Source: Octopus sinensis (taxonomy: Eukaryota). Taken from it: a stretch of DNA of 64,000 nt. This document shows positions 1-64,000 of this stretch, one piece after another; positions within the stretch are counted from its first letter, which is position 1; the number at the start of each line of letters is the position of its first letter. The position numbers were made by a program, and so were the translations under genes. The notes beneath the pieces were generated by a model. The model did no database searches. It saw only the letters and a list, made by a program, of their open reading frames with translations, and was not told the origin of the DNA. The stretch is taken from the NCBI RefSeq assembly GCF_006345805.1, contig NC_043015.1, forward strand, positions 15,314,001 to 15,378,000, read 5' to 3'.

Positions 1-15
1 ACTAACCCGTTCTCT

Positions 16-427
16 GGATCTTTTCGGTTTGAACGGCAGTTTTTAACATAATTTCTAGGTAACTAAAAAATTGTAAACTTCGTATACTGGTAGAATGTGT
101 TTATAAAACATCTTTTTCTCTTGGCTTTATTGAGAAAATTCTATTGTTTGTAAGATATTTGTTGTTATTTTTCTTCAATTTCTGCAATTTCAACCAATTA
201 CTGACGTCTATTGAGGTAAAAAAACAAACATTCTGTGCCGTATGAATATGTCCCTCGTTTAAGAAACAGATTGGGTTTATTTACATTTGTGAAGAAAAAA
301 AAGATACCCTTCCCCCCACCCCTAAAACAGATTGAAATGCAATAGATCGATACTAGGGTCATAATTATGGGTGACATTTTCATATGACACCGCTAGAAAA
401 AAACTGCCGTTCAAACGGAAAAGATCC
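16..427. mobile_element. MITE, 29-bp TIRs starting GGATC, 8-bp TSD (Merlin- or hAT-like)
   Basis: TIRs 16-44 and 399-427 (1 mismatch); TSD CGTTCTCT at 8-15 and 428-435. Confidence 0.85.
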
Positions 428-754
428 CGTTCTCTTAACATTACGGACCTTGTGCCAAAATAAGAAAGAATCTCCTTGGGGTGTCCAATGTAAATGGGGA
501 AAAGAAATTAGAACGTCTATTGGTAACACCATACATACAAAATGAAAACACTGAAGTTATTTCTTACAGAACTCGGCTTCATATTTAGAGTGGACATTAA
601 CTAGCCGATTGACCTACACAAATGTTAGAATGTAAATTACGGTTCGGCTTTAAAATGTAGGTTAAGGGGCACACCGACACAAGTGACCCCCCCCCATCTC
701 CCGCACCGAATTTGTTTCCTCAATACTTCCAGAGAAACGGATATTTTTTAAGGC

Positions 755-1147
755 AATTTTCTACAAATATGTTTCAGGTAGTGTAGATTCCGATTATATC
801 GGAATTTGTTGTGAAAACAAATTTTCCGTGGGTGTGGATTGGAGTATCAGAAAATTCACACGAGTTATCTTTGTTTCCCTATAACTTTTAGAAAAAAATG
901 GGTACATTTTTTTTAATGAAATTTCCTACAAATACCTTTGAGAGTGCATAGATTACGATTATCGGAATTTCATATGAAAAAATAAAACGGTGAACACGCA
1001 CACATAATATACTGATACATCACAATTCTGTTTTGAAATTTCAAGTTTCATTTTGTAGATATGTGATTTATTATTATTATTATTATTAAATTCCGATATA
1101 ATTAGAATCTATACACTCTGAAAGGTATTTGCTGAAAATTTCATTAA
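755..1147. repeat. Three diverged ~60-bp units (two direct, one inverted), probably a DNA-transposon remnant
   Basis: 755-818, 916-980 and reverse complement of 1088-1147 share CTACAAATA...GTGTAGATT...ATCGGAATTT. Confidence 0.6.
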
Positions 1148-1725
1148 GAAATACCCATTTTTCTGAAAGTTATGAGGAAACAAAGCTGACTCATGTGAAT
1201 ATTCCAAAAACCATCTCCCCACTCACAAAAAAATCTTTTTCACATCTGAAACGGATTTGTTGAAACAGAATGGGGCACATTTGTGTAGGTATGCCGATTA
1301 CAGGTAACTGTTGGTTTGCTTCGCAATAACAACAAAGTGAGCACTGTCAAATGTTGAAGTTTGACATATGCGAACACACTAATCATGTTGTTAACCCCAG
1401 ATAAAGTCTGATGAAGCAGATCCATAATCAGTAGCAGTCTAAACACGACCATCTCGTCTTATTGTCTTCCTTGACTGTAAAGTATCTAGATCTGCACTAT
1501 GCAGCGAATCCTTACATTTTATTAAAAAGTCCGTAAGGTATAATTTGAGGGAGATATGATTGCTATTTTTAAAAAAGTCGAACGGCTACATAGAAAAGTG
1601 GTTTAGATACCCAATTTATTCACAGCAAAAGACCTAATTTCGTTTAAATGAATTTTTCCTACGGACCCTAAGTTTACAACAAACACGTTTTCAGTTTCAT
1701 ATCTACATTGAAAGGTAAATGAATT

Positions 1726-1971
1726 GGTACTACAAGCGAACAGTGGTCCCGGTGTGCGCACTCGCGCATCTGCGCTAGCTAGTCGTAAGTAGTCGATCCT
1801 ACAACGACTTTTTAACCCTAAACCTAACCCTAATTTTTTAACCCTAACCCTAGTTTGTTTATAAAAATAATTTATTTACTTAGTTTTAAAAATTGTAGGA
1901 TCGACTACTTACGACTAGCTAGCGAGGATGCGCAAGTGCGCGCACCGGGACCACTGTTAGCTTGTAGTACC
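1726..1971. mobile_element. Merlin-like MITE with ~80-bp TIRs and internal (CCCTAA)-like repeats
   Basis: Begins GGTAC and ends GTACC; perfect TSD AATGAATT at 1718-1725 and 1972-1979. Confidence 0.85.
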
Positions 1972-3387
1972 AATGAATTATTAAAAACAATTAAGTAATA
2001 ATTATATATCATACACAGCAAACTTTTAAAATTTTGAACAGAGTGGCATAGCGCAAGGGGCACGGAATGTTTGTTGTAGTCGAAGGTATGTTACATTTAC
2101 GGCTGTGAGCAGGGCAGCCAAATCCCACTGCCCCACTTTTCAGGGGCCCGCAGACCCGCAACGTTAGGAACAGCTGACAAAGTGGTTCCTTTTTAGGCTC
2201 CAATAAAATAAGCGAACATTGGAAGAATGTGATAATATGACAATATAAAAAGAATAAAATTGGAGAATAAATTACTGTGAGAAATTACTCAGCTGATGAC
2301 ATAAGTGTGAAGGTTGTCTAATGTAAACAATAGAATCAAAGCGAAATGAGCAACTTCAACAGAGCTCAACAATGTGTTCACGGAGGAATAAAGTACATAG
2401 AATATGTAAACAATACTGAAACAAAAAGATCTGTCAATTTAGGCACTACTGTAATATTGCTGTGAAGAAAATATATTATAATAGGGTGGAAACCTACCAG
2501 ATGGAAGTGAGAAACTGTTCTGGAATCAGATCCCTCGGTAAAACTGAGGCAAATTTTACACTCGCCAAAGTGCCAGCTATGATCAACAGAAGGCTCCTTG
2601 CTCGAAAGTCGGCATTCATCATTGTTTCTTTCAGTCTCTGGAGCAGGGGTCAGACAACCGTGCACCCCAAGCTGACATATTCGACAGCGCCAAGACTCTA
2701 AATCCGAGTACTTATCGCGCTCAGGACAATACTTAACTAATACGAATACATCAATCGACTGCCCGATGTAAACAGATTTGAGCTGTTGATATGCGTCATC
2801 ATCAGTAGAAAACGGTTTGTTTTTATCGGACACAATTAGTTCTAATGACGATGCTTCGTCCACATTGTCTGCATGCTCTTCCATTCTTCCATGCAGCCCT
2901 AGTCGCAGGGTATAACTTTCCTCGAGCCTCGATTACAACATTTATCACATGAAGTCTTCATTCGAACTAATATACAAATTAAATTTTTGTTGAGACTCAC
3001 TATTCTGTGTTGATTTAAACCAGTTAGTACTTAGAACGTTGGATTTAATGCACCACGCTATTTGTTCCGACTCGCAGCGCTTTGAGTTCAAATCCTGACT
3101 CATCTTTTTTGATAAAGTATTGTCCAAGGTGATGGACTGGTTGAATGTTAGAACGTCGAAGTATATCTCTTGCAGTATCTGCTTCTGCCCAAGGGATTTC
3201 CGACTTCAAATCGCATCCAGGTCACCGAGAAAAAAGGCAGGGGTCTTGCGGGGCCCGGCAAAAACAGTGAGTCCTTATCAAAATGTTCGAGTAGTATTTT
3301 AACCGATCGCTTACCATCTTAACAACAAGAGTGCAAAACGACTTCAAGTCTTGCGTACTCAACGAACGTTACATACAAACGTTATAT

Positions 3388-3653
3388 CAGTTGTTCTCAA
3401 CTAGGGTCCTTAAGGTCCTTGGGTCCATAAGGTCCATATAACATTTTGTTGCTTACGTTTATGTGCAATAAACTGGATATATTTCTACAATACATAAAAT
3501 ATTTAAACATTTAAAAAAATACAATTTCTAATAATATTTAATCACAAAAATATAATAGGAATTTTAGACATCGAATGGCTATGAGGATATTCAGTTCCTC
3601 GAGTAAAATGGGAATTAAAGGGTCCATAGGCAAAAAATGATTGAGAACCTCTG
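3388..3653. mobile_element. hAT-type MITE (older)
   Basis: CAGTTGTTCTCAAC...TTGAGAACCTCTG termini; TSD degenerate. Confidence 0.65.
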
Positions 3654-4161
3654 CAATATATACATAATGACTTGTAGGGACACAGTATTTTCGTTATGCA
3701 ACCACAATACACTATAAAATATATTAAACGGTTTTATAAGTCAATACTGTTCTACTGTGTTAGCAGTGTGCTTTACAAAATATGTAACAGTCAGTGTCCA
3801 CGAGCCCGTGTCCTCGTAAAGCCGCGAAAAAGAAAGTGACAGTTCTGTTTATTTTTTTAATGACCAAAAATGCTCTTCCACAATGTAATTGTCAGTTTTA
3901 ACACACGGTCTCAGGCAAGTCTTTCGCCAAACGAGTACATCTCTGAAAAATAATTATTATAACATACTATCTATCAGAGATAACCTTCGAAAGATAATAT
4001 TGAATTAATATTTGCAAATTAATTGTGGTTAGAGTTCATATGATTTGAAATATTAAAACAAGGAACATAGAATGCAGATTCTTGGATTCGACAGTATTTG
4101 GAGTTAATTCTCTACTTCAATTTACTCTTCAAATAGAATTTTTTCTTTGGATGCTTTAGAG

Positions 4162-4307
4162 CAGTGGTTTCCAAACTGTGGTCCGCAAAGGTCGTACCGG
4201 GGTATGTGAACATGCTAAGCTGACAGACCTTTCAATATCCTGGGGTCTGTGGGAAAACTCATTTAAATAAAAGGGGTCCTTGGTAGTGAAAAGGTTGGGA
4301 ACCACTG
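4162..4307. mobile_element. hAT (Charlie-like) MITE
   Basis: CAGTGGTTTCCAAAC...GTTGGGAACCACTG; perfect 8-bp TSD CTTTAGAG. Confidence 0.88.
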
Positions 4308-4783
4308 CTTTAGAGTATAGGAAGAGAATTTTGTGAGTGTTTTCTAAATTATGATCGAATCTCGTTAGTGCTTATCAAACTAGTGGACCTTCAAATGCTT
4401 GCCATGTAGCAGACATGAAGATGAAGCCCCTGTGGATATTTTCAAATTTTCCGTCAATTTAAAAATGTAAAAAGACTTTCCATTTTAATTTGTTTAGGAG
4501 TGACAGGAAAGAATACTTGATTTTTTTTTATTGTCCATTATCTCGATTTATTCATGTGTTGCTACCAATTCATAATCTTATTGTACTTTTAGTAGAAAAA
4601 AGTTTGATAACTTGAAACAAATAATTGAAGCAAACAATAAATGATCTAAAAGATTATAATATATTTCTGTAATTTGTGACCTGATTAAGAAAATGAAGTG
4701 AATCAATATTACAAAACTGTTTTGCTGTTCGGCTCCGACCAGCTGGTCACATCATCTGTAGTTTAATACCATTTAAATGAAAA

Positions 4784-4819
4784 ATGGCGCATCTTTCGCT
4801 TAATCAATATCTGACCAAA
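4784..4819 (+). CDS. PCID2: PCID2 exon 1 ([12 protein letters not shown])
   Basis: AAAATGG start context; GTAAGA donor at 4820; matches PCID2 N-terminus MAHITINQYL. Confidence 0.93.
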
Positions 4820-7800
4820 GTAAGAAATTAGTCTTTTTTACTAATAAAATTATCTTTTAATGTCACCTATTTTAGTAGAAAACTATAAGCAAAATCATTA
4901 GATTATTTAGTATGATGACTATTTGAAATGGTTTTGTTTTTATGATTATAAACGCATTCGGCTTGAATCAACTCCCGTCTGATGTTTATATTTTACTACA
5001 AAATAAAACTTATTTTATAATTGCTAGTGTTTTTAGTTTGCATCCAATTTGTTAATTATGCGTTAACAAATGTAGTTTTCACTTCACAACATTAGAAATA
5101 TCTGAGAAAATATGAAAATCAGAATCATGTGATTTTTAAAACTGTTATTTAGACATTTTATAATTTATTGTAATTGGTTTGCAGGTCCAACATGCATTCC
5201 GAAACGGAGACGGATTAGCGGCGGCTGTAAGTATAAAAATTAACTTCTAACGATATCATTATATTTTATTTTAAGATTTAGTGTTGCTATCGTACATTGC
5301 AATATTGTCCAGATATTACTAAACTGCCTGGTTTAAACCAGTTTTCTGTGAAACACACTTATGGTCATGGGGAAATATTACTTTGCTAGTAAATAGGTGA
5401 GAGTTAGTGACAGGAACAGCTTCTGGCCACAGAAAGTCTGCTTCAACAAATTTAATTTAAACCATGGAAACGTTGACATTAAAATGATGATAGGAGTTAG
5501 GGACGTAATTCTCTTGCAAAGGTAAAATATGATATCGTAAATAACATTAACAACAATGCAACAACTTCACAATAAACGTAAAATAAGTCCATAATTTGTG
5601 AGATATTCTTATTTGGTTCGTAATTTTTCAACGTATTGTGTTTTGTCCATGGAAGTCGAAAGCAACCTAACATGAGAAAGGTCTGGTTAGAACATTTCAA
5701 TACTGTTATTCACAATAAACTAACATTTCATTCTGTTTTATTGAGGCTTAAACGACTGTTAGAATACTTGTGTTTGTATCATGATAAACAGACTGTTATT
5801 ACACCTTCACAATGATTGGTGATAAGAAAGATGTCCAGTTGTAAATATATCATGCAAAACATTTGTATGGAACGGAAAATATGTCAGCGAAGCCTACACA
5901 ATGTGTTGGTGCTTCATGAGGTAACGATTGAAATATATGGAAGACAAGTTTTTCCAGCTAAGACCTGCATGGCGATGCAGGTGTAATCTGATGATAATGA
6001 TGCTGGTTATCATAAAAGAACATTTTAATTACTGAGTAGCTGATTTGCGAAATAGCCCTTAACTAATTTACAGTACTCATAAAGATACTGCTGTCATTAA
6101 AAAATCAACATTTTTCTCTCTTCACCGAATCATAATTTTAACTCCACTTTTGCACATGTGAAATGGGCTTTATTTCATTGTTTTGGCAATTGCTATGAGT
6201 ATGTAGTACTCCCCCTGCTACATACCTTTCTCACTTAGGTATCAACACTTGGATGCCCTTTCTACTATTAACCACTCAACTAGGATGTTATGAGCGAAAC
6301 TAGATTTTTGTCAGTTTGGCAAACTGGGCCAAGCAGAGTTATGTGCCTTGCTGAAGGGTAAAGGGTTAGGACTTATATAATTTACGACCATGTCAATAAT
6401 GTTGTACCTTCGCCTCACAGCCACTGTACTTCTATGATATCGATAGTACCATCATAATTTTAAATACTAACCCAATGAACATATTCTGATTAGTTACTCT
6501 TTCTTCTTTACATATTTGTAAACCTTTTTTTTTTTACTTTCAGACGTTGTTTTCTTTCAAACATGCTCATGTTGCAAATAGACGTTTGCAGTTGGAGAAA
6601 CCAGAATCCGATTGTCAAAATTATTTTGACCCTCCATATGATGAATTAGTTGCAGCTCATCTCAAGTAGGTACTCTTTTATTCTTTTGATTTCAGTCATT
6701 GGACTGTGGCCATGCTGGGACACCGCTTGCTTATAAGTTGATCGATCATATCCACTCCAGTTCTTATTTATCAATCTTCATCTGTTGCCTGACCAAGTTA
6801 ATTAAAAAATTTTTTTAATAAGAAGGGACGCAACTCAATACACTGATAAACAAATACATATACTGGTGTGCATATAATACATACACACACGTGTGTGTGT
6901 ATATCATCATTGTTTTAACATCCACTTTTCCATACTTCTATGGGTCAGAGAGCTGTTAAGCCAAGATGATAGAAAAATTATTATGAACGCTAGGAAGACG
7001 AGCTTATGAGAGGAGACAGTATAAGCACCTTACCTTTAGGAAAGTAATGGGCAGAAAGATAGATTCTCTTTCATCACATGTCAGCGACGAAAGAGTCGAG
7101 GAGGAGGAGTGAGAGAGAGGGAATGGTGAAGAGGAGAGGAGAAGAATAGGGAAGAGTGGGAGAGAAAACCCAGAAAGGATGAAGAACAAGAGAGGGAGAG
7201 ATAGACAGAGAAGAGATAGAAGAGTGTGCATCGTAATTATTAAGATAAACAGAAATAGAAATTATAGGAAATATCTTAGAACATGAATTTATAGAAATAT
7301 TTTCAGACAGTCAAGCTTTTAATATTGCTTTCTTTTAGTACTTTTAGTAATTGTTACATACGTAATTAATAAGCAGCTTTCTCCATTATAGTACATACCC
7401 AGCCAAAAGTCATGCACCAAAACTTTTGACTTTTATGTTATTATTATTATTCATTTCAACCATCATGTACAAGTACATGTGCATTCTTTCATCATTATTT
7501 TATTTAATTTATTCAAATTTAGAAAAATTGTCTGACAATTCCGGACCCTATTGAACCTATTTTTTGTCTTGGGACATAACTTTTGGGATGCCCTTTGTGT
7601 GTGACATGTTTCTGTCTATCTAATTCTGTTCATAATACTTTGGTCAGTCGAATGCTACAGTACATGATACAGGCCCAAAGTACTATACTGTGAGAATGAA
7701 CACAGAACCACTTGATTGTGAAGTGTAGTTGTTAATCATATGGTTCTCTGTGTGTTTCTATAATGTTTATGACATAACTTATTCTTGATTAACAAAGAAA

Positions 7801-9420
7801 CGATTAAAAGAAAATTTGTATACATAAATATGAAATAACTGAATTTGTCTTTTGCATTTCAGATGTTGCTGGGCTGTTGCAAACAGTGACTTCTTAAGTG
7901 CTTATGGTTGCCAAGCACTGGTTGTCCAATATCCTTTGAAATATTAATTTATTCATTATATAAGCAATTGTTTATTGCTGTCCTGGCTATGATCATCTTG
8001 TATTTTCTCAGATTTATTTTATACTTTTATTGATTTCAGTCATTGGACTGTGGCCTTACTGGTATATCACCTGCAAGAGTTTATAAGTTGATCATATCCA
8101 CTTCAGTTCTTATTTAACAATCTTCATTTATTGATTGGCCAAGTTAATTTTTTTTTAGTAAGAGATGCAACTCAATACACTGAGAAAGACAAATACACAT
8201 ACCTCATCATCATCATCATCGCTTAATGTCAGTTTTTCATACTGGCATGGGTTGGACAGTTTAACTGAAGACTGGCAAGCCAGTAGGTTGCACTAGACTC
8301 CAATCTGATCTGGCAAGGTTTCTACAGTTGGATGCCCTTTCTGATGCCAACCACTCTGAGAGTGTAATGGGTGCTTTTTATGTGCCACCAGCACAGGAGC
8401 CAGTCGGCACTGGCATCAACCACATTTGGAAGGTGTTTTTTATGTGCCATCGGTACGGGAGCCAGTTGGGAGGCACTGGCATTGACTCCACTCTTGAATG
8501 GTGCTTATTATGTGCCACTAATACTGGTGCCAGTCAGACGGCACTGGCTTTGGTCATGACTACGGTTTCACTTGACACAACAGGTCTACTCAAGCACAGC
8601 ATGTTACCTGGCGATTTAAGGGTATTTTTAAATGGGCTGGTTATGTGACATTGGTATTGGCCACAGCTGCGATCTCACTTTACTTGCCAGGTCTTCCCAA
8701 TCACAGCGTATCTCCAAAGGTCTCGGTCTCTTGTCATTGCCTCTGTAAGGCCCAACATTTGGAGGTAGTGCTTCACCACCTCATCCCATGTCTTCCTGTG
8801 TCTACATCTTCCACAGGTTCCTTCCACTGTTAGGGTGTGACACTTCTTCACACAGCTGTCCTCATCCATATGCAGCACATGACCATACCAGCGCAGTCAT
8901 CTCTCTTGCATACCACATCTGATGCTGCTTATGTCTAATTTTTCTCTCAGGACTCTTACACTCTATCATGTATGTACACACACATATATATATATATGTT
9001 ATATTGAGGAGAAATCAAAACCAAGCCAGAACGAGTATCTTAAGTAATTTAGAATAATTCAATTAGGGTAACGTGAATTTGAAGTCTTACAGCTGTTTCT
9101 AGGATAATCCAAGTGGTTGGTTAGCATGTCCGTGCACTGGGTATTCCATCATCAAAGACCCAGTATATGGACATGCTAACCAACCACCTGGGTTATCCCA
9201 GAAACAGGTGTAAGACTTCAAATTCACCTTACTCTTATTAAATTATTCTAAATGACTTAAGCTGCTCATTCTAATATAATATATACATGCTATAACAGAA
9301 CCCTAACACAGATCCCTAGATCCAGCCGTAGTTGTGATCTTGGAACCTAATGGTTGACCAACTATACCACTTACCCAGTGTACCTATTCGTTTAGATCAC
9401 AAGTGAACTAAACTCCTCAT

Positions 9421-9467
<47 letters not shown>

Positions 9468-11749
9468 TTTTTAAGATAGTTGTATAGTTGTATCAATATG
9501 ATTTTTACTGCTATCAAGTTATGTAAATGTTTAGAAATCACATTATGATTTGTCCAGCTGTAGATTAGACAGTGGCCTTGTAAGATTAAAATCAGTCTTG
9601 AGCTAACTGCTTCTGTCATTTTTTAAAGCTATACATTTCACTGTATTTGTAAGTTGCAAGCAGCAAGATTATTGGCACAAATATTGAAGACAGCTGATTA
9701 TTCTGATATAGTAAATAGATGATGTTTAGTGATTGAGAAAGTAAAATAAGTTGGTAGTTATTGTTATATAGCTGTTGGTCAGCTGTGATTAAGACGGTCA
9801 ATGTTAAATAAGTAGTTGATTAAATGATTTGACATGATATATTTTATGATATTCATTGCCTCAAGGAAGAACATGCAATATGAAAGAACCTCGTTCTGGT
9901 TGTGTAACCTCCTGGAAGAGATGATTTTTGAACAAAAGACCCTAGATAATAAAAATTCTCATTATTTTCCCTCTGGGTGGTTATCAGTTTGGCTGTAACA
10001 GAGTAATGCATCATATATGCCTCTACAACCACAAATATACACAAAATTGCATCTTCTGATCCTTGGGTGCCATTAATAAAATTCATTTTGTTGCAAGCAT
10101 TCAGGCCTCATCTCCAGTTCTTCCCCACCACCTGGTTTTGGGTGCCTGAAGAGAAAGAATGAAATGGAATGTCAGTAGAATGTCATGGTTGGAAATAAAT
10201 GATATGAATGTATTAAATACAAGTGTCTGCATTAATGTTTTTGTTATTTGCATTCATGAGTTATTATTGTATGTGTGTGCTTCAGAAGGTAGTTGAGATA
10301 TAAAACAAATAAGGGTTTCACCTCCTGCTTTTTATATTTTTATACAATTAACTCTTAGACTTTGCATTTCTATAAAAAAAAAACAAAAAGGTGGAAATAC
10401 CTGCTATCATATATTGGATGAGTTTATTATATGATGTATGATTGCACACAGTTTTGAAGTCCCTGAATTAAAGTTAATTAAAGACACTTAACTGTTAAAG
10501 ACTGTTGATTGATGAATATAGATGATTAATGATACTTCATAACATTCAAGAAGACCCGTCCACTACAATGGAATTGACACTGGTGCTGGTGCCACATAAA
10601 TAGCATTCAGTATACTTTGTGGAGTGGTTGGCATTAGGAAGGGCATCCAAGTGTAGAAACCCTGCTAGAAAAGACAAAGGAGCTTATTTTGGCTCCTGGT
10701 CTAACCAGCTCCAATCAAACTGTCCGACTCGTGCCAACATGGAAAACAGACTTTAGATAATGATGCTGATTAGAGGTTATGATGATGATGATGATGATGA
10801 TGATGATAAGACTTAGCCAGCAGTCAAGGAATATGTGGATTAATTTCTATTGCTGTTTACCTTTTACTAGTTCTCATCAGATGTTATCATTTTTTTTTCT
10901 GCTTGTATAATTTCAGAAAAATTCTTAGCAATTACCACCTCAATATCACATGTCAAACATTTATTTATTTAGTGTTTTATTTCTTTTTTTTTTCTATGCT
11001 AATATTGACAGAATGATTTTGCATGCTATTGAAGTATGATGCTTTTATGAATTAAGTGGGGAACCTCTTGTTAGAATGACAGATGTAGTACTTGAATTTG
11101 TGACCACTGGGTCACTTTTCCATTCCGTTAACTTCATATCCATGAGTGTGCCCCTCCCAAAATACACACACAAGTACGCACAGATATGCAAACACACACA
11201 CAATGTGTGTGTATGTGTGTATATATATATGTATATATATACACCATAAATCCTCGAGTATAGTCCGCCCTTGAGTATAATACGCAGGGGATTTTTAGGG
11301 GGCTGTAATTCTGAAAAACCTAAACCTTGTGTATAATACGCACCTCTTCTCTAACTTGAGTCAAGGAGGTCTATATAACGTCCTTGGTTTGTAAAACTAT
11401 ACGGTAACGTCCTTTATTATTATTGTACATATAACATAATGCAAACGTGTAGCTTTTTTGTGCATTTTGTTTGCAGAAAATAAAGAAATAACAGTAATAA
11501 CGTTTAATAAATGTTGCTTCTGCAAATTATGGATGATTCTTATATGACTTCATTGCTTTCAGGCTTAGCTTAAGGTATTTTCACGCCGACATCACAAAAT
11601 GCGTTTGAATAAACATTGCCGGACAGCAAATAGAGACTCGAACATTGCTTTGAAAATAATTTTCATTTTTAACCTCGTATATAATATGCATTAGGGATTT
11701 TGACCTTTAAATTTTGGGAAAAAAGTGCGGATTATACTCGAGGATTTAC

Positions 11750-11791
<42 letters not shown>

Positions 11792-14700
11792 TGCACTCAC
11801 GCATGCACATGTGGTAGCTAAATAGTTGAATGATCTCCCTTGCAAGAAAGATTATAGAGTAACCTCCCTTCCTAAGTTTTTTTAAGCATCTGTGTCATGA
11901 GACGTGATTCTTAATTATTCAAGAAGCTTAGTATTTCTCTTGGAAGTTTCTAGAATGACTAGCATTCCATTAATAAAAACAGCTTGCTAACCCTGCTCTT
12001 CGCTTCTTAGTTGATTAGACTTAGGGTCATTTACGTCATTTCTATGTCCGTCTATTTCTCTACACCACATGACTGAAAGCCACCACTTAGCTGTTATTTC
12101 TACATTTTCTATCTCTGAACTTTCTTGCATAGATTACTTCATTCAACTAGATTCTACATAATGATTCTATGTATCATCATCGTTAGTAAATAAGATATAT
12201 TTTTATGTAGTAAATATATAATTCTTGAATTTATTCTTCATCTCTATATGAATTCTTGTAATCATATACACGCAACCACATCAACACCTATATATAACCA
12301 CTGCGCACACACACACACAAAAAGTGAGTCAAGTATAAATAGATTTTTTAGCTCCTGTTTATTGTTATGTGTAGCATTCATTTATTGTACTGTGTATTAA
12401 TTACTTCATTGGCTGCAACAGTTTATACTTAACCTTCCACATAGCTTGCACCAAAGCTCTACAAAGCCAGAAAGATGAGAATTGGTTTCTTCCAGTAATG
12501 TTTGAAGTTTGTTTAGACCTTCGACGTTTTGCAATCCGAGTAAGTTTTCTTTGTACTTAATTCAAATCTGACAATGGAATAGTTTTTCATTTGTGAAGAA
12601 TGGATTGGTGATAACATCATCATCATTTAATGTCTGCCCTCCATGCTAGCATGGGTGGAAATGACTTCTTGTAATTGTGTCTTTATCTGGATGTTTCCTT
12701 TCACAAGATCCTTTTCAATATTTATAGTTTGTAGGTATAAACTATGGGACTGATTGTATGCATATATTCCAACATCAGGTAGTTCTGCCTGCCAAGGCTC
12801 AACTTGAGCTGTGCCACATCATCTGTGTTTATACAACACTGTCTCTCTCTATCTATCATAGTTTTGTTTATGTCTGTCTCGACACTAATTGGTTATACCA
12901 TATCATTGACTTTATACATTATAACAGTGATTGATTATATACAAATACCAATGTTGCAGTCTTTGGTCATAGGTGACTGGGATATTTTAAAGCAATTGAA
13001 GCGGGGGAAAATAGCCCCAAAAAACTAGGAATATCCTAAGAAACTCAAACAGATTTTTTTTTTGAGTGACTTGAATTACATTTAACCCTTTAACATTGAG
13101 GTTACTCTGTCAAATGCAATGCTTATTTATTTGCATTGTGTTGAATTAAGCATGCATTATCTCATATCTTTGTAATTTCAAGGATGTAGTTGTTTATTTT
13201 TAGAATGATATTGTTGGGTAGATTTGAGATGCCAGATCTGACCAGTTTGAACATAAAACAGGTTGGGTGTTTAGGCCAGATTGTAATGCTGACTGTATCC
13301 CTGTTCTTGAAGGCATAGCTGTATGAATAATAGTTTAATCCTGCAACATGACACTTGTCTTCTACTATAAATCAAGTGTACCAATGCTCTGAGAGAAAAA
13401 TTTGTTTGACTGGATCCCTATCATAAAGACATGCACATTTAATTATATAGTCAAAGGACATGTTTCATTTTTTCTAAAATTGAATAAAATAAATAAAATT
13501 ATGATGAATACAAACATACTGTACATAATGAATAATAATATAAATAAAATGTCAAATGTTTTGGTGCATGGCTTTTAGCCCACCCGTTATATCTATCACT
13601 GATCTATATTAACAAAAGATGTAAAACATCAGTGGAGAAAGTGTTTTTAAATATAAATTCTTTCTGTGATATGTGTCTTGGATCTAATTGCAAAGACAAC
13701 CTGTTGCTAATTTTCTTGTCAGTGAACTTGTAATTGACCTGTAACTATTGATGTTATTGTTTTAACTAACTACCATATTAAATATAATTAATAATAAATT
13801 AATGGTGATCATTTTTAAAGTAATTTTGAAAAAAAAAAATAGTGAAAAACTAGAGATGTCTGAAACTCAAACATTGAAGATTTATTTGTAAAAGTTTTAT
13901 TATTTTCTAGGCTGATGCTCAGACAGTAAGGAGAGGCAAAGGTCGAAGTGGTGAAAAGTTAGAGAAAGCAGCTGACCTACTGATGGGCTGTTTCCGAGTG
14001 TGTGCCAGTGATAGGTATGTCTTTCCATGAAACTAGCTTTCAATTGATTCATTTGACATTTCATAGTCTCACAGTACTTTTAAGGTTTTCAAAGTTTGTT
14101 CAAAGAATTCATTCTTGTGTGTGAAAATTTAGTGTCAACATTAACTATTAAGTACTAAACAAACCAATGAAAGAGCTTCTTTGTGGTCTTTCAGTCTGCT
14201 AGAAATAGCAACCAAAATCTCTTTCAAATCACACACTTGTACTGCCTAAAAGCAAGGACACATTAGATAATGTCTGGAGTAGAAAATATTAAAAAAAGTG
14301 ATAGTTATGGCAGAAATGTCTTTGATTACAGTTTCACCTGATCCAGGTAAGGTTAAATTACAACCAAGTATTCCTCAATATTTCATTTATTCATTGTAAC
14401 ATTTCTGAGTTGTAGTTTCTCTTTTCTTATCTCTTCAGTTGTCAATTAAGGCAGCAGAGCAGGTACTTTTTGCTTTCTGGCATCAACGCAAAACCAAACT
14501 TGTGATTTGTTTCTGCTAGAATGTTGCTCTGGACACCTCTGAGACTAGAACTCTCCTTCCAAATGCTCACTCATTCAACCCCTAGTTTTAGTTGGAATAT
14601 TTCATTGATGATTTAAAAGAAACAACCCAACACTTTATTTTTAAATATCACATAGAACTTATAATGTAAATTTAGCTTATGTTGCTAAACACACACGTGA

Positions 14701-15730
14701 TGTAAATTTAGCAGTCATATAAATCTTCATTAAAAAGGCTTAGAACATTCATGATACATATATATTGCTTATCTTAATTATTATTTAATTGTTAATATTG
14801 TTTATTTTATTAAGACAGCGAGCTGCCAGAATTGTTAGCACGCCAGGCAAAATGCTTAGTGATATTTTGTCCACCTTTACGTTCTGAGTGTAAATTCTGC
14901 CATGATTCATGATTGACTTTGCCTTTTGTTCTTTCGGGGTTCATAAAATAAGTACCAATTAAACACTGGGGTTGATGTAATCGATTCTCCCCCTCCCCTG
15001 CACATGCTGGCTTTGTGTCAAAATTTGAAACCAATATTGTTTATTTCGTTATGTTAATTAGTCGAGCTGCAACAGAAGATTCCAAGAAATGGGGCATGCT
15101 GAATTTAGTGAACCAATTATTCAAAATTTATTTTAAGGTAAAATGGATTTGTTTCTGTATATTTGCTTTTTATATTTATTGTCTTGAATTAATGTTGAAT
15201 GTCTTGTATTTGTGTCTGTTTGTTTTTCATCAATTTATCTTTTATTGCATGTTTTAAAAATGGTCTGGAGTTCTTCACTAATAATTGTTCAAGGGTGTAA
15301 CTTTCCAATCTTCTACTATTATTACTTACTATGATCTAAGCAACTACAGTTATAATATAATTGAACATTTAACAATATTATGGTTGGTAATACTAATGCT
15401 TAATGATGAATCAGTAGTTTCTCTAGGCCCAGTCCCACTGTGTGGCACCTTGGGCAAGTGTCTTCTAAATTAGTCCCCAGGTTGACTAAAGTTTTGCAAG
15501 TGGATTCGGTTGACAGAAACTGAAAGAAACAAGCACCCACTACACTCACGGAGTGGTTGGCATTAGGAAGGGCATCCAGCTGTAGAAACATTGCCAGATA
15601 AGACTGGAGCCTGGTGCAGCCACTGGCTTCCCAGATCCCCGGTCGAACCGTCCAACCCATGCAACCATGGAGAACGGATGTTAAACGATGATGATGATGA
15701 TGATATATATATGTATATATATGTATATGT

Positions 15731-15778
<48 letters not shown>

Positions 15779-15902
15779 ATGTATATATATGTATATGTAT
15801 GTATATGTATATATATGTATATGTATGTATATGTATATATATGTATATATATGTATGTATATGTATATATGTATATATATTATGTATATATATATATATA
15901 TG

Positions 15903-15951
<49 letters not shown>

Positions 15952-15996
15952 GTATGTATATGTATATATATGTATGTGTATATATGTATATATATG

Positions 15997-16041
<45 letters not shown>

Positions 16042-16564
16042 ATGTATATATATGTATATATATGATTATATATATTATGTATATATATATGTATATGTAT
16101 ATATATGTATATATATGATTATATATATATATGTATATATGTATGTGTATGTATATATATGTATATATATGATTATATATATATGTATATATGTATGTGT
16201 ATGTATATATATGTATATATATGATTATATATATATATGTATGTGTATGTATATATATGTATATATATGATTATATGTATATATGTATATATATGTATGT
16301 GTATGTATATATATGTATATATATGATTATATATATATATGTATATATGTATATATATGTATAATATGTATATATATATGTATATATATGATTATATATA
16401 TATGTATATATGTATATATATATATGTATGTATATAATATATATGTATATGTATATATATATGTATATATTATATGTATGTATATATATATATGTATATA
16501 TATGTATATATATATATATATGATTATATATATATATGTATATATGTATATATATATATGTATG

Positions 16565-16617
<53 letters not shown>

Positions 16618-19600
16618 GTATATATATATGTATGTATATATATGTATATATATGTATATATATGTATATATATATATGTATATATATGTCACTCGCTTCC
16701 ACAGGCTTAGCCAATACACAGGATGAAAAATATCAGCTAAGTCCTGTTCCTCTTTTCATTGTTTTTGCAAGTATCATCATCACCATCAAGCCTTCTTATT
16801 ATTATTGTTTCCCCATATATTAGCGTTATCGTTGTCTTTTGTCTCAAATGCTAGCTGAAGCATATAAACTTTCACTCACAAAAACTTATTCACACGACCG
16901 CAAAAACATCTCGCCTCAAATCTGGTCTTTCTTTCTGTCGCTTAATTCTCTAACCCATCTTTTCCCAACTTCCACTCATAGAAACTTATGCACACGATCG
17001 CAAAGCATTCCATCTCAAATCCTGTCTTTCTTTCTGCCGCCTAAATCTCATCTTCTCCCAGTGCGCGGTGCGCGCGCCCTCCCACCCCCACCACCAATAC
17101 CGGTGAACACTGTTCTCACCATCTACACCGGATACTGCAGTTACCATGGAGAAAAAAATACTCTTTTATGGAAAAAAGGTGTAAAAACATAATATCTGTC
17201 CAGTGCTGCTCCTTGTCAGATTCCCAGATATGATTCCAGCTCTGTAGCTGTTATCAATATGGGAAATACCAAAGTGAGGCAGCTCTGGACAGACTTAAAA
17301 CCACAACTTTAACAACATTGACTAAGTTGTACCATTAGACAGTAGCTATTGATATATATATCTGTGTATGTATCTTTGCGTCTGTGTTTGTCCCCCACTA
17401 TTGCCTGGCAACTGGTGTTGGTGTGTTTTCTTCCCCATAACTTAGCAGTTCAGCAACAGAGACTGATTGAATAAGTACCAGGATTAAAAAAAAATCTACT
17501 AGGCTCGATTTATTCAACTAAAATATTCTTCAAGGTGGTGCTCCAGCATGGCCACAGTCTAATAACTGAAACAATTAAAGGGTAAAAACTAGTGCACTGT
17601 ACACCAGTTGTTTCATTAAAATGCATGTGTCTTTTTCACAAGTTGTAAGTTAGAGTTAGAAAGATAGATACAACATCCAGCTCTAAAAGTATTTCTCTCT
17701 ATTTTCATGTATGTAAGTTACAAAGACCAATTGGATATGGTATCAGCTTCTTAGTTGAAAATGTTTTAAATGAATTACTTATCAGTGGCACTGAACTCTC
17801 TTAAATGTTACTGTTTAATAGCAGAGCATAAGAGTATATAAGTTAGTGAGAGATCATCTAACTGGTTGGAAGGTAACTTGTTGTTTGGTAGCCTACATTT
17901 TTCAGAATGAATGGATCTTTAATTTTGGGGTTTATTGTTACATTGGTTAAGTATGGCTGTGTGGTTAAGAAACTTGCTTTCCAGTTATATGGTCTTGGGT
18001 TCAGTCCCACTGTATGACATTTGGACAAGTGTTTTCTACTAAAATCTGTAGTGTATTTATATATATATATATATTATATAAAGGATTGTGGGTAAGGTCA
18101 GAACAATGCGAAGTAAATGCAAGGCAAATCCCAAGAAAACATATATGAATTAATGTAGACTTACTTTGCATTCAATATTTCGGGGTTATGACCCCATTTT
18201 CAAGAAACTGATGAATGTTGCCAATGTGTGTGTGGAGTGGACATGCATGGAAAGGTGTTGCTATAGCAGCCAGCTAGCTTCCTGTAACTCTCTTCTGTTG
18301 TTGATATTTGGTTTTCTTTGGTGTATGAGGATAGCCTCAGAGATTCTATGTTGCCCCCGCTGTGTTGGCCTGTGAATTCCTGGATCTTGCATTTCCGTAG
18401 ATGTTTCTTCATGGGAGTGTCTGTCTGCATGTGTTCCTTAATCCGTATATGCTGTTTTCTTGTTGTGCTTCCTATGTAGGATGCACTACATTTGCCACAG
18501 ATGATCTCATATACAACATAGGTCCTCTGGCACAATTCAGGGTCATTCATGAGGCAATTCGACAATGTGCCCTCCTCGGAGTAGTAAGAGGTGTTGTTCT
18601 TGGACAGAGCTTTTCTTGGGGAAGCCGGTGTCCATTGTCTCTATGTTGAGTCCTTCCTTGTGGACTGCATGTTGTATCGCTGTAGTAGTTCTGTCGTCAA
18701 AATGAGGTAGCTTTAGGAAGCATGTGCCAGACTTAGGAGTATGATGGTTCTTCCGGGGTTTATTGACCCTGATGTTTTTTAGGTGCTGTTGTTTGGCTAA
18801 AAATGGTGGGTAGCCATTCAGGGTTAGGTCACTGAAGAACTGTTTGGTGTTGACGGCTTTGTCAGTCATTTCGCTGCAATTGTTGTTTTTACATGCAATC
18901 TTGTTTCTCATGTATGCGGCTTTGGTGGGTAAGGCTGATTGGTAGTGGACTGAAAGTTTTCTGCTAGTGGAAAACTTTTTGTCCACATGGTTCTGGGTTC
19001 AATCTCACTGTGTGACATCTTGGACAAGTGTCTTCTACTATAGCCTAAGGCTGATCAAAGCCTTGTGAGTGGATTTGGTAGACAGAAACTGAAAGAAGCC
19101 TGTCCTATATATATATATATGTATGTATAGATTTGTGTGTGTGTGTTTCTGTTTTGTCCCCCAACCAATGCTGGAGTGTTTATGTCTCCGTAACTTAGCA
19201 GCTTAGCAAAAGAGGCTGATAGAATAAGTACTAGGCTTACAAAGTATAAGTTCTGGGGCGATGTCTTTGACTAAAACCCTTTAAGGTGGTGCTTCAGCAT
19301 GGCTAGAGTCAAATGACTGAAACAAGTAAAAGAATATATATATATGTATATTTATGTGTGTTTGTGTGTACCCTTGTCTAGACATCACATGATGGTTGTA
19401 AATGAGCATCAGTCAAACAAGCAAGGCTGTTTGTTTCCAGTTTGCTGTGAAAATTATGTCTAACTATTGGAAAATATCTTATTTGGCAAAAGGTGAGAGT
19501 TGGTGACAAGAAGTGCATGTGGCTGTTGGAAATCTGCCTTAACAGATTCCATCCAGTCCATGCAAGCATAGAAAAGTGGGCATTAAATGATGATGGTCGT

Positions 19601-22600
19601 CAGTCATATGTGTTAATCAAATTGTTGGAATTACTTTTTTAATTTGGACCATAATTTAAACTTAGAAACTGTTTGGAATTCAAACCATCTATTAAGTTCT
19701 TCTCTCTACTTTATAGTAATTTTTTTTTTTTTTGCTTTCAGATCAATAAACTTCATCTTTGTAAACCTCTCATACGAGCTATTGACAGTTCCCCATTAAA
19801 AGAAAAATTCAGTCTTTCTCAACTTGTGACATACAGGTAAATATGTTGTGTAGTTTAATAATCCTTCTACTATGTTAAAACATTTGGTTCTCATTCCTTT
19901 TCTTTATATGTCTAATACAACAAAATAGAATATGATTTGGAGAATAGCAATGATCTGCTGCTTATTTTCTAACAACTCGAAGGAGAGATTGGATTGAGAA
20001 GAGTTAAATTAGTTATGAATTATTGGTATTAAACACTATCTGCAAGGGAAGTGTGGTTAGAATTGTTGATTAGAAATTAATTAAATATAGAACTCTAAGT
20101 AAGGACTCAAACTAGGGAATGTCTATGAGATGAATCCTGGTATGTGACTGTTACTTATTTTATTGATCCTGGAAAGCTGAAAAAGCAAACAAAATGGACC
20201 TGGATGGGATTCAATATACATAACGTGAGGAGTTGTAACTAAATACTACAAGGTATTTTGTCCTACACTATTGTTTCTGCCAATTTTAATGTTAAATATT
20301 ACTGTAAGCTTTTCTTAATCATTACCATCATGATGATGATGTGTCAGTTTTCCTATGTGGGGATAAATTTAATTCATTAATATTGATGAACTTATTTGAA
20401 TACATGTGTATAACTCTTACTTGTACAAATATATGGAAAATAATTGTGAGTGGATACTATTAAGAAGATAAAATTATTAAGCAGAGCTGAGTGGTGATTA
20501 AAAATCAATAAAGTATATAACATTTGCTGAAGAGATAAATCTACAAATAAATCTGCTGTGAGACCTTATATCTGTCTGTCTAATAACTTATATAATCTTG
20601 TCTAGTTAAAATGATTTTAAATTTTTCCTTTCCATTTCTTACTAGGTTTTTTGTGGGTCGAAAAGCAATGTTTGACAGTGACTTTAAAGCAGGTGAGATC
20701 ACTCTAAATAACATGCTTGTACAATACTTCCTTTGTAAGAGTAAGAGTTTGTAGTTTAGTGATATTTATTGAAGGTGGGTTCACTGTTTCATATGTTTAC
20801 AGAGAAAGACAACAGTATCTCTGGAACATGGCTGCTTCTCCAGTTTAACTGTTTTCTGACACTCAAACCACAAAATGAAAATTAAAAAAGAAACAAATCC
20901 ATTGTTATACTTATTCATTTTCACCACTTACCACTAGTAATTTGTAGGTGGTTTACCAATAGTTTTGCTTACTTTATTAGAATTTATATACTTCAATTTA
21001 TATACTTCTGTGTTAAAAATCAATGACTTCAATACTTTTTTTAACATTTTAAAGCATTTTAACTAAAACTTGAAATCTTATTTTTACCATTTATTAATAT
21101 TGTGACTTTGATTATGATGATATAATATCATCAGCAACATTTTAATACCGATTTCCATGCTTACACAGGTTGAACTGGTTTGCCATACAACATATTCCTA
21201 ATTCTTTTGATATTTCATCAGCTTATCTTTGAAGCCCAACATCCTGAGAACTTTAAAAAAAATTTGTCTTGGGGGTCAGTTTGTTCAATTGAACCCCTCA
21301 CAGTAGTGTCCCAGCATGACTGCATTCCAGTGACTGAAACAAATAAAAACAAAGATAAAAGATTATCTTTTTCCACTGATCCTTGATCCTTTTATTTTCT
21401 TATACAAAGTCATTAATGCTCTAACCTATGCCGAGGAATGCATTCCTTGCCAGTCAGTGTTTTAGTGATCTAATTATGGATAGCAAATCATGATCTGCTT
21501 GCTTATGAGCCTTAATTCTCTGCAATGTTTATATCGTAGACCTCATAGAACTGGGACTTTTCCTCTTCTGTCAATCCTGCTTGAGGAGCATTTATTCTAA
21601 ATCTACTTAATCCTTTCTATTTTTGTTCCCCTATCTATTTCTTTTCTGATTAGACTATATCTATACTACATATTTACAACTCCTACATTTACCAGCAAGC
21701 TTTTATTTAGAAGTTAGTACTATATTTTTGTGATAGTAATCAATATTGCTTTGTAATTAGTATTGCTTATATTCTATGTTTCTAGCTGAAGAATACCTTA
21801 CATTTGCCTTTGAGAGATGTCATAAAGAAAGCAGAGGCAACAAACGTTTGATTCTTATTTATTTGCTTCCAGTGAAAATGTTGTTGGTAAGTTAACTACT
21901 TTGTATTTTGATAAATAAATGGGAAATGTTTTGTGTTTTGAAATATTTGAACTGTTTAAGTTAAAGAAACACAGAAAAGCAAACGCTTTTTAAAATGAGG
22001 ATGAAAACAATAAAAAGATAAGAGTTATTCCATTTCCATGATTGAAACAAGTAAAAGAATAAATAGATACCTGCTTTAGACTGTGTCTTAGCTGTCATAA
22101 AAATGTTTTCTGCCGTGTGATAAGAGGCTTACTTCCCAACCACGGAAGAAGTGTATGGACTGCATTAGGGACTGTGTGGAAAAATAAACTTCATTTGTTC
22201 ACATTCCATGAGAATATTTTTGTCAGCCTGTGAACTTTTCAGCTGGCCCACATAATTGAGAAAAATATTTAGAGTAGGTGTTTATAAGCCATTTAAGAAA
22301 CACACAAAATCCGTTAGATTCACTTCAACATTTAAATTTAATTTGTCAAAATATTTTCATTGCTTTGAGGCTGTAACCTGTTCACTGACTAAATTCCATG
22401 CTGCATCTGATTTTGTCAGTGAACAGATCGCAGTCTCAAAGCAATGAAAATATTTTGATAAATTAAATTTAATTGTTGTTTAGAGTAGATTCTTTGGTAA
22501 TATGTTAGAAGATACAATGAACTGTCAGATACTGATTGTTGGTGTGAATTTAACTGACCTTTATTTGGTTGTTGAGTTGGATGTTGGTATGTGTAGAGGC

Positions 22601-25600
22601 AGTAGCATCATGCTAGAGATTAAAAGCACTAAGTTCATTGTGGGTCTTGAAGTTTGTGAAGAGTTGGGAAGAGTCTGTTACTGATCAAGGCTAAAATGTA
22701 TTTTGCTCCCTGAAGAGGAAGTTCAATCTCTGGGGTACAGATTAAGTTATATGATGCAGATGAGATCCCAGTGATGGTCTCATTTGTAGAAATTTTGAAG
22801 ACTTTAGTTGTATGTTATTCATATGTAGAGAGGCTGTAGTTACAACTCTGTTTTCTTAAAATGTATAGCAATTGTATCTTTGTGTAATTAAATGCCACTT
22901 AGTTGTCTTGTCCCCATTGAGGACATCTAATCCATGCTTATGTTTGTATACATTGTATTTCCCCAGGGTTATATGCCTAAACGTGATGTTTTGGAACGAT
23001 ATGATTTGTTACAGTTTTCTGATGTAGCCAAAGCAGTGAGGTAAGTATTTAGCTTTTACTGTTAAAGAAGAGTAAAACCAATTTTTGTGGGGTGGAGTGT
23101 ATCCAACTGAGATTAACTCAATTTAATACTGATACTTAATCTATTAAGATTACAGAGATGCAAAACTAAGTTAAACCTGGCAGAATTTAAATTCAGACCA
23201 TAGAGTAGTGAAACTAAATATATTTGGTATTTGGCTCAGTACACCATTTCACTGCTACCCTATAATATCTACATTATTTATATGTAAGACTGTAAAACAG
23301 GTTTTCTTGTCTAGCTCCTTGTGAACTAAATGAATTGGATTGTTGGAGAATTAGCAGATGAAGAAATACATTAGATGAGGCATCTTTTTTTTTCTGAAAA
23401 AAAATCATTTGCATCATTTTGAAAGTAACAATTGGAACAGAAGTGCGAATAAAATTGCATTGAAGTAAAAAAGTAAACATATTGTTAATTTGGGATCATT
23501 ATCATCATCATTTAGCGTCTGCTTTCCATGTTGGCATGGGTTGGACAGTTTGACTGAAACTGGTAAGCTGGAGAGTTACAACAAGTTCCGGTCTGATTTA
23601 GCATGGTTTCTATGGCTGGACACCCTTCCCAACACCAACCACTCCAAGAGTGTAATGTGTCACCAGCATGGGTGCCAGTTACATGACACTGGTATCAGCC
23701 ACAACTATGATTTCATTTTATATTTTATATTTTTTTGTCTGGTATGTAATCAAAAAGAATTGGTACCATTATCTGCAAAAGAAATTTATATATTAGAAAA
23801 TTTACGTTCCAATTAGTTACACAAACATAAAACTAAACCCTAAGATAACACATTAAAGTTTAAATTAATCTGCTCATCTCTTATCATTTTGAACAGTTCT
23901 GCTAATTGTTTAAAATTCTACTAAATCTACTTACTAAACTGAGGTTGTAAATGTTCTTTTGTTTTGTTTCATAGTTCTGGAAATCTTTTACTTCTTAATG
24001 AAGCACTGCTACAGAATGAAGCCTTTTTTATTAAATGTGGAATTTATCTAATTTTGGAGAAACTCAAAATCATAACCTACCGTAATCTTTTCAAAAAAGT
24101 GTAAGTACATATTCACAAAAACCTTTCAGTTAATAGAAAATAAAATCATTCATTTTTTTATGTTAAAACGTGATTAACTTTTATATGAATGATGAACTGA
24201 ATACTCTTTGTTATAACCTGTTTAATTATTTATACTTGTATAAATTGTTTGATAATTTGTTTGCTTTTAAAGTAGATTGTGAGTTCAAATAATTGTTTAA
24301 TTCATAACAACTCTTTCATTGTCTGTTAGAAATACTTCCAACTACTGTAATTCCCATCATCCAACATGAAGTACCAAAAATGGTTCCATGTTTCTATCTA
24401 GTTTGTTTGCTTGATTGATTATAACTTAAGTGTCCACCTTGATTTTTCAGAAACAACTGAATATAGTTGAGGTCCTTTTATATTTATTAATCACTAATTA
24501 AGTAAAAAATAAAAATTTTATTTTGCTTGTTAAACTCCTCAAGCTGATCCCAATGGCAAGGAAATTAAAAAATGATTGGAGCTTAAGCAGATGCTGCAGC
24601 CATCATCTACCTTCACAACCTTTGAGTAATGATACTCCCTTTCTCTGTTTGTTCCACTGTTGAGGCCTTGGGTAACGATGGATTGCACTTAGTGTGGAGC
24701 CTCTACCACAAGGATTAAACTGTTTCGGAACTAAATACTGACAAATCAAATGTGATATACAGTGTTTGCATGAGCAGCTTCCACGCACAGTTTATTTTCA
24801 TTGACATTCTTATTGATACTCTTTGAAATTCTTTAATTACATTCCTCAAACTGTTGTTATATGTAATTCTGTTTTCCATTTCAGTTATTTGATCCAAAAA
24901 AGTCACCAGCTTCCTATTGAATCATTCACTACTGTTCTGAAATTTATGCAGGTCTGTCTAAAATCTCTTATGTAACTAAACTATTATACGTATCTTCCTG
25001 ATCTATATTAGTGTGTAAAGTGGTGAGTGACAGTAAATGGAGTGTTGAGGGATGAGAGTTGGTGGATGACAGGGAGTGCAGCGGCCTTAGTGCCAATGCT
25101 TAAAACATTATTATTATTATTATTATTATACTTCTCAGAGCTCTTGGTCTTACTTGCTCTGGTTCATTCTGTGAAAGTGGATCGCAGCCTGTTGTCAGGG
25201 GTCTCACAGGCTCTCTTTCCACAAGCTGTAAGCTTTTGTACTTGTAATTATTATTATTATCATTAAGGCAGTGAGTTGGCAGAATCACTTGCATGTTGGG
25301 TGAAGTGCTTAGCAGTATTTTGCCCATTGTTACATTCTGAGTTCAAATTCTGCTGAGGTTGACTTTGCCTTTCATCCTTTCGGGGTCAATAAATTAAGTA
25401 CCAGTGAAACGTTGGGGTTGCTGTAATCGACTAGTCCCCTTCCCCAAAATTTCAGGCCTTGTGCCTTTATTAGAAAAGATTATTATTAAGGCAGCAAGCT
25501 GGCAGAATTGTTAGCATGCTGGGCAAAATGGCTTAGTGGTGTTTCATCTGTCTTTACATTCTGAATTCAAATTCCACTGAGGTCCACACTGCCTTTCATC

Positions 25601-28600
25601 CTTTCAGAGTGGATAAAATAAGTACCAGTTGAGCACTGGGGTTTTTTGCCGAACCACTAAGTTACAGGCATGTGAACACACCACCATCGGACGAGTAAAC
25701 TTGAGCTGGCGTGTTAGGAATGTGCCTTAGGGCAGAGAGAAAAAAAATGTGTGTTGCCGCAACGACGAAAGGCCAGCAGTCAGTCAGTCAGTCACGTGTG
25801 AGGAGAAGAGAGAGGAAAAGAAGGACAGAGGAATGAAGGAGGGGGAGAAGAGAGAGAAAAAGGGGAACAAGGAATTAAGGAGGAGAAGAGAGAGAGAGCG
25901 AGAAAGATATATATGTATATATATATACGATGGGCTTCTTTCAGTTTCCATCTACCAAATCCACTCACAAGGCTTTGGTCGGCCCGAAGCTATAGTAGAA
26001 GACATTTGCCCAAGGTACCATGCAGTGGGAATGAACCTGGAACCATGTGGTTGGTAAGCAAGCTACTTACCACATAGCCACACCTGCACCTATATATTTG
26101 TAAAGTCCTGGGATTTTGGCTATGTACTTGTCTGCATGTTTTTTGACCATACCTAAAGCACCTATAGGGATTGTTTTCTGTTTTCGGGTTATTTCTGTCT
26201 CCAGATCTTTGTATTTTGATAGTTTCTCTGTTTCTTTCAGAGATACATAGTCATCAGGGATGCCAATTACCAGGCTTTTTTTAAGAATTTGTTGTTCTTG
26301 GCAACAGTATCTGACTGATTCATCTTGATCTTCTTATGTGTGTATTGGCATATACTAGGACAGTGGTTCCCAAAGTGGGCGGTATTGCCCCCTGAGGGGA
26401 GCAGTGGAAAGAAACATGGGGCAATGATGGGGTAGTGATTCATGTGAATATTGGGGCAATAATGGAGTGGTGATTCATGTAAAAACAACAAAATAATGGG
26501 TTTATTAGTTTTAAGTTTTATTTGTGAAATACTGTTGCTTTGAATTTGCTTCAGAAAGAGGTCTATGTTTGTGATGGTTAGTTGGGGTGGGAGGCGCTAG
26601 GCATGTGGCCTGGGTGTCAAGGGGGTGGCAGCCCATGGTTACTTTGTCATTTTGTGACACCTTTTCTGGAGTATACCTATATAATCTCTTTTCTGTTGGC
26701 ATTCCTTAGTTTTGGTATGACATCCAGTGTATGTAAGTTCCAGCACTATCATGTCTGTGGATATATTATTTCTTGGTCAAGACTGGGCAACCAGAGACAA
26801 TATTATATATTGTTTCTTCCCCCATCACCATGTATACATTACTGTATTCTGCTTCATTGTGTGTTTTAGGTAGGGAGGCTTTGATCTTGTGCTGCAATTA
26901 CTTGTGGCAAGATAGTAATCCTGATTGACTGAGGAAGGACAAGAGAGAGAAAGAGATGAAAGAGTTTGGGTAGGTTGCAGGAGTGGAGGAGAGAGAGGCA
27001 GAGATGGTATAGGAAGGGAGTAAGAATCATGGTGGTGAGAGAGGAGAGATAACTTGGTGGCTCAGTGGTGGTGGTGATGGCAGCAGAGGCAGCGGAAGAG
27101 GAGGGATAATGTGGTGGCTCAGTGGTGGTGGTGGGAGAGGAGAGATAATGTGCTGGCTCAGCAGTGGTGGTGAGTGATCAGTGTGAAATGTAAATGGATA
27201 GAACAATATAAATGCATGAAGAATGGATAATGTGTAAAATGATAATGGGTGGTAAGAAAAACAAGTGGTATCAAGGGAGACCTGCAATTAGAGAAATATT
27301 GGGTGGAAGGGCCCATTTGTGCATATATGTGTGTGTGTGTGTGTGTATGTATATATATATACACACACACACACTTACACAGCAATTCTAGAATTCTGTT
27401 TTGCCAAGGTCGGTGGGTTTTCTTGAGAACTGCAGTCATCACCTGTCATTTCAGTCCTTTGTCAACTTCTCTTTGGGACTCAAGGTCCTGGGATCATCCT
27501 TCACTTTGTCCCCCCACCCCCATGTCTTCCTAGCTTTCCTTCTGCAAACTCCATTCTCATTAAGTGATCAACACTTCTTTATACAGCTTTCTTCATTCAC
27601 ATGCATTACATGTCCCTACCAGCATAGTCTTTTTTCTTGCACACTACATCTAATACTTCTCTCAGCACATCTGTACCATGTTGTTCACCTATACTTACAT
27701 GCACATCCTACAGAATATGTTCACTTTAGTTCTTTCTTGTCCTCTCATGTCCTCAGCCTTGAAGCTTTGTGTCTCACTATCATGCAGCATTAAAGTATTA
27801 TATCTCACTACCATGCATCAACTATCTCTGTTGCCAACAGAGCTAGTAGCTCCCTGAAATTTCTTCAACCCATCCTTACTCTAGTATACTTTCAGAACAA
27901 CCACCATCCTTGCTAATTTGATCTTTTAGGTAACAGAAGCTATCGACTACTTCTAGTAAGCCATTTGGGCATTCAAGAGAATCTTATTTCCAGCCTGCTG
28001 CTTGTACAGTCTATGTTTTTACTATAAGTTTGTTTCTGTTTGTGATTCCATTACATCTTTTGTGTGTCCAAAGCTTACTTAGGATACAATGTTTGGAGAT
28101 TATGCCTACTCCTTTTCTGCATATTGAACAAAATCATCTCCCAGTCTTCTTTCCTATTTACACAAATAATGTTGTTCTGAAATATTATTCCTCTCTTCAA
28201 GGCTTCTTTGGCACATCTTTCAAACCTGAATCTCATATTGATATTATTATTATGTGGTGAGCTGGCAGAATCGTTATTACACCAGACAAAATGCTTAGTG
28301 GCATTTAAGCTATCTTTATGTTCTGAGTTGTTGTTGGTGGTGGTGGTGGTGATGGGGAGGTGGAGGCAGTGAGCTGGCAGAATTGTTAGCATGCCAGACA
28401 AAATGTTTAGTGGTATTTCATCCATCTTTACATTCTGAGTTCAAATACCGCCAAGGTTGACTTTGCCTTTCATCCTTTTGGGGATCAATAAAATAAGTTT
28501 CAGTTGAACACTGGGATTGATATAATCGACTTATACCCTCCCCCAAACCTGCTGTCCTTGTGCCAAAATTTAAAACCTTCTGTTGAGCTCTGGAGTCAAT

Positions 28601-31394
28601 GTAATTGACTAGTTTCCTCCTCCAAAATTTCAAGCCTTGTGCCTATAATCAAAAGGACCACTGCTGCTGCTGCTACTACTATACTGGAGAAAATGCTTAG
28701 TGGCATTTCGTCTATCTTTAAGTTCTGAGCTCAAATTCCACCAAAGTTGACTTTGACTTTCATCCTTTTGGGGTTGATGAAATAAATACCAGCTGAGCAC
28801 TGGGATCAATACTTTTGTCAGTTTTTATTGTCTTTTTCTTCTTTGGTTTTTGTTTCTTCCCCTTTTTTTTTATCTCCTTCCTCCTAATTCTCTTCCTTCA
28901 GTTTTCTTCTTCTTGTCTGGTGTTTACTGACATAAAGAGTGTTAAGACTAGAGAGATTATGTGTATAGATCTGCAATATCCATTTTACAGTGATATTTTC
29001 AGCAGGGATCTGCTTCAGATATCTCTGTTGCAGATAGGGTTCTGTGAGTGAGAGGTGTCCTTAATCTTTGATATATATTTCTTGCCTTTTCACATTCTAT
29101 TTCATTTAGGTGGCCAGCTGGCAGAATTGTTAGCACACTGGGTGAAATGCTTATTGACATTTCGTCTGTCTTCATGTTATGAGTTTAAATTCTGCTGAGG
29201 TCGACTTTGCCTTTCATCCTTTTAGGGTTGGTAAAATAAGCACCAGGTGGGTACAGGGGTTCAATGTAATCAACGTACCCCTTCCTCCAAAGTTGCTGGC
29301 CTTGTGCCAAAATTTGAAATCAATATTTTGTTTCATAAATTATATTTTGCAGGTTGAAGACATTGACAATGATGAAACTGAATGTATTTTAGCAAATTTA
29401 ATAAACGAGGTAAGGACTTCATTTTTAAAATTCCTAATTATTCTATTTCATTTTCTTGCTTAAACAGAATTTATATTATCTAATAAAGATTACAGTATTT
29501 CTTAGAGTTGGGATCATACATTAAACTTACTTCTCCTTAGAGCTTTCACTTTTTTTAAATATCAGTCAAGGATTTTGAAAAGACACAAGAATTTTCTGTT
29601 TTTATATGTTGCTGCCTTAAATACTCTTCTAATTATAAGAAGACTTTCTCCCTTGTATTTTTTATCACCATGAACAGCTTCAAATATATGTTTTTACCAG
29701 TTCATTTAACCTCCTTGTCCATATATATCATTTCAACTACATCTGCACACAATCTGGTTAACAAACGTCCCTGGATATATTTACTTAGCCTGTATTTTTT
29801 GTTATTATTTTGTATTAGACATAAAGTCTCTATATTTTAGAGCAGGGGATGATGGGGAGTTATGATATTCATGCTTTTTCTCAAAAGTACTGACTGTGAG
29901 AAGTAGTATCACCAGAAATTCAAACTAGGATTCAGATTTATCTCTCTAAGACCTTATCCGTTCATCTTTTGAATTCACTATTGTAAGAATAACAGAATAA
30001 TAGAACACCAGACTAAATGTTTTGCATTATTTAGTTTTACTGTTTTTGTTTTTGTGTTCTGCCAGGGAGTTGAACAAGGATCTCCCCTTTAATGAAATTG
30101 CAGGGACGCCAAGCCAAATTGTTTATGTAAACCTTAATTATATCCACAGAGACTGAAAAGAATTTATTGTATAGAGTAGAATACTGTAAACCTGGAGCTT
30201 TTGCTATCAAACTGTAGTTGCATAGTACCTACAGAAGACAGTAGGGTTAAACAGCAGTATGTTATGGTTGTGAGTTGTACTGCTGCCATATAGGAACTAG
30301 AATACAATAGTTGGGTAATGCCTGTTTATAGCCAAAAAAATGGCTGGAGGAGAGGAGTTTAGAGAACTTTAGAGACATTACTTAAATTTAAAGAATGAGT
30401 TAAAGACTTAGAACTAGAGTAACATTTAGACCAAGGGTTCTCAATCATTTTTTATATATAGACCTCTTTGGTTACTATTTTATTTTGGTGGCCCCCAAAG
30501 CCATTCAATGTTTGGCAAAAGACAAGCTGTTTCTTCTCACTGTTTTTCTTATCACTTCTAAATAGCTCTACCCACCTCAGCACTGGTTGGCCTCTTACCT
30601 CCACTACTCAGGTACTCCTGTCCCGTTCACCTCTTCACTTCTCTGAACCCTTGCGGTGTCCAGCCACCCTTTCTTTACACTAGTCACTATGCTGGCTTCT
30701 TCATTCCTAGAAGAGCATCAATATCACCAGTCTCAGAGGCTCAGCAAGTCATCATCATCATCATTTAGTGTCTACTTTCCTTGCTGGTATGGGTTAGATG
30801 GTTTGACTGAAACTTGTAAGCTGAAGGACTACACCAGGTTTGGCACGGTTTCTGCAGCTTGATGCCCTTCCTAATACCAACCATTCCAAGTGTGTAATGG
30901 GTACTTTTTACATGATACCTGCATCAGCCATGACTATGATTTCACTTGGCTTGATGGGTCTTCTCAAGCACAAAATATCGTCAAAGGTCTTGGTCACTTA
31001 CCATTGCCTCCATCAGGCCCAATGTTCGACGGGTGCTTTTTACGTGCCAGTCACATGACACCAGCATTAGCCAAGGCTACGATTTTACTTGGCTTGATGG
31101 GTCTTCTTCTCAAGCACTGCATATTGCCAAAGGTCTTGGTCACTTATCATTGCTTCCGTGAGGCCCAACATTTGAAGATTGTGCTTCACCACCTTGTCCC
31201 ATGTTTTCCTGGGTCTACCCCTTCCACAAGTTCCCTCCAAATAGTAAAAATGTTTTATAATTGAATATTATTTTTATAATACATTTGCTTCATTTTCTTT
31301 CTAGAATAAAGTAAAAGGCTACATCTCTCATCAACATCAGAAACTGGTTGTCAGTAAACAAAACCCTTTTCCTCTGTTATCAACTGTTCTTTGA
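4784..31394 (+). CDS. PCID2: PCI domain-containing protein 2 (TREX-2 subunit), whole gene span, 15 coding exons, 399 aa
   Basis: Manual splicing of 15 exons (36+42+122+66+97+104+76+95+47+101+74+126+67+57+90 = 1200 nt) gives one open frame, [10 protein letters not shown]...[22 protein letters not shown]. It is colinear with the recalled 399-aa human PCID2. All introns are GT-AG except intron 4. Confidence 0.97.
5185..5226 (+). CDS. PCID2: PCID2 exon 2 ([14 protein letters not shown])
   Basis: TTTGCAG acceptor, GTAAGT donor, phase 0/0, fills the exact gap to exon 3. Confidence 0.88.
6544..6665 (+). CDS. PCID2: PCID2 exon 3 ([16 protein letters not shown]...[12 protein letters not shown])
   Basis: TTTCAG acceptor, GTAGGT donor; SFKH.HVAN.RLQ and PPYDE motifs. 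Confidence 0.96.
7863..7928 (+). CDS. PCID2: PCID2 exon 4 ([22 protein letters not shown])
   Basis: TTTCAG acceptor; followed directly by the U12 donor ATATCCTTT. Confidence 0.94.
8203..8960 (-). mobile_element. RTE LINE 3' fragment with (GAT)n tail
   Basis: Minus-strand ...[38 protein letters not shown]-terminus; 3'UTR shared with the copies at 37310-38530 and 39350-40225. Confidence 0.85.
9028..9272. mobile_element. Foldback MITE (~110-bp arms)
   Basis: GTGAATTTGAAGTCTTACA..GGTTGGTTAGCATGTCC is mirrored by GGACATGCTAACCAACC..TGTAAGACTTCAAATTCAC. Confidence 0.8.
10575..10810 (+). mobile_element. RTE/SINE 3' tail fragment
   Basis: GGAGTGGTTGGCATTAGGAAGGGCATCC motif and (GAT)n tail. Confidence 0.75.
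11243..11752. mobile_element. Tc1/pogo-type MITE inserted in a TA repeat
   Basis: TIR CC(A/G)TAAATCCTCGAGTATA.TCCGC at both ends, TA flanks. Confidence 0.8.
12443..12539 (+). CDS. PCID2: PCID2 exon 5 ([32 protein letters not shown])
   Basis: Aligns without gaps to human SFLRAFQAHKEENWALPVM; GTAAGT donor at 12540. Confidence 0.93.
13086..13285 (+). mobile_element. piggyBac-type MITE, truncated copy
   Basis: TTAA|CCCTTT start; homologous to 50124-50335 and 57512-57730. Confidence 0.7.
13911..14014 (+). CDS. PCID2: PCID2 exon 6 ([11 protein letters not shown]...[18 protein letters not shown])
   Basis: TTCTAG acceptor / GTATGT donor; conserved [16 protein letters not shown]. Confidence 0.96.
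14808..15032 (+). mobile_element. tRNA-derived SINE with 14-bp TSD
   Basis: A-box-like GAGCTGCCAGAATTGTTAG and B-box-like GAGTGTAAATTC; AATATTGTTTATTT at 14794-14807 and 15033-15046. Confidence 0.85.
15062..15137 (+). CDS. PCID2: PCID2 exon 7 ([25 protein letters not shown])
   Basis: TTAG acceptor / GTAAAA donor; conserved [20 protein letters not shown]. Confidence 0.96.
15703..16690. repeat. ~1-kb compound (TA)/(TATG) simple repeat
   Basis: Continuous ATATGT-type low complexity; source of the spurious IY-rich ORFs. Confidence 0.95.
18080..18975 (-). mobile_element. Penelope-like element, 5'-truncated, RT C-terminus plus GIY-YIG endonuclease, frameshifted
   Basis: LTLNGYPP...FLKLPHF and [29 protein letters not shown] motifs typical of PLE GIY-YIG. 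Confidence 0.88.
18980..19335 (+). mobile_element. tRNA-derived SINE (second family, internal TA/TG linker)
   Basis: Homologous to the full-length copy at 59698-60108. Confidence 0.85.
19742..19836 (+). CDS. PCID2: PCID2 exon 8 ([17 protein letters not shown]...VTYR)
   Basis: TTTCAG acceptor / GTAAAT donor; invariant [14 protein letters not shown]. Confidence 0.96.
20646..20692 (+). CDS. PCID2: PCID2 exon 9 ([15 protein letters not shown])
   Basis: CTAG acceptor / GTGAGA donor; [12 protein letters not shown]. Confidence 0.95.
21786..21886 (+). CDS. PCID2: PCID2 exon 10 ([13 protein letters not shown]...[12 protein letters not shown])
   Basis: TTCTAG acceptor / GTAAGT donor. Confidence 0.96.
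22967..23040 (+). CDS. PCID2: PCID2 exon 11 ([24 protein letters not shown])
   Basis: CCCCAG acceptor / GTAAGT donor. Confidence 0.95.
23493..23710 (-). mobile_element. RTE 3' tail fragment
   Basis: (CAT)n followed by TTTCCATGTTGGCATGGGTTGGACAG motif. Confidence 0.75.
23975..24100 (+). CDS. PCID2: PCID2 exon 12 ([11 protein letters not shown]...[22 protein letters not shown])
   Basis: CATAG acceptor / GTAAGT donor; PCI-domain core. Confidence 0.96.
24885..24951 (+). CDS. PCID2: PCID2 exon 13 ([22 protein letters not shown])
   Basis: TTTCAG acceptor / GTCTGT donor. Confidence 0.93.
25262..25640 (+). mobile_element. Two head-to-tail tRNA SINEs
   Basis: Repeated AGCTGGCAGAAT...GAGTTCAAATTC...CTTTCATCCTTTCGGGG. 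Confidence 0.8.
26361..26670. mobile_element. hAT-type MITE remnant
   Basis: CAGTGGTTCCCAAAGTGGG left TIR; right end not recognisable. Confidence 0.5.
28250..29325 (+). mobile_element. Cluster of 4-5 same-orientation tRNA SINE copies/fragments in PCID2 intron 13
   Basis: Heads near 28258, 28370, ~28690 and 29115 with the same body. Confidence 0.8.
29353..29409 (+). CDS. PCID2: PCID2 exon 14 ([19 protein letters not shown])
   Basis: TTGCAG acceptor / GTAAGG donor. Confidence 0.95.
30745..31240 (-). mobile_element. RTE 3' fragment with internal duplication
   Basis: CACTTGGCTTGATGGGTCTTCTCAAGCAC unit occurs twice; (CAT)n tail. Confidence 0.8.
31305..31394 (+). CDS. PCID2: PCID2 exon 15, terminal coding part ([29 protein letters not shown])
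   Basis: TTCTAG acceptor; conserved C-terminus; TGA at 31392-31394. Confidence 0.96.
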   Translation, partial: NKVKGYISHQHQKLVVSKQNPFPLLSTVL

Positions 31395-32885
31395 ATCATC
31401 TTGAAAAAAAACAAAAAAATGGAATCTGGTGGTATGAAGTTTTACACGCAAAAACTTTAAGACTGAAAATCTTGTAAACATACTTGGATAAAACCAGCTT
31501 TATGAAATTCAAGGAGACAGAAACACAGGACAAAACTGCCTGAAAAATTTGAAGGTTATTTGCAAAGATAAACATTTTGACTCAAATTGAGTTAATTTTC
31601 ATCCATTGTATCAGAAATTTATAATTGTTATATTTTTCTCTTCTTGTGCATTTTTTTATGGTCTATTAAATCTGAAATCTTGTACAGAAAGCTGAGGTTC
31701 CATGACTTCTTCTACTGTGTGTGGATATGGCTCATATAAGTTATATTTTGTTTTTTAAATTCTACCAACTGAAGCCTTGTGATTGAATTCGGTAGGTGGG
31801 AGTTTCTGTCATGTGTGAAAATGTTTGTGCTTCCTAAAAGAGAGGTGGGAACAAGGAAAACTGAGTCTGATGTGAATTGTGTTTTACCAAAATGTTGTAA
31901 AGAGATCTGTGAGTGAACAAATTTCAAAATTTAACACTTATGTAAAAAACAAAACAAAAATCAACTGAAAATATAATTCAAATTTTATTCTGTTTATGCA
32001 ACATCTTTGCAAACCAGTGTATAGTTAATACACTGACTCTATATGTTTCAGACTGGCTGATTCAGTTTTGCTTCAGAAGTGACATGAGTATGTGACTTTG
32101 ACAAGCCACAACGGTGAAATGTATCTGTTGCTCCTCTGGTTATTTCTGGAGTGATTTCGTTTCACCTATCTCTGAAGTATATTGTGTTTTTGAACTCAGT
32201 AAATCTATAAAAGGGTTTTCCCAGGTGAGAAACTGCAGTTTCTGGTTTTTCAACAACACACATTTATTAAATATGTTATATTGATAAAGTTTTTACTATA
32301 GGGCTGCTTCTATTGCATAATTTGAATTTTATTCTGCATATGTGGTGCTTTTGCAAACTAGTGTATAGCTTATACACTAACTCTGAATATTTCAGATTGG
32401 CTGATTCAGTTTCATTTTGGAAGTGACACAGGTACATGACATTGACAAGCCACAGCAACAACTAAATATATATGTTAATTTTGTGCTTGTTTCTGGGCTG
32501 ATTACATTTCACTAACTCTGAAGTACAGTATATTGTGTTTTTGAACATGATACATCTATGGAGGGTTTTTTCCAAAACAAAATACTTGTAGCTTTTGGTT
32601 ATTCAGTGGCACACACATTATGTTATTTTGATAAAATAATTTTACACATTTCAAAAGCTCCCAATACAAATTTTTTAAGAGTGTTGAGTACAATTGTACA
32701 CAAAATTATGGAAATGAATGTGTAGAAATAGTAAAACCTTTGCAAAATGTGAAGAACTTATGAAAAAATCTTGAGAAATGATGGATTTTTCTTTACAGAA
32801 AAATATTAAAACTGTTGCAGTAAATGGATAGAGAAAAGGTGTTTAGTGTGAACAGTTTGTTAGCTTACAAATAAGAATTTGTTTC

Positions 32886-32916
<31 letters not shown>

Positions 32917-33479
32917 TACCTGCATGTATGTGTATAACTTAAACTTTTATACACACCACAAAATTTCATTGTTTATATTGTTCTATGCCTTTTTGAAAGA
33001 CATTTAAAGATGTAATTGAGACAGGGTATTTAAAACTAGGAAACAAAACTTGTTTATCTCAATATGAACAAAAGAAAGAAGGCACCAAAACGATCTACAA
33101 ATATTGTAATGATAAATATAGTTTGGTACTATTGAATGGAAAAAATCCTGTTCATTAAGTGAAAATGTTTAAGTGGAAGCAGTTAAAATCATTCTGGGAA
33201 AAAATTACTTTTATCAAAATCATTAAAATATTTGAAGATTGAATCTTAATTTCAACTCATCCAGTCTAAGTTCAACTGCTATTGTATATTCTTTTGGAGG
33301 TTTTGTTGTTATATAGAGTAACACAGGATGAATCATGCCTGTAATCTCTGATCAGTTAGAGTCTCAAATTGCACCATCATAGTATTTACTGACAGAGCAA
33401 TCCCTGAACTGATCTCTACCAACTCTGGTGTGTTCTAAGGTTTGGTTATGTTACCCACACCCTTCCTCCTGTATATTTC

Positions 33480-33690
33480 TCTTTCTTTACTACCCACAAG
33501 GGGCTAAACACAGAGAGGACAAACAATGACAGACAAACAGATTAAGTCGATTATATCGACCCTAGTACGTAACTGGTACTTATTTAATCGACCCCGAAAG
33601 GATGAAAGGCAAAGTCGACCTCGGTGGAATTTGAACTCAGAACGTAGCAGTTGACGAAATACCGAAAAGCATTTCGCCCGGCGTGCTGTA
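33480..33690 (-). mobile_element. Young tRNA SINE (CpGs retained)
   Basis: ATCGACCCCGAAAGGATGAAAGGCAAAGTCGACCTCGG..ATTTGAACTCAGAACG. Confidence 0.85.
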
Positions 33691-34012
33691 TATTAATGAC
33701 CTACATGCTGTCACTCCCAACATAACTCACCACTATTGAAATTAGACCACCTTTCACTCTCCACTAACCTTATGCACCCAAATGTTATCACATGCAACCA
33801 AAACACCTTAAAACAAATCTATACTACTTTCATGAACAGAAACACTGGTGACATTTGTCTCCACTTAAACGTGGGTGTTCTGTTAGAACAAACTATACTG
33901 CAGTAGATACCATGAGAGGAACACATGTATTGGCTTTTGGTGCAAAACGCACTCTTGTTTATATTGCTAGCATTTTACACCAAAAGCCAGTATGAAAGTT
34001 TGTCTACCACAG

Positions 34013-34207
34013 TATACAGGGTGGGTGCTGAAAGAAAATACAGGAGGATCTGTTATGATTTTATTCAACATATTCCCTTCCCAGATTTACTCACTTATTG
34101 CAGCAGTCCTTCAGTTTTTCTAGCCCTGTGGAAGAACTTGGAAGGTTGGGCTTCCAACCAGGCTTTTGTTATATCCTTAAAGCAAGGAACTTTTCAGCAA
34201 CCCTTGT
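34013..34207. mobile_element. mariner-derived MITE
   Basis: Reverse-orientation homolog of 45237-45450. Confidence 0.7.
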
Positions 34208-35260
34208 GGTCTGTTCTAACAGAACATTCACGTTTAAGTGGGGGAAAATATTACTGCTTGGTATTAATACAGCCTCTGTTGTTAATATATATCTCAGTGA
34301 CATTCTCCAGTAGAGACATTAATCTTGTCTCTTTCAACAGCAGAATGACATAATCACTGCACACAACAGAAACACTTGTACCACAATCACTCTGAGTTAA
34401 GAATAATATACAACAAAACCTTCACAATCATTAATAATTTCTCCTGATGATTTCACATCCTCATGTATAGCCATAGTTTGGATCTAAGAGACCTGTAGAA
34501 AGGGGAAAATTAAGGTAGAATAAGAGCTAGCTGGAGAGTGCACTGTCACGGAATAATAGAATGGCTCTCCAGTTTGGAGTGATTAGAGAAGTCTTTGCAT
34601 TTGACATTCTATGTGAAAATATTGTTGAAAAGTTGTTTTTAGTATTTGTACAGCGTTGTTCATTTGAAAGCAAAGCAAGTAGGAACTGGAATGGTTTTTT
34701 TCTGTAAGAGTGTTACAGTGCTTTATTATTTGAGTTGTGGATTTCATATCAGCTCTGATCAAAAGCATTCCAGCTTTGACCATCCTATCTATTTCTATTT
34801 TCTTTTCTAGATGTAGTGTGTAAATAATGTAGGACTACATTATTTACTGTCTTTCCTTTTTTAAGGTGGAGAGTGTTATATAAGAAGAATTAGCTGTTAT
34901 TTTGATCGTGTACAAGTTGCCTCATTAGTTCATATTGCTTGAATAGTGTTTAGTGATATGACACACAGTTAGTGGTATTCCTCTTGAATATTGGTGATAT
35001 TAGGTGACTTCAAAACTCTGAAGACGATCTCTTTGACTTTATACGAAATATTAGTTTCAAATTTAGGCACAAGGCCAGCAATTTTGGGGGAGAGGATAAG
35101 TTGATTACATCAATTCCAGTGCTCAACTGGTACTTATTTTATTGACCCCAAAAATATGAAAGGAAAAATTCACCTCAGCAGAATGTGAAGATGGACAAAA
35201 TACTGCCTGGCATGCTAATGATTCTGCTAGCTGACCACCTTAACTTTATATGAAATATTA

Positions 35261-38200
35261 ACAATGTTTGAACGGAGATGTAGATTTGTGTTGCATTCAA
35301 GAAGTAAAGTGAAGTTCTGCTAGGTTCCTCACAGGCAAAGAACATAGGTGGGTATACTTCTTGCGGAGAAATGGGTTGATAAAGTAATCAAGGTAGTCAG
35401 AGTCAGTGATAGAATACTTAAAATTAAATTAGTGCTGCAATATGAATTAGCAACCATTATCTTGGCCTATGCCCCTCAGCCAGGGCTACCTGATGAACAG
35501 AAAGACCGATTTTATGACACCCTCTTGCACACTACCTCGTTGACGAATGACAAGTACCTCCTCTTTGTGGCTGGCAACTTCAATGGGCATGTTGGACAAC
35601 ATGCAGGGGGCTTCCATGGCATACATGGTGGCTATGGTTTTGGTTCCTGCAGTGAGGAGGGAACCAGGCTACTGGAATTCAGCAATGCAAATGATCTTAT
35701 GGTTTGCAATACTAACTTCAGGAAACCTGCCAGTCACCTATTCACCTACCGGTCTGGTGGACACACTAGTCAAATTGACTACATCCTCACCAGGAAACGA
35801 GAAAGATGGCTACTTATAAATGCCAAAACCTTCCCAGGTGAAGAATGCACCCAACAACATAGATTAGTAGTTAGCGACTTCAGGATCAGAGCTAAATGGA
35901 TGCCCAGCAGACAACCAGCATGGATCTAGAAGCTTAAGGATCCTGTGAATGGACAGAGATTTAGAGACATATTGCTTGAAGCTTTTGACGAAATAGAGGA
36001 GGATATAGCATCACATGATGTGGAAGACAACTGGAGGTTCCTGTGGGACAACCTGTTGAGGGCTACTGACCAGATCTGTGAATGGTGCAAAGCCTCCTTT
36101 TGACCCAAGGTAACGTGGTGGTGTAATAGTGTATTTGACTGGACCATTAGAGAGAAGAAACAGACATGGAAGAAGGGTGGTAGCAGGGAATTGTATCAGA
36201 TTGCCAGAAGGGAAGCTAGGAGATGGGTTTATTTAGCCAGAGGGGAAGCAAATAAGGAAAAAATTTGCCAATGTTCTGTGTCATAAGGACCAAAGACTTG
36301 AAGTGTTTTGTGTTGCAAGACAGTGTGTGAGAGAGAATCATAATGTCATGGGAAAGAAATGTGTCTGCATGGATGATGGTTCACTTGCGCTAAATGAGGA
36401 TGCAAAGAGAGAGACTTGGAGATGCCATTATGAAAGGTTGCTAAATGAAGAGAATGAATGGGAGGAAGAGAGTCTGCCAAATGTCGACCCAACAGCTATC
36501 CAAATTGACAGTACCTTGGTAGATAAAGCAATTAAGGGTATGAAGACAGGGAAAGCTCCCGACCCATCAGGAATCACCACAGAGATGCTTAACCCTTTCG
36601 TTACCAAACCGCCTGAAAAAAATTTTGGTTAATGTCACCAAACCGCCCAAAGCCGCCCGAATTTACCTATTCATATTTAAATGAGAATATCAGAGCAAAT
36701 CTCTTTAGTACATTCGTGAAAATACGTATTATACTTCGTAAAGAGTTCAACTACAGTTTTGTACAAAAATCGAAGTATAATTTTAATTCCGTGAATTTTG
36801 GGAGATTTTTTCCCAAAATTTGTTCCTATTGTGTTTTCAAAATTTGTAATTCTGACAAAAAATGGATACAAATTTCATTATATCAAGCAGCAAGTCAGAA
36901 TTCGAAGGATTTTCTACTGAAGACCTTCATAAATCTAACTCTATGACTGAAAAAAAAAGCATGTGGTATTTGATAATGAATCTGATGTTTCATTTTCCGA
37001 AAGTGAAAACAGTGAATCTGAGAGCTCCGACAGCGATAAAGAAAATGAATTGGCACCTGAATGGAGTGAAAATTTAAAAACTGTTTCTTTCAGTGATTTT
37101 TCTGAAGAAACTGGACCAAGCTACAGACTTTCCCAGAAGAGTAAAGCTTTGACTATTTCTTTTTACTTTTTCGAATGAGCCTATTTGAAATCATTACGGC
37201 GGAAACGAACCGTTACGCTAAATGTAAACAAAACGAAAGAAAGGATAGTTTGTGATTTTCCCACAACCTTAAATGAAATTAAGACTATTTTGCCATAAAT
37301 ATTATTATGCTGGTGACGAAGGGCCCCTCACTCAGAGTAAAAGGTAGACTGTATGATGCATGTGTGTGAACAGCCATGCTACATGGCAGTGAAACGTGCT
37401 GTGACTGCTGAGGATATGCATAAGCATGCAAAAAATGAAGCTAGCATGCTCCGCTGGTTGTGTAATGTCAGTGTGCATACACAACAGAGTGTAAGTGCCC
37501 TGAGAGAAAAGTTGGATATAAGAAGCATCAGATGTGGTGTGCAAGAGACGTCTGCGCTAGTATGGTCATGTGTTGCATATGGATAAGGACAGCTGTGTGA
37601 AAAAGTGTCACACCCAGCAGAGAGGGAACCTGTGGAAGAGGTAGATCCAGGAAGACCTGAGATGAGGTGGTGAAGCACAACCTTTGACTGTTGGTCCTCA
37701 TGGAGACGATGACAAGTGACCAAAACTTTTGAAGGTATGCTGTGCTTAAGAAGACCTGGCAAACCAAGTGAGATCATACCAGTAGCCTATGCAAATGCAG
37801 CATAACCGGCCCATTTAAGAGTACCCTTCATTGGACAATAAATTGTGCTTGCGAAGACCTGTTGAGTCAAATGATGTCATTGTCATGGCTGATGCCAGTA
37901 TCGCTTGATTGGTACCTGTGCCGGTGGCACATAGAAAGCACCATTAAAATGTGGTCGATGCCAGTGGTGCCTGACTGGTGCCAGTGGCACGTAAAAAGCA
38001 CCATTTGAGCGTGGTCATTGCCAGTGCCACATGCCTGGCAGCCATGCCAGTGGCACATAAAAAGCACCATTTCAGCGTGGTCATTGCCAGTGCTGCCTGA
38101 CTGATCCTCGTGGTGGTGGAATGTAAAAAGCACCATTGTAAAAATCACCATTTGAGCGTGGTCAGTATCAATATTGCCTGACTGGCCCTCATGCCAGTGG

Positions 38201-38530
38201 CACGTAAAAAGCACCATTTCAGCGTGGTCATTGCCAGTGCTGCCTGACTGATCCTCGTGGTGGTGGAATGTAAAAAGCACCATTGTAAAAATCACCATTT
38301 GAGCGTGGTCAGTATCAATATTGCCTGACTGGCCCTCATGCCGGTGGCACGTAAAAAGCACCCATTACACTCTCAGAGTGATTGGCGTTAAGAAGGCATC
38401 TAGCTGTGGAAACTTTCCCAGATCAGATTGGAGCCTGGTGCAGCCTTCTGGCTTGCCAGCCCTCAGTCAAACCGTCCAACCCATGCCAGCATGGAAAGCA
38501 GACGTTACATGACGATGTTGATGATGATGA
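35261..38530 (+). mobile_element. RTE LINE (APE endonuclease + RT N-terminus + C-terminus/3'UTR), decayed, RT core missing
   Basis: GILLAEKWVDKV..AYAPQPG..GNFNGHVG..SQIDYIL..QHRLVV APE motifs; C-terminal EASMLRWLCNV..LREKL; (GAT)n tail. Confidence 0.92.
36593..37309 (+). mobile_element. piggyBac left end plus transposase N-terminus, nested in the RTE
   Basis: TTAA|CCCTTTCG terminus; acidic N-terminus followed by LFEIITAETNRYA..PTTLNEIK (DDE_Tnp_1_7-like). Confidence 0.8.
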
Positions 38531-39349
38531 ACAACACATTTTAATCTTGATTAAGCAGAAAAATTCAGGAAATGTGACATAACTGATTAGTCTGTGTGCG
38601 TCATGATAAAACCAAAAATAATATGATGCATAATTGTCTTGTTTCAAATTCTGTTACAAGCACACCATATACCAGCATATACCATCATGGTATATGCTGA
38701 ATGGAATTATTACTCATTGACATAGGCTTACATCTGATTTGGACACAGACACTGAGTAGACTTTCAAGTATCATAAAACAAATTTTAATAATGATCCGTT
38801 GATTAGACTCATTAAAACTTGATTAAAGTGAGAATCTGATGAGTGCACGCTACACATTTGTAGTGACATGAAAATTTTCACACCCTGTAGAAAGGGTTGT
38901 GTCATTTTCCACCCAAAGGATTTTGCCTACTTGGCATTAATTTTGGCAGTTAAAAATAAAATCAGATACTTTACGAATGCACCTCATATAGTGTATCAAT
39001 GTAATATACAACAACTAACTTCATATAACTCTGCATCAGCTCCACTGTCATTCATTTCAAATTTTAATAAAATCAGCACATCTTGATTTGTACACATTTC
39101 ACTTGAAGCAAATCCTCATTATTTTCAGCTTATATTTTGGAACTGAAGAATAAAAATAGACCCTACACCTTAAATTAGAAAATCCTCATCATTGCTAAAT
39201 CTTACATGAACAACAGAAGTCTGACCTTTGTATTACAGAAACTTATATTAATCTTGCTAAAATTGTATGTACTAATAAAATTTGTAATACTTTTTGTGAA
39301 CCTAAAGAGGTACAGGTTCCAAAAAATGGTACATGAACAATTATGTTTT

Positions 39350-40225
39350 AACAAGAAGGATTAGTACCTTGAGAGAAAAGTTGGACCTAAGAAGCATCAG
39401 ATGTAGTGTGAAAGAGAGACGACTGCACTGGTATGGCCATGTGGCAAGAATGGATGTGGATAGCTGTGTGAAAAAGTGCCACACCCTAGCGGTTGAGGGA
39501 ACCTGTGGAAGAGGTAGACTTGGGATGAGGTGGTGAAGCATGACCTTCGAACATTGGGCCTCACCAAGGCAATGACTAGTGACTGGGACCTTTGGAAATA
39601 TGCTGTGCTTGAGAAGATTCGGCAAGCTCAAGTGAGACCATAACCTCATGGCCTATGCCAAGGGTGTAACCAGCCCACTTATGTGTACCTTTCCTTCATT
39701 GGACACTAAACTCTGCTTGTGAAGACCTGTTGAGGCAGATGAAATCGAAATCAAAATCAAATTTGATGACTGGCATCTGTGCTAGTGGAGCACTAAGAGT
39801 ACCATACGTGTGTAATCATTGCCAGAACAAAAAGCTGGCCTCCGTGCCAGTAACACGTAAAAAACACCATTCGAGCGTGATCATTACCTGTGTTGCCTTA
39901 CTGGCACTTGTGCTGGTGGCATGTGAAAAACATTTGAGCGAGGTCATTGCCAGTGTCGCTGGACTGGCTCCTGTGCAGGTGGCACATAAAAAGCACCATT
40001 TGAGCGTGGCCATTGCCAGTACCACCTGACTGGCCCTTGTGCCATGTAAAAGCACCCACTACACTCTCGGAGTGGTTGGCATTAGGAAGGGCATCCAGCT
40101 GTAGAAACTCTGCCAGATCAGATTGGAGCCTGGTGCAGCCATCTGGTTCGCCAGATCTCAGTCAAATTGTCCAACCCATCCTAGCATGGAAAGCGGATGT
40201 TAAACGATGAAGAATGGTGTGAATG
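39350..40225 (+). mobile_element. RTE 3' fragment
   Basis: LREKLDLRSIRCSVKERRLHWYGHVARMDVDSCVKKC; tandem 3'UTR units; tail. Confidence 0.88.
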
Positions 40226-40329
40226 ATGAATGATGTCCATGTTTTTAAGACATACAATATTTAATACAGGTTATAAGCTTAAACAAGCTAAACTGAAGTT
40301 CAAAGTGTGCTCCAAAATTAAAAGCAGAA

Positions 40330-41260
40330 TATTCATTTCAAAATCTTGATATTGCAAAGTTAAAGGAATACTCTGTTGGACAAGTGTTGACAGGTGACAG
40401 TTGAGAATATCTTAACATCACCAAAACCCATTCCTTGTTGAACAACATTACAGGGCTAGACAAGGCGACTGCTTAAACATGGTGATGTTACAGCAATACA
40501 GTTTAAATATCTTTGCAACTTAATATGGTAAGAAGAGTAAGTCATTGAAGCTGTGAGTGGACAGAGTGATTGTAGCATTGCCTGGGAAAGAAGCTCTAAG
40601 TGACTGCAGCAACATGTAGATTAATCCAGTTGTCTGTCCCTGACAAAGTGTCCTTCAGTGTTTTCATTACCTGCCTGAAAATGGCGGTTGATGAACATTT
40701 CTGAGAAGAATCATTGAAATTTAGGAGCAGAAGGTTGTGAAAAATAATCCTCAGGTTCTGCAATGTCAAGTTGAATTGCAAGTGCCAGCAGCTGCTTATA
40801 GCCTACTTCATTGACTTCAAGAAGACCTTTGACAGCATGCACAGGGTGTGATGTGAGGAGATTCAACAAAGCTGCAATTGTCTTCCTGCACCTTCATCAA
40901 CCACTGCACCAAACTTCACCTATACACATCTATCCTCATGACAACTGACATACACCTACAAAATTTGGAAAAAAATTAAATGAATGCATACAACTGTAAA
41001 TATTTTCCCAGACATTGTCTTTAGTTTATAAGATTTTCTTGGCATGACCACATTACAAATGAAGTCTTGGAAAGATTATAGATGGCAGAAGATACTTCAT
41101 TATGTTTTGCACATACCCTGTGAGAGCTTTTCTCAAATAGATGCAAGAAAAGGGGTGTAAAAAGTGAGGCAGATCTGTAAAGACATAGTTGAGGTCTGCA
41201 GAAGAGGGACTAGGCAGATAGGAGCCTGACTGGGTGCAAGATCATGAAAGGAGTTGTGGT
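40330..41260 (+). mobile_element. Ancient LINE reverse-transcriptase remnant
   Basis: Degenerate SVPDKV..., LLIAYFIDFKKTFDSMHRV RT motif. Confidence 0.6.
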
Positions 41261-41585
41261 TGTACTGGGTGAAATTTGTCTTTGTGCAATACACCATTGG
41301 TCTGAGAGAAGCTAAGACTAAGACTGTTCTTCTTTAAGATTCTCCATTGTCAAGTGGTCATATATGTGTGTGTGTCTGTTCCCCACAACCACCACTTGAC
41401 TGTTGATGTTGATGTGTTTATGTCCCCATAACTTAGCAGTTTGGCAAAAGAGGGTTGATAGAATGAGTACTAGGCTTAAAACAAATAAGTCCTGAGGTTG
41501 ATTTGTTTGATTAAAACCCTTCAAAGCAGTGCTCCAGCATGGTCCATAGTCAAATGACTGAAATAAGTAAAAGCTGAAAGATATA

Positions 41586-42480
41586 TACACAAGGTGCATT
41601 CCAGTTGTTTTGAAACCTTTCGCAGGAGGGACATTTATTAATTTCCGAAATCAAACTCAATTACAGCACTGCATGACTGACGTCCATGCTAGAGGAGTGC
41701 TAAGAGCACCATCCGAGTGTGATTGTTGCCAGGGCCACTGACTGGCCTCTGTGCCAGTGGCTTGTAAAAACACCCACTACACTCTTGGAGTGGTTGGCGT
41801 TAGGAAGGGCATCCAGCTGTAGAAACTCTGCCAGATCAGATTGGGGCCTGGTGCAGCCAGTCAAACTGTCCAACCCATGCCAGCATGGAAAGTGGACGTT
41901 AAATGATGATGATGATGATGAAAGAAGTACAAAATTCTAATCTACTTCAAAATAAGTTTTCTGACTTCAATACACTTGTTGCTACTTCAATAGCACTCCA
42001 GCTACATCATGAAGGCCTCCATGGAAGATTTCCAAAGTAAAGGTGTCCAGGACCCAAGTCTGGACTGTGAGGAAGGTAAGGGACAGTCTTGATGTCCATG
42101 TCTCTCAAGTATTTGGTAACCAGGATGGAATTGCAGATTGACGCATTGTCCTGGTGCATGTGCTGGCTTTTGTGATGAAATCTCTTCCTGAATTCCCTCA
42201 AGTACTTTTTGTTGACCTTCAGGCCAGAGGGAATCCAGTGGATGTAGATGATTCCCTTGCTGTCAAACATATGCATTTGTTTTGCTTGGCCTCTTGTGCC
42301 AATGAAAAACAGCTGCTCAGCTCCTACAAGTTAATCCATAAACAGCCTGGAGCATTTCATAAGTTTCTGTAGCATTTTTGCCCAGTTAAACACAAAACTT
42401 TATTGCATCAAGAACTTCCAATTGCCTTCACGTTCTGACTGCATTCTGCAAACTAATCAGCTGTGGGAAGCAGTGTTTAG
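41586..42480 (-). mobile_element. mariner transposase remnant interrupted by an RTE tail
   Basis: FDSKGIIYIHWIPSG..HQDNAS..HSPDL motifs (42007-42276). Confidence 0.8.
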
Positions 42481-42888
42481 TAGCATGTGTTCAAAGTGCT
42501 CTTACAGCTCTCCTTCAATCTGGAATAAAATGTTGGCAGGTCAGCATATGCACAAAACAAAAAAAAATTATTTTTACTTTTTCTAAGTGTAAATCTAATA
42601 CATTCTTTATACTTGATTGACTTCCATGCCGGTGACACGTAAAAAGCACCATCTGTTTGTGTTCGATGCCAGCTCCTCTGACCCCTGTGCCGGTGGCACG
42701 TAAAAGCACCCACTACACTCTTGGAGTGGTTGGTGTTAGAAAGGGCATCCAGCTGTAGAAACACTGCCAGATCAGATTGGGGCCTGGTGCAGCCTCCTGG
42801 CTTCCCAGACCCCAGCCAAACCGTCCAACCCATGCTAGCATGAAAAAACAGACGTTAAACGATGATGATGATGATGATATATATATAT

Positions 42889-42921
<33 letters not shown>

Positions 42922-42922
<1 letters not shown>

Positions 42923-44167
42923 CAGGTTATTAAGAATGAAATGTCTGATTTTCTTATGCACCAAGTCCTGACAATTCTTTGTTTTATAACATTGAAGAGT
43001 TACATTATCACTTTTCAAAATGTAATTCATGGTGTCTGATTATATTGTGATTTTTCTCTTGTAAATCAATTTTTGTGAATCCATGGATAGATAAAAAATT
43101 TGTGTTGTTTATGAATATGAGTTCCATCATGGTACCAATGCATCCCAGACAGCTCAAAACATCAATGGTGAAGATGTAGCAAATGAGCGCACTGTACGTC
43201 AATGGAACTCATATTCATAAACAACACTGTACGTCAATGGTTTCAGAAGTTCCATTCTGGTGACTTTACTCTTGAAAATCAGTCCTGTGGTAAACATGAG
43301 ACCAAAGTGAATAATGATGTGCTGGAAACTGTAGTAGAAGTGGATACATCTCAAACTACACATGAGTTAGCAGCAAGGTTTGATGTTTCAATTTCAACTG
43401 TATTGGACCATCTGAAACAAATCGGCAAGGTAAAGAAGCTGGACAAGTGGGTACCACACAAAATGAATGAGCATCAAATGAAACCTCGTCTTGAAACTTG
43501 CTGTCATGGCATAAAAGTGAACCATTTTTGTGTCGTATTATTATGTATGATGAAAAATGGATTCTTTCCAACAATAGCAAGTGTTCTGCATGGTGGTTGC
43601 AGAGAGACGAAGTGCTAAAACACAATCCAAAAAAGAATATTCACCAAAAAAGCTAATCGCGTCTGTTTGGAGCTGGACCGGTGTCATCCACTATAGCTTC
43701 ATGAGACCTTGTAAGTCAATTATAACGGATATATTTGTCAACCAACTGGATGAAATGATGAGTGAACTTGCCATTAAACAACCGAGATAGGTCAATAGAA
43801 ACAAGCCAATTCTCTTGCAAAACAATGTTCGACCACATGTTGCACAAAGAATGCTACTCAAGTTACAGGAACTGAACTTGGAAATACTCTGTCACCCACC
43901 TTATTCACTGGACTTGTACTAACTATCATGTTTTCCAGGCATTAGACAACTTTTTGCAAGGAAAAAAGATGCAAACAGCCTTTTGTGATTTCATCACCTC
44001 TTGCTCTCCAGAATTCTTTGCTGCTAGCATAAATAAGCTACTGATAAAATGGCAAAATTGTGTTGATAATTTAGGTGCATACTTTGATTAACTGCATTGC
44101 TTTCTGTTGAGATAAAGTAAAATAAACTTTCAGTTCAAAATCAGACATTTCATTCTTAATGACCTGA
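42922..44167 (+). mobile_element. Near full-length (1246 bp) decayed mariner
   Basis: TIRs TCAGGT(T/C)ATTAAGAATGAAATGTCTGATTT, TA TSDs, HTH and WVPHKMN motifs, frameshifted DDD domain. Confidence 0.93.
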
Positions 44168-45236
44168 TAGGTGCTTCCTTATCATAGTTTCATGCTCATA
44201 TCCATGAATTTGGACACAACAATCTCAGGTGGAATCTGCTGTAGTTCTTGAAGTAAAAGTTAATAAAGTAGCTTGTAACTTGATTCATAATGTCACTGGT
44301 GCTTTGTCAGTTGCTCCAAAAAGAGATAGTTAAAACTTCATACTCTGCCTGCAGGTTGACATCAACTCTTTATTTCCTTTCATTATTGGTTTGAAGTGGT
44401 TTATGATAATTTCTTTTCATAATTCATATCAAATCAACATCATATTGTATTACATCATATCATCTCAAAATATTGTTACGGTAATTATATTTTTCACTCA
44501 AACAAAAGTTTGACCATTTTGACCTGGTATTTATAGGTTTGGTTCAGTCTTAAACAGCTCATGCAATGCCAGTAAATTCATTGCAGTTTTTCTATTGCTA
44601 AAAGTAATATAGTGAGAGTGATATAGTGTTCTCTTTATGACAGTATTTGAAAGGATTCATGTGTTTCTCTAGTTAATTCTTAAATTGAGTTCTCTATTAA
44701 ACCAATATAAGACAGTAAACTCATTTAAGAATCAACTATACTAGCACATGTACTCCTTCAAGCATGACCACAAAGCATTACATCAGTCTCTGAGCACATT
44801 GTTATAGGATATTAAGCAAGAAAAAGAGTACTCGATGCGTGTGGGAGAGCATATTTATTATGTTAGGATTTAAAATATCACACTTTTGTTACTTGAGTAA
44901 TGAAATTGTGAGATTTTAAACATATACACACATGCACACAGACATACACAATATGTTCATCTGTCAAAAATATTGATTTATACATCATTTTTGAAAATTC
45001 TACCCAGGTGAATGGCCTTGAAGCAAAATGGAATTAATGAAATAGGTTTATTAAATATCCACCCATATATACCCAACATGTAGAAATACACAAGTACAAT
45101 TAAAAATACATAAATATGTAAGTATATGATTCTTTGTTTCTTATAAAGTTTTCAAATGTAGAATCAAAAAAACACATACACACATACACACACACACACA
45201 CATACATGCATGCATACATACATACATACATACATA

Positions 45237-45450
45237 CGAGGGGGTGATTAAAAGTTCTTGGCTTCAAGGGTATTGCAAGAGCCTGGTTGGAGGCCCTGCT
45301 TTCCGAGTTCTTTTACAGGGTTTAGAAAAACTGAAGGACCACTGCAATAAGTGTGTGAATCTAAGAGAGGAATATGTTGAATAGAATCAAAATTAACTGA
45401 TCCTCCTGTATTGTCTTTTACCCAAAGCAAGGAACTTTTCAGCACCCCTA
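45237..45450. mobile_element. mariner-derived MITE
   Basis: TA|CGAGGGGGTGATTAAAAGTTC...GAACTTTTCAGCACCCCTA|TA. Confidence 0.8.
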
Positions 45451-45492
45451 TACATACATACATACATATGTATATTTAAAAATGCATGTATG

Positions 45493-45494
<2 letters not shown>

Positions 45495-45572
<78 letters not shown>
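45495..45572. repeat. (AG)n microsatellite
   Basis: Perfect dinucleotide run. Confidence 0.97.
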
Positions 45573-45575
<3 letters not shown>

Positions 45576-47810
45576 TGAAAGAGGCATGGCAAAATACAGG
45601 ATACCATCAAGTTTGGAATCAAACTTAGTGTTCTCATATTCCAAACAAATCGGTCTTTAATCTTATAGCTTCTTGTCAGAAAAGATAGAAAATAAGAGAT
45701 TTGAATTTGCTTCACAAGTGTAAGTCGTCTTTACATATGTGTATGATTGTATGGTTAGAAAATATAGACATGTATGTTATATAGACATATGCTTGGTTAT
45801 TTTTACATTGACAAATTTGGAAAATGAGTGATTTTAATACATTAGAAACTGAGCATTATGTTGTATTTGAAATTATATTTTTTATATACTTTTTATTGGT
45901 TCTGCTCTATAGATATTTGTTTAAAGTTATTTTCTCTGTTACAAAGTTGATGAGTGTGAGAGGAATTCTTTAAATGAATGCATTGATAAATTTTGATTTG
46001 TTTTAAGCAACACCTTTGTCAAGGTCAGATTCTATTGCTTTGGTAAAGAGTGAAATTAAACATTGCTTTACAAAGTTGGGAATATTTTGGCAAGAGTCAA
46101 ATTTAGTTCTTTTATTCTTTCACAGGTATCAATGATTGAAATGTGACCATGCTGTGGCACTTTTTTTCATGTTGATATTAATATTTTGGAAACTATTCAC
46201 TAACTAAAATACATCTCCTAATTTCTAAAAGTATTCATTGTCAGGTAACATTATTCTTAACTCCACCTCACCACCAAATAAGCTTTCTTTTCTTTTTCCT
46301 ATTTCCCAAGTTACCTGAAGATGTTGTATCTTGTTGCTAGCTAACTGAATAACTATAAACTATATTGAGACCTTGCTACTATTCGATGCTAGTGATGGTA
46401 TTAGAACCATCAGTATTCCACTACCTTATCTGCAGTGCTCACTAAACTCAGTAGGCATTCAAGTTGTTTCAATCATTAAAATACAGCACCAAGTGTTAAT
46501 CTATTGTTACCTTTTATTAATATAAGTTTTCATTGGGTTTCTTAACTGGAGTAGAGTATCTAGGAAAAGAAAGCATTTTGTTTTGTATGAATGAATGTTA
46601 GAAAATAGGTGAAGACTGCTATATCAATTAATTCAAAATTTTCGGAACAAATGTGAAAGTTGGTAATATATAGAACTAATTATTGTTATTTATAATATGC
46701 TAAATACTATTTCAGAGTGTTTTATTGAGAAAATATGTTATTATTTATTCTAATATAGCATTTTATTATCATTTTGTAAGCAATTGTATCAAGACTGTCT
46801 CACAACTTTTTAAATTAAATATGTAGAATACCATCCACAGTAAGTTCACTAGCAGAAATGAGTTTTATAATGGTTATCTGATGAAATATCCTTTAGAATT
46901 ATATCATTTTATGTTTATACATCAAAGATAGAAGTGACTGTTGTTAAATATTTTATGAGGTGAGTTATCATCAACACTTCAAATGTTACTGAATAGGAAC
47001 AATGGAAAAGTATTATATGGAATTTCTACATTTGAGATAGATACTCAAGACTTCTTTTGACACTCAAAGAATGCTATCTCTCTAATGATTTATCTGGTTT
47101 TCAATGTAATTCTTGACAACCATTACATTTCACTAACGGATGTGAAACATTGGAAAAAAAAATTCAAAGCTGAAATAAAACTTGTGGAAAATTACTAAGG
47201 CAGCCTAGAGTAAAATATATTGTAACATATCAATAAGGATCTGGATAAAACAGTAAATACTTTTGTTAATTTCATAAATATTTTACAGATGAATGATATT
47301 TTTTTAAATGAAATATTACTTTCTTTGTTTCAACAGTAATGACTCCATTTTAGTATCATGGAATTATAATTGAAAAAACTTATTAAGATAGAATTCTGAA
47401 AAAATATAAGAAATGGAGACACTGAAATGCAACTATAGAAGAGAGTACCAATTAGCTACCCCCATTTTTGTACTGAAAACCCTTCAGTATATGGGCAATG
47501 TAAACTAACCAGAAGATTGGTGTTATTTGCTTCTACCAGCACAAACACTTTGATCAGAATAAAAATGGACATTTGGTATAGAGCAACAATGTGATTACTG
47601 CCTGTGTGTGTATGTGTACATACATATGTGTCAATATATATATATATATATATATAGAAGGTTGTTTTTAATGACTGGTAACAGAATGACTCCATAAGGT
47701 GCTTAACTGTATGGTCACTCTCTGACTGCTCATAACAAACAACCTTCTAGATATTACTATCCTAACATTTTGCTTCTATTTCAGATATATGAACTACTGA
47801 CTGATATATA

Positions 47811-47857
<47 letters not shown>

Positions 47858-48284
47858 GCCAGCATGGAAGGTGGATGTTAAACGATAATGATGATGATGA
47901 TCACACACAAACATATATACATATACATATATGCACGCACACACACACACACACACACGTACATATATATGCATCTGTATAGGTGTGTGTGTGAGTGTGT
48001 GTGTATCTGCAATTGTATGTATGCAATAATTATCACAAAATGTCAAAATAATTACATAAAGAGTGCTTGATCATCTAATACACTTCAAAAGTTGTTAACC
48101 AAATCATAGTAAGTAGTAGGTAGATTCGACCAATTTAGTCATATTCGTACATTAATTTTACTAGTACAATTGATAATTAATGCCAGGAATGATAAAATGT
48201 AACAAACAATTTTACACATATAAATTCTTCTTTAATCAGTCATAAAATTATTACCATGCACAGGGGTAGGATCATAAACAATAA

Positions 48285-48505
48285 TATTGGTTTCAAATTT
48301 TGGCACAAGGCCAGCAATTTCAGGGAGAGGATAAGTCAGTTACATCAACCCCCAGTGTTCATCTGGTACTTATTTAATCGACCCCAAAGGGATGAAAGGT
48401 AAAGTCAACCTCGGCAGAATTTGAACTCAGAACATAAAGATGGACAAAATGCCACAAAGCATTTTGCCCAGCATGCTAATGAGTCTGCCAGATTGCTGCC
48501 TTAAT
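48285..48505 (-). mobile_element. tRNA SINE
   Basis: Reverse complement of the 14808-15032 family. Confidence 0.85.
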
Positions 48506-49576
48506 AATAAACAATATTAGAAGGATGGAAATGGTTACTGACAGAGTTAAAGCTGACTCACAAAATAAAATAAACTGTTCAAAGAAGGAGGGAAAAAAGA
48601 AAACGTAATTTCACCGAATATAAGATAATTTTTTTAGAGAAAATATTCAACTGAATTTATCCAATTTATTGGTGACATTTTAAAATTGCCACTGAAAAAA
48701 TGAAATAAAAACGAAAATCACATCTAGTTTGACTGGAAATTATAATAGGGATATATTGAACATTAAAGTTCAACTTGCTACTGCTTGTGGCAAAATCTTT
48801 GCCCTCAAGCAGCAGCAACAACAACAACAACAACAAAAACAATTATAATCATAAAACTTTCAGTTCATCAAAATATACACAATTGTAAGAAAGGCAAATA
48901 TTTATTACTTTTATTTCATGTTTTTTTATAGAATCTATCATCTGAAATTTATTTCTGTACAAATCTATTTATTAAATGTTATGGTATTCTGAGTATTATT
49001 TCATATTTTCTTTTTATCAAACATTTATATATTGGGATAAAAAAAAACAACAACAAAAAACAAAAAACAAAACAGTGTTGAGAAGTTTTCTTGATCAATT
49101 CTGCAGTACAGTAACAATAGAATTACTTCCCCTACACCAAATGTACGTTCTTCAACTATAAATTAGATTGTTCCAAAAATAACAACATCAAGTTATGCAT
49201 GTAGAGAAACTATTGCCTTTTAAGGCAAGCTTTTGAACATTTTTAGTTGGTTTTAACAGATATTATTATTTAGGGAGTACACAAGTGAAAATTTTGGACA
49301 AAAAAGATAATTATCAAATATATTAGCTGTGTTAACTTGATGACAATTCAAAAATGAAATGTGTTATGTGAAAAATAAATATATAAATATATTTATTTAT
49401 ATATTTTATCTTGGTTTAATTTCCCCCTACATTTTAGATTTTATTGTCAAGCAATACCTGCTGACTTTGTATCCACCAATGAAATTAACCCTCCTTTAAT
49501 GATCACATATACATGACAGACATATATAGTAGCATACACATGTGTTAGAGGCATAAAAACACAAACAATATCATAT

Positions 49577-49607
<31 letters not shown>

Positions 49608-50123
49608 AATACTCATACACAGATGTAGTTAGGTTATTTTTATACTTCCATTGCTTTGCTTGTTTTGGAGAATCCAAAAGGCAAGAAAACTATTTATTTC
49701 AGAATTGCTAAAAAAAAAAAAAGAAAAAAAAAGATAGAAATAGAAAATTAAAACATAAATTTTATAATTTGTTTGAATTCATTCTGCCAGTGGCAGTTTC
49801 ATACTTTCTGTTTAGCTATCTTACAGTGAACATTGAAAATCTTACAATTATTTTAGTAGAAAAACAGATCTTTTATTTCTGTGAAAGATGGATGATTTTC
49901 GAGTATTATTGAATATGTTGTAAATGTTATTTTCTCAACACAGGCACAGTGCCCTAGATTTACGTGGGTACAAATATGACTTTATAAACAATATTATGGA
50001 TGTAAGTAAAGCAAAAAGGCTACTACTAGGAATGGAAACCCATGTTCTGTGTTAGACTAACTCTACTGGTTGGTGTTTATTACATGTGTCCATCATTGCA
50101 AAAAGTGCATATTTAATATTTAA

Positions 50124-50335
50124 TCCTTTAGCATTCAAACAGGCCATATCTGACCAAAATATTTTTATGTTAAAGCTGGTCAGATCCAAGATCTCATGCC
50201 TTTCCAACAATGTCATTGTAAAAATAAACAATAACATCATTGAAATCTTGAGGCTATGAGATAATTCATGATTTATACAAAACGATGTGAATATATAAGC
50301 ATTACATTTGACAGAGTAATTTGCAGGCTAAAGGG
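50124..50335. mobile_element. piggyBac-type MITE, complete
   Basis: TTAA|TCCTTTAGC...GCTAAAGGG|TTAA. Confidence 0.85.
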
Positions 50336-51068
50336 TTAAATACTCTAGCAGTGTTTATCTTTTTATTTGTTTCAAGTCAGTGGGCTTTAATCAATTTTAA
50401 TCCAGATGCTGATAGACCAATTCATAGATTAATTCATTAAAACAATGAACTTATTTCTCACATCTTTCTCCCCATATTTCTCTCTCTCTCTTCTAATCTT
50501 GTTTTCTTTTTTTGTATACAAACATTTAGAACTAGAATGATGGCATTTCCAATTTATTGATAATTAAACAAATAGAAATATTCCCAGAAAAATAGAAAAC
50601 TAATAATGTTGAAAGTCTGGACAAGTTAAATATACAGGGAAAAGAAATCATTAGAGCTGCCTGCTAATAATGTCAACAAGTCACATACAAAACTAATTTC
50701 TAAATGAAATAATTATTCCATATAGAAATTTTGAGGTAAATACCTTTGCATCTGTGTGTGTGTGTTTATGAATAAAACAATAATTAAAAAAAAATCTTAA
50801 ATGCTCAATTAAATATATGTCAGCTTACCTCATAACTTTCTATGACTCAAAATTTACTTTTATAGATTTGAGAACATCAAATAGTTTATGCATTTTCTTT
50901 TTAGGAATAAAAAGTCAGAGGAGAAATTGGTTGTCCAATGTCTTGACTCTAACAAGTAATCTACTTCATCTTAATAGTAGATTTATTAGCTTTTGTCTTT
51001 CAGTTTTATGAAAAAAATGTCATTTCTGGCTCTGTAAAGTTCTGATTAAAAACTAATACAAACTGGTA

Positions 51069-51124
<56 letters not shown>

Positions 51125-52537
51125 TATATATATAATATATATATATAATTTGAATGAGTAAAATAAACAATTATGTTCTCATTTTCAAAAGAACTCATTG
51201 TTTATTTAAAATTTTTATCACGGAAAGAAAAAAGTAAGTAAAAAAGAGTGATGTTGTTAATCCTTGATATATTAGATGAAAATCTAGCTGATAATCTATA
51301 CTAATGTATGATCATAGTTGATTTCATAAATATTTTAATGGTGATATTAATGTCTGGAGTTAAAATATGCTTTAGTATAGACTGTTGGAAGTTCAAAGTT
51401 CCAAACTGAATCACCTGAGAACACTATTTATTGCATATCTAAAAAGAATGGCATCCCATGGGGAACAAAGTATACTGCCAAGTTTGTATGCTTTCCAAAT
51501 TCTTATGACTCATAAGGCTTGCATAAGTGTCCAGCTTTTGTATCATAAAGTAAATGAAAGACAAACTTTTTCTCAGATTATCTACCATGGGTAAAATAAT
51601 CTGTTTTAAATGTTACAGTATCTAAGCTATAAGTTTGGAACCTCATTCACTCTATACTTCCATACTATCAAAAGTTTATGACAATGATTTTGTTGTAAAG
51701 CTTTCTAAAAATGAGATTTGTTGTTATTCTCTTCTCTAAGAATCGGAATTTATGATTTATAGTTTTGTATAAATATAGGTAATGATATGAATTTGTAACT
51801 TGTAAAGGGAAGTACAGGTAACAATTGAGGACATACTGACAACTTTTTGGCTGTACTGTGAAATCACGGATGAGACCTACCATCTAGAAGAGAGACACAC
51901 AGAATGCAGTGTGGCTGTAGAGACCACAGTGCTGACAAACAGGTTGAAATGGGGGTATACAGTATAAATAGTTAATCCAAAGAGAGGATAAACTGAGTTT
52001 AGAATGGACATATAAATAACAGTAGAAACATATAAAGTATAAAGTGAACATACAAAAAACCCCAATGTGGAAATATAGACCAAAATAGATATAAATATAG
52101 ATTATACAATTTGATCACAAAGACCATATTCACAATATGCAACTGAAAATGTAACACTGTACAACACAATGCAGAAACACTGAACACAGTAGAATGCTGT
52201 GTATGCATATCGAATATATGATGGATCTATTGGTCAAATTTTAAACATACAGACTGCAATATGGAAATATAGATCTCAGTATAAACATATGTAGTACGAA
52301 ATTTGTGTATATTCACAAAATACTCTCACTTTCTCACAAACATACACATGCATGTATGTGTGCACATGACACACACATGCATAGTGTACCACATTATAAA
52401 CACAAAACTTATATACATATAAGAAAACATAAGAGTGCTCAAAGAAATTAATTTGGAAGTGTACAGTATATAAGTTATTTTTTCACATATATATATATAT
52501 ACATTTTTATGTATGTATAGACATGCATGTGTGTGCA

Positions 52538-52581
<44 letters not shown>

Positions 52582-52653
52582 AACTGTGTATATATATATA
52601 TATGTATATATATATTTAAATATATGAAATATAAATGTGCGTGTATATGTGTG

Positions 52654-52700
<47 letters not shown>

Positions 52701-52771
52701 ATATAGATATACTCTTTTATTTGTTACAGTCATTTGACTGCAGCCATGCTGGAGCACCTGACCCCAGGACT

Positions 52772-52803
<32 letters not shown>

Positions 52804-53171
52804 ATATATATGTTTGTGTGTGTAGTAATGGAATGAATCAGTGAATCAGTAACTGATTCCTAATAAGCATAAAATCTACAACATATACTGAGTACTTTTT
52901 CTTTCATTTGTAAACAAAAACCTGGAGATATATATATATATATATATGATGATGATGATATATATATATTTATATGTGTGAGTGTGTGTGTGTATGTGTG
53001 CATATATGTGTGTGTGTGTGTTGGTATATATATATATGTCTGTATATATACATGTATAATTTAAGTTCGTTTACAGGAAACATTTTTGAATATGCCTATA
53101 AAAGCTCCTATTTCATTATGCCAGCTTTACTTACATTATACATATGTGTGTATAATATACATATAATATAT

Positions 53172-53215
<44 letters not shown>

Positions 53216-53549
53216 ATAATATATATATTATATATATATATATAATATATATATTATATATATATATGCATACATACATATATACACACACACATACATA
53301 TATGTATACATATATGCATACACATGCACACATATATATGTATTGTTTCTAATTTAGGCAGGAAGCCAGTAATTGTGAGGGGCGGGATTGGTTGATTGTC
53401 ATCAACCCCAGTACTTAACCAGCATTTTATTCTATCAACTTCAGAAAGATAAAAGGCAAAGATGGCTTCCATGGTATTTAAACTCAGATTGTAAAGGGCC
53501 AGAAGAAATATTGCAAAGTATTTCTCTGTTGGCTAATGATTCTGCACAG

Positions 53550-53600
<51 letters not shown>

Positions 53601-54446
53601 TATAATATATATATACACACACATACATATACATACATACATATATATATATATATATTATATATATATAATATATATATATATATAGTACATAACAGGA
53701 AAATAGAAATTTTTTTGTATTATTTATTCTCTATTACACAAGTTTCATTTGCTATTAGGAATTACAGCGTTTTATCTACATGTCATATACACATGTAAGA
53801 AATTTCCAATTAGAAATTCTTCAAACAGGGAGAAAAAAAATTTTATAATACCAAAATATAATCTTTTTTTCTCTGTCTGGCAAATTTCTTAGATGAACTT
53901 CCTTACATGTCTATATGACAAGTAAAGCTCTGTTATTTCTATTAGCAAATGAAACATGTGGAACGGAAAATAAATAGTACCCCGAAATTTCTAATTCCCT
54001 CTTTTGTTATACAGTAACTCTGCAAATAATATTTCCATGATCCTCAATTTTAATATGCATTTTGAATTAACATACAGCAGCAACTGTGGCTACATAGTGA
54101 TTGTAACAATGGAATAAGCAGATGTGCTTCAAGAGGAAACACCTGGGAGTTACCCAAGCTACCTACCTATATATATATATATTATATATATATATATATA
54201 TTTATACACACACACACACACATATGTATATATACTTAAATAGAGGTTAAAAAAGCCACCTTAAGGGATCAAAAACATCCAATGAATTACTGGTTTGTTA
54301 CCTATTATTTTGTTGTGAATAGTAATATTCCTAAAATGATAGGTTTAAATATAAATCTTGGTTTATAAATATTCAAATTAAAATCCAGAAAATGGAGAAA
54401 ATTATATTAATGCTACTTCTTCATTTTCTGGATTTTAATTTGAATA

Positions 54447-54503
<57 letters not shown>

Positions 54504-57041
54504 TATATATATAATATATATATATTATATATATATTATATATAATATATATATTATATATATATATATATATATAATATATATTATATATATATACATA
54601 TATATATATATACAAATTATATATATTATATATACATATATATAATATATGTATATATAAAATATGTATACACACATACATATATATATGAATGTTTGTA
54701 TACGTATTGACGAGGAGTAAGAAAACAGTTCAGTCATTCAAGGCCTATTTTTTTTTTACCTTTCTTAGTTCAAGAATAAAGTGCTATTGAATGTTTAAAG
54801 ATCTATATTCTTGGTAATCCAAGATTAAAATAATTATCTTCTTTTCTCTTTTTCATTTCAAAATACATTAAAAAAAAATTATAAGAATACATTGTATTGG
54901 CACCAAACTATGGATGGCTTGGGTAATGAAAACATTCTATTAAATGTTTTGAAAACATTCCTAAAGATGTTTATAGAAAGCAATGAGATTTTCTTCTTGT
55001 TCTTTATATTTTAAAACAGCTGAGCTGTAGGCAAGAACAATGTTGAAAGCCTATTGACTAATAAGTGAAATTTGTCAAAATGTTTCAAAAGTATTTGATT
55101 GATGAAGTGTTACATTCAGTTATAAACAGATCCATTGTTACAGACTCAATAAGCTTGTATTGTAGTAAAAAATATATTACAGTGTGTTACTATATAAATT
55201 ATGCTTCTGTGAAAACGTTTACTGTATTGAATACAAGTTTTATTTTGTCAATAATTAACTCTAGCTACATGTCATTAAATTTTCATCTGAATAAAATAAA
55301 TATATTTTCCTCATTGCTAGGTCAATGAAGAAAGACATGTAGAATTAAGTGTCCTATTCAGAAACAGATAAAAGAAGCTTGAAGCAGATTAGAACTGAAG
55401 ACTCTGGAATTGTAGTTCACTTTATCTACTCAGCCATTTGCTGTTTGCTTCTATAGAATGTATATCTTTTTGTGATCTACATTTTGTGATCTACATTTTC
55501 GTATTATTTCTGGTATAAAAATTGAGCGATTTTTCTATATTATGGCAATACTTGTCACCTGAGAAGATCGGTAGTATTGGAGGGAAATGAAAGGATTGAG
55601 AAAGGTTAACGACAGTGAAATTGAATAACTGGTGTGAGCAAATAAGTAGAATGGGAGTTTGACTAATGTAGTAAAACAATATTGTGGTACAGAACAGAAC
55701 TTTAATTGTAATGAATAAATGTGAAGTGACTGGGAAAACTGTGTTTGCTTTCCCTCAATAAACAGTATTACTAATAAGGGATGTTAGCATTTAATTATAC
55801 GTATGATCTATGCATGATATCTGTTTTTATTATCATGTTTACATCTGGTATCAGAGTAATCCTAGATGGAGAAAGTTTGATGTCATGAAAACTAGGTTGA
55901 GCTCTATTACGCTACAATTCTTTTCAATTACCAGTGGAGAATAAAAAGTTGGAAAAGTCATGTGTGGTAGCTTCAATGTTATCCTTTCGAGTTAGCTGTA
56001 ATATTTGTGTTAGACATCAGCTATTAATTCTTGTGAACATGACTAGGGAACTCATATTATATGTTAGGAAGGTTTGCATAGACAATTATATTATGATGAA
56101 ATGATACATATCTCATGAATGATTTGCATCCCAGTAACACCAGAGGTAATGGTATAAGTATAGCTTTAGTGCTTTGCAGACATATGGGATGGAGCATCTC
56201 AGTAGTGATGGCAGGGAAATTTCAGCAACTGTCTTAGGTAAAGTAACAAATAAATGCTAATAAAACCTCTGATAATATTGTAGTTTTCTGAAACTTATTA
56301 GCTGTTAGCCTTTATAAATTAAAGAATTAAAGAATTATTTAATGACTAGATCATTAACAGAATAGTGTCCAAATGTAAATGATAATTGATAGCATCTTTC
56401 TGTCAACTGATTTTCAGTGGCTTTTGATCCCCTAAGAATTCCAGCAACTGAAAGGATACTGATATCTTTGATTATTTAAATCTGATAGAGAGAAAAAAAT
56501 AATAAAATTATAGAGAAATCCTGTTGTGTGTAATTGCATGAAAATTAATATATGTAATTTTTGGAAATGTGTGTATTAAGTCAGAATGAAACAAAAAGAA
56601 TGAGAAAATCAAAAACAAACATATGTATTGCAAAGTTCCAGTTAGAAGAAAGCTATTGGCACCGAAAAAGGAGTGGAATGAGAAACAATGAGATAATGGT
56701 ATACTTGGATAGGGTTTTATGGTTAAAGTATAACAAGATGCCAGTAGTATGTTGCAGGTATACCAGTTGATAAATAGACTTGTTACTAGTCAAGTTGAGG
56801 CACTGTGTGTCTCAATAGGAGTTAAATGGCCCAGAATTTACCTGTTTTTGCTCTCTTTTCTGACATCTCTTGTTGTCACAGAAGCTTACACTACATGGTA
56901 CTAAATTAGAAACAGTTGGAATGGATGCGTTTTGAACACTTGAAATGCTATTGTTAGAATAGCAAACCAGGTGCAAAGTTGATAGATCCTTGATAATCTT
57001 GTTTATGATAGTCATTTTTTTTTAATCAATGATTTTTTTTT

Positions 57042-57269
57042 TCAGTCCAAAAGTAAGCTAAAAGTAGTTTGATAGGATCCTTCTCTGAAGTTGGAAGCCC
57101 ACACTGAACATGTAATTGTCACAGCCATTGATCTTTTGATTCCTTTGAACATGATGAAAACCAGAGGGGACAAGTAATTTTCCTGTCCATGGTATGGAAA
57201 GTAATAAAGAGGGAAACCAGCCATAGGTTTATAAATCACTTCACCCATATTATCTTGATCCACTGGGGT
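57042..57269 (-). CDS. Na+/K+-ATPase beta subunit (ATP1B/nervana-like), last coding exon; upstream exons not found in window
   Basis: TPVDQDNMGEVIYKPMAGFPLYYFPYHGQENYLSPLVFIMF...ITCSVWASNF...LLD* matches the family motifs GF..YYPY...GYLSPLV and C..WA.N; TTTTAG acceptor immediately upstream on - strand. Confidence 0.88.
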   Translation of the reverse strand, partial: TPVDQDNMGEVIYKPMAGFPLYYFPYHGQENYLSPLVFIMFKGIKRSMAVTITCSVWASNFREGSYQTTFSLLLD

Positions 57270-57511
57270 CTAAAATAAAGATAAAACAGCCCAAAATGAA
57301 GTATAATTTCAGAAAATAAACAAACATTTAAATAGTTATTATATACATGCAACCATACTTAGTCATGATGTAAAGAGTATTTAGGTTTAAAATCCAAGCA
57401 TCTGATCAAGGAAGCTGATGTACAGTTTGGAATATCTTTAGCAGTCTCTCATCTCATCTTCTTATATCTGCTGTCACATGCTCTTTGAGTGAGGCCTAAA
57501 CTTCAATTTAA

Positions 57512-57730
57512 CCCTTTAGCATTCAGATTCTTCTATGAAATGTAATACTTATTCATTCACATTGTTTTAAATTAATAATGCATTATCTTTAAGCTTCAAG
57601 TTATTGATGATGTGATTGTTTAATTTTAGAATGACATTGTAGGGTGGTTGTGAGAAACCAGATCTGGCTGGGTTTGAACATAAAACAAGAAGAATATTTG
57701 AGCCAGATATGATTAGTTTACATGCTAAAG
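57512..57730 (+). mobile_element. piggyBac-type MITE
   Basis: TTAA|CCCTTTAGCATTC...ATGCTAAAG. Confidence 0.75.
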
Positions 57731-57914
57731 CATCAAAGAAAGTTGAGATGATTTGACATGAAACTAATGAGATGGATTAAAACAACTTGAAATACTCTTT
57801 ACAGTAAAACAAAGTATATCATGTTAATATGATGTGTTAATTGAAAGGTTATCTAAAATTCATTAGTTTATTATAATAATTGTAACTGTTGTTGTTTGGC
57901 ATAAATGTATGTGC

Positions 57915-58820
<906 letters not shown>

Positions 58821-59697
58821 TTCTTATTTAAGATTGTAGATTGTAATATAAGAGAGGTTTTGCTTGTATTTCTAGAAAGTCAAGTGACCAGATAGTATCT
58901 TGTAGGTAATTTTATTAGGGTTATACTAATTTGCTTATGAATGTTTGTGGTTATGATAATAAATACTTACATTTCCCTGACACGTTACAGGTAATGTCCA
59001 TGGTTCAATGTCTAGCATTTCCTCTAAATTCACTGGAAAATTTGTGTCATTTTCAGAAAATGGAATTGGTCTCAGTTCTTGAGGCTGGAAAAAAAAATCA
59101 TTATATTAATTACATAACAAACTCAATCAATGTGGTTAAAGAAGTGTAAAAAATTTAAATATATGATCTTCTATTGGAGTCAAACATCTCCAGAAACATT
59201 TAGCCAGATGTCTATCATTGGACATAGGTATCTGTGAAAATACTAGATAATTAAGTCTTAATTAAAATAGTCTTTGAAAAATCATGTTAGATATGTATTG
59301 CTTTGTAAGCTCAAGAAATACATGAGAAATTAATGTCAAACTAGGTTTATACAAAAGTGGACAAAATTATTGGGCTGGTAGCTGCAGTTTAATGTGGATA
59401 AAATACCTGTTTGATTTGATTGTCATCTGTTGTCAGCTGCACTTGAAGTGCATTGTTGGGTGACCTCTTGGAAATTGGTAATTATAAAATTTTAATTCAA
59501 GTTGATATTCATTGACCAACAACAACACTCCATAGAAGCAATACTTAACTTTCTGTATTCTTAAGCTGGTAAAATATAAACCTCACAGCCAAGAAACAGT
59601 GCTTAGCCTATTTGAAATAGCATTCCCCAAAAGGCTTGATGTCATTAATGCACATAGAATAAAATTATCTGAACGAATCCAGGAAAATGTTCAATAT

Positions 59698-59854
59698 AAG
59701 TGCAGAAGTGGCTGTGTGGTAAGTAGCTTGCTCACCAACCACATGGTTCTGGGTTCAGTCCCACTGTGTGTGACCTTGGGCAAGTGTCTTCTACTTGGGC
59801 TGACCAAAGCCTTGTGAGTAGATTTGATAGATGGAAACTGAAAGAAGCCCGTCG

Positions 59855-59887
<33 letters not shown>

Positions 59888-60108
59888 GTATGTGTATATG
59901 TTTGTCCCCCCCCCCCCAGCATCGCTTGACAACCAATGCTGGTGTGTTTACGTCCCCGTAACTTAGCGGTTCGGCAAAAGAGACCGATAGAATAAGTACT
60001 AGGCTTACAAAGAATAAGTCCTAGGGGTTGATTTGCTCGACTAAAGGTGGTGCTCCAGCATGGCTGCAGTCAAATGACTGAAACAAGTAAAAGAGTAAAG
60101 AGAGAGTA
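59698..60108 (+). mobile_element. Full-length young tRNA-derived SINE
   Basis: GTGGCTGTGTGGTAAG A-box-like, GGGTTCAGTCCC B-box-like, central domain, TA/TG linker, (GTAAAAGA) tail. Confidence 0.9.
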
Positions 60109-61399
60109 TCCATTCAACTGTAATCTATAAAAAGTACTTTAGTAAATAAACATTGTCAGCAAATTCACTGATGTGCAAAATTAGTATAGTGCCAGCTGTT
60201 CTTCATAATTTTTAGAGTCATTAGCAATTCTCTCTATCTCTCCTCCTCTCTTTCTCATTCCCTGTAACTTGAATGAAGTAAACACTTTTAATGAACTTGT
60301 AAAACCAGGTGAGTGGTTCTTCAATGTTCTGAAGTGAGAAATCCCTGGTTTAACTTTGATGTCATGTGTGAGGTTAAAAATATGCTTATTAATCAATACA
60401 TATAAATTTATTTACAACTAATTCACAAATGTATCAACTCAGCACCTCAGTTAATATGTCCATCTGTCTGTCCATCTGTCCATCTGTCTGTCCATCTGTC
60501 CATCTGTCTGTCCATCTATCTATCTTCACAGACATGTTTAAAAAGCAAGGTGTAAAAGAAAACTTTCTCTAAAATGAAATTATAGCATCATACCTTTCAA
60601 CAGTGTATATAAATTTAGTATGATATACAGATGGCGATTTTAATTTAATCTTGTTTCTATTGCAGTCATGGAGTTACTACAATTTTTATTAATTATTACA
60701 AAGTATTACTTTTCATCATTTTTAATAATTTTCTTAATATGCATGTTGATGTATGTACATGTATGTATTATACATGCATATATGTGTATGCATGTTAGTA
60801 ATTATGTATGTACATATAAATATTTTTTGCATTTTTATATTAGATTCATATATTGCTGCATGATTTTATATCAAAAAAATAAATTTTATATAAATTTTAT
60901 GCTTTCATGTATTATTATTATAACCTTCTCATCACACTCCCCATACAGTTTATTACTATATTCTTAGAAGTACCATTGATAGGAAGAATAAAAATGTAAA
61001 GAGAATATGGAGATATTGATAAGATTTAAAACAAAGAAAACAAGTAATGAGGACAAGTAATAAAAAGAATAAAAGTACAGACTAAAGCTATAAGACCACC
61101 ATAGGAGTTATTGCCTGATATTAAACTAATTAGGGTTGAAATTAAATAAAATCATTAAAAAATAAGTTATTGATCATACAGGAAAAATTTAAGCAGGATG
61201 CTATTAAGATATAGATAACACTTTTTATACAATCACCTGTTATAATGCTGGAGAAACACAAAGAATAAGAATGCTATCTCTGACTCTGTTAAAATTAGGT
61301 ATGTTAGTTAAATGGAATTTTCAAGAAAGTTTTATTGAATTGTTTGGAAACAAGCATAATAATTTGTTATGCTTGTTAATTACAGCTGATCTATACCTG

Positions 61400-61880
61400 A
61401 AAATTTCAAGAGCTTCCATTGAGCATAAATTACAGCCACCTTCTGTGTATGGGAGTGATGTATGGATATAACTGACCATAAAATTGAGTAGTCATTATTG
61501 CTCTTTTTGAGATCCAAGATAAATTTAGTTTGGAAGATGCTCAGAGCTTTCCTTTTATTATAAAAGAGATGTATATGATAAGGAAATCTAAATTTGAATT
61601 TAGATATGGCACTTCTGCAATAATGAACTTTATCTGCTGTTTTAACAGAACATTTATGAACTAAATTATTTCTAAGCAATTGGTTATTTGAAGGGCATAT
61701 ATTTTGATCCCCATAGTTACACATACTATTAGGATTACTATCTGAAGAGACACTGGATATTGCATTTGTATTATTGCTGTTGCTAAGAGAGGGAAATTAA
61801 AAGTACACACCTTATTATTAAACCTATTTAATTTATCGTTAACAGTTGCTATCTTACTAGCTAAAGTAAGCATTATAGAA
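61400..61880 (-). mobile_element. Ancient Penelope-like GIY-YIG C-terminal remnant
   Basis: SKFKFRFPYHIHLF..KFILDLKKSNNDYSILWSV resembles the PLE FK.R...H..F..LS..IW.LK....Y.I.W.I pattern. Confidence 0.5.
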
Positions 61881-62759
61881 TACACAAACTTCTCTGTATA
61901 CCCATTAAAGATTTTACTATGCTTACTAGGAGTTCAATGCTTCTCCAAAGCCCTATAGAAAATTTCAGGATAATCTGAGACTACATTAATTCCAAAAAAG
62001 CAAGAAGGGGCTTAAACCATGTAATGTTTTCTATGTAACTTTCTTCTGCCAGTTTATTGTTTTAAGAGTAGTGGGGATAATCCTAGATTCAATCATTCTT
62101 GTGCTTTCTTAGAATGTGCAATAAATACCATCTGACTTATTATATTTATATTCAATCTTTCAACTCCTAGTAGGTTGAGGCCTGATTCTTGATTTGTCTA
62201 GATTTGGCACAGGCTTCACCATGTGACAAGTAATATTCCTAGTGATGCCTTTTATAGTAGTTAATGCTTCCAAGATGAGCTGAATACAACCCCCTATCCT
62301 GTCATTAGGGTCATACTTTCTATACCTATGTTTGTGGAGAAATGTGTATCACCTAACTTAAAATTAGATGATAACATTTACATGAAGAAAAGAAAGGATG
62401 TAAACCAGATCACATTGTGATGGCATTATCTTTTTTGGAGGGTTTGGTTTGGAGTGTATGTGATCTCTTTAAGTTTGCTTGCCACAAGAGCAGTATCATA
62501 TCATGATAGTGGGGAGTGGACACAAAATCCTTCTGCTCATTCCTTTAATTAGTTTCTTAAATGCCATGGTTGGGCAGTAATAACATTTTCTCTTTTCTGA
62601 AAAGCTTTACACAAAGAACTTCTGTAACAGTTATTGTTTTTTTAGCATTGTTCAACTTAACAACCCCATCTGTTAAATGCATGGCATTAGTACCTTTACA
62701 CAAAAAAGTCTAACATAATTTGTTGGTATGATATTCATTAATCTATCTGCTTGTCTGTC

Positions 62760-62763
62760 TGTA

Positions 62764-62859
<96 letters not shown>

Positions 62860-62925
62860 CATCTATCCATCCATCCATCCATCCATCCATCCATCCATCC
62901 ATCCATCCATCCAACCATCCATCCA
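62760..62925. repeat. (TATC)n-(CATC)n compound microsatellite
   Basis: Direct observation. Confidence 0.97.
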
Positions 62926-63142
62926 TCTATTTGTCTTGTCTATTTATCTATCTCTTCATAGATATATGTGTGTGTGTGTAATCTGTATATATACTTAATG
63001 TAGTTACAAACTGTTGAACAGCAATAGAGACCAGTAGTGGCAGTGGCAAGTAGCATTCCTTAATCTGGGATTCTGGCTTTCTTTTAGCTTCCTCAGTAGT
63101 AAATATCCACTAGTACCAAATGCCAAGCAAACATATTTATAC

Positions 63143-63153
63143 ACGCACACATA

Positions 63154-63194
<41 letters not shown>

Positions 63195-63218
63195 ACATAC
63201 ACACACACATGCATGCGT

Positions 63219-63252
<34 letters not shown>

Positions 63253-63300
63253 ACATACACACACACATGCATGCGTGCACACACACACACACACACACAA
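63143..63300. repeat. (CA)n array with a duplicated interrupting unit
   Basis: CAGGTACATACACACACACATGCATGCGTGCAC occurs twice. Confidence 0.9.
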
Positions 63301-64000
63301 ACATAATATGTGTATGTATACAGAATAGGTTGCCACTTAATAGTTTCCACCTACCAAATTCATACACACAGTATTAGTCAAAACAGTGCTGTAGTTGAAA
63401 ATAACTCAGTTTGTGGGGTGCAGTGGGACTGAACCCTAGGACCATGTGGCTACAAAGCAAATTTGTCAACCACATGTTTATATGGGGAATAAAATCATTT
63501 TCAGTAATAGGGAACCCAGTACAAAAATGTAGATTCTAATAGTTATATTCAAAAGCTGGACTGATCATTGATTGTACTGCATCTGAGAGTTTCATCATCC
63601 ATCAGGTAACCACGTAAATATTTTTTTATGCAGTGAATATTGGAATAATAATAAAGAAGAAAGTCAATTTTAAATAATCTTTGAATTATTACTGACGTGT
63701 CTATATTTACTCTTCTTTATAAAACTATATTAAAAATTTAAACTGCTAAAATAACATTTATGTATATATTTTCTTTTCATTTTTTTCATGTTGCATAACA
63801 TGCAATATATCCATAGTTTATGAAAGTGTTCAAAGGTAAGACATAAATGATTGTTAAACATTATAAGTTAAACCAAAGTCAGTTATTAATATCTTAAAAT
63901 ACATTTCTATTTTAGATATTTATCTTACTAAAATACAGTTATATTTTTGATATCAAGTTTTATGAAGCAAGACCAGCTATAAGTAAAGAGACTGCAACTT

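Follow-up and report, generated by a model that had tools for sequence, protein, structure and literature searches.

Intron 4 of the PCID2 gene of Octopus sinensis is very probably an ancient bilaterian intron of U12 type whose terminal nucleotide mutated from C to T, giving it the termini AT-AT. The window analysed is a stretch of 64,000 nucleotides of chromosomal DNA (contig NC_043015.1, positions 15,314,001 to 15,378,000 of the forward strand, renumbered here from 1), the plus strand of which carries PCID2 (CSN12-like, PCI domain) in 15 exons. The 399-aa product of the splice model was 100% identical to the RefSeq protein XP_029648114.1 of the same species, and the gene range recorded for this protein in the O. 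sinensis assembly (26,611 nt) equals the range rebuilt here. Termini of the GT-AG type, accompanied by pyrimidine tracts, were found in 13 of the 14 PCID2 introns, intron 4 being the exception. Its sequence showed 100% identity to O. sinensis assembly GCA_006345805.1 and approximately 97% identity to O. vulgaris. The coordinates of the gene and of the features around intron 4 are compiled in the table.

Table. Features of PCID2 and of its intron 4 in the O. sinensis window
Feature	Position	Strand	Remarks
PCID2 coding region, ATG to stop	4784-31394	+	tblastn guide and manual splice model
PCID2 exons 1-5	4784-4819, 5185-5226, 6544-6665, 7863-7928, 12443-12539	+	
PCID2 exons 6-10	13911-14014, 15062-15137, 19742-19836, 20646-20692, 21786-21886	+	
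PCID2 exons 11-15	22967-23040, 23975-24100, 24885-24951, 29353-29409, 31305-31394	+	
Exon 4	7863-7928	+	66 nt; final GTC CA reaches the second base of a Gln codon
Intron 4	7929-12442	+	4514 nt; putative U12 type, AT-AT termini
U12-type 5' splice site ATATCCTTT	7929-7937	+	perfect match to the /RTATCCTTT consensus
U12-type branch-point box TACTTAAC	12426-12433	+	7 of 8 bases of the consensus TCCTTAAC
Upstream AC	12439-12440	+	8 nt from branch A; use would add AT to the mRNA, CAA TAG, 89-aa product
Productive AT	12441-12442	+	10 nt from branch A; only junction of the three candidates giving the 399-aa protein
AG	12443-12444	+	third base of the Gln codon and first base of Ala GCT (exon 5 start); as acceptor, frameshift and 99 aa
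AC within exon 5	12450-12451	+	19 nt from branch A; with its use, QACT would become H (396 aa)
Exon 5	12443-12539	+	97 nt; A GCT TGC ACC ... ATC CGA, then GTAAGT donor

The assignment of intron 4 to the minor class is based on its splice signals. The 3' edge of exon 4 reads ...GGTTGTCCA, its last base being 7928, and is directly adjoined by ATATCCTTT; the end of this exon aligns with human, Haliotis and Lottia at ...C-Q-x-x-V-Q. At the other side, the presumed branch adenosine lies at 12432 or 12431, which leaves a spacing of 10 or 11 nt to the intron end. The final 32 nt, GGCTGCAACAGTTTATACTTAACCTTCCACAT, lack the run of T and C which, on qualitative reading, precedes all other PCID2 acceptors. 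The AT-AT termini differ from the AT-AC or GT-AG pairs that are typical of the U12 family without defining it. Dependence of this intron on the minor spliceosome is suggested by its motifs and by orthology. The Rfam scan of the window returned no matches.

Matches to ATATCCTT(T) in the window, at 2 for 1.1 expected and 4 for 6.8 expected, were not rarer than chance. In intron 4 the motif is meaningful because it borders an exon and is conserved in the orthologues. Other matches, at 34171 and 46886, were dismissed since they were devoid of exon context and the motif count was at chance level.

Three candidate acceptors follow one another at the 3' end of the intron, which reads ...CCAC-AT|AG: the motif CTTAAC (12428-12433) is followed by CTTCC (12434-12438), AC, AT, AG and CTTGC. 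The donor, the branch motif and this order of sites had been described in the original prediction and were all found at the positions claimed. The same applies to the distances of about 8 and 10 nt given for AC and AT, which were reproduced with the second A of CTTAAC (12432) as origin and the final nucleotide of the intron as end point; AG lies at 12 nt. Translation of the three junctions also bore out the predicted outcomes, namely an immediate stop (CAA TAG) with AC, a frameshift with AG and the 399-aa protein with AT. The stops resulting from AC or AG fall in exon 5 of 15 and are NMD-competent under the usual 50-nt rule, so that use of either neighbouring site would probably lead to transcript decay by NMD.

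Comparison with orthologous introns was performed on eight species: three Octopus species, the cuttlefish Acanthosepion pharaonis, Argonauta hians, Haliotis cracherodii, Lottia gigantea and Xenopus laevis. All eight had the ATATCCTT donor, at an identical codon position, and the branch box aligned without gaps with CCTTAAC, CCTTGAC or TCTTAAC of the orthologues. The penultimate intron A was likewise invariant in the ungapped alignment (8 of 8 species), and the distance from the branch A to the intron end was 10 nt in seven species and 11 nt in Lottia. The last intron base was T in the three Octopus species and in Acanthosepion, and C in Argonauta, Haliotis, Lottia and Xenopus. In other words, an AT end at the same 10-nt spacing was shared by four independent assemblies (O. 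sinensis, O. vulgaris, O. bimaculoides and A. pharaonis, the genomic junction of the latter reading ...TTAT|GGCATGC), and the orthologous intron was a canonical AT-AC intron at identical codon position and phase in Argonauta, Haliotis, Lottia and Xenopus. The shared AT end, together with the AT-AC orthologues elsewhere, points to a U12 intron of old bilaterian origin in which the terminal C was replaced by T. As AT was found in at least three Octopus species and the cuttlefish but AC in Argonauta, the switch would either be old, with one reversal, or have happened twice. This comparison of intron ends among cephalopods and other molluscs, which the original prediction had proposed as a check, and the identity of the RefSeq protein with the AT-spliced product both argue for a natural AT-AT intron, one of the two readings that had been put forward.

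The sites surrounding the productive AT did not show comparable conservation. In O. vulgaris and O. bimaculoides the intron ends with CCAAAT|AG, displaying AA where O. sinensis has AC, and Argonauta has AT at this place; the upstream AC was thus peculiar to O. sinensis among the species compared. The AG that follows the intron end was also found behind AC in Argonauta and Haliotis; Acanthosepion has GG in its place, Lottia AA and Xenopus AT.

Transcripts of relatives were informative on the junction itself. Cephalopod RNA-seq contigs on record for PCID2 numbered 20, of which 19 encoded an in-frame product and one carried a junction shifted by an additional AT. The junction could be read in 15 contigs, all from cephalopods other than Octopus, and 14 of these were productive. 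Spliced cDNA contigs with the productive junction came from Sepia esculenta (10 of the 14 on record), to which run SRR23936175 has been assigned (PMC10442824), and from a second decapodiform (four contigs). The shifted junction belongs to the decapodiform contig L016 (run SRR27666072), which reads GTCCA-AT-GAACTGC and breaks the frame with an immediate stop. It is base-for-base identical over 1639 nt to the productive contig L018, save for the additional AT and its own leading adapter bases, and it was the only full-length PCID2 contig recovered in its run. A metagenome scan for the three possible spliced junctions gave no matches, and a protein search with a 143-aa N-terminal query retrieved distant short fragments only, without additional cephalopods. 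The truncated products of 89 and 99 aa predicted for O. sinensis and O. bimaculoides had no exact match in the protein collection either, a negative of no weight since Octopus transcript contigs of PCID2 are absent from that collection. For O. sinensis, the 7928/12443 junction is predicted from the reading frame, the RefSeq product and the cDNA and genomes of relatives.

A one-base ambiguity is inherent to the Octopus junction: positions 7929 and 12443 are both A, and boundaries drawn as AT...AT or as TA...TA yield the same mRNA. It is only through relatives that AT...AT would be retained, the decapodiform cDNA reading GTCCA|G, assuming that the donor common to all eight genomes examined also holds there.

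A mechanistic scheme can be proposed from these data. The 5' splice site ATATCCTTT and the branch box TACTTAAC would recruit the U11/U12 di-snRNP, and the 3' cleavage site would be set mainly by a constant spacing of 10-11 nt to the branch adenosine combined with the invariant A in the penultimate position, while the nature of the final nucleotide would count less. If distance and penultimate A do govern the choice, the AT would be the site used and the 399-aa protein the product. The AC of O. sinensis would be a recent species-specific substitution, located nearer to the branch than the 3' site of any orthologue, and the AG two nucleotides downstream would be coding sequence; neither would be part of a conserved regulatory device. 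Dietrich and co-workers are said to have found in 2001 that any 3'-terminal base works with an intron starting with A, C being the best and U the worst, and that the penultimate A is essential. Spacings below 10 or above 20 nt reportedly activate other sites, about 12 nt being preferred. Intron 4 can be regarded as a clean natural experiment on 3' site choice in U12 introns: its termini are AT-AT in Octopus and cuttlefish, but AT-AC in Argonauta, a frog and two gastropods. The invariant penultimate A and the spacing of 10-11 nt fit a 3' site that is selected by how far it lies from the branch point and not by which nucleotide comes last.

Published data on minor introns are compatible with such termini. 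U12 splicing tolerates non-canonical termini, works best with 11-13 nt between branch point and 3' splice site, and is error-prone in its 3' site choice (Turunen et al. 2013 review, PMC3584512). Membership in the U12 class is not defined by the termini, and natural examples of non-canonical pairs exist (PMC3584512, PMC1557818). In O. sinensis the AG at 12 nt is closer to the published optimum than the AT at 10 nt, and some use of AG may occur.

The second reading offered by the original prediction was that of an acceptor switch staggered by 2 nt, which could tune PCID2 via NMD. As a regulated splice switch, a weak AT acceptor flanked by usable sites 2 nt away would, through a 2-nt shift, a premature stop and NMD, tune PCID2 output, e.g. 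to the activity of the minor spliceosome. The shifted contig, which otherwise matches a productive one and is alone of full length in its run, suggests 2-nt slippage at the decapodiform PCID2 junction and speaks in favor of this reading, as do the NMD-competent stops predicted for O. sinensis and the error-prone choice of U12 3' splice sites (PMC3584512). However, its additional AT could equally result from a donor shifted 2 nt downstream (AT|ATCC) or from a polymorphism of that animal, and it stands alone among the contigs on record. Moreover, no alternative site is conserved: AC is specific to O. sinensis, being replaced by AA in O. vulgaris and O. bimaculoides, and AG is coding sequence, missing in the cuttlefish, Lottia and Xenopus. 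The data therefore lend no support to a conserved AC/AT/AG switch, and the staggered acceptor did not hold up as a conserved design, although low-level slippage may occur; we consider regulated switching unlikely. It is distinctly improbable that the coleoid C-to-T change left a deliberately weak acceptor, with slips that are frequent under some conditions, and that PCID2, a TREX-2 mRNA-export factor, would be a sensor throttled through NMD by the fidelity of the minor spliceosome. Compared with the error-prone 3' site use reported for U12 introns (PMC3584512), the contig displays a similar shift of a few nucleotides and an out-of-frame product, but this shift was seen once, not in Octopus, and may concern the donor as well as the acceptor.

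Reading frame could also be kept by another route. Enumeration of frame-preserving canonical pairs gave, as in-frame AT-AC alternatives, the AC within exon 5 (junction 7928/12452) and otherwise only the AC of the branch box (12432-12433), as well as cryptic GT-AG pairs of U2 type, such as 7906/12445, which delete part of exon 4 or 5. All of these pairs, however, delete or replace residues conserved from molluscs to Xenopus (VVQ-A/S/T-F/C-T/L-K), the codons of which are kept in the cDNA of S. esculenta and of the second decapodiform. The AC within exon 5 lies well outside the 11-13 nt optimum (PMC3584512) and was unused in the Sepia cDNA as well as in the RefSeq products, and the GT donors have a poor consensus and are situated within conserved coding sequence. 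Such a route appears very improbable. Restoration of a canonical end by A-to-I RNA editing was rejected because editing cannot convert a terminal U to C.

Finally, the O. sinensis assembly is the only source of the window, and the AT of ACAT might conceivably be spurious; its removal would restore the frame with an AC end. This 2-nt assembly error, named by the original prediction as a finding that would refute it, is nevertheless effectively excluded with near certainty since the three other independent assemblies also have AT, two of them with CCAAAT|AG, which contains no AC and would be left with an AA end, since the 10-nt branch spacing matches that of the AT-AC orthologues only when AT is kept, and since the RefSeq product XP_029648114.1 bears no correction flag ('LOW QUALITY PROTEIN') in its name.

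An AT-AT intron derived from an AT-AC ancestor, which remains the preferred reading, has well documented counterparts. Six U12-type AT-AT introns are known in human (e.g. ERCC5 and IK) and six in mouse (e.g. Gpaa1, Zc3hdc6 and Slc9a8), and switches between AT-AC and AT-AT have occurred between the two species (Sheth et al. 2006, PMC1557818). Like octopus intron 4, the mammalian introns combine a U12 5' splice site and branch box with a T in place of the 3'-terminal C, have canonical AT-AC orthologues in related species from which they differ in subtype by a single substitution, and are often mis-mapped by automatic annotation. They differ from it in belonging to another gene and another phylum, the octopus case being further characterized by an AT common to at least three Octopus species and the cuttlefish, with AC in Argonauta. 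The statement of the original prediction that AT-AT is rare was fair but should not be overread: among animals this is the second commonest non-canonical minor class, with 701 introns representing 0.95% of conserved minor introns (Larue & Roy 2023, PMC10639083). A single substitution separates most non-canonical minor-intron termini from a canonical pair, and the genome of O. sinensis was included in that pan-eukaryotic survey (PMC10639083). The PCID2 intron is a further case of a documented kind, and leaves the knowledge of minor splicing unchanged. Vertebrate PCID2 has been listed as host of a U12/U2 twintron (PMC3564746), and our literature search retrieved no paper mentioning PCID2 together with cephalopod minor introns. 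With the AT-AC introns of Xenopus, Haliotis, Lottia and Argonauta, the octopus intron shares the position in the Gln codon (CA|N), the donor, the branch box and the spacing; it differs by its last base, T instead of C, and the Octopus introns are much longer (3.5-4.8 kb versus 0.24-1.8 kb in these four species).

The main practical effect of the AT-AT end is that automatic gene annotation breaks. In the annotation of O. vulgaris, PCID2 is split into proteins of 94 and 292 aa. The A. pharaonis model runs into the intron, with a loss of 17 residues. An early model for O. bimaculoides lacks exons 2 and 4 and includes the end of the intron in its translation. Correct annotations were limited to the NCBI models of 399 aa, namely those of RefSeq for O. 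sinensis and O. bimaculoides and that of GenBank for Argonauta hians.

The exons of PCID2 were located by tblastn with a human PCID2 protein sequence, used as a guide only, and splice sites were then set by hand. GT-AG ends with ordinary pyrimidine-rich acceptors were found in 13 of the 14 introns, intron 4 being the sole exception. The reconstructed product matched XP_029648114.1 ('PCI domain-containing protein 2 [Octopus sinensis]') residue for residue; the gene range recorded for this RefSeq entry equals the reconstructed ATG-to-stop span in length, and O. sinensis assembly GCA_006345805.1 matched intron 4 at 100% across all 4514 nt. The RefSeq name lacks the 'LOW QUALITY PROTEIN' tag, which in the NCBI pipeline means that the model was not repaired by genome editing; we therefore infer that it already includes the non-canonical intron implicitly.

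Features of PCID2 and of the surrounding window (product lengths are those of conceptual translations)
Feature	Position	Strand	Remarks
TRAPPC14-like gene	1-4700	-	e.g. ORF 2378-2884
PCID2 coding region	4784-31394	+	15 coding exons, tblastn guide and hand-set splice sites
Exon 4 end, ...GGTTGTCCA	7928	+	read from window sequence
PCID2 intron 4	7929-12442 (4514 nt)	+	only non-GT-AG intron of the gene
U12 donor ATATCCTTT	7929-7937	+	read from window sequence
CTTAAC branch box	12428-12433	+	read from window sequence
AC acceptor candidate	12439-12440	+	mRNA CAA TAG, immediate stop; 89 aa
AT acceptor	12441-12442	+	mRNA CAA GCT TGC, frame kept; 399 aa
AG acceptor candidate	12443-12444	+	frameshift; 99 aa
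SINE-like repeat copies	6690, 8034, 17550(-), 19301(-), 41542(-), 57936, 58342, 60062(-)		core TTTCAGTCATTGGACTGTGGCC
GTGCCAAAATTTGAAATCAATAT repeat	15015-15037, 29304-29326, 35048-, 48284-		
(TATATATATG)n / (AT)n microsatellite	15703-16687 (about 1 kb)		within intron 7
(TA)n runs	9425, 11752		within intron 4
(ATG)n run	10779		within intron 4
Transposon-like ORF fragments	35348-35929, 43202-43618	+	downstream of PCID2, by eye

The junction of intron 4 with exon 5 reads TATACTTAAC-CTTCC-AC-AT-AG-CTTGC. The original prediction gave donor and acceptor sequences and positions that match the window exactly, and its claim that only the AT acceptor keeps the frame, AC and AG breaking it, was borne out by the three conceptual products. 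Frame-preserving GT-AG, GC-AG and AT-AC pairs were also enumerated within about 45-60 nt of both intron ends, and every one of these canonical pairs deletes or replaces conserved residues. The true donor allows two in-frame AT-AC options: the first (7928/12434) would take the AC of the branch box itself as the intron end and is not possible as a genuine 3' site, and the second relies on an AC in exon 5 (12450-51), at a branch-A distance of 19 nt, and would convert QACT to H. The U12 donor 9-mer occurred twice in the window (1.1 expected, not significant alone) and RTATCCTT four times (6.8 expected), the remaining matches being in AT-rich non-coding DNA; the evidential weight lies in position and conservation.

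Both intron ends were read at the orthologous loci, and an ungapped alignment covered O. sinensis, four other cephalopods, two gastropods and a frog. The donor was ...CA|ATATCCTT in all eight species, the same Gln codon being split each time between its second and third bases. The penultimate intron A was likewise invariant, four cephalopods had T as the last base against C in the remaining four species, and the second branch-box A was 10 nt from the last intron base in seven of the eight (11 nt in Lottia).

Intron 3' end and first bases of exon 5 at orthologous PCID2 loci
Species	Intron 3' end/exon 5	Termini
O. sinensis	CTTAACCTTCCACAT|AG	AT-AT
O. vulgaris	CTTAACCTTCCAAAT|AG	AT-AT
O. bimaculoides	CTTAACCTTCCAAAT|AG	AT-AT
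Acanthosepion pharaonis	CCTTAACCAAAATTAT|GG	AT-AT
Argonauta hians	CCTTAACCCTCCATAC|AG	AT-AC
Haliotis cracherodii	CCTTGACCTATGACAC|AG	AT-AC
Lottia gigantea	TCTTAACCCCACCCTAC|AA	AT-AC
Xenopus laevis	TCTTAACACTTATCAC|AT	AT-AC

Taken together, these features indicate that intron 4 is most probably an old bilaterian AT-AC U12 intron with a terminal C-to-T change, and the same-spaced AT and AC endings support a natural AT-AT intron, one of the two readings initially put forward. As regards the AC of Argonauta, a single change in the coleoid ancestor with a later reversal and two independent C-to-T changes would be equally parsimonious.

Productive junctions were read in transcripts of two decapodiforms, while the transcript searches yielded none from Octopus. 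Logan RNA-seq contigs encoding the PCID2 protein P0001 displayed GTTGTCCA|AGCATGC in all ten listed, out of 14 on record; one of the runs behind them, SRR23936175, is from Sepia esculenta (PMC10442824). Four contigs of a second decapodiform, whose PCID2 shares 94% identity with the S. esculenta protein, displayed GTCCA|GAACTGC. The base after CA is here a G, so that, if the universal donor is present, the 5' cut would fall directly before ATATCC, removing the 1-nt ambiguity of Octopus.

Motifs and orthology place intron 4 in the U12 class. Dietrich et al. reportedly found in 2001 that an intron starting with A accepts any last base, U being the weakest, and that the penultimate A is indispensable; our alignment, with an invariant A and constant spacing, agrees with this picture. 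The 3' site may be picked by its distance from the branch together with the penultimate A, and the terminal C-to-T change would be tolerated. In U12 introns, non-canonical termini work, often at lower efficiency, the branch-to-3' site distance has an optimum of 11-13 nt, and 3' site choice is error-prone (PMC3584512).

The alternative reading, a 2-nt-staggered acceptor switch tuning PCID2 via NMD, gained no support as a conserved feature but may survive as slippage. The AC at 12439-40 was unique to O. sinensis, position 12440 being A in O. vulgaris and O. bimaculoides and T in Argonauta, and it lies 8 nt from the branch A, a distance shorter than that of any orthologous 3' site. Within the final 32 intron nucleotides, 12440 is the sole difference from O. 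vulgaris; O. bimaculoides shows two further differences, both upstream. This C may have arisen by a recent substitution, may be polymorphic or may reflect a miscalled base in the only O. sinensis assembly. The AG spans a codon boundary, joining the last base of Gln to the first of Ala; in Argonauta and Haliotis it likewise comes after the canonical AC, and it is absent where codons differ. Neither flanking site is conserved across the alignment. On the other side, one contig (SRR27666072_16938, about 282-300), from the same project as the productive contigs of the second decapodiform, carries an additional AT precisely where exons 4 and 5 meet (GTCCA-AT-GAACTGC), giving CAA TGA. Leading adapter bases aside, this insertion is its only difference from a productive contig over 1639 nt, and it was the sole full-length PCID2 contig recovered from run SRR27666072. 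It looks like a real +2 nt isoform, and three origins are conceivable for the inserted AT: an acceptor shifted upstream by 2 nt, a donor shifted downstream by 2 nt (AT|ATCC), or a polymorphism; shifted-junction products would presumably be degraded by NMD. A 2-nt assembly error, named beforehand as what would undo the AT-AT ending, can on comparative grounds be regarded as excluded for practical purposes, the AT being present in four independent cephalopod assemblies, two of them without any fallback AC.

AT-AT minor introns are already known as a phenomenon, since six were reported in human and six in mouse, with several AT-AC/AT-AT switches between both species and frequent mis-mapping (Sheth et al. 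2006, PMC1557818), and an animal-wide catalogue lists 701, or 0.95% of conserved animal minor introns, which ranks them second in frequency among the non-canonical types of animals, with O. sinensis among the surveyed genomes (Larue & Roy 2023, PMC10639083). Vertebrate PCID2 is listed as a U12/U2 twintron host (PMC3564746). In the literature searched, the PCID2 AT-AT intron and its cephalopod distribution appear undescribed.

Non-RefSeq annotations break at this intron (O. vulgaris locus L013 and A. pharaonis locus L011; proteins P0125, P0014, P0002 and P0130). In O. vulgaris, PCID2 is split into two gene models, CAI9736506 (94 aa, ending ...VVQYPLKY, donor read through) and CAI9736505 (292 aa, beginning at a Met in exon 5). 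In A. pharaonis, the model continues into the intron with YPF and falls short by 17 residues, and an early O. bimaculoides model lacks exon 2 and exon 4 residues and translates the intron end as NLYLTFQI.

Several other features were observed in the window. Upstream of PCID2, and head-to-head with it, is the TRAPPC14-like gene; in the same place, the O. vulgaris and O. bimaculoides loci show a product of 599 aa that has both a TRAPP14_N and a TRAPP14_C domain. The SINE-like dispersed repeat has eight copies, none being expected by chance, and two perfect ones lie just inside introns 3 and 4. Two copies of the second dispersed repeat end some 25 nt before the exon 7 (15062) and exon 14 (29353) acceptors; these insertions therefore adjoin the 3' splice regions of both exons and may contribute to them. 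Downstream of PCID2, the candidate transposon remnants look like an ORF of endonuclease/LINE type and the N-terminus of a mariner-type transposase.
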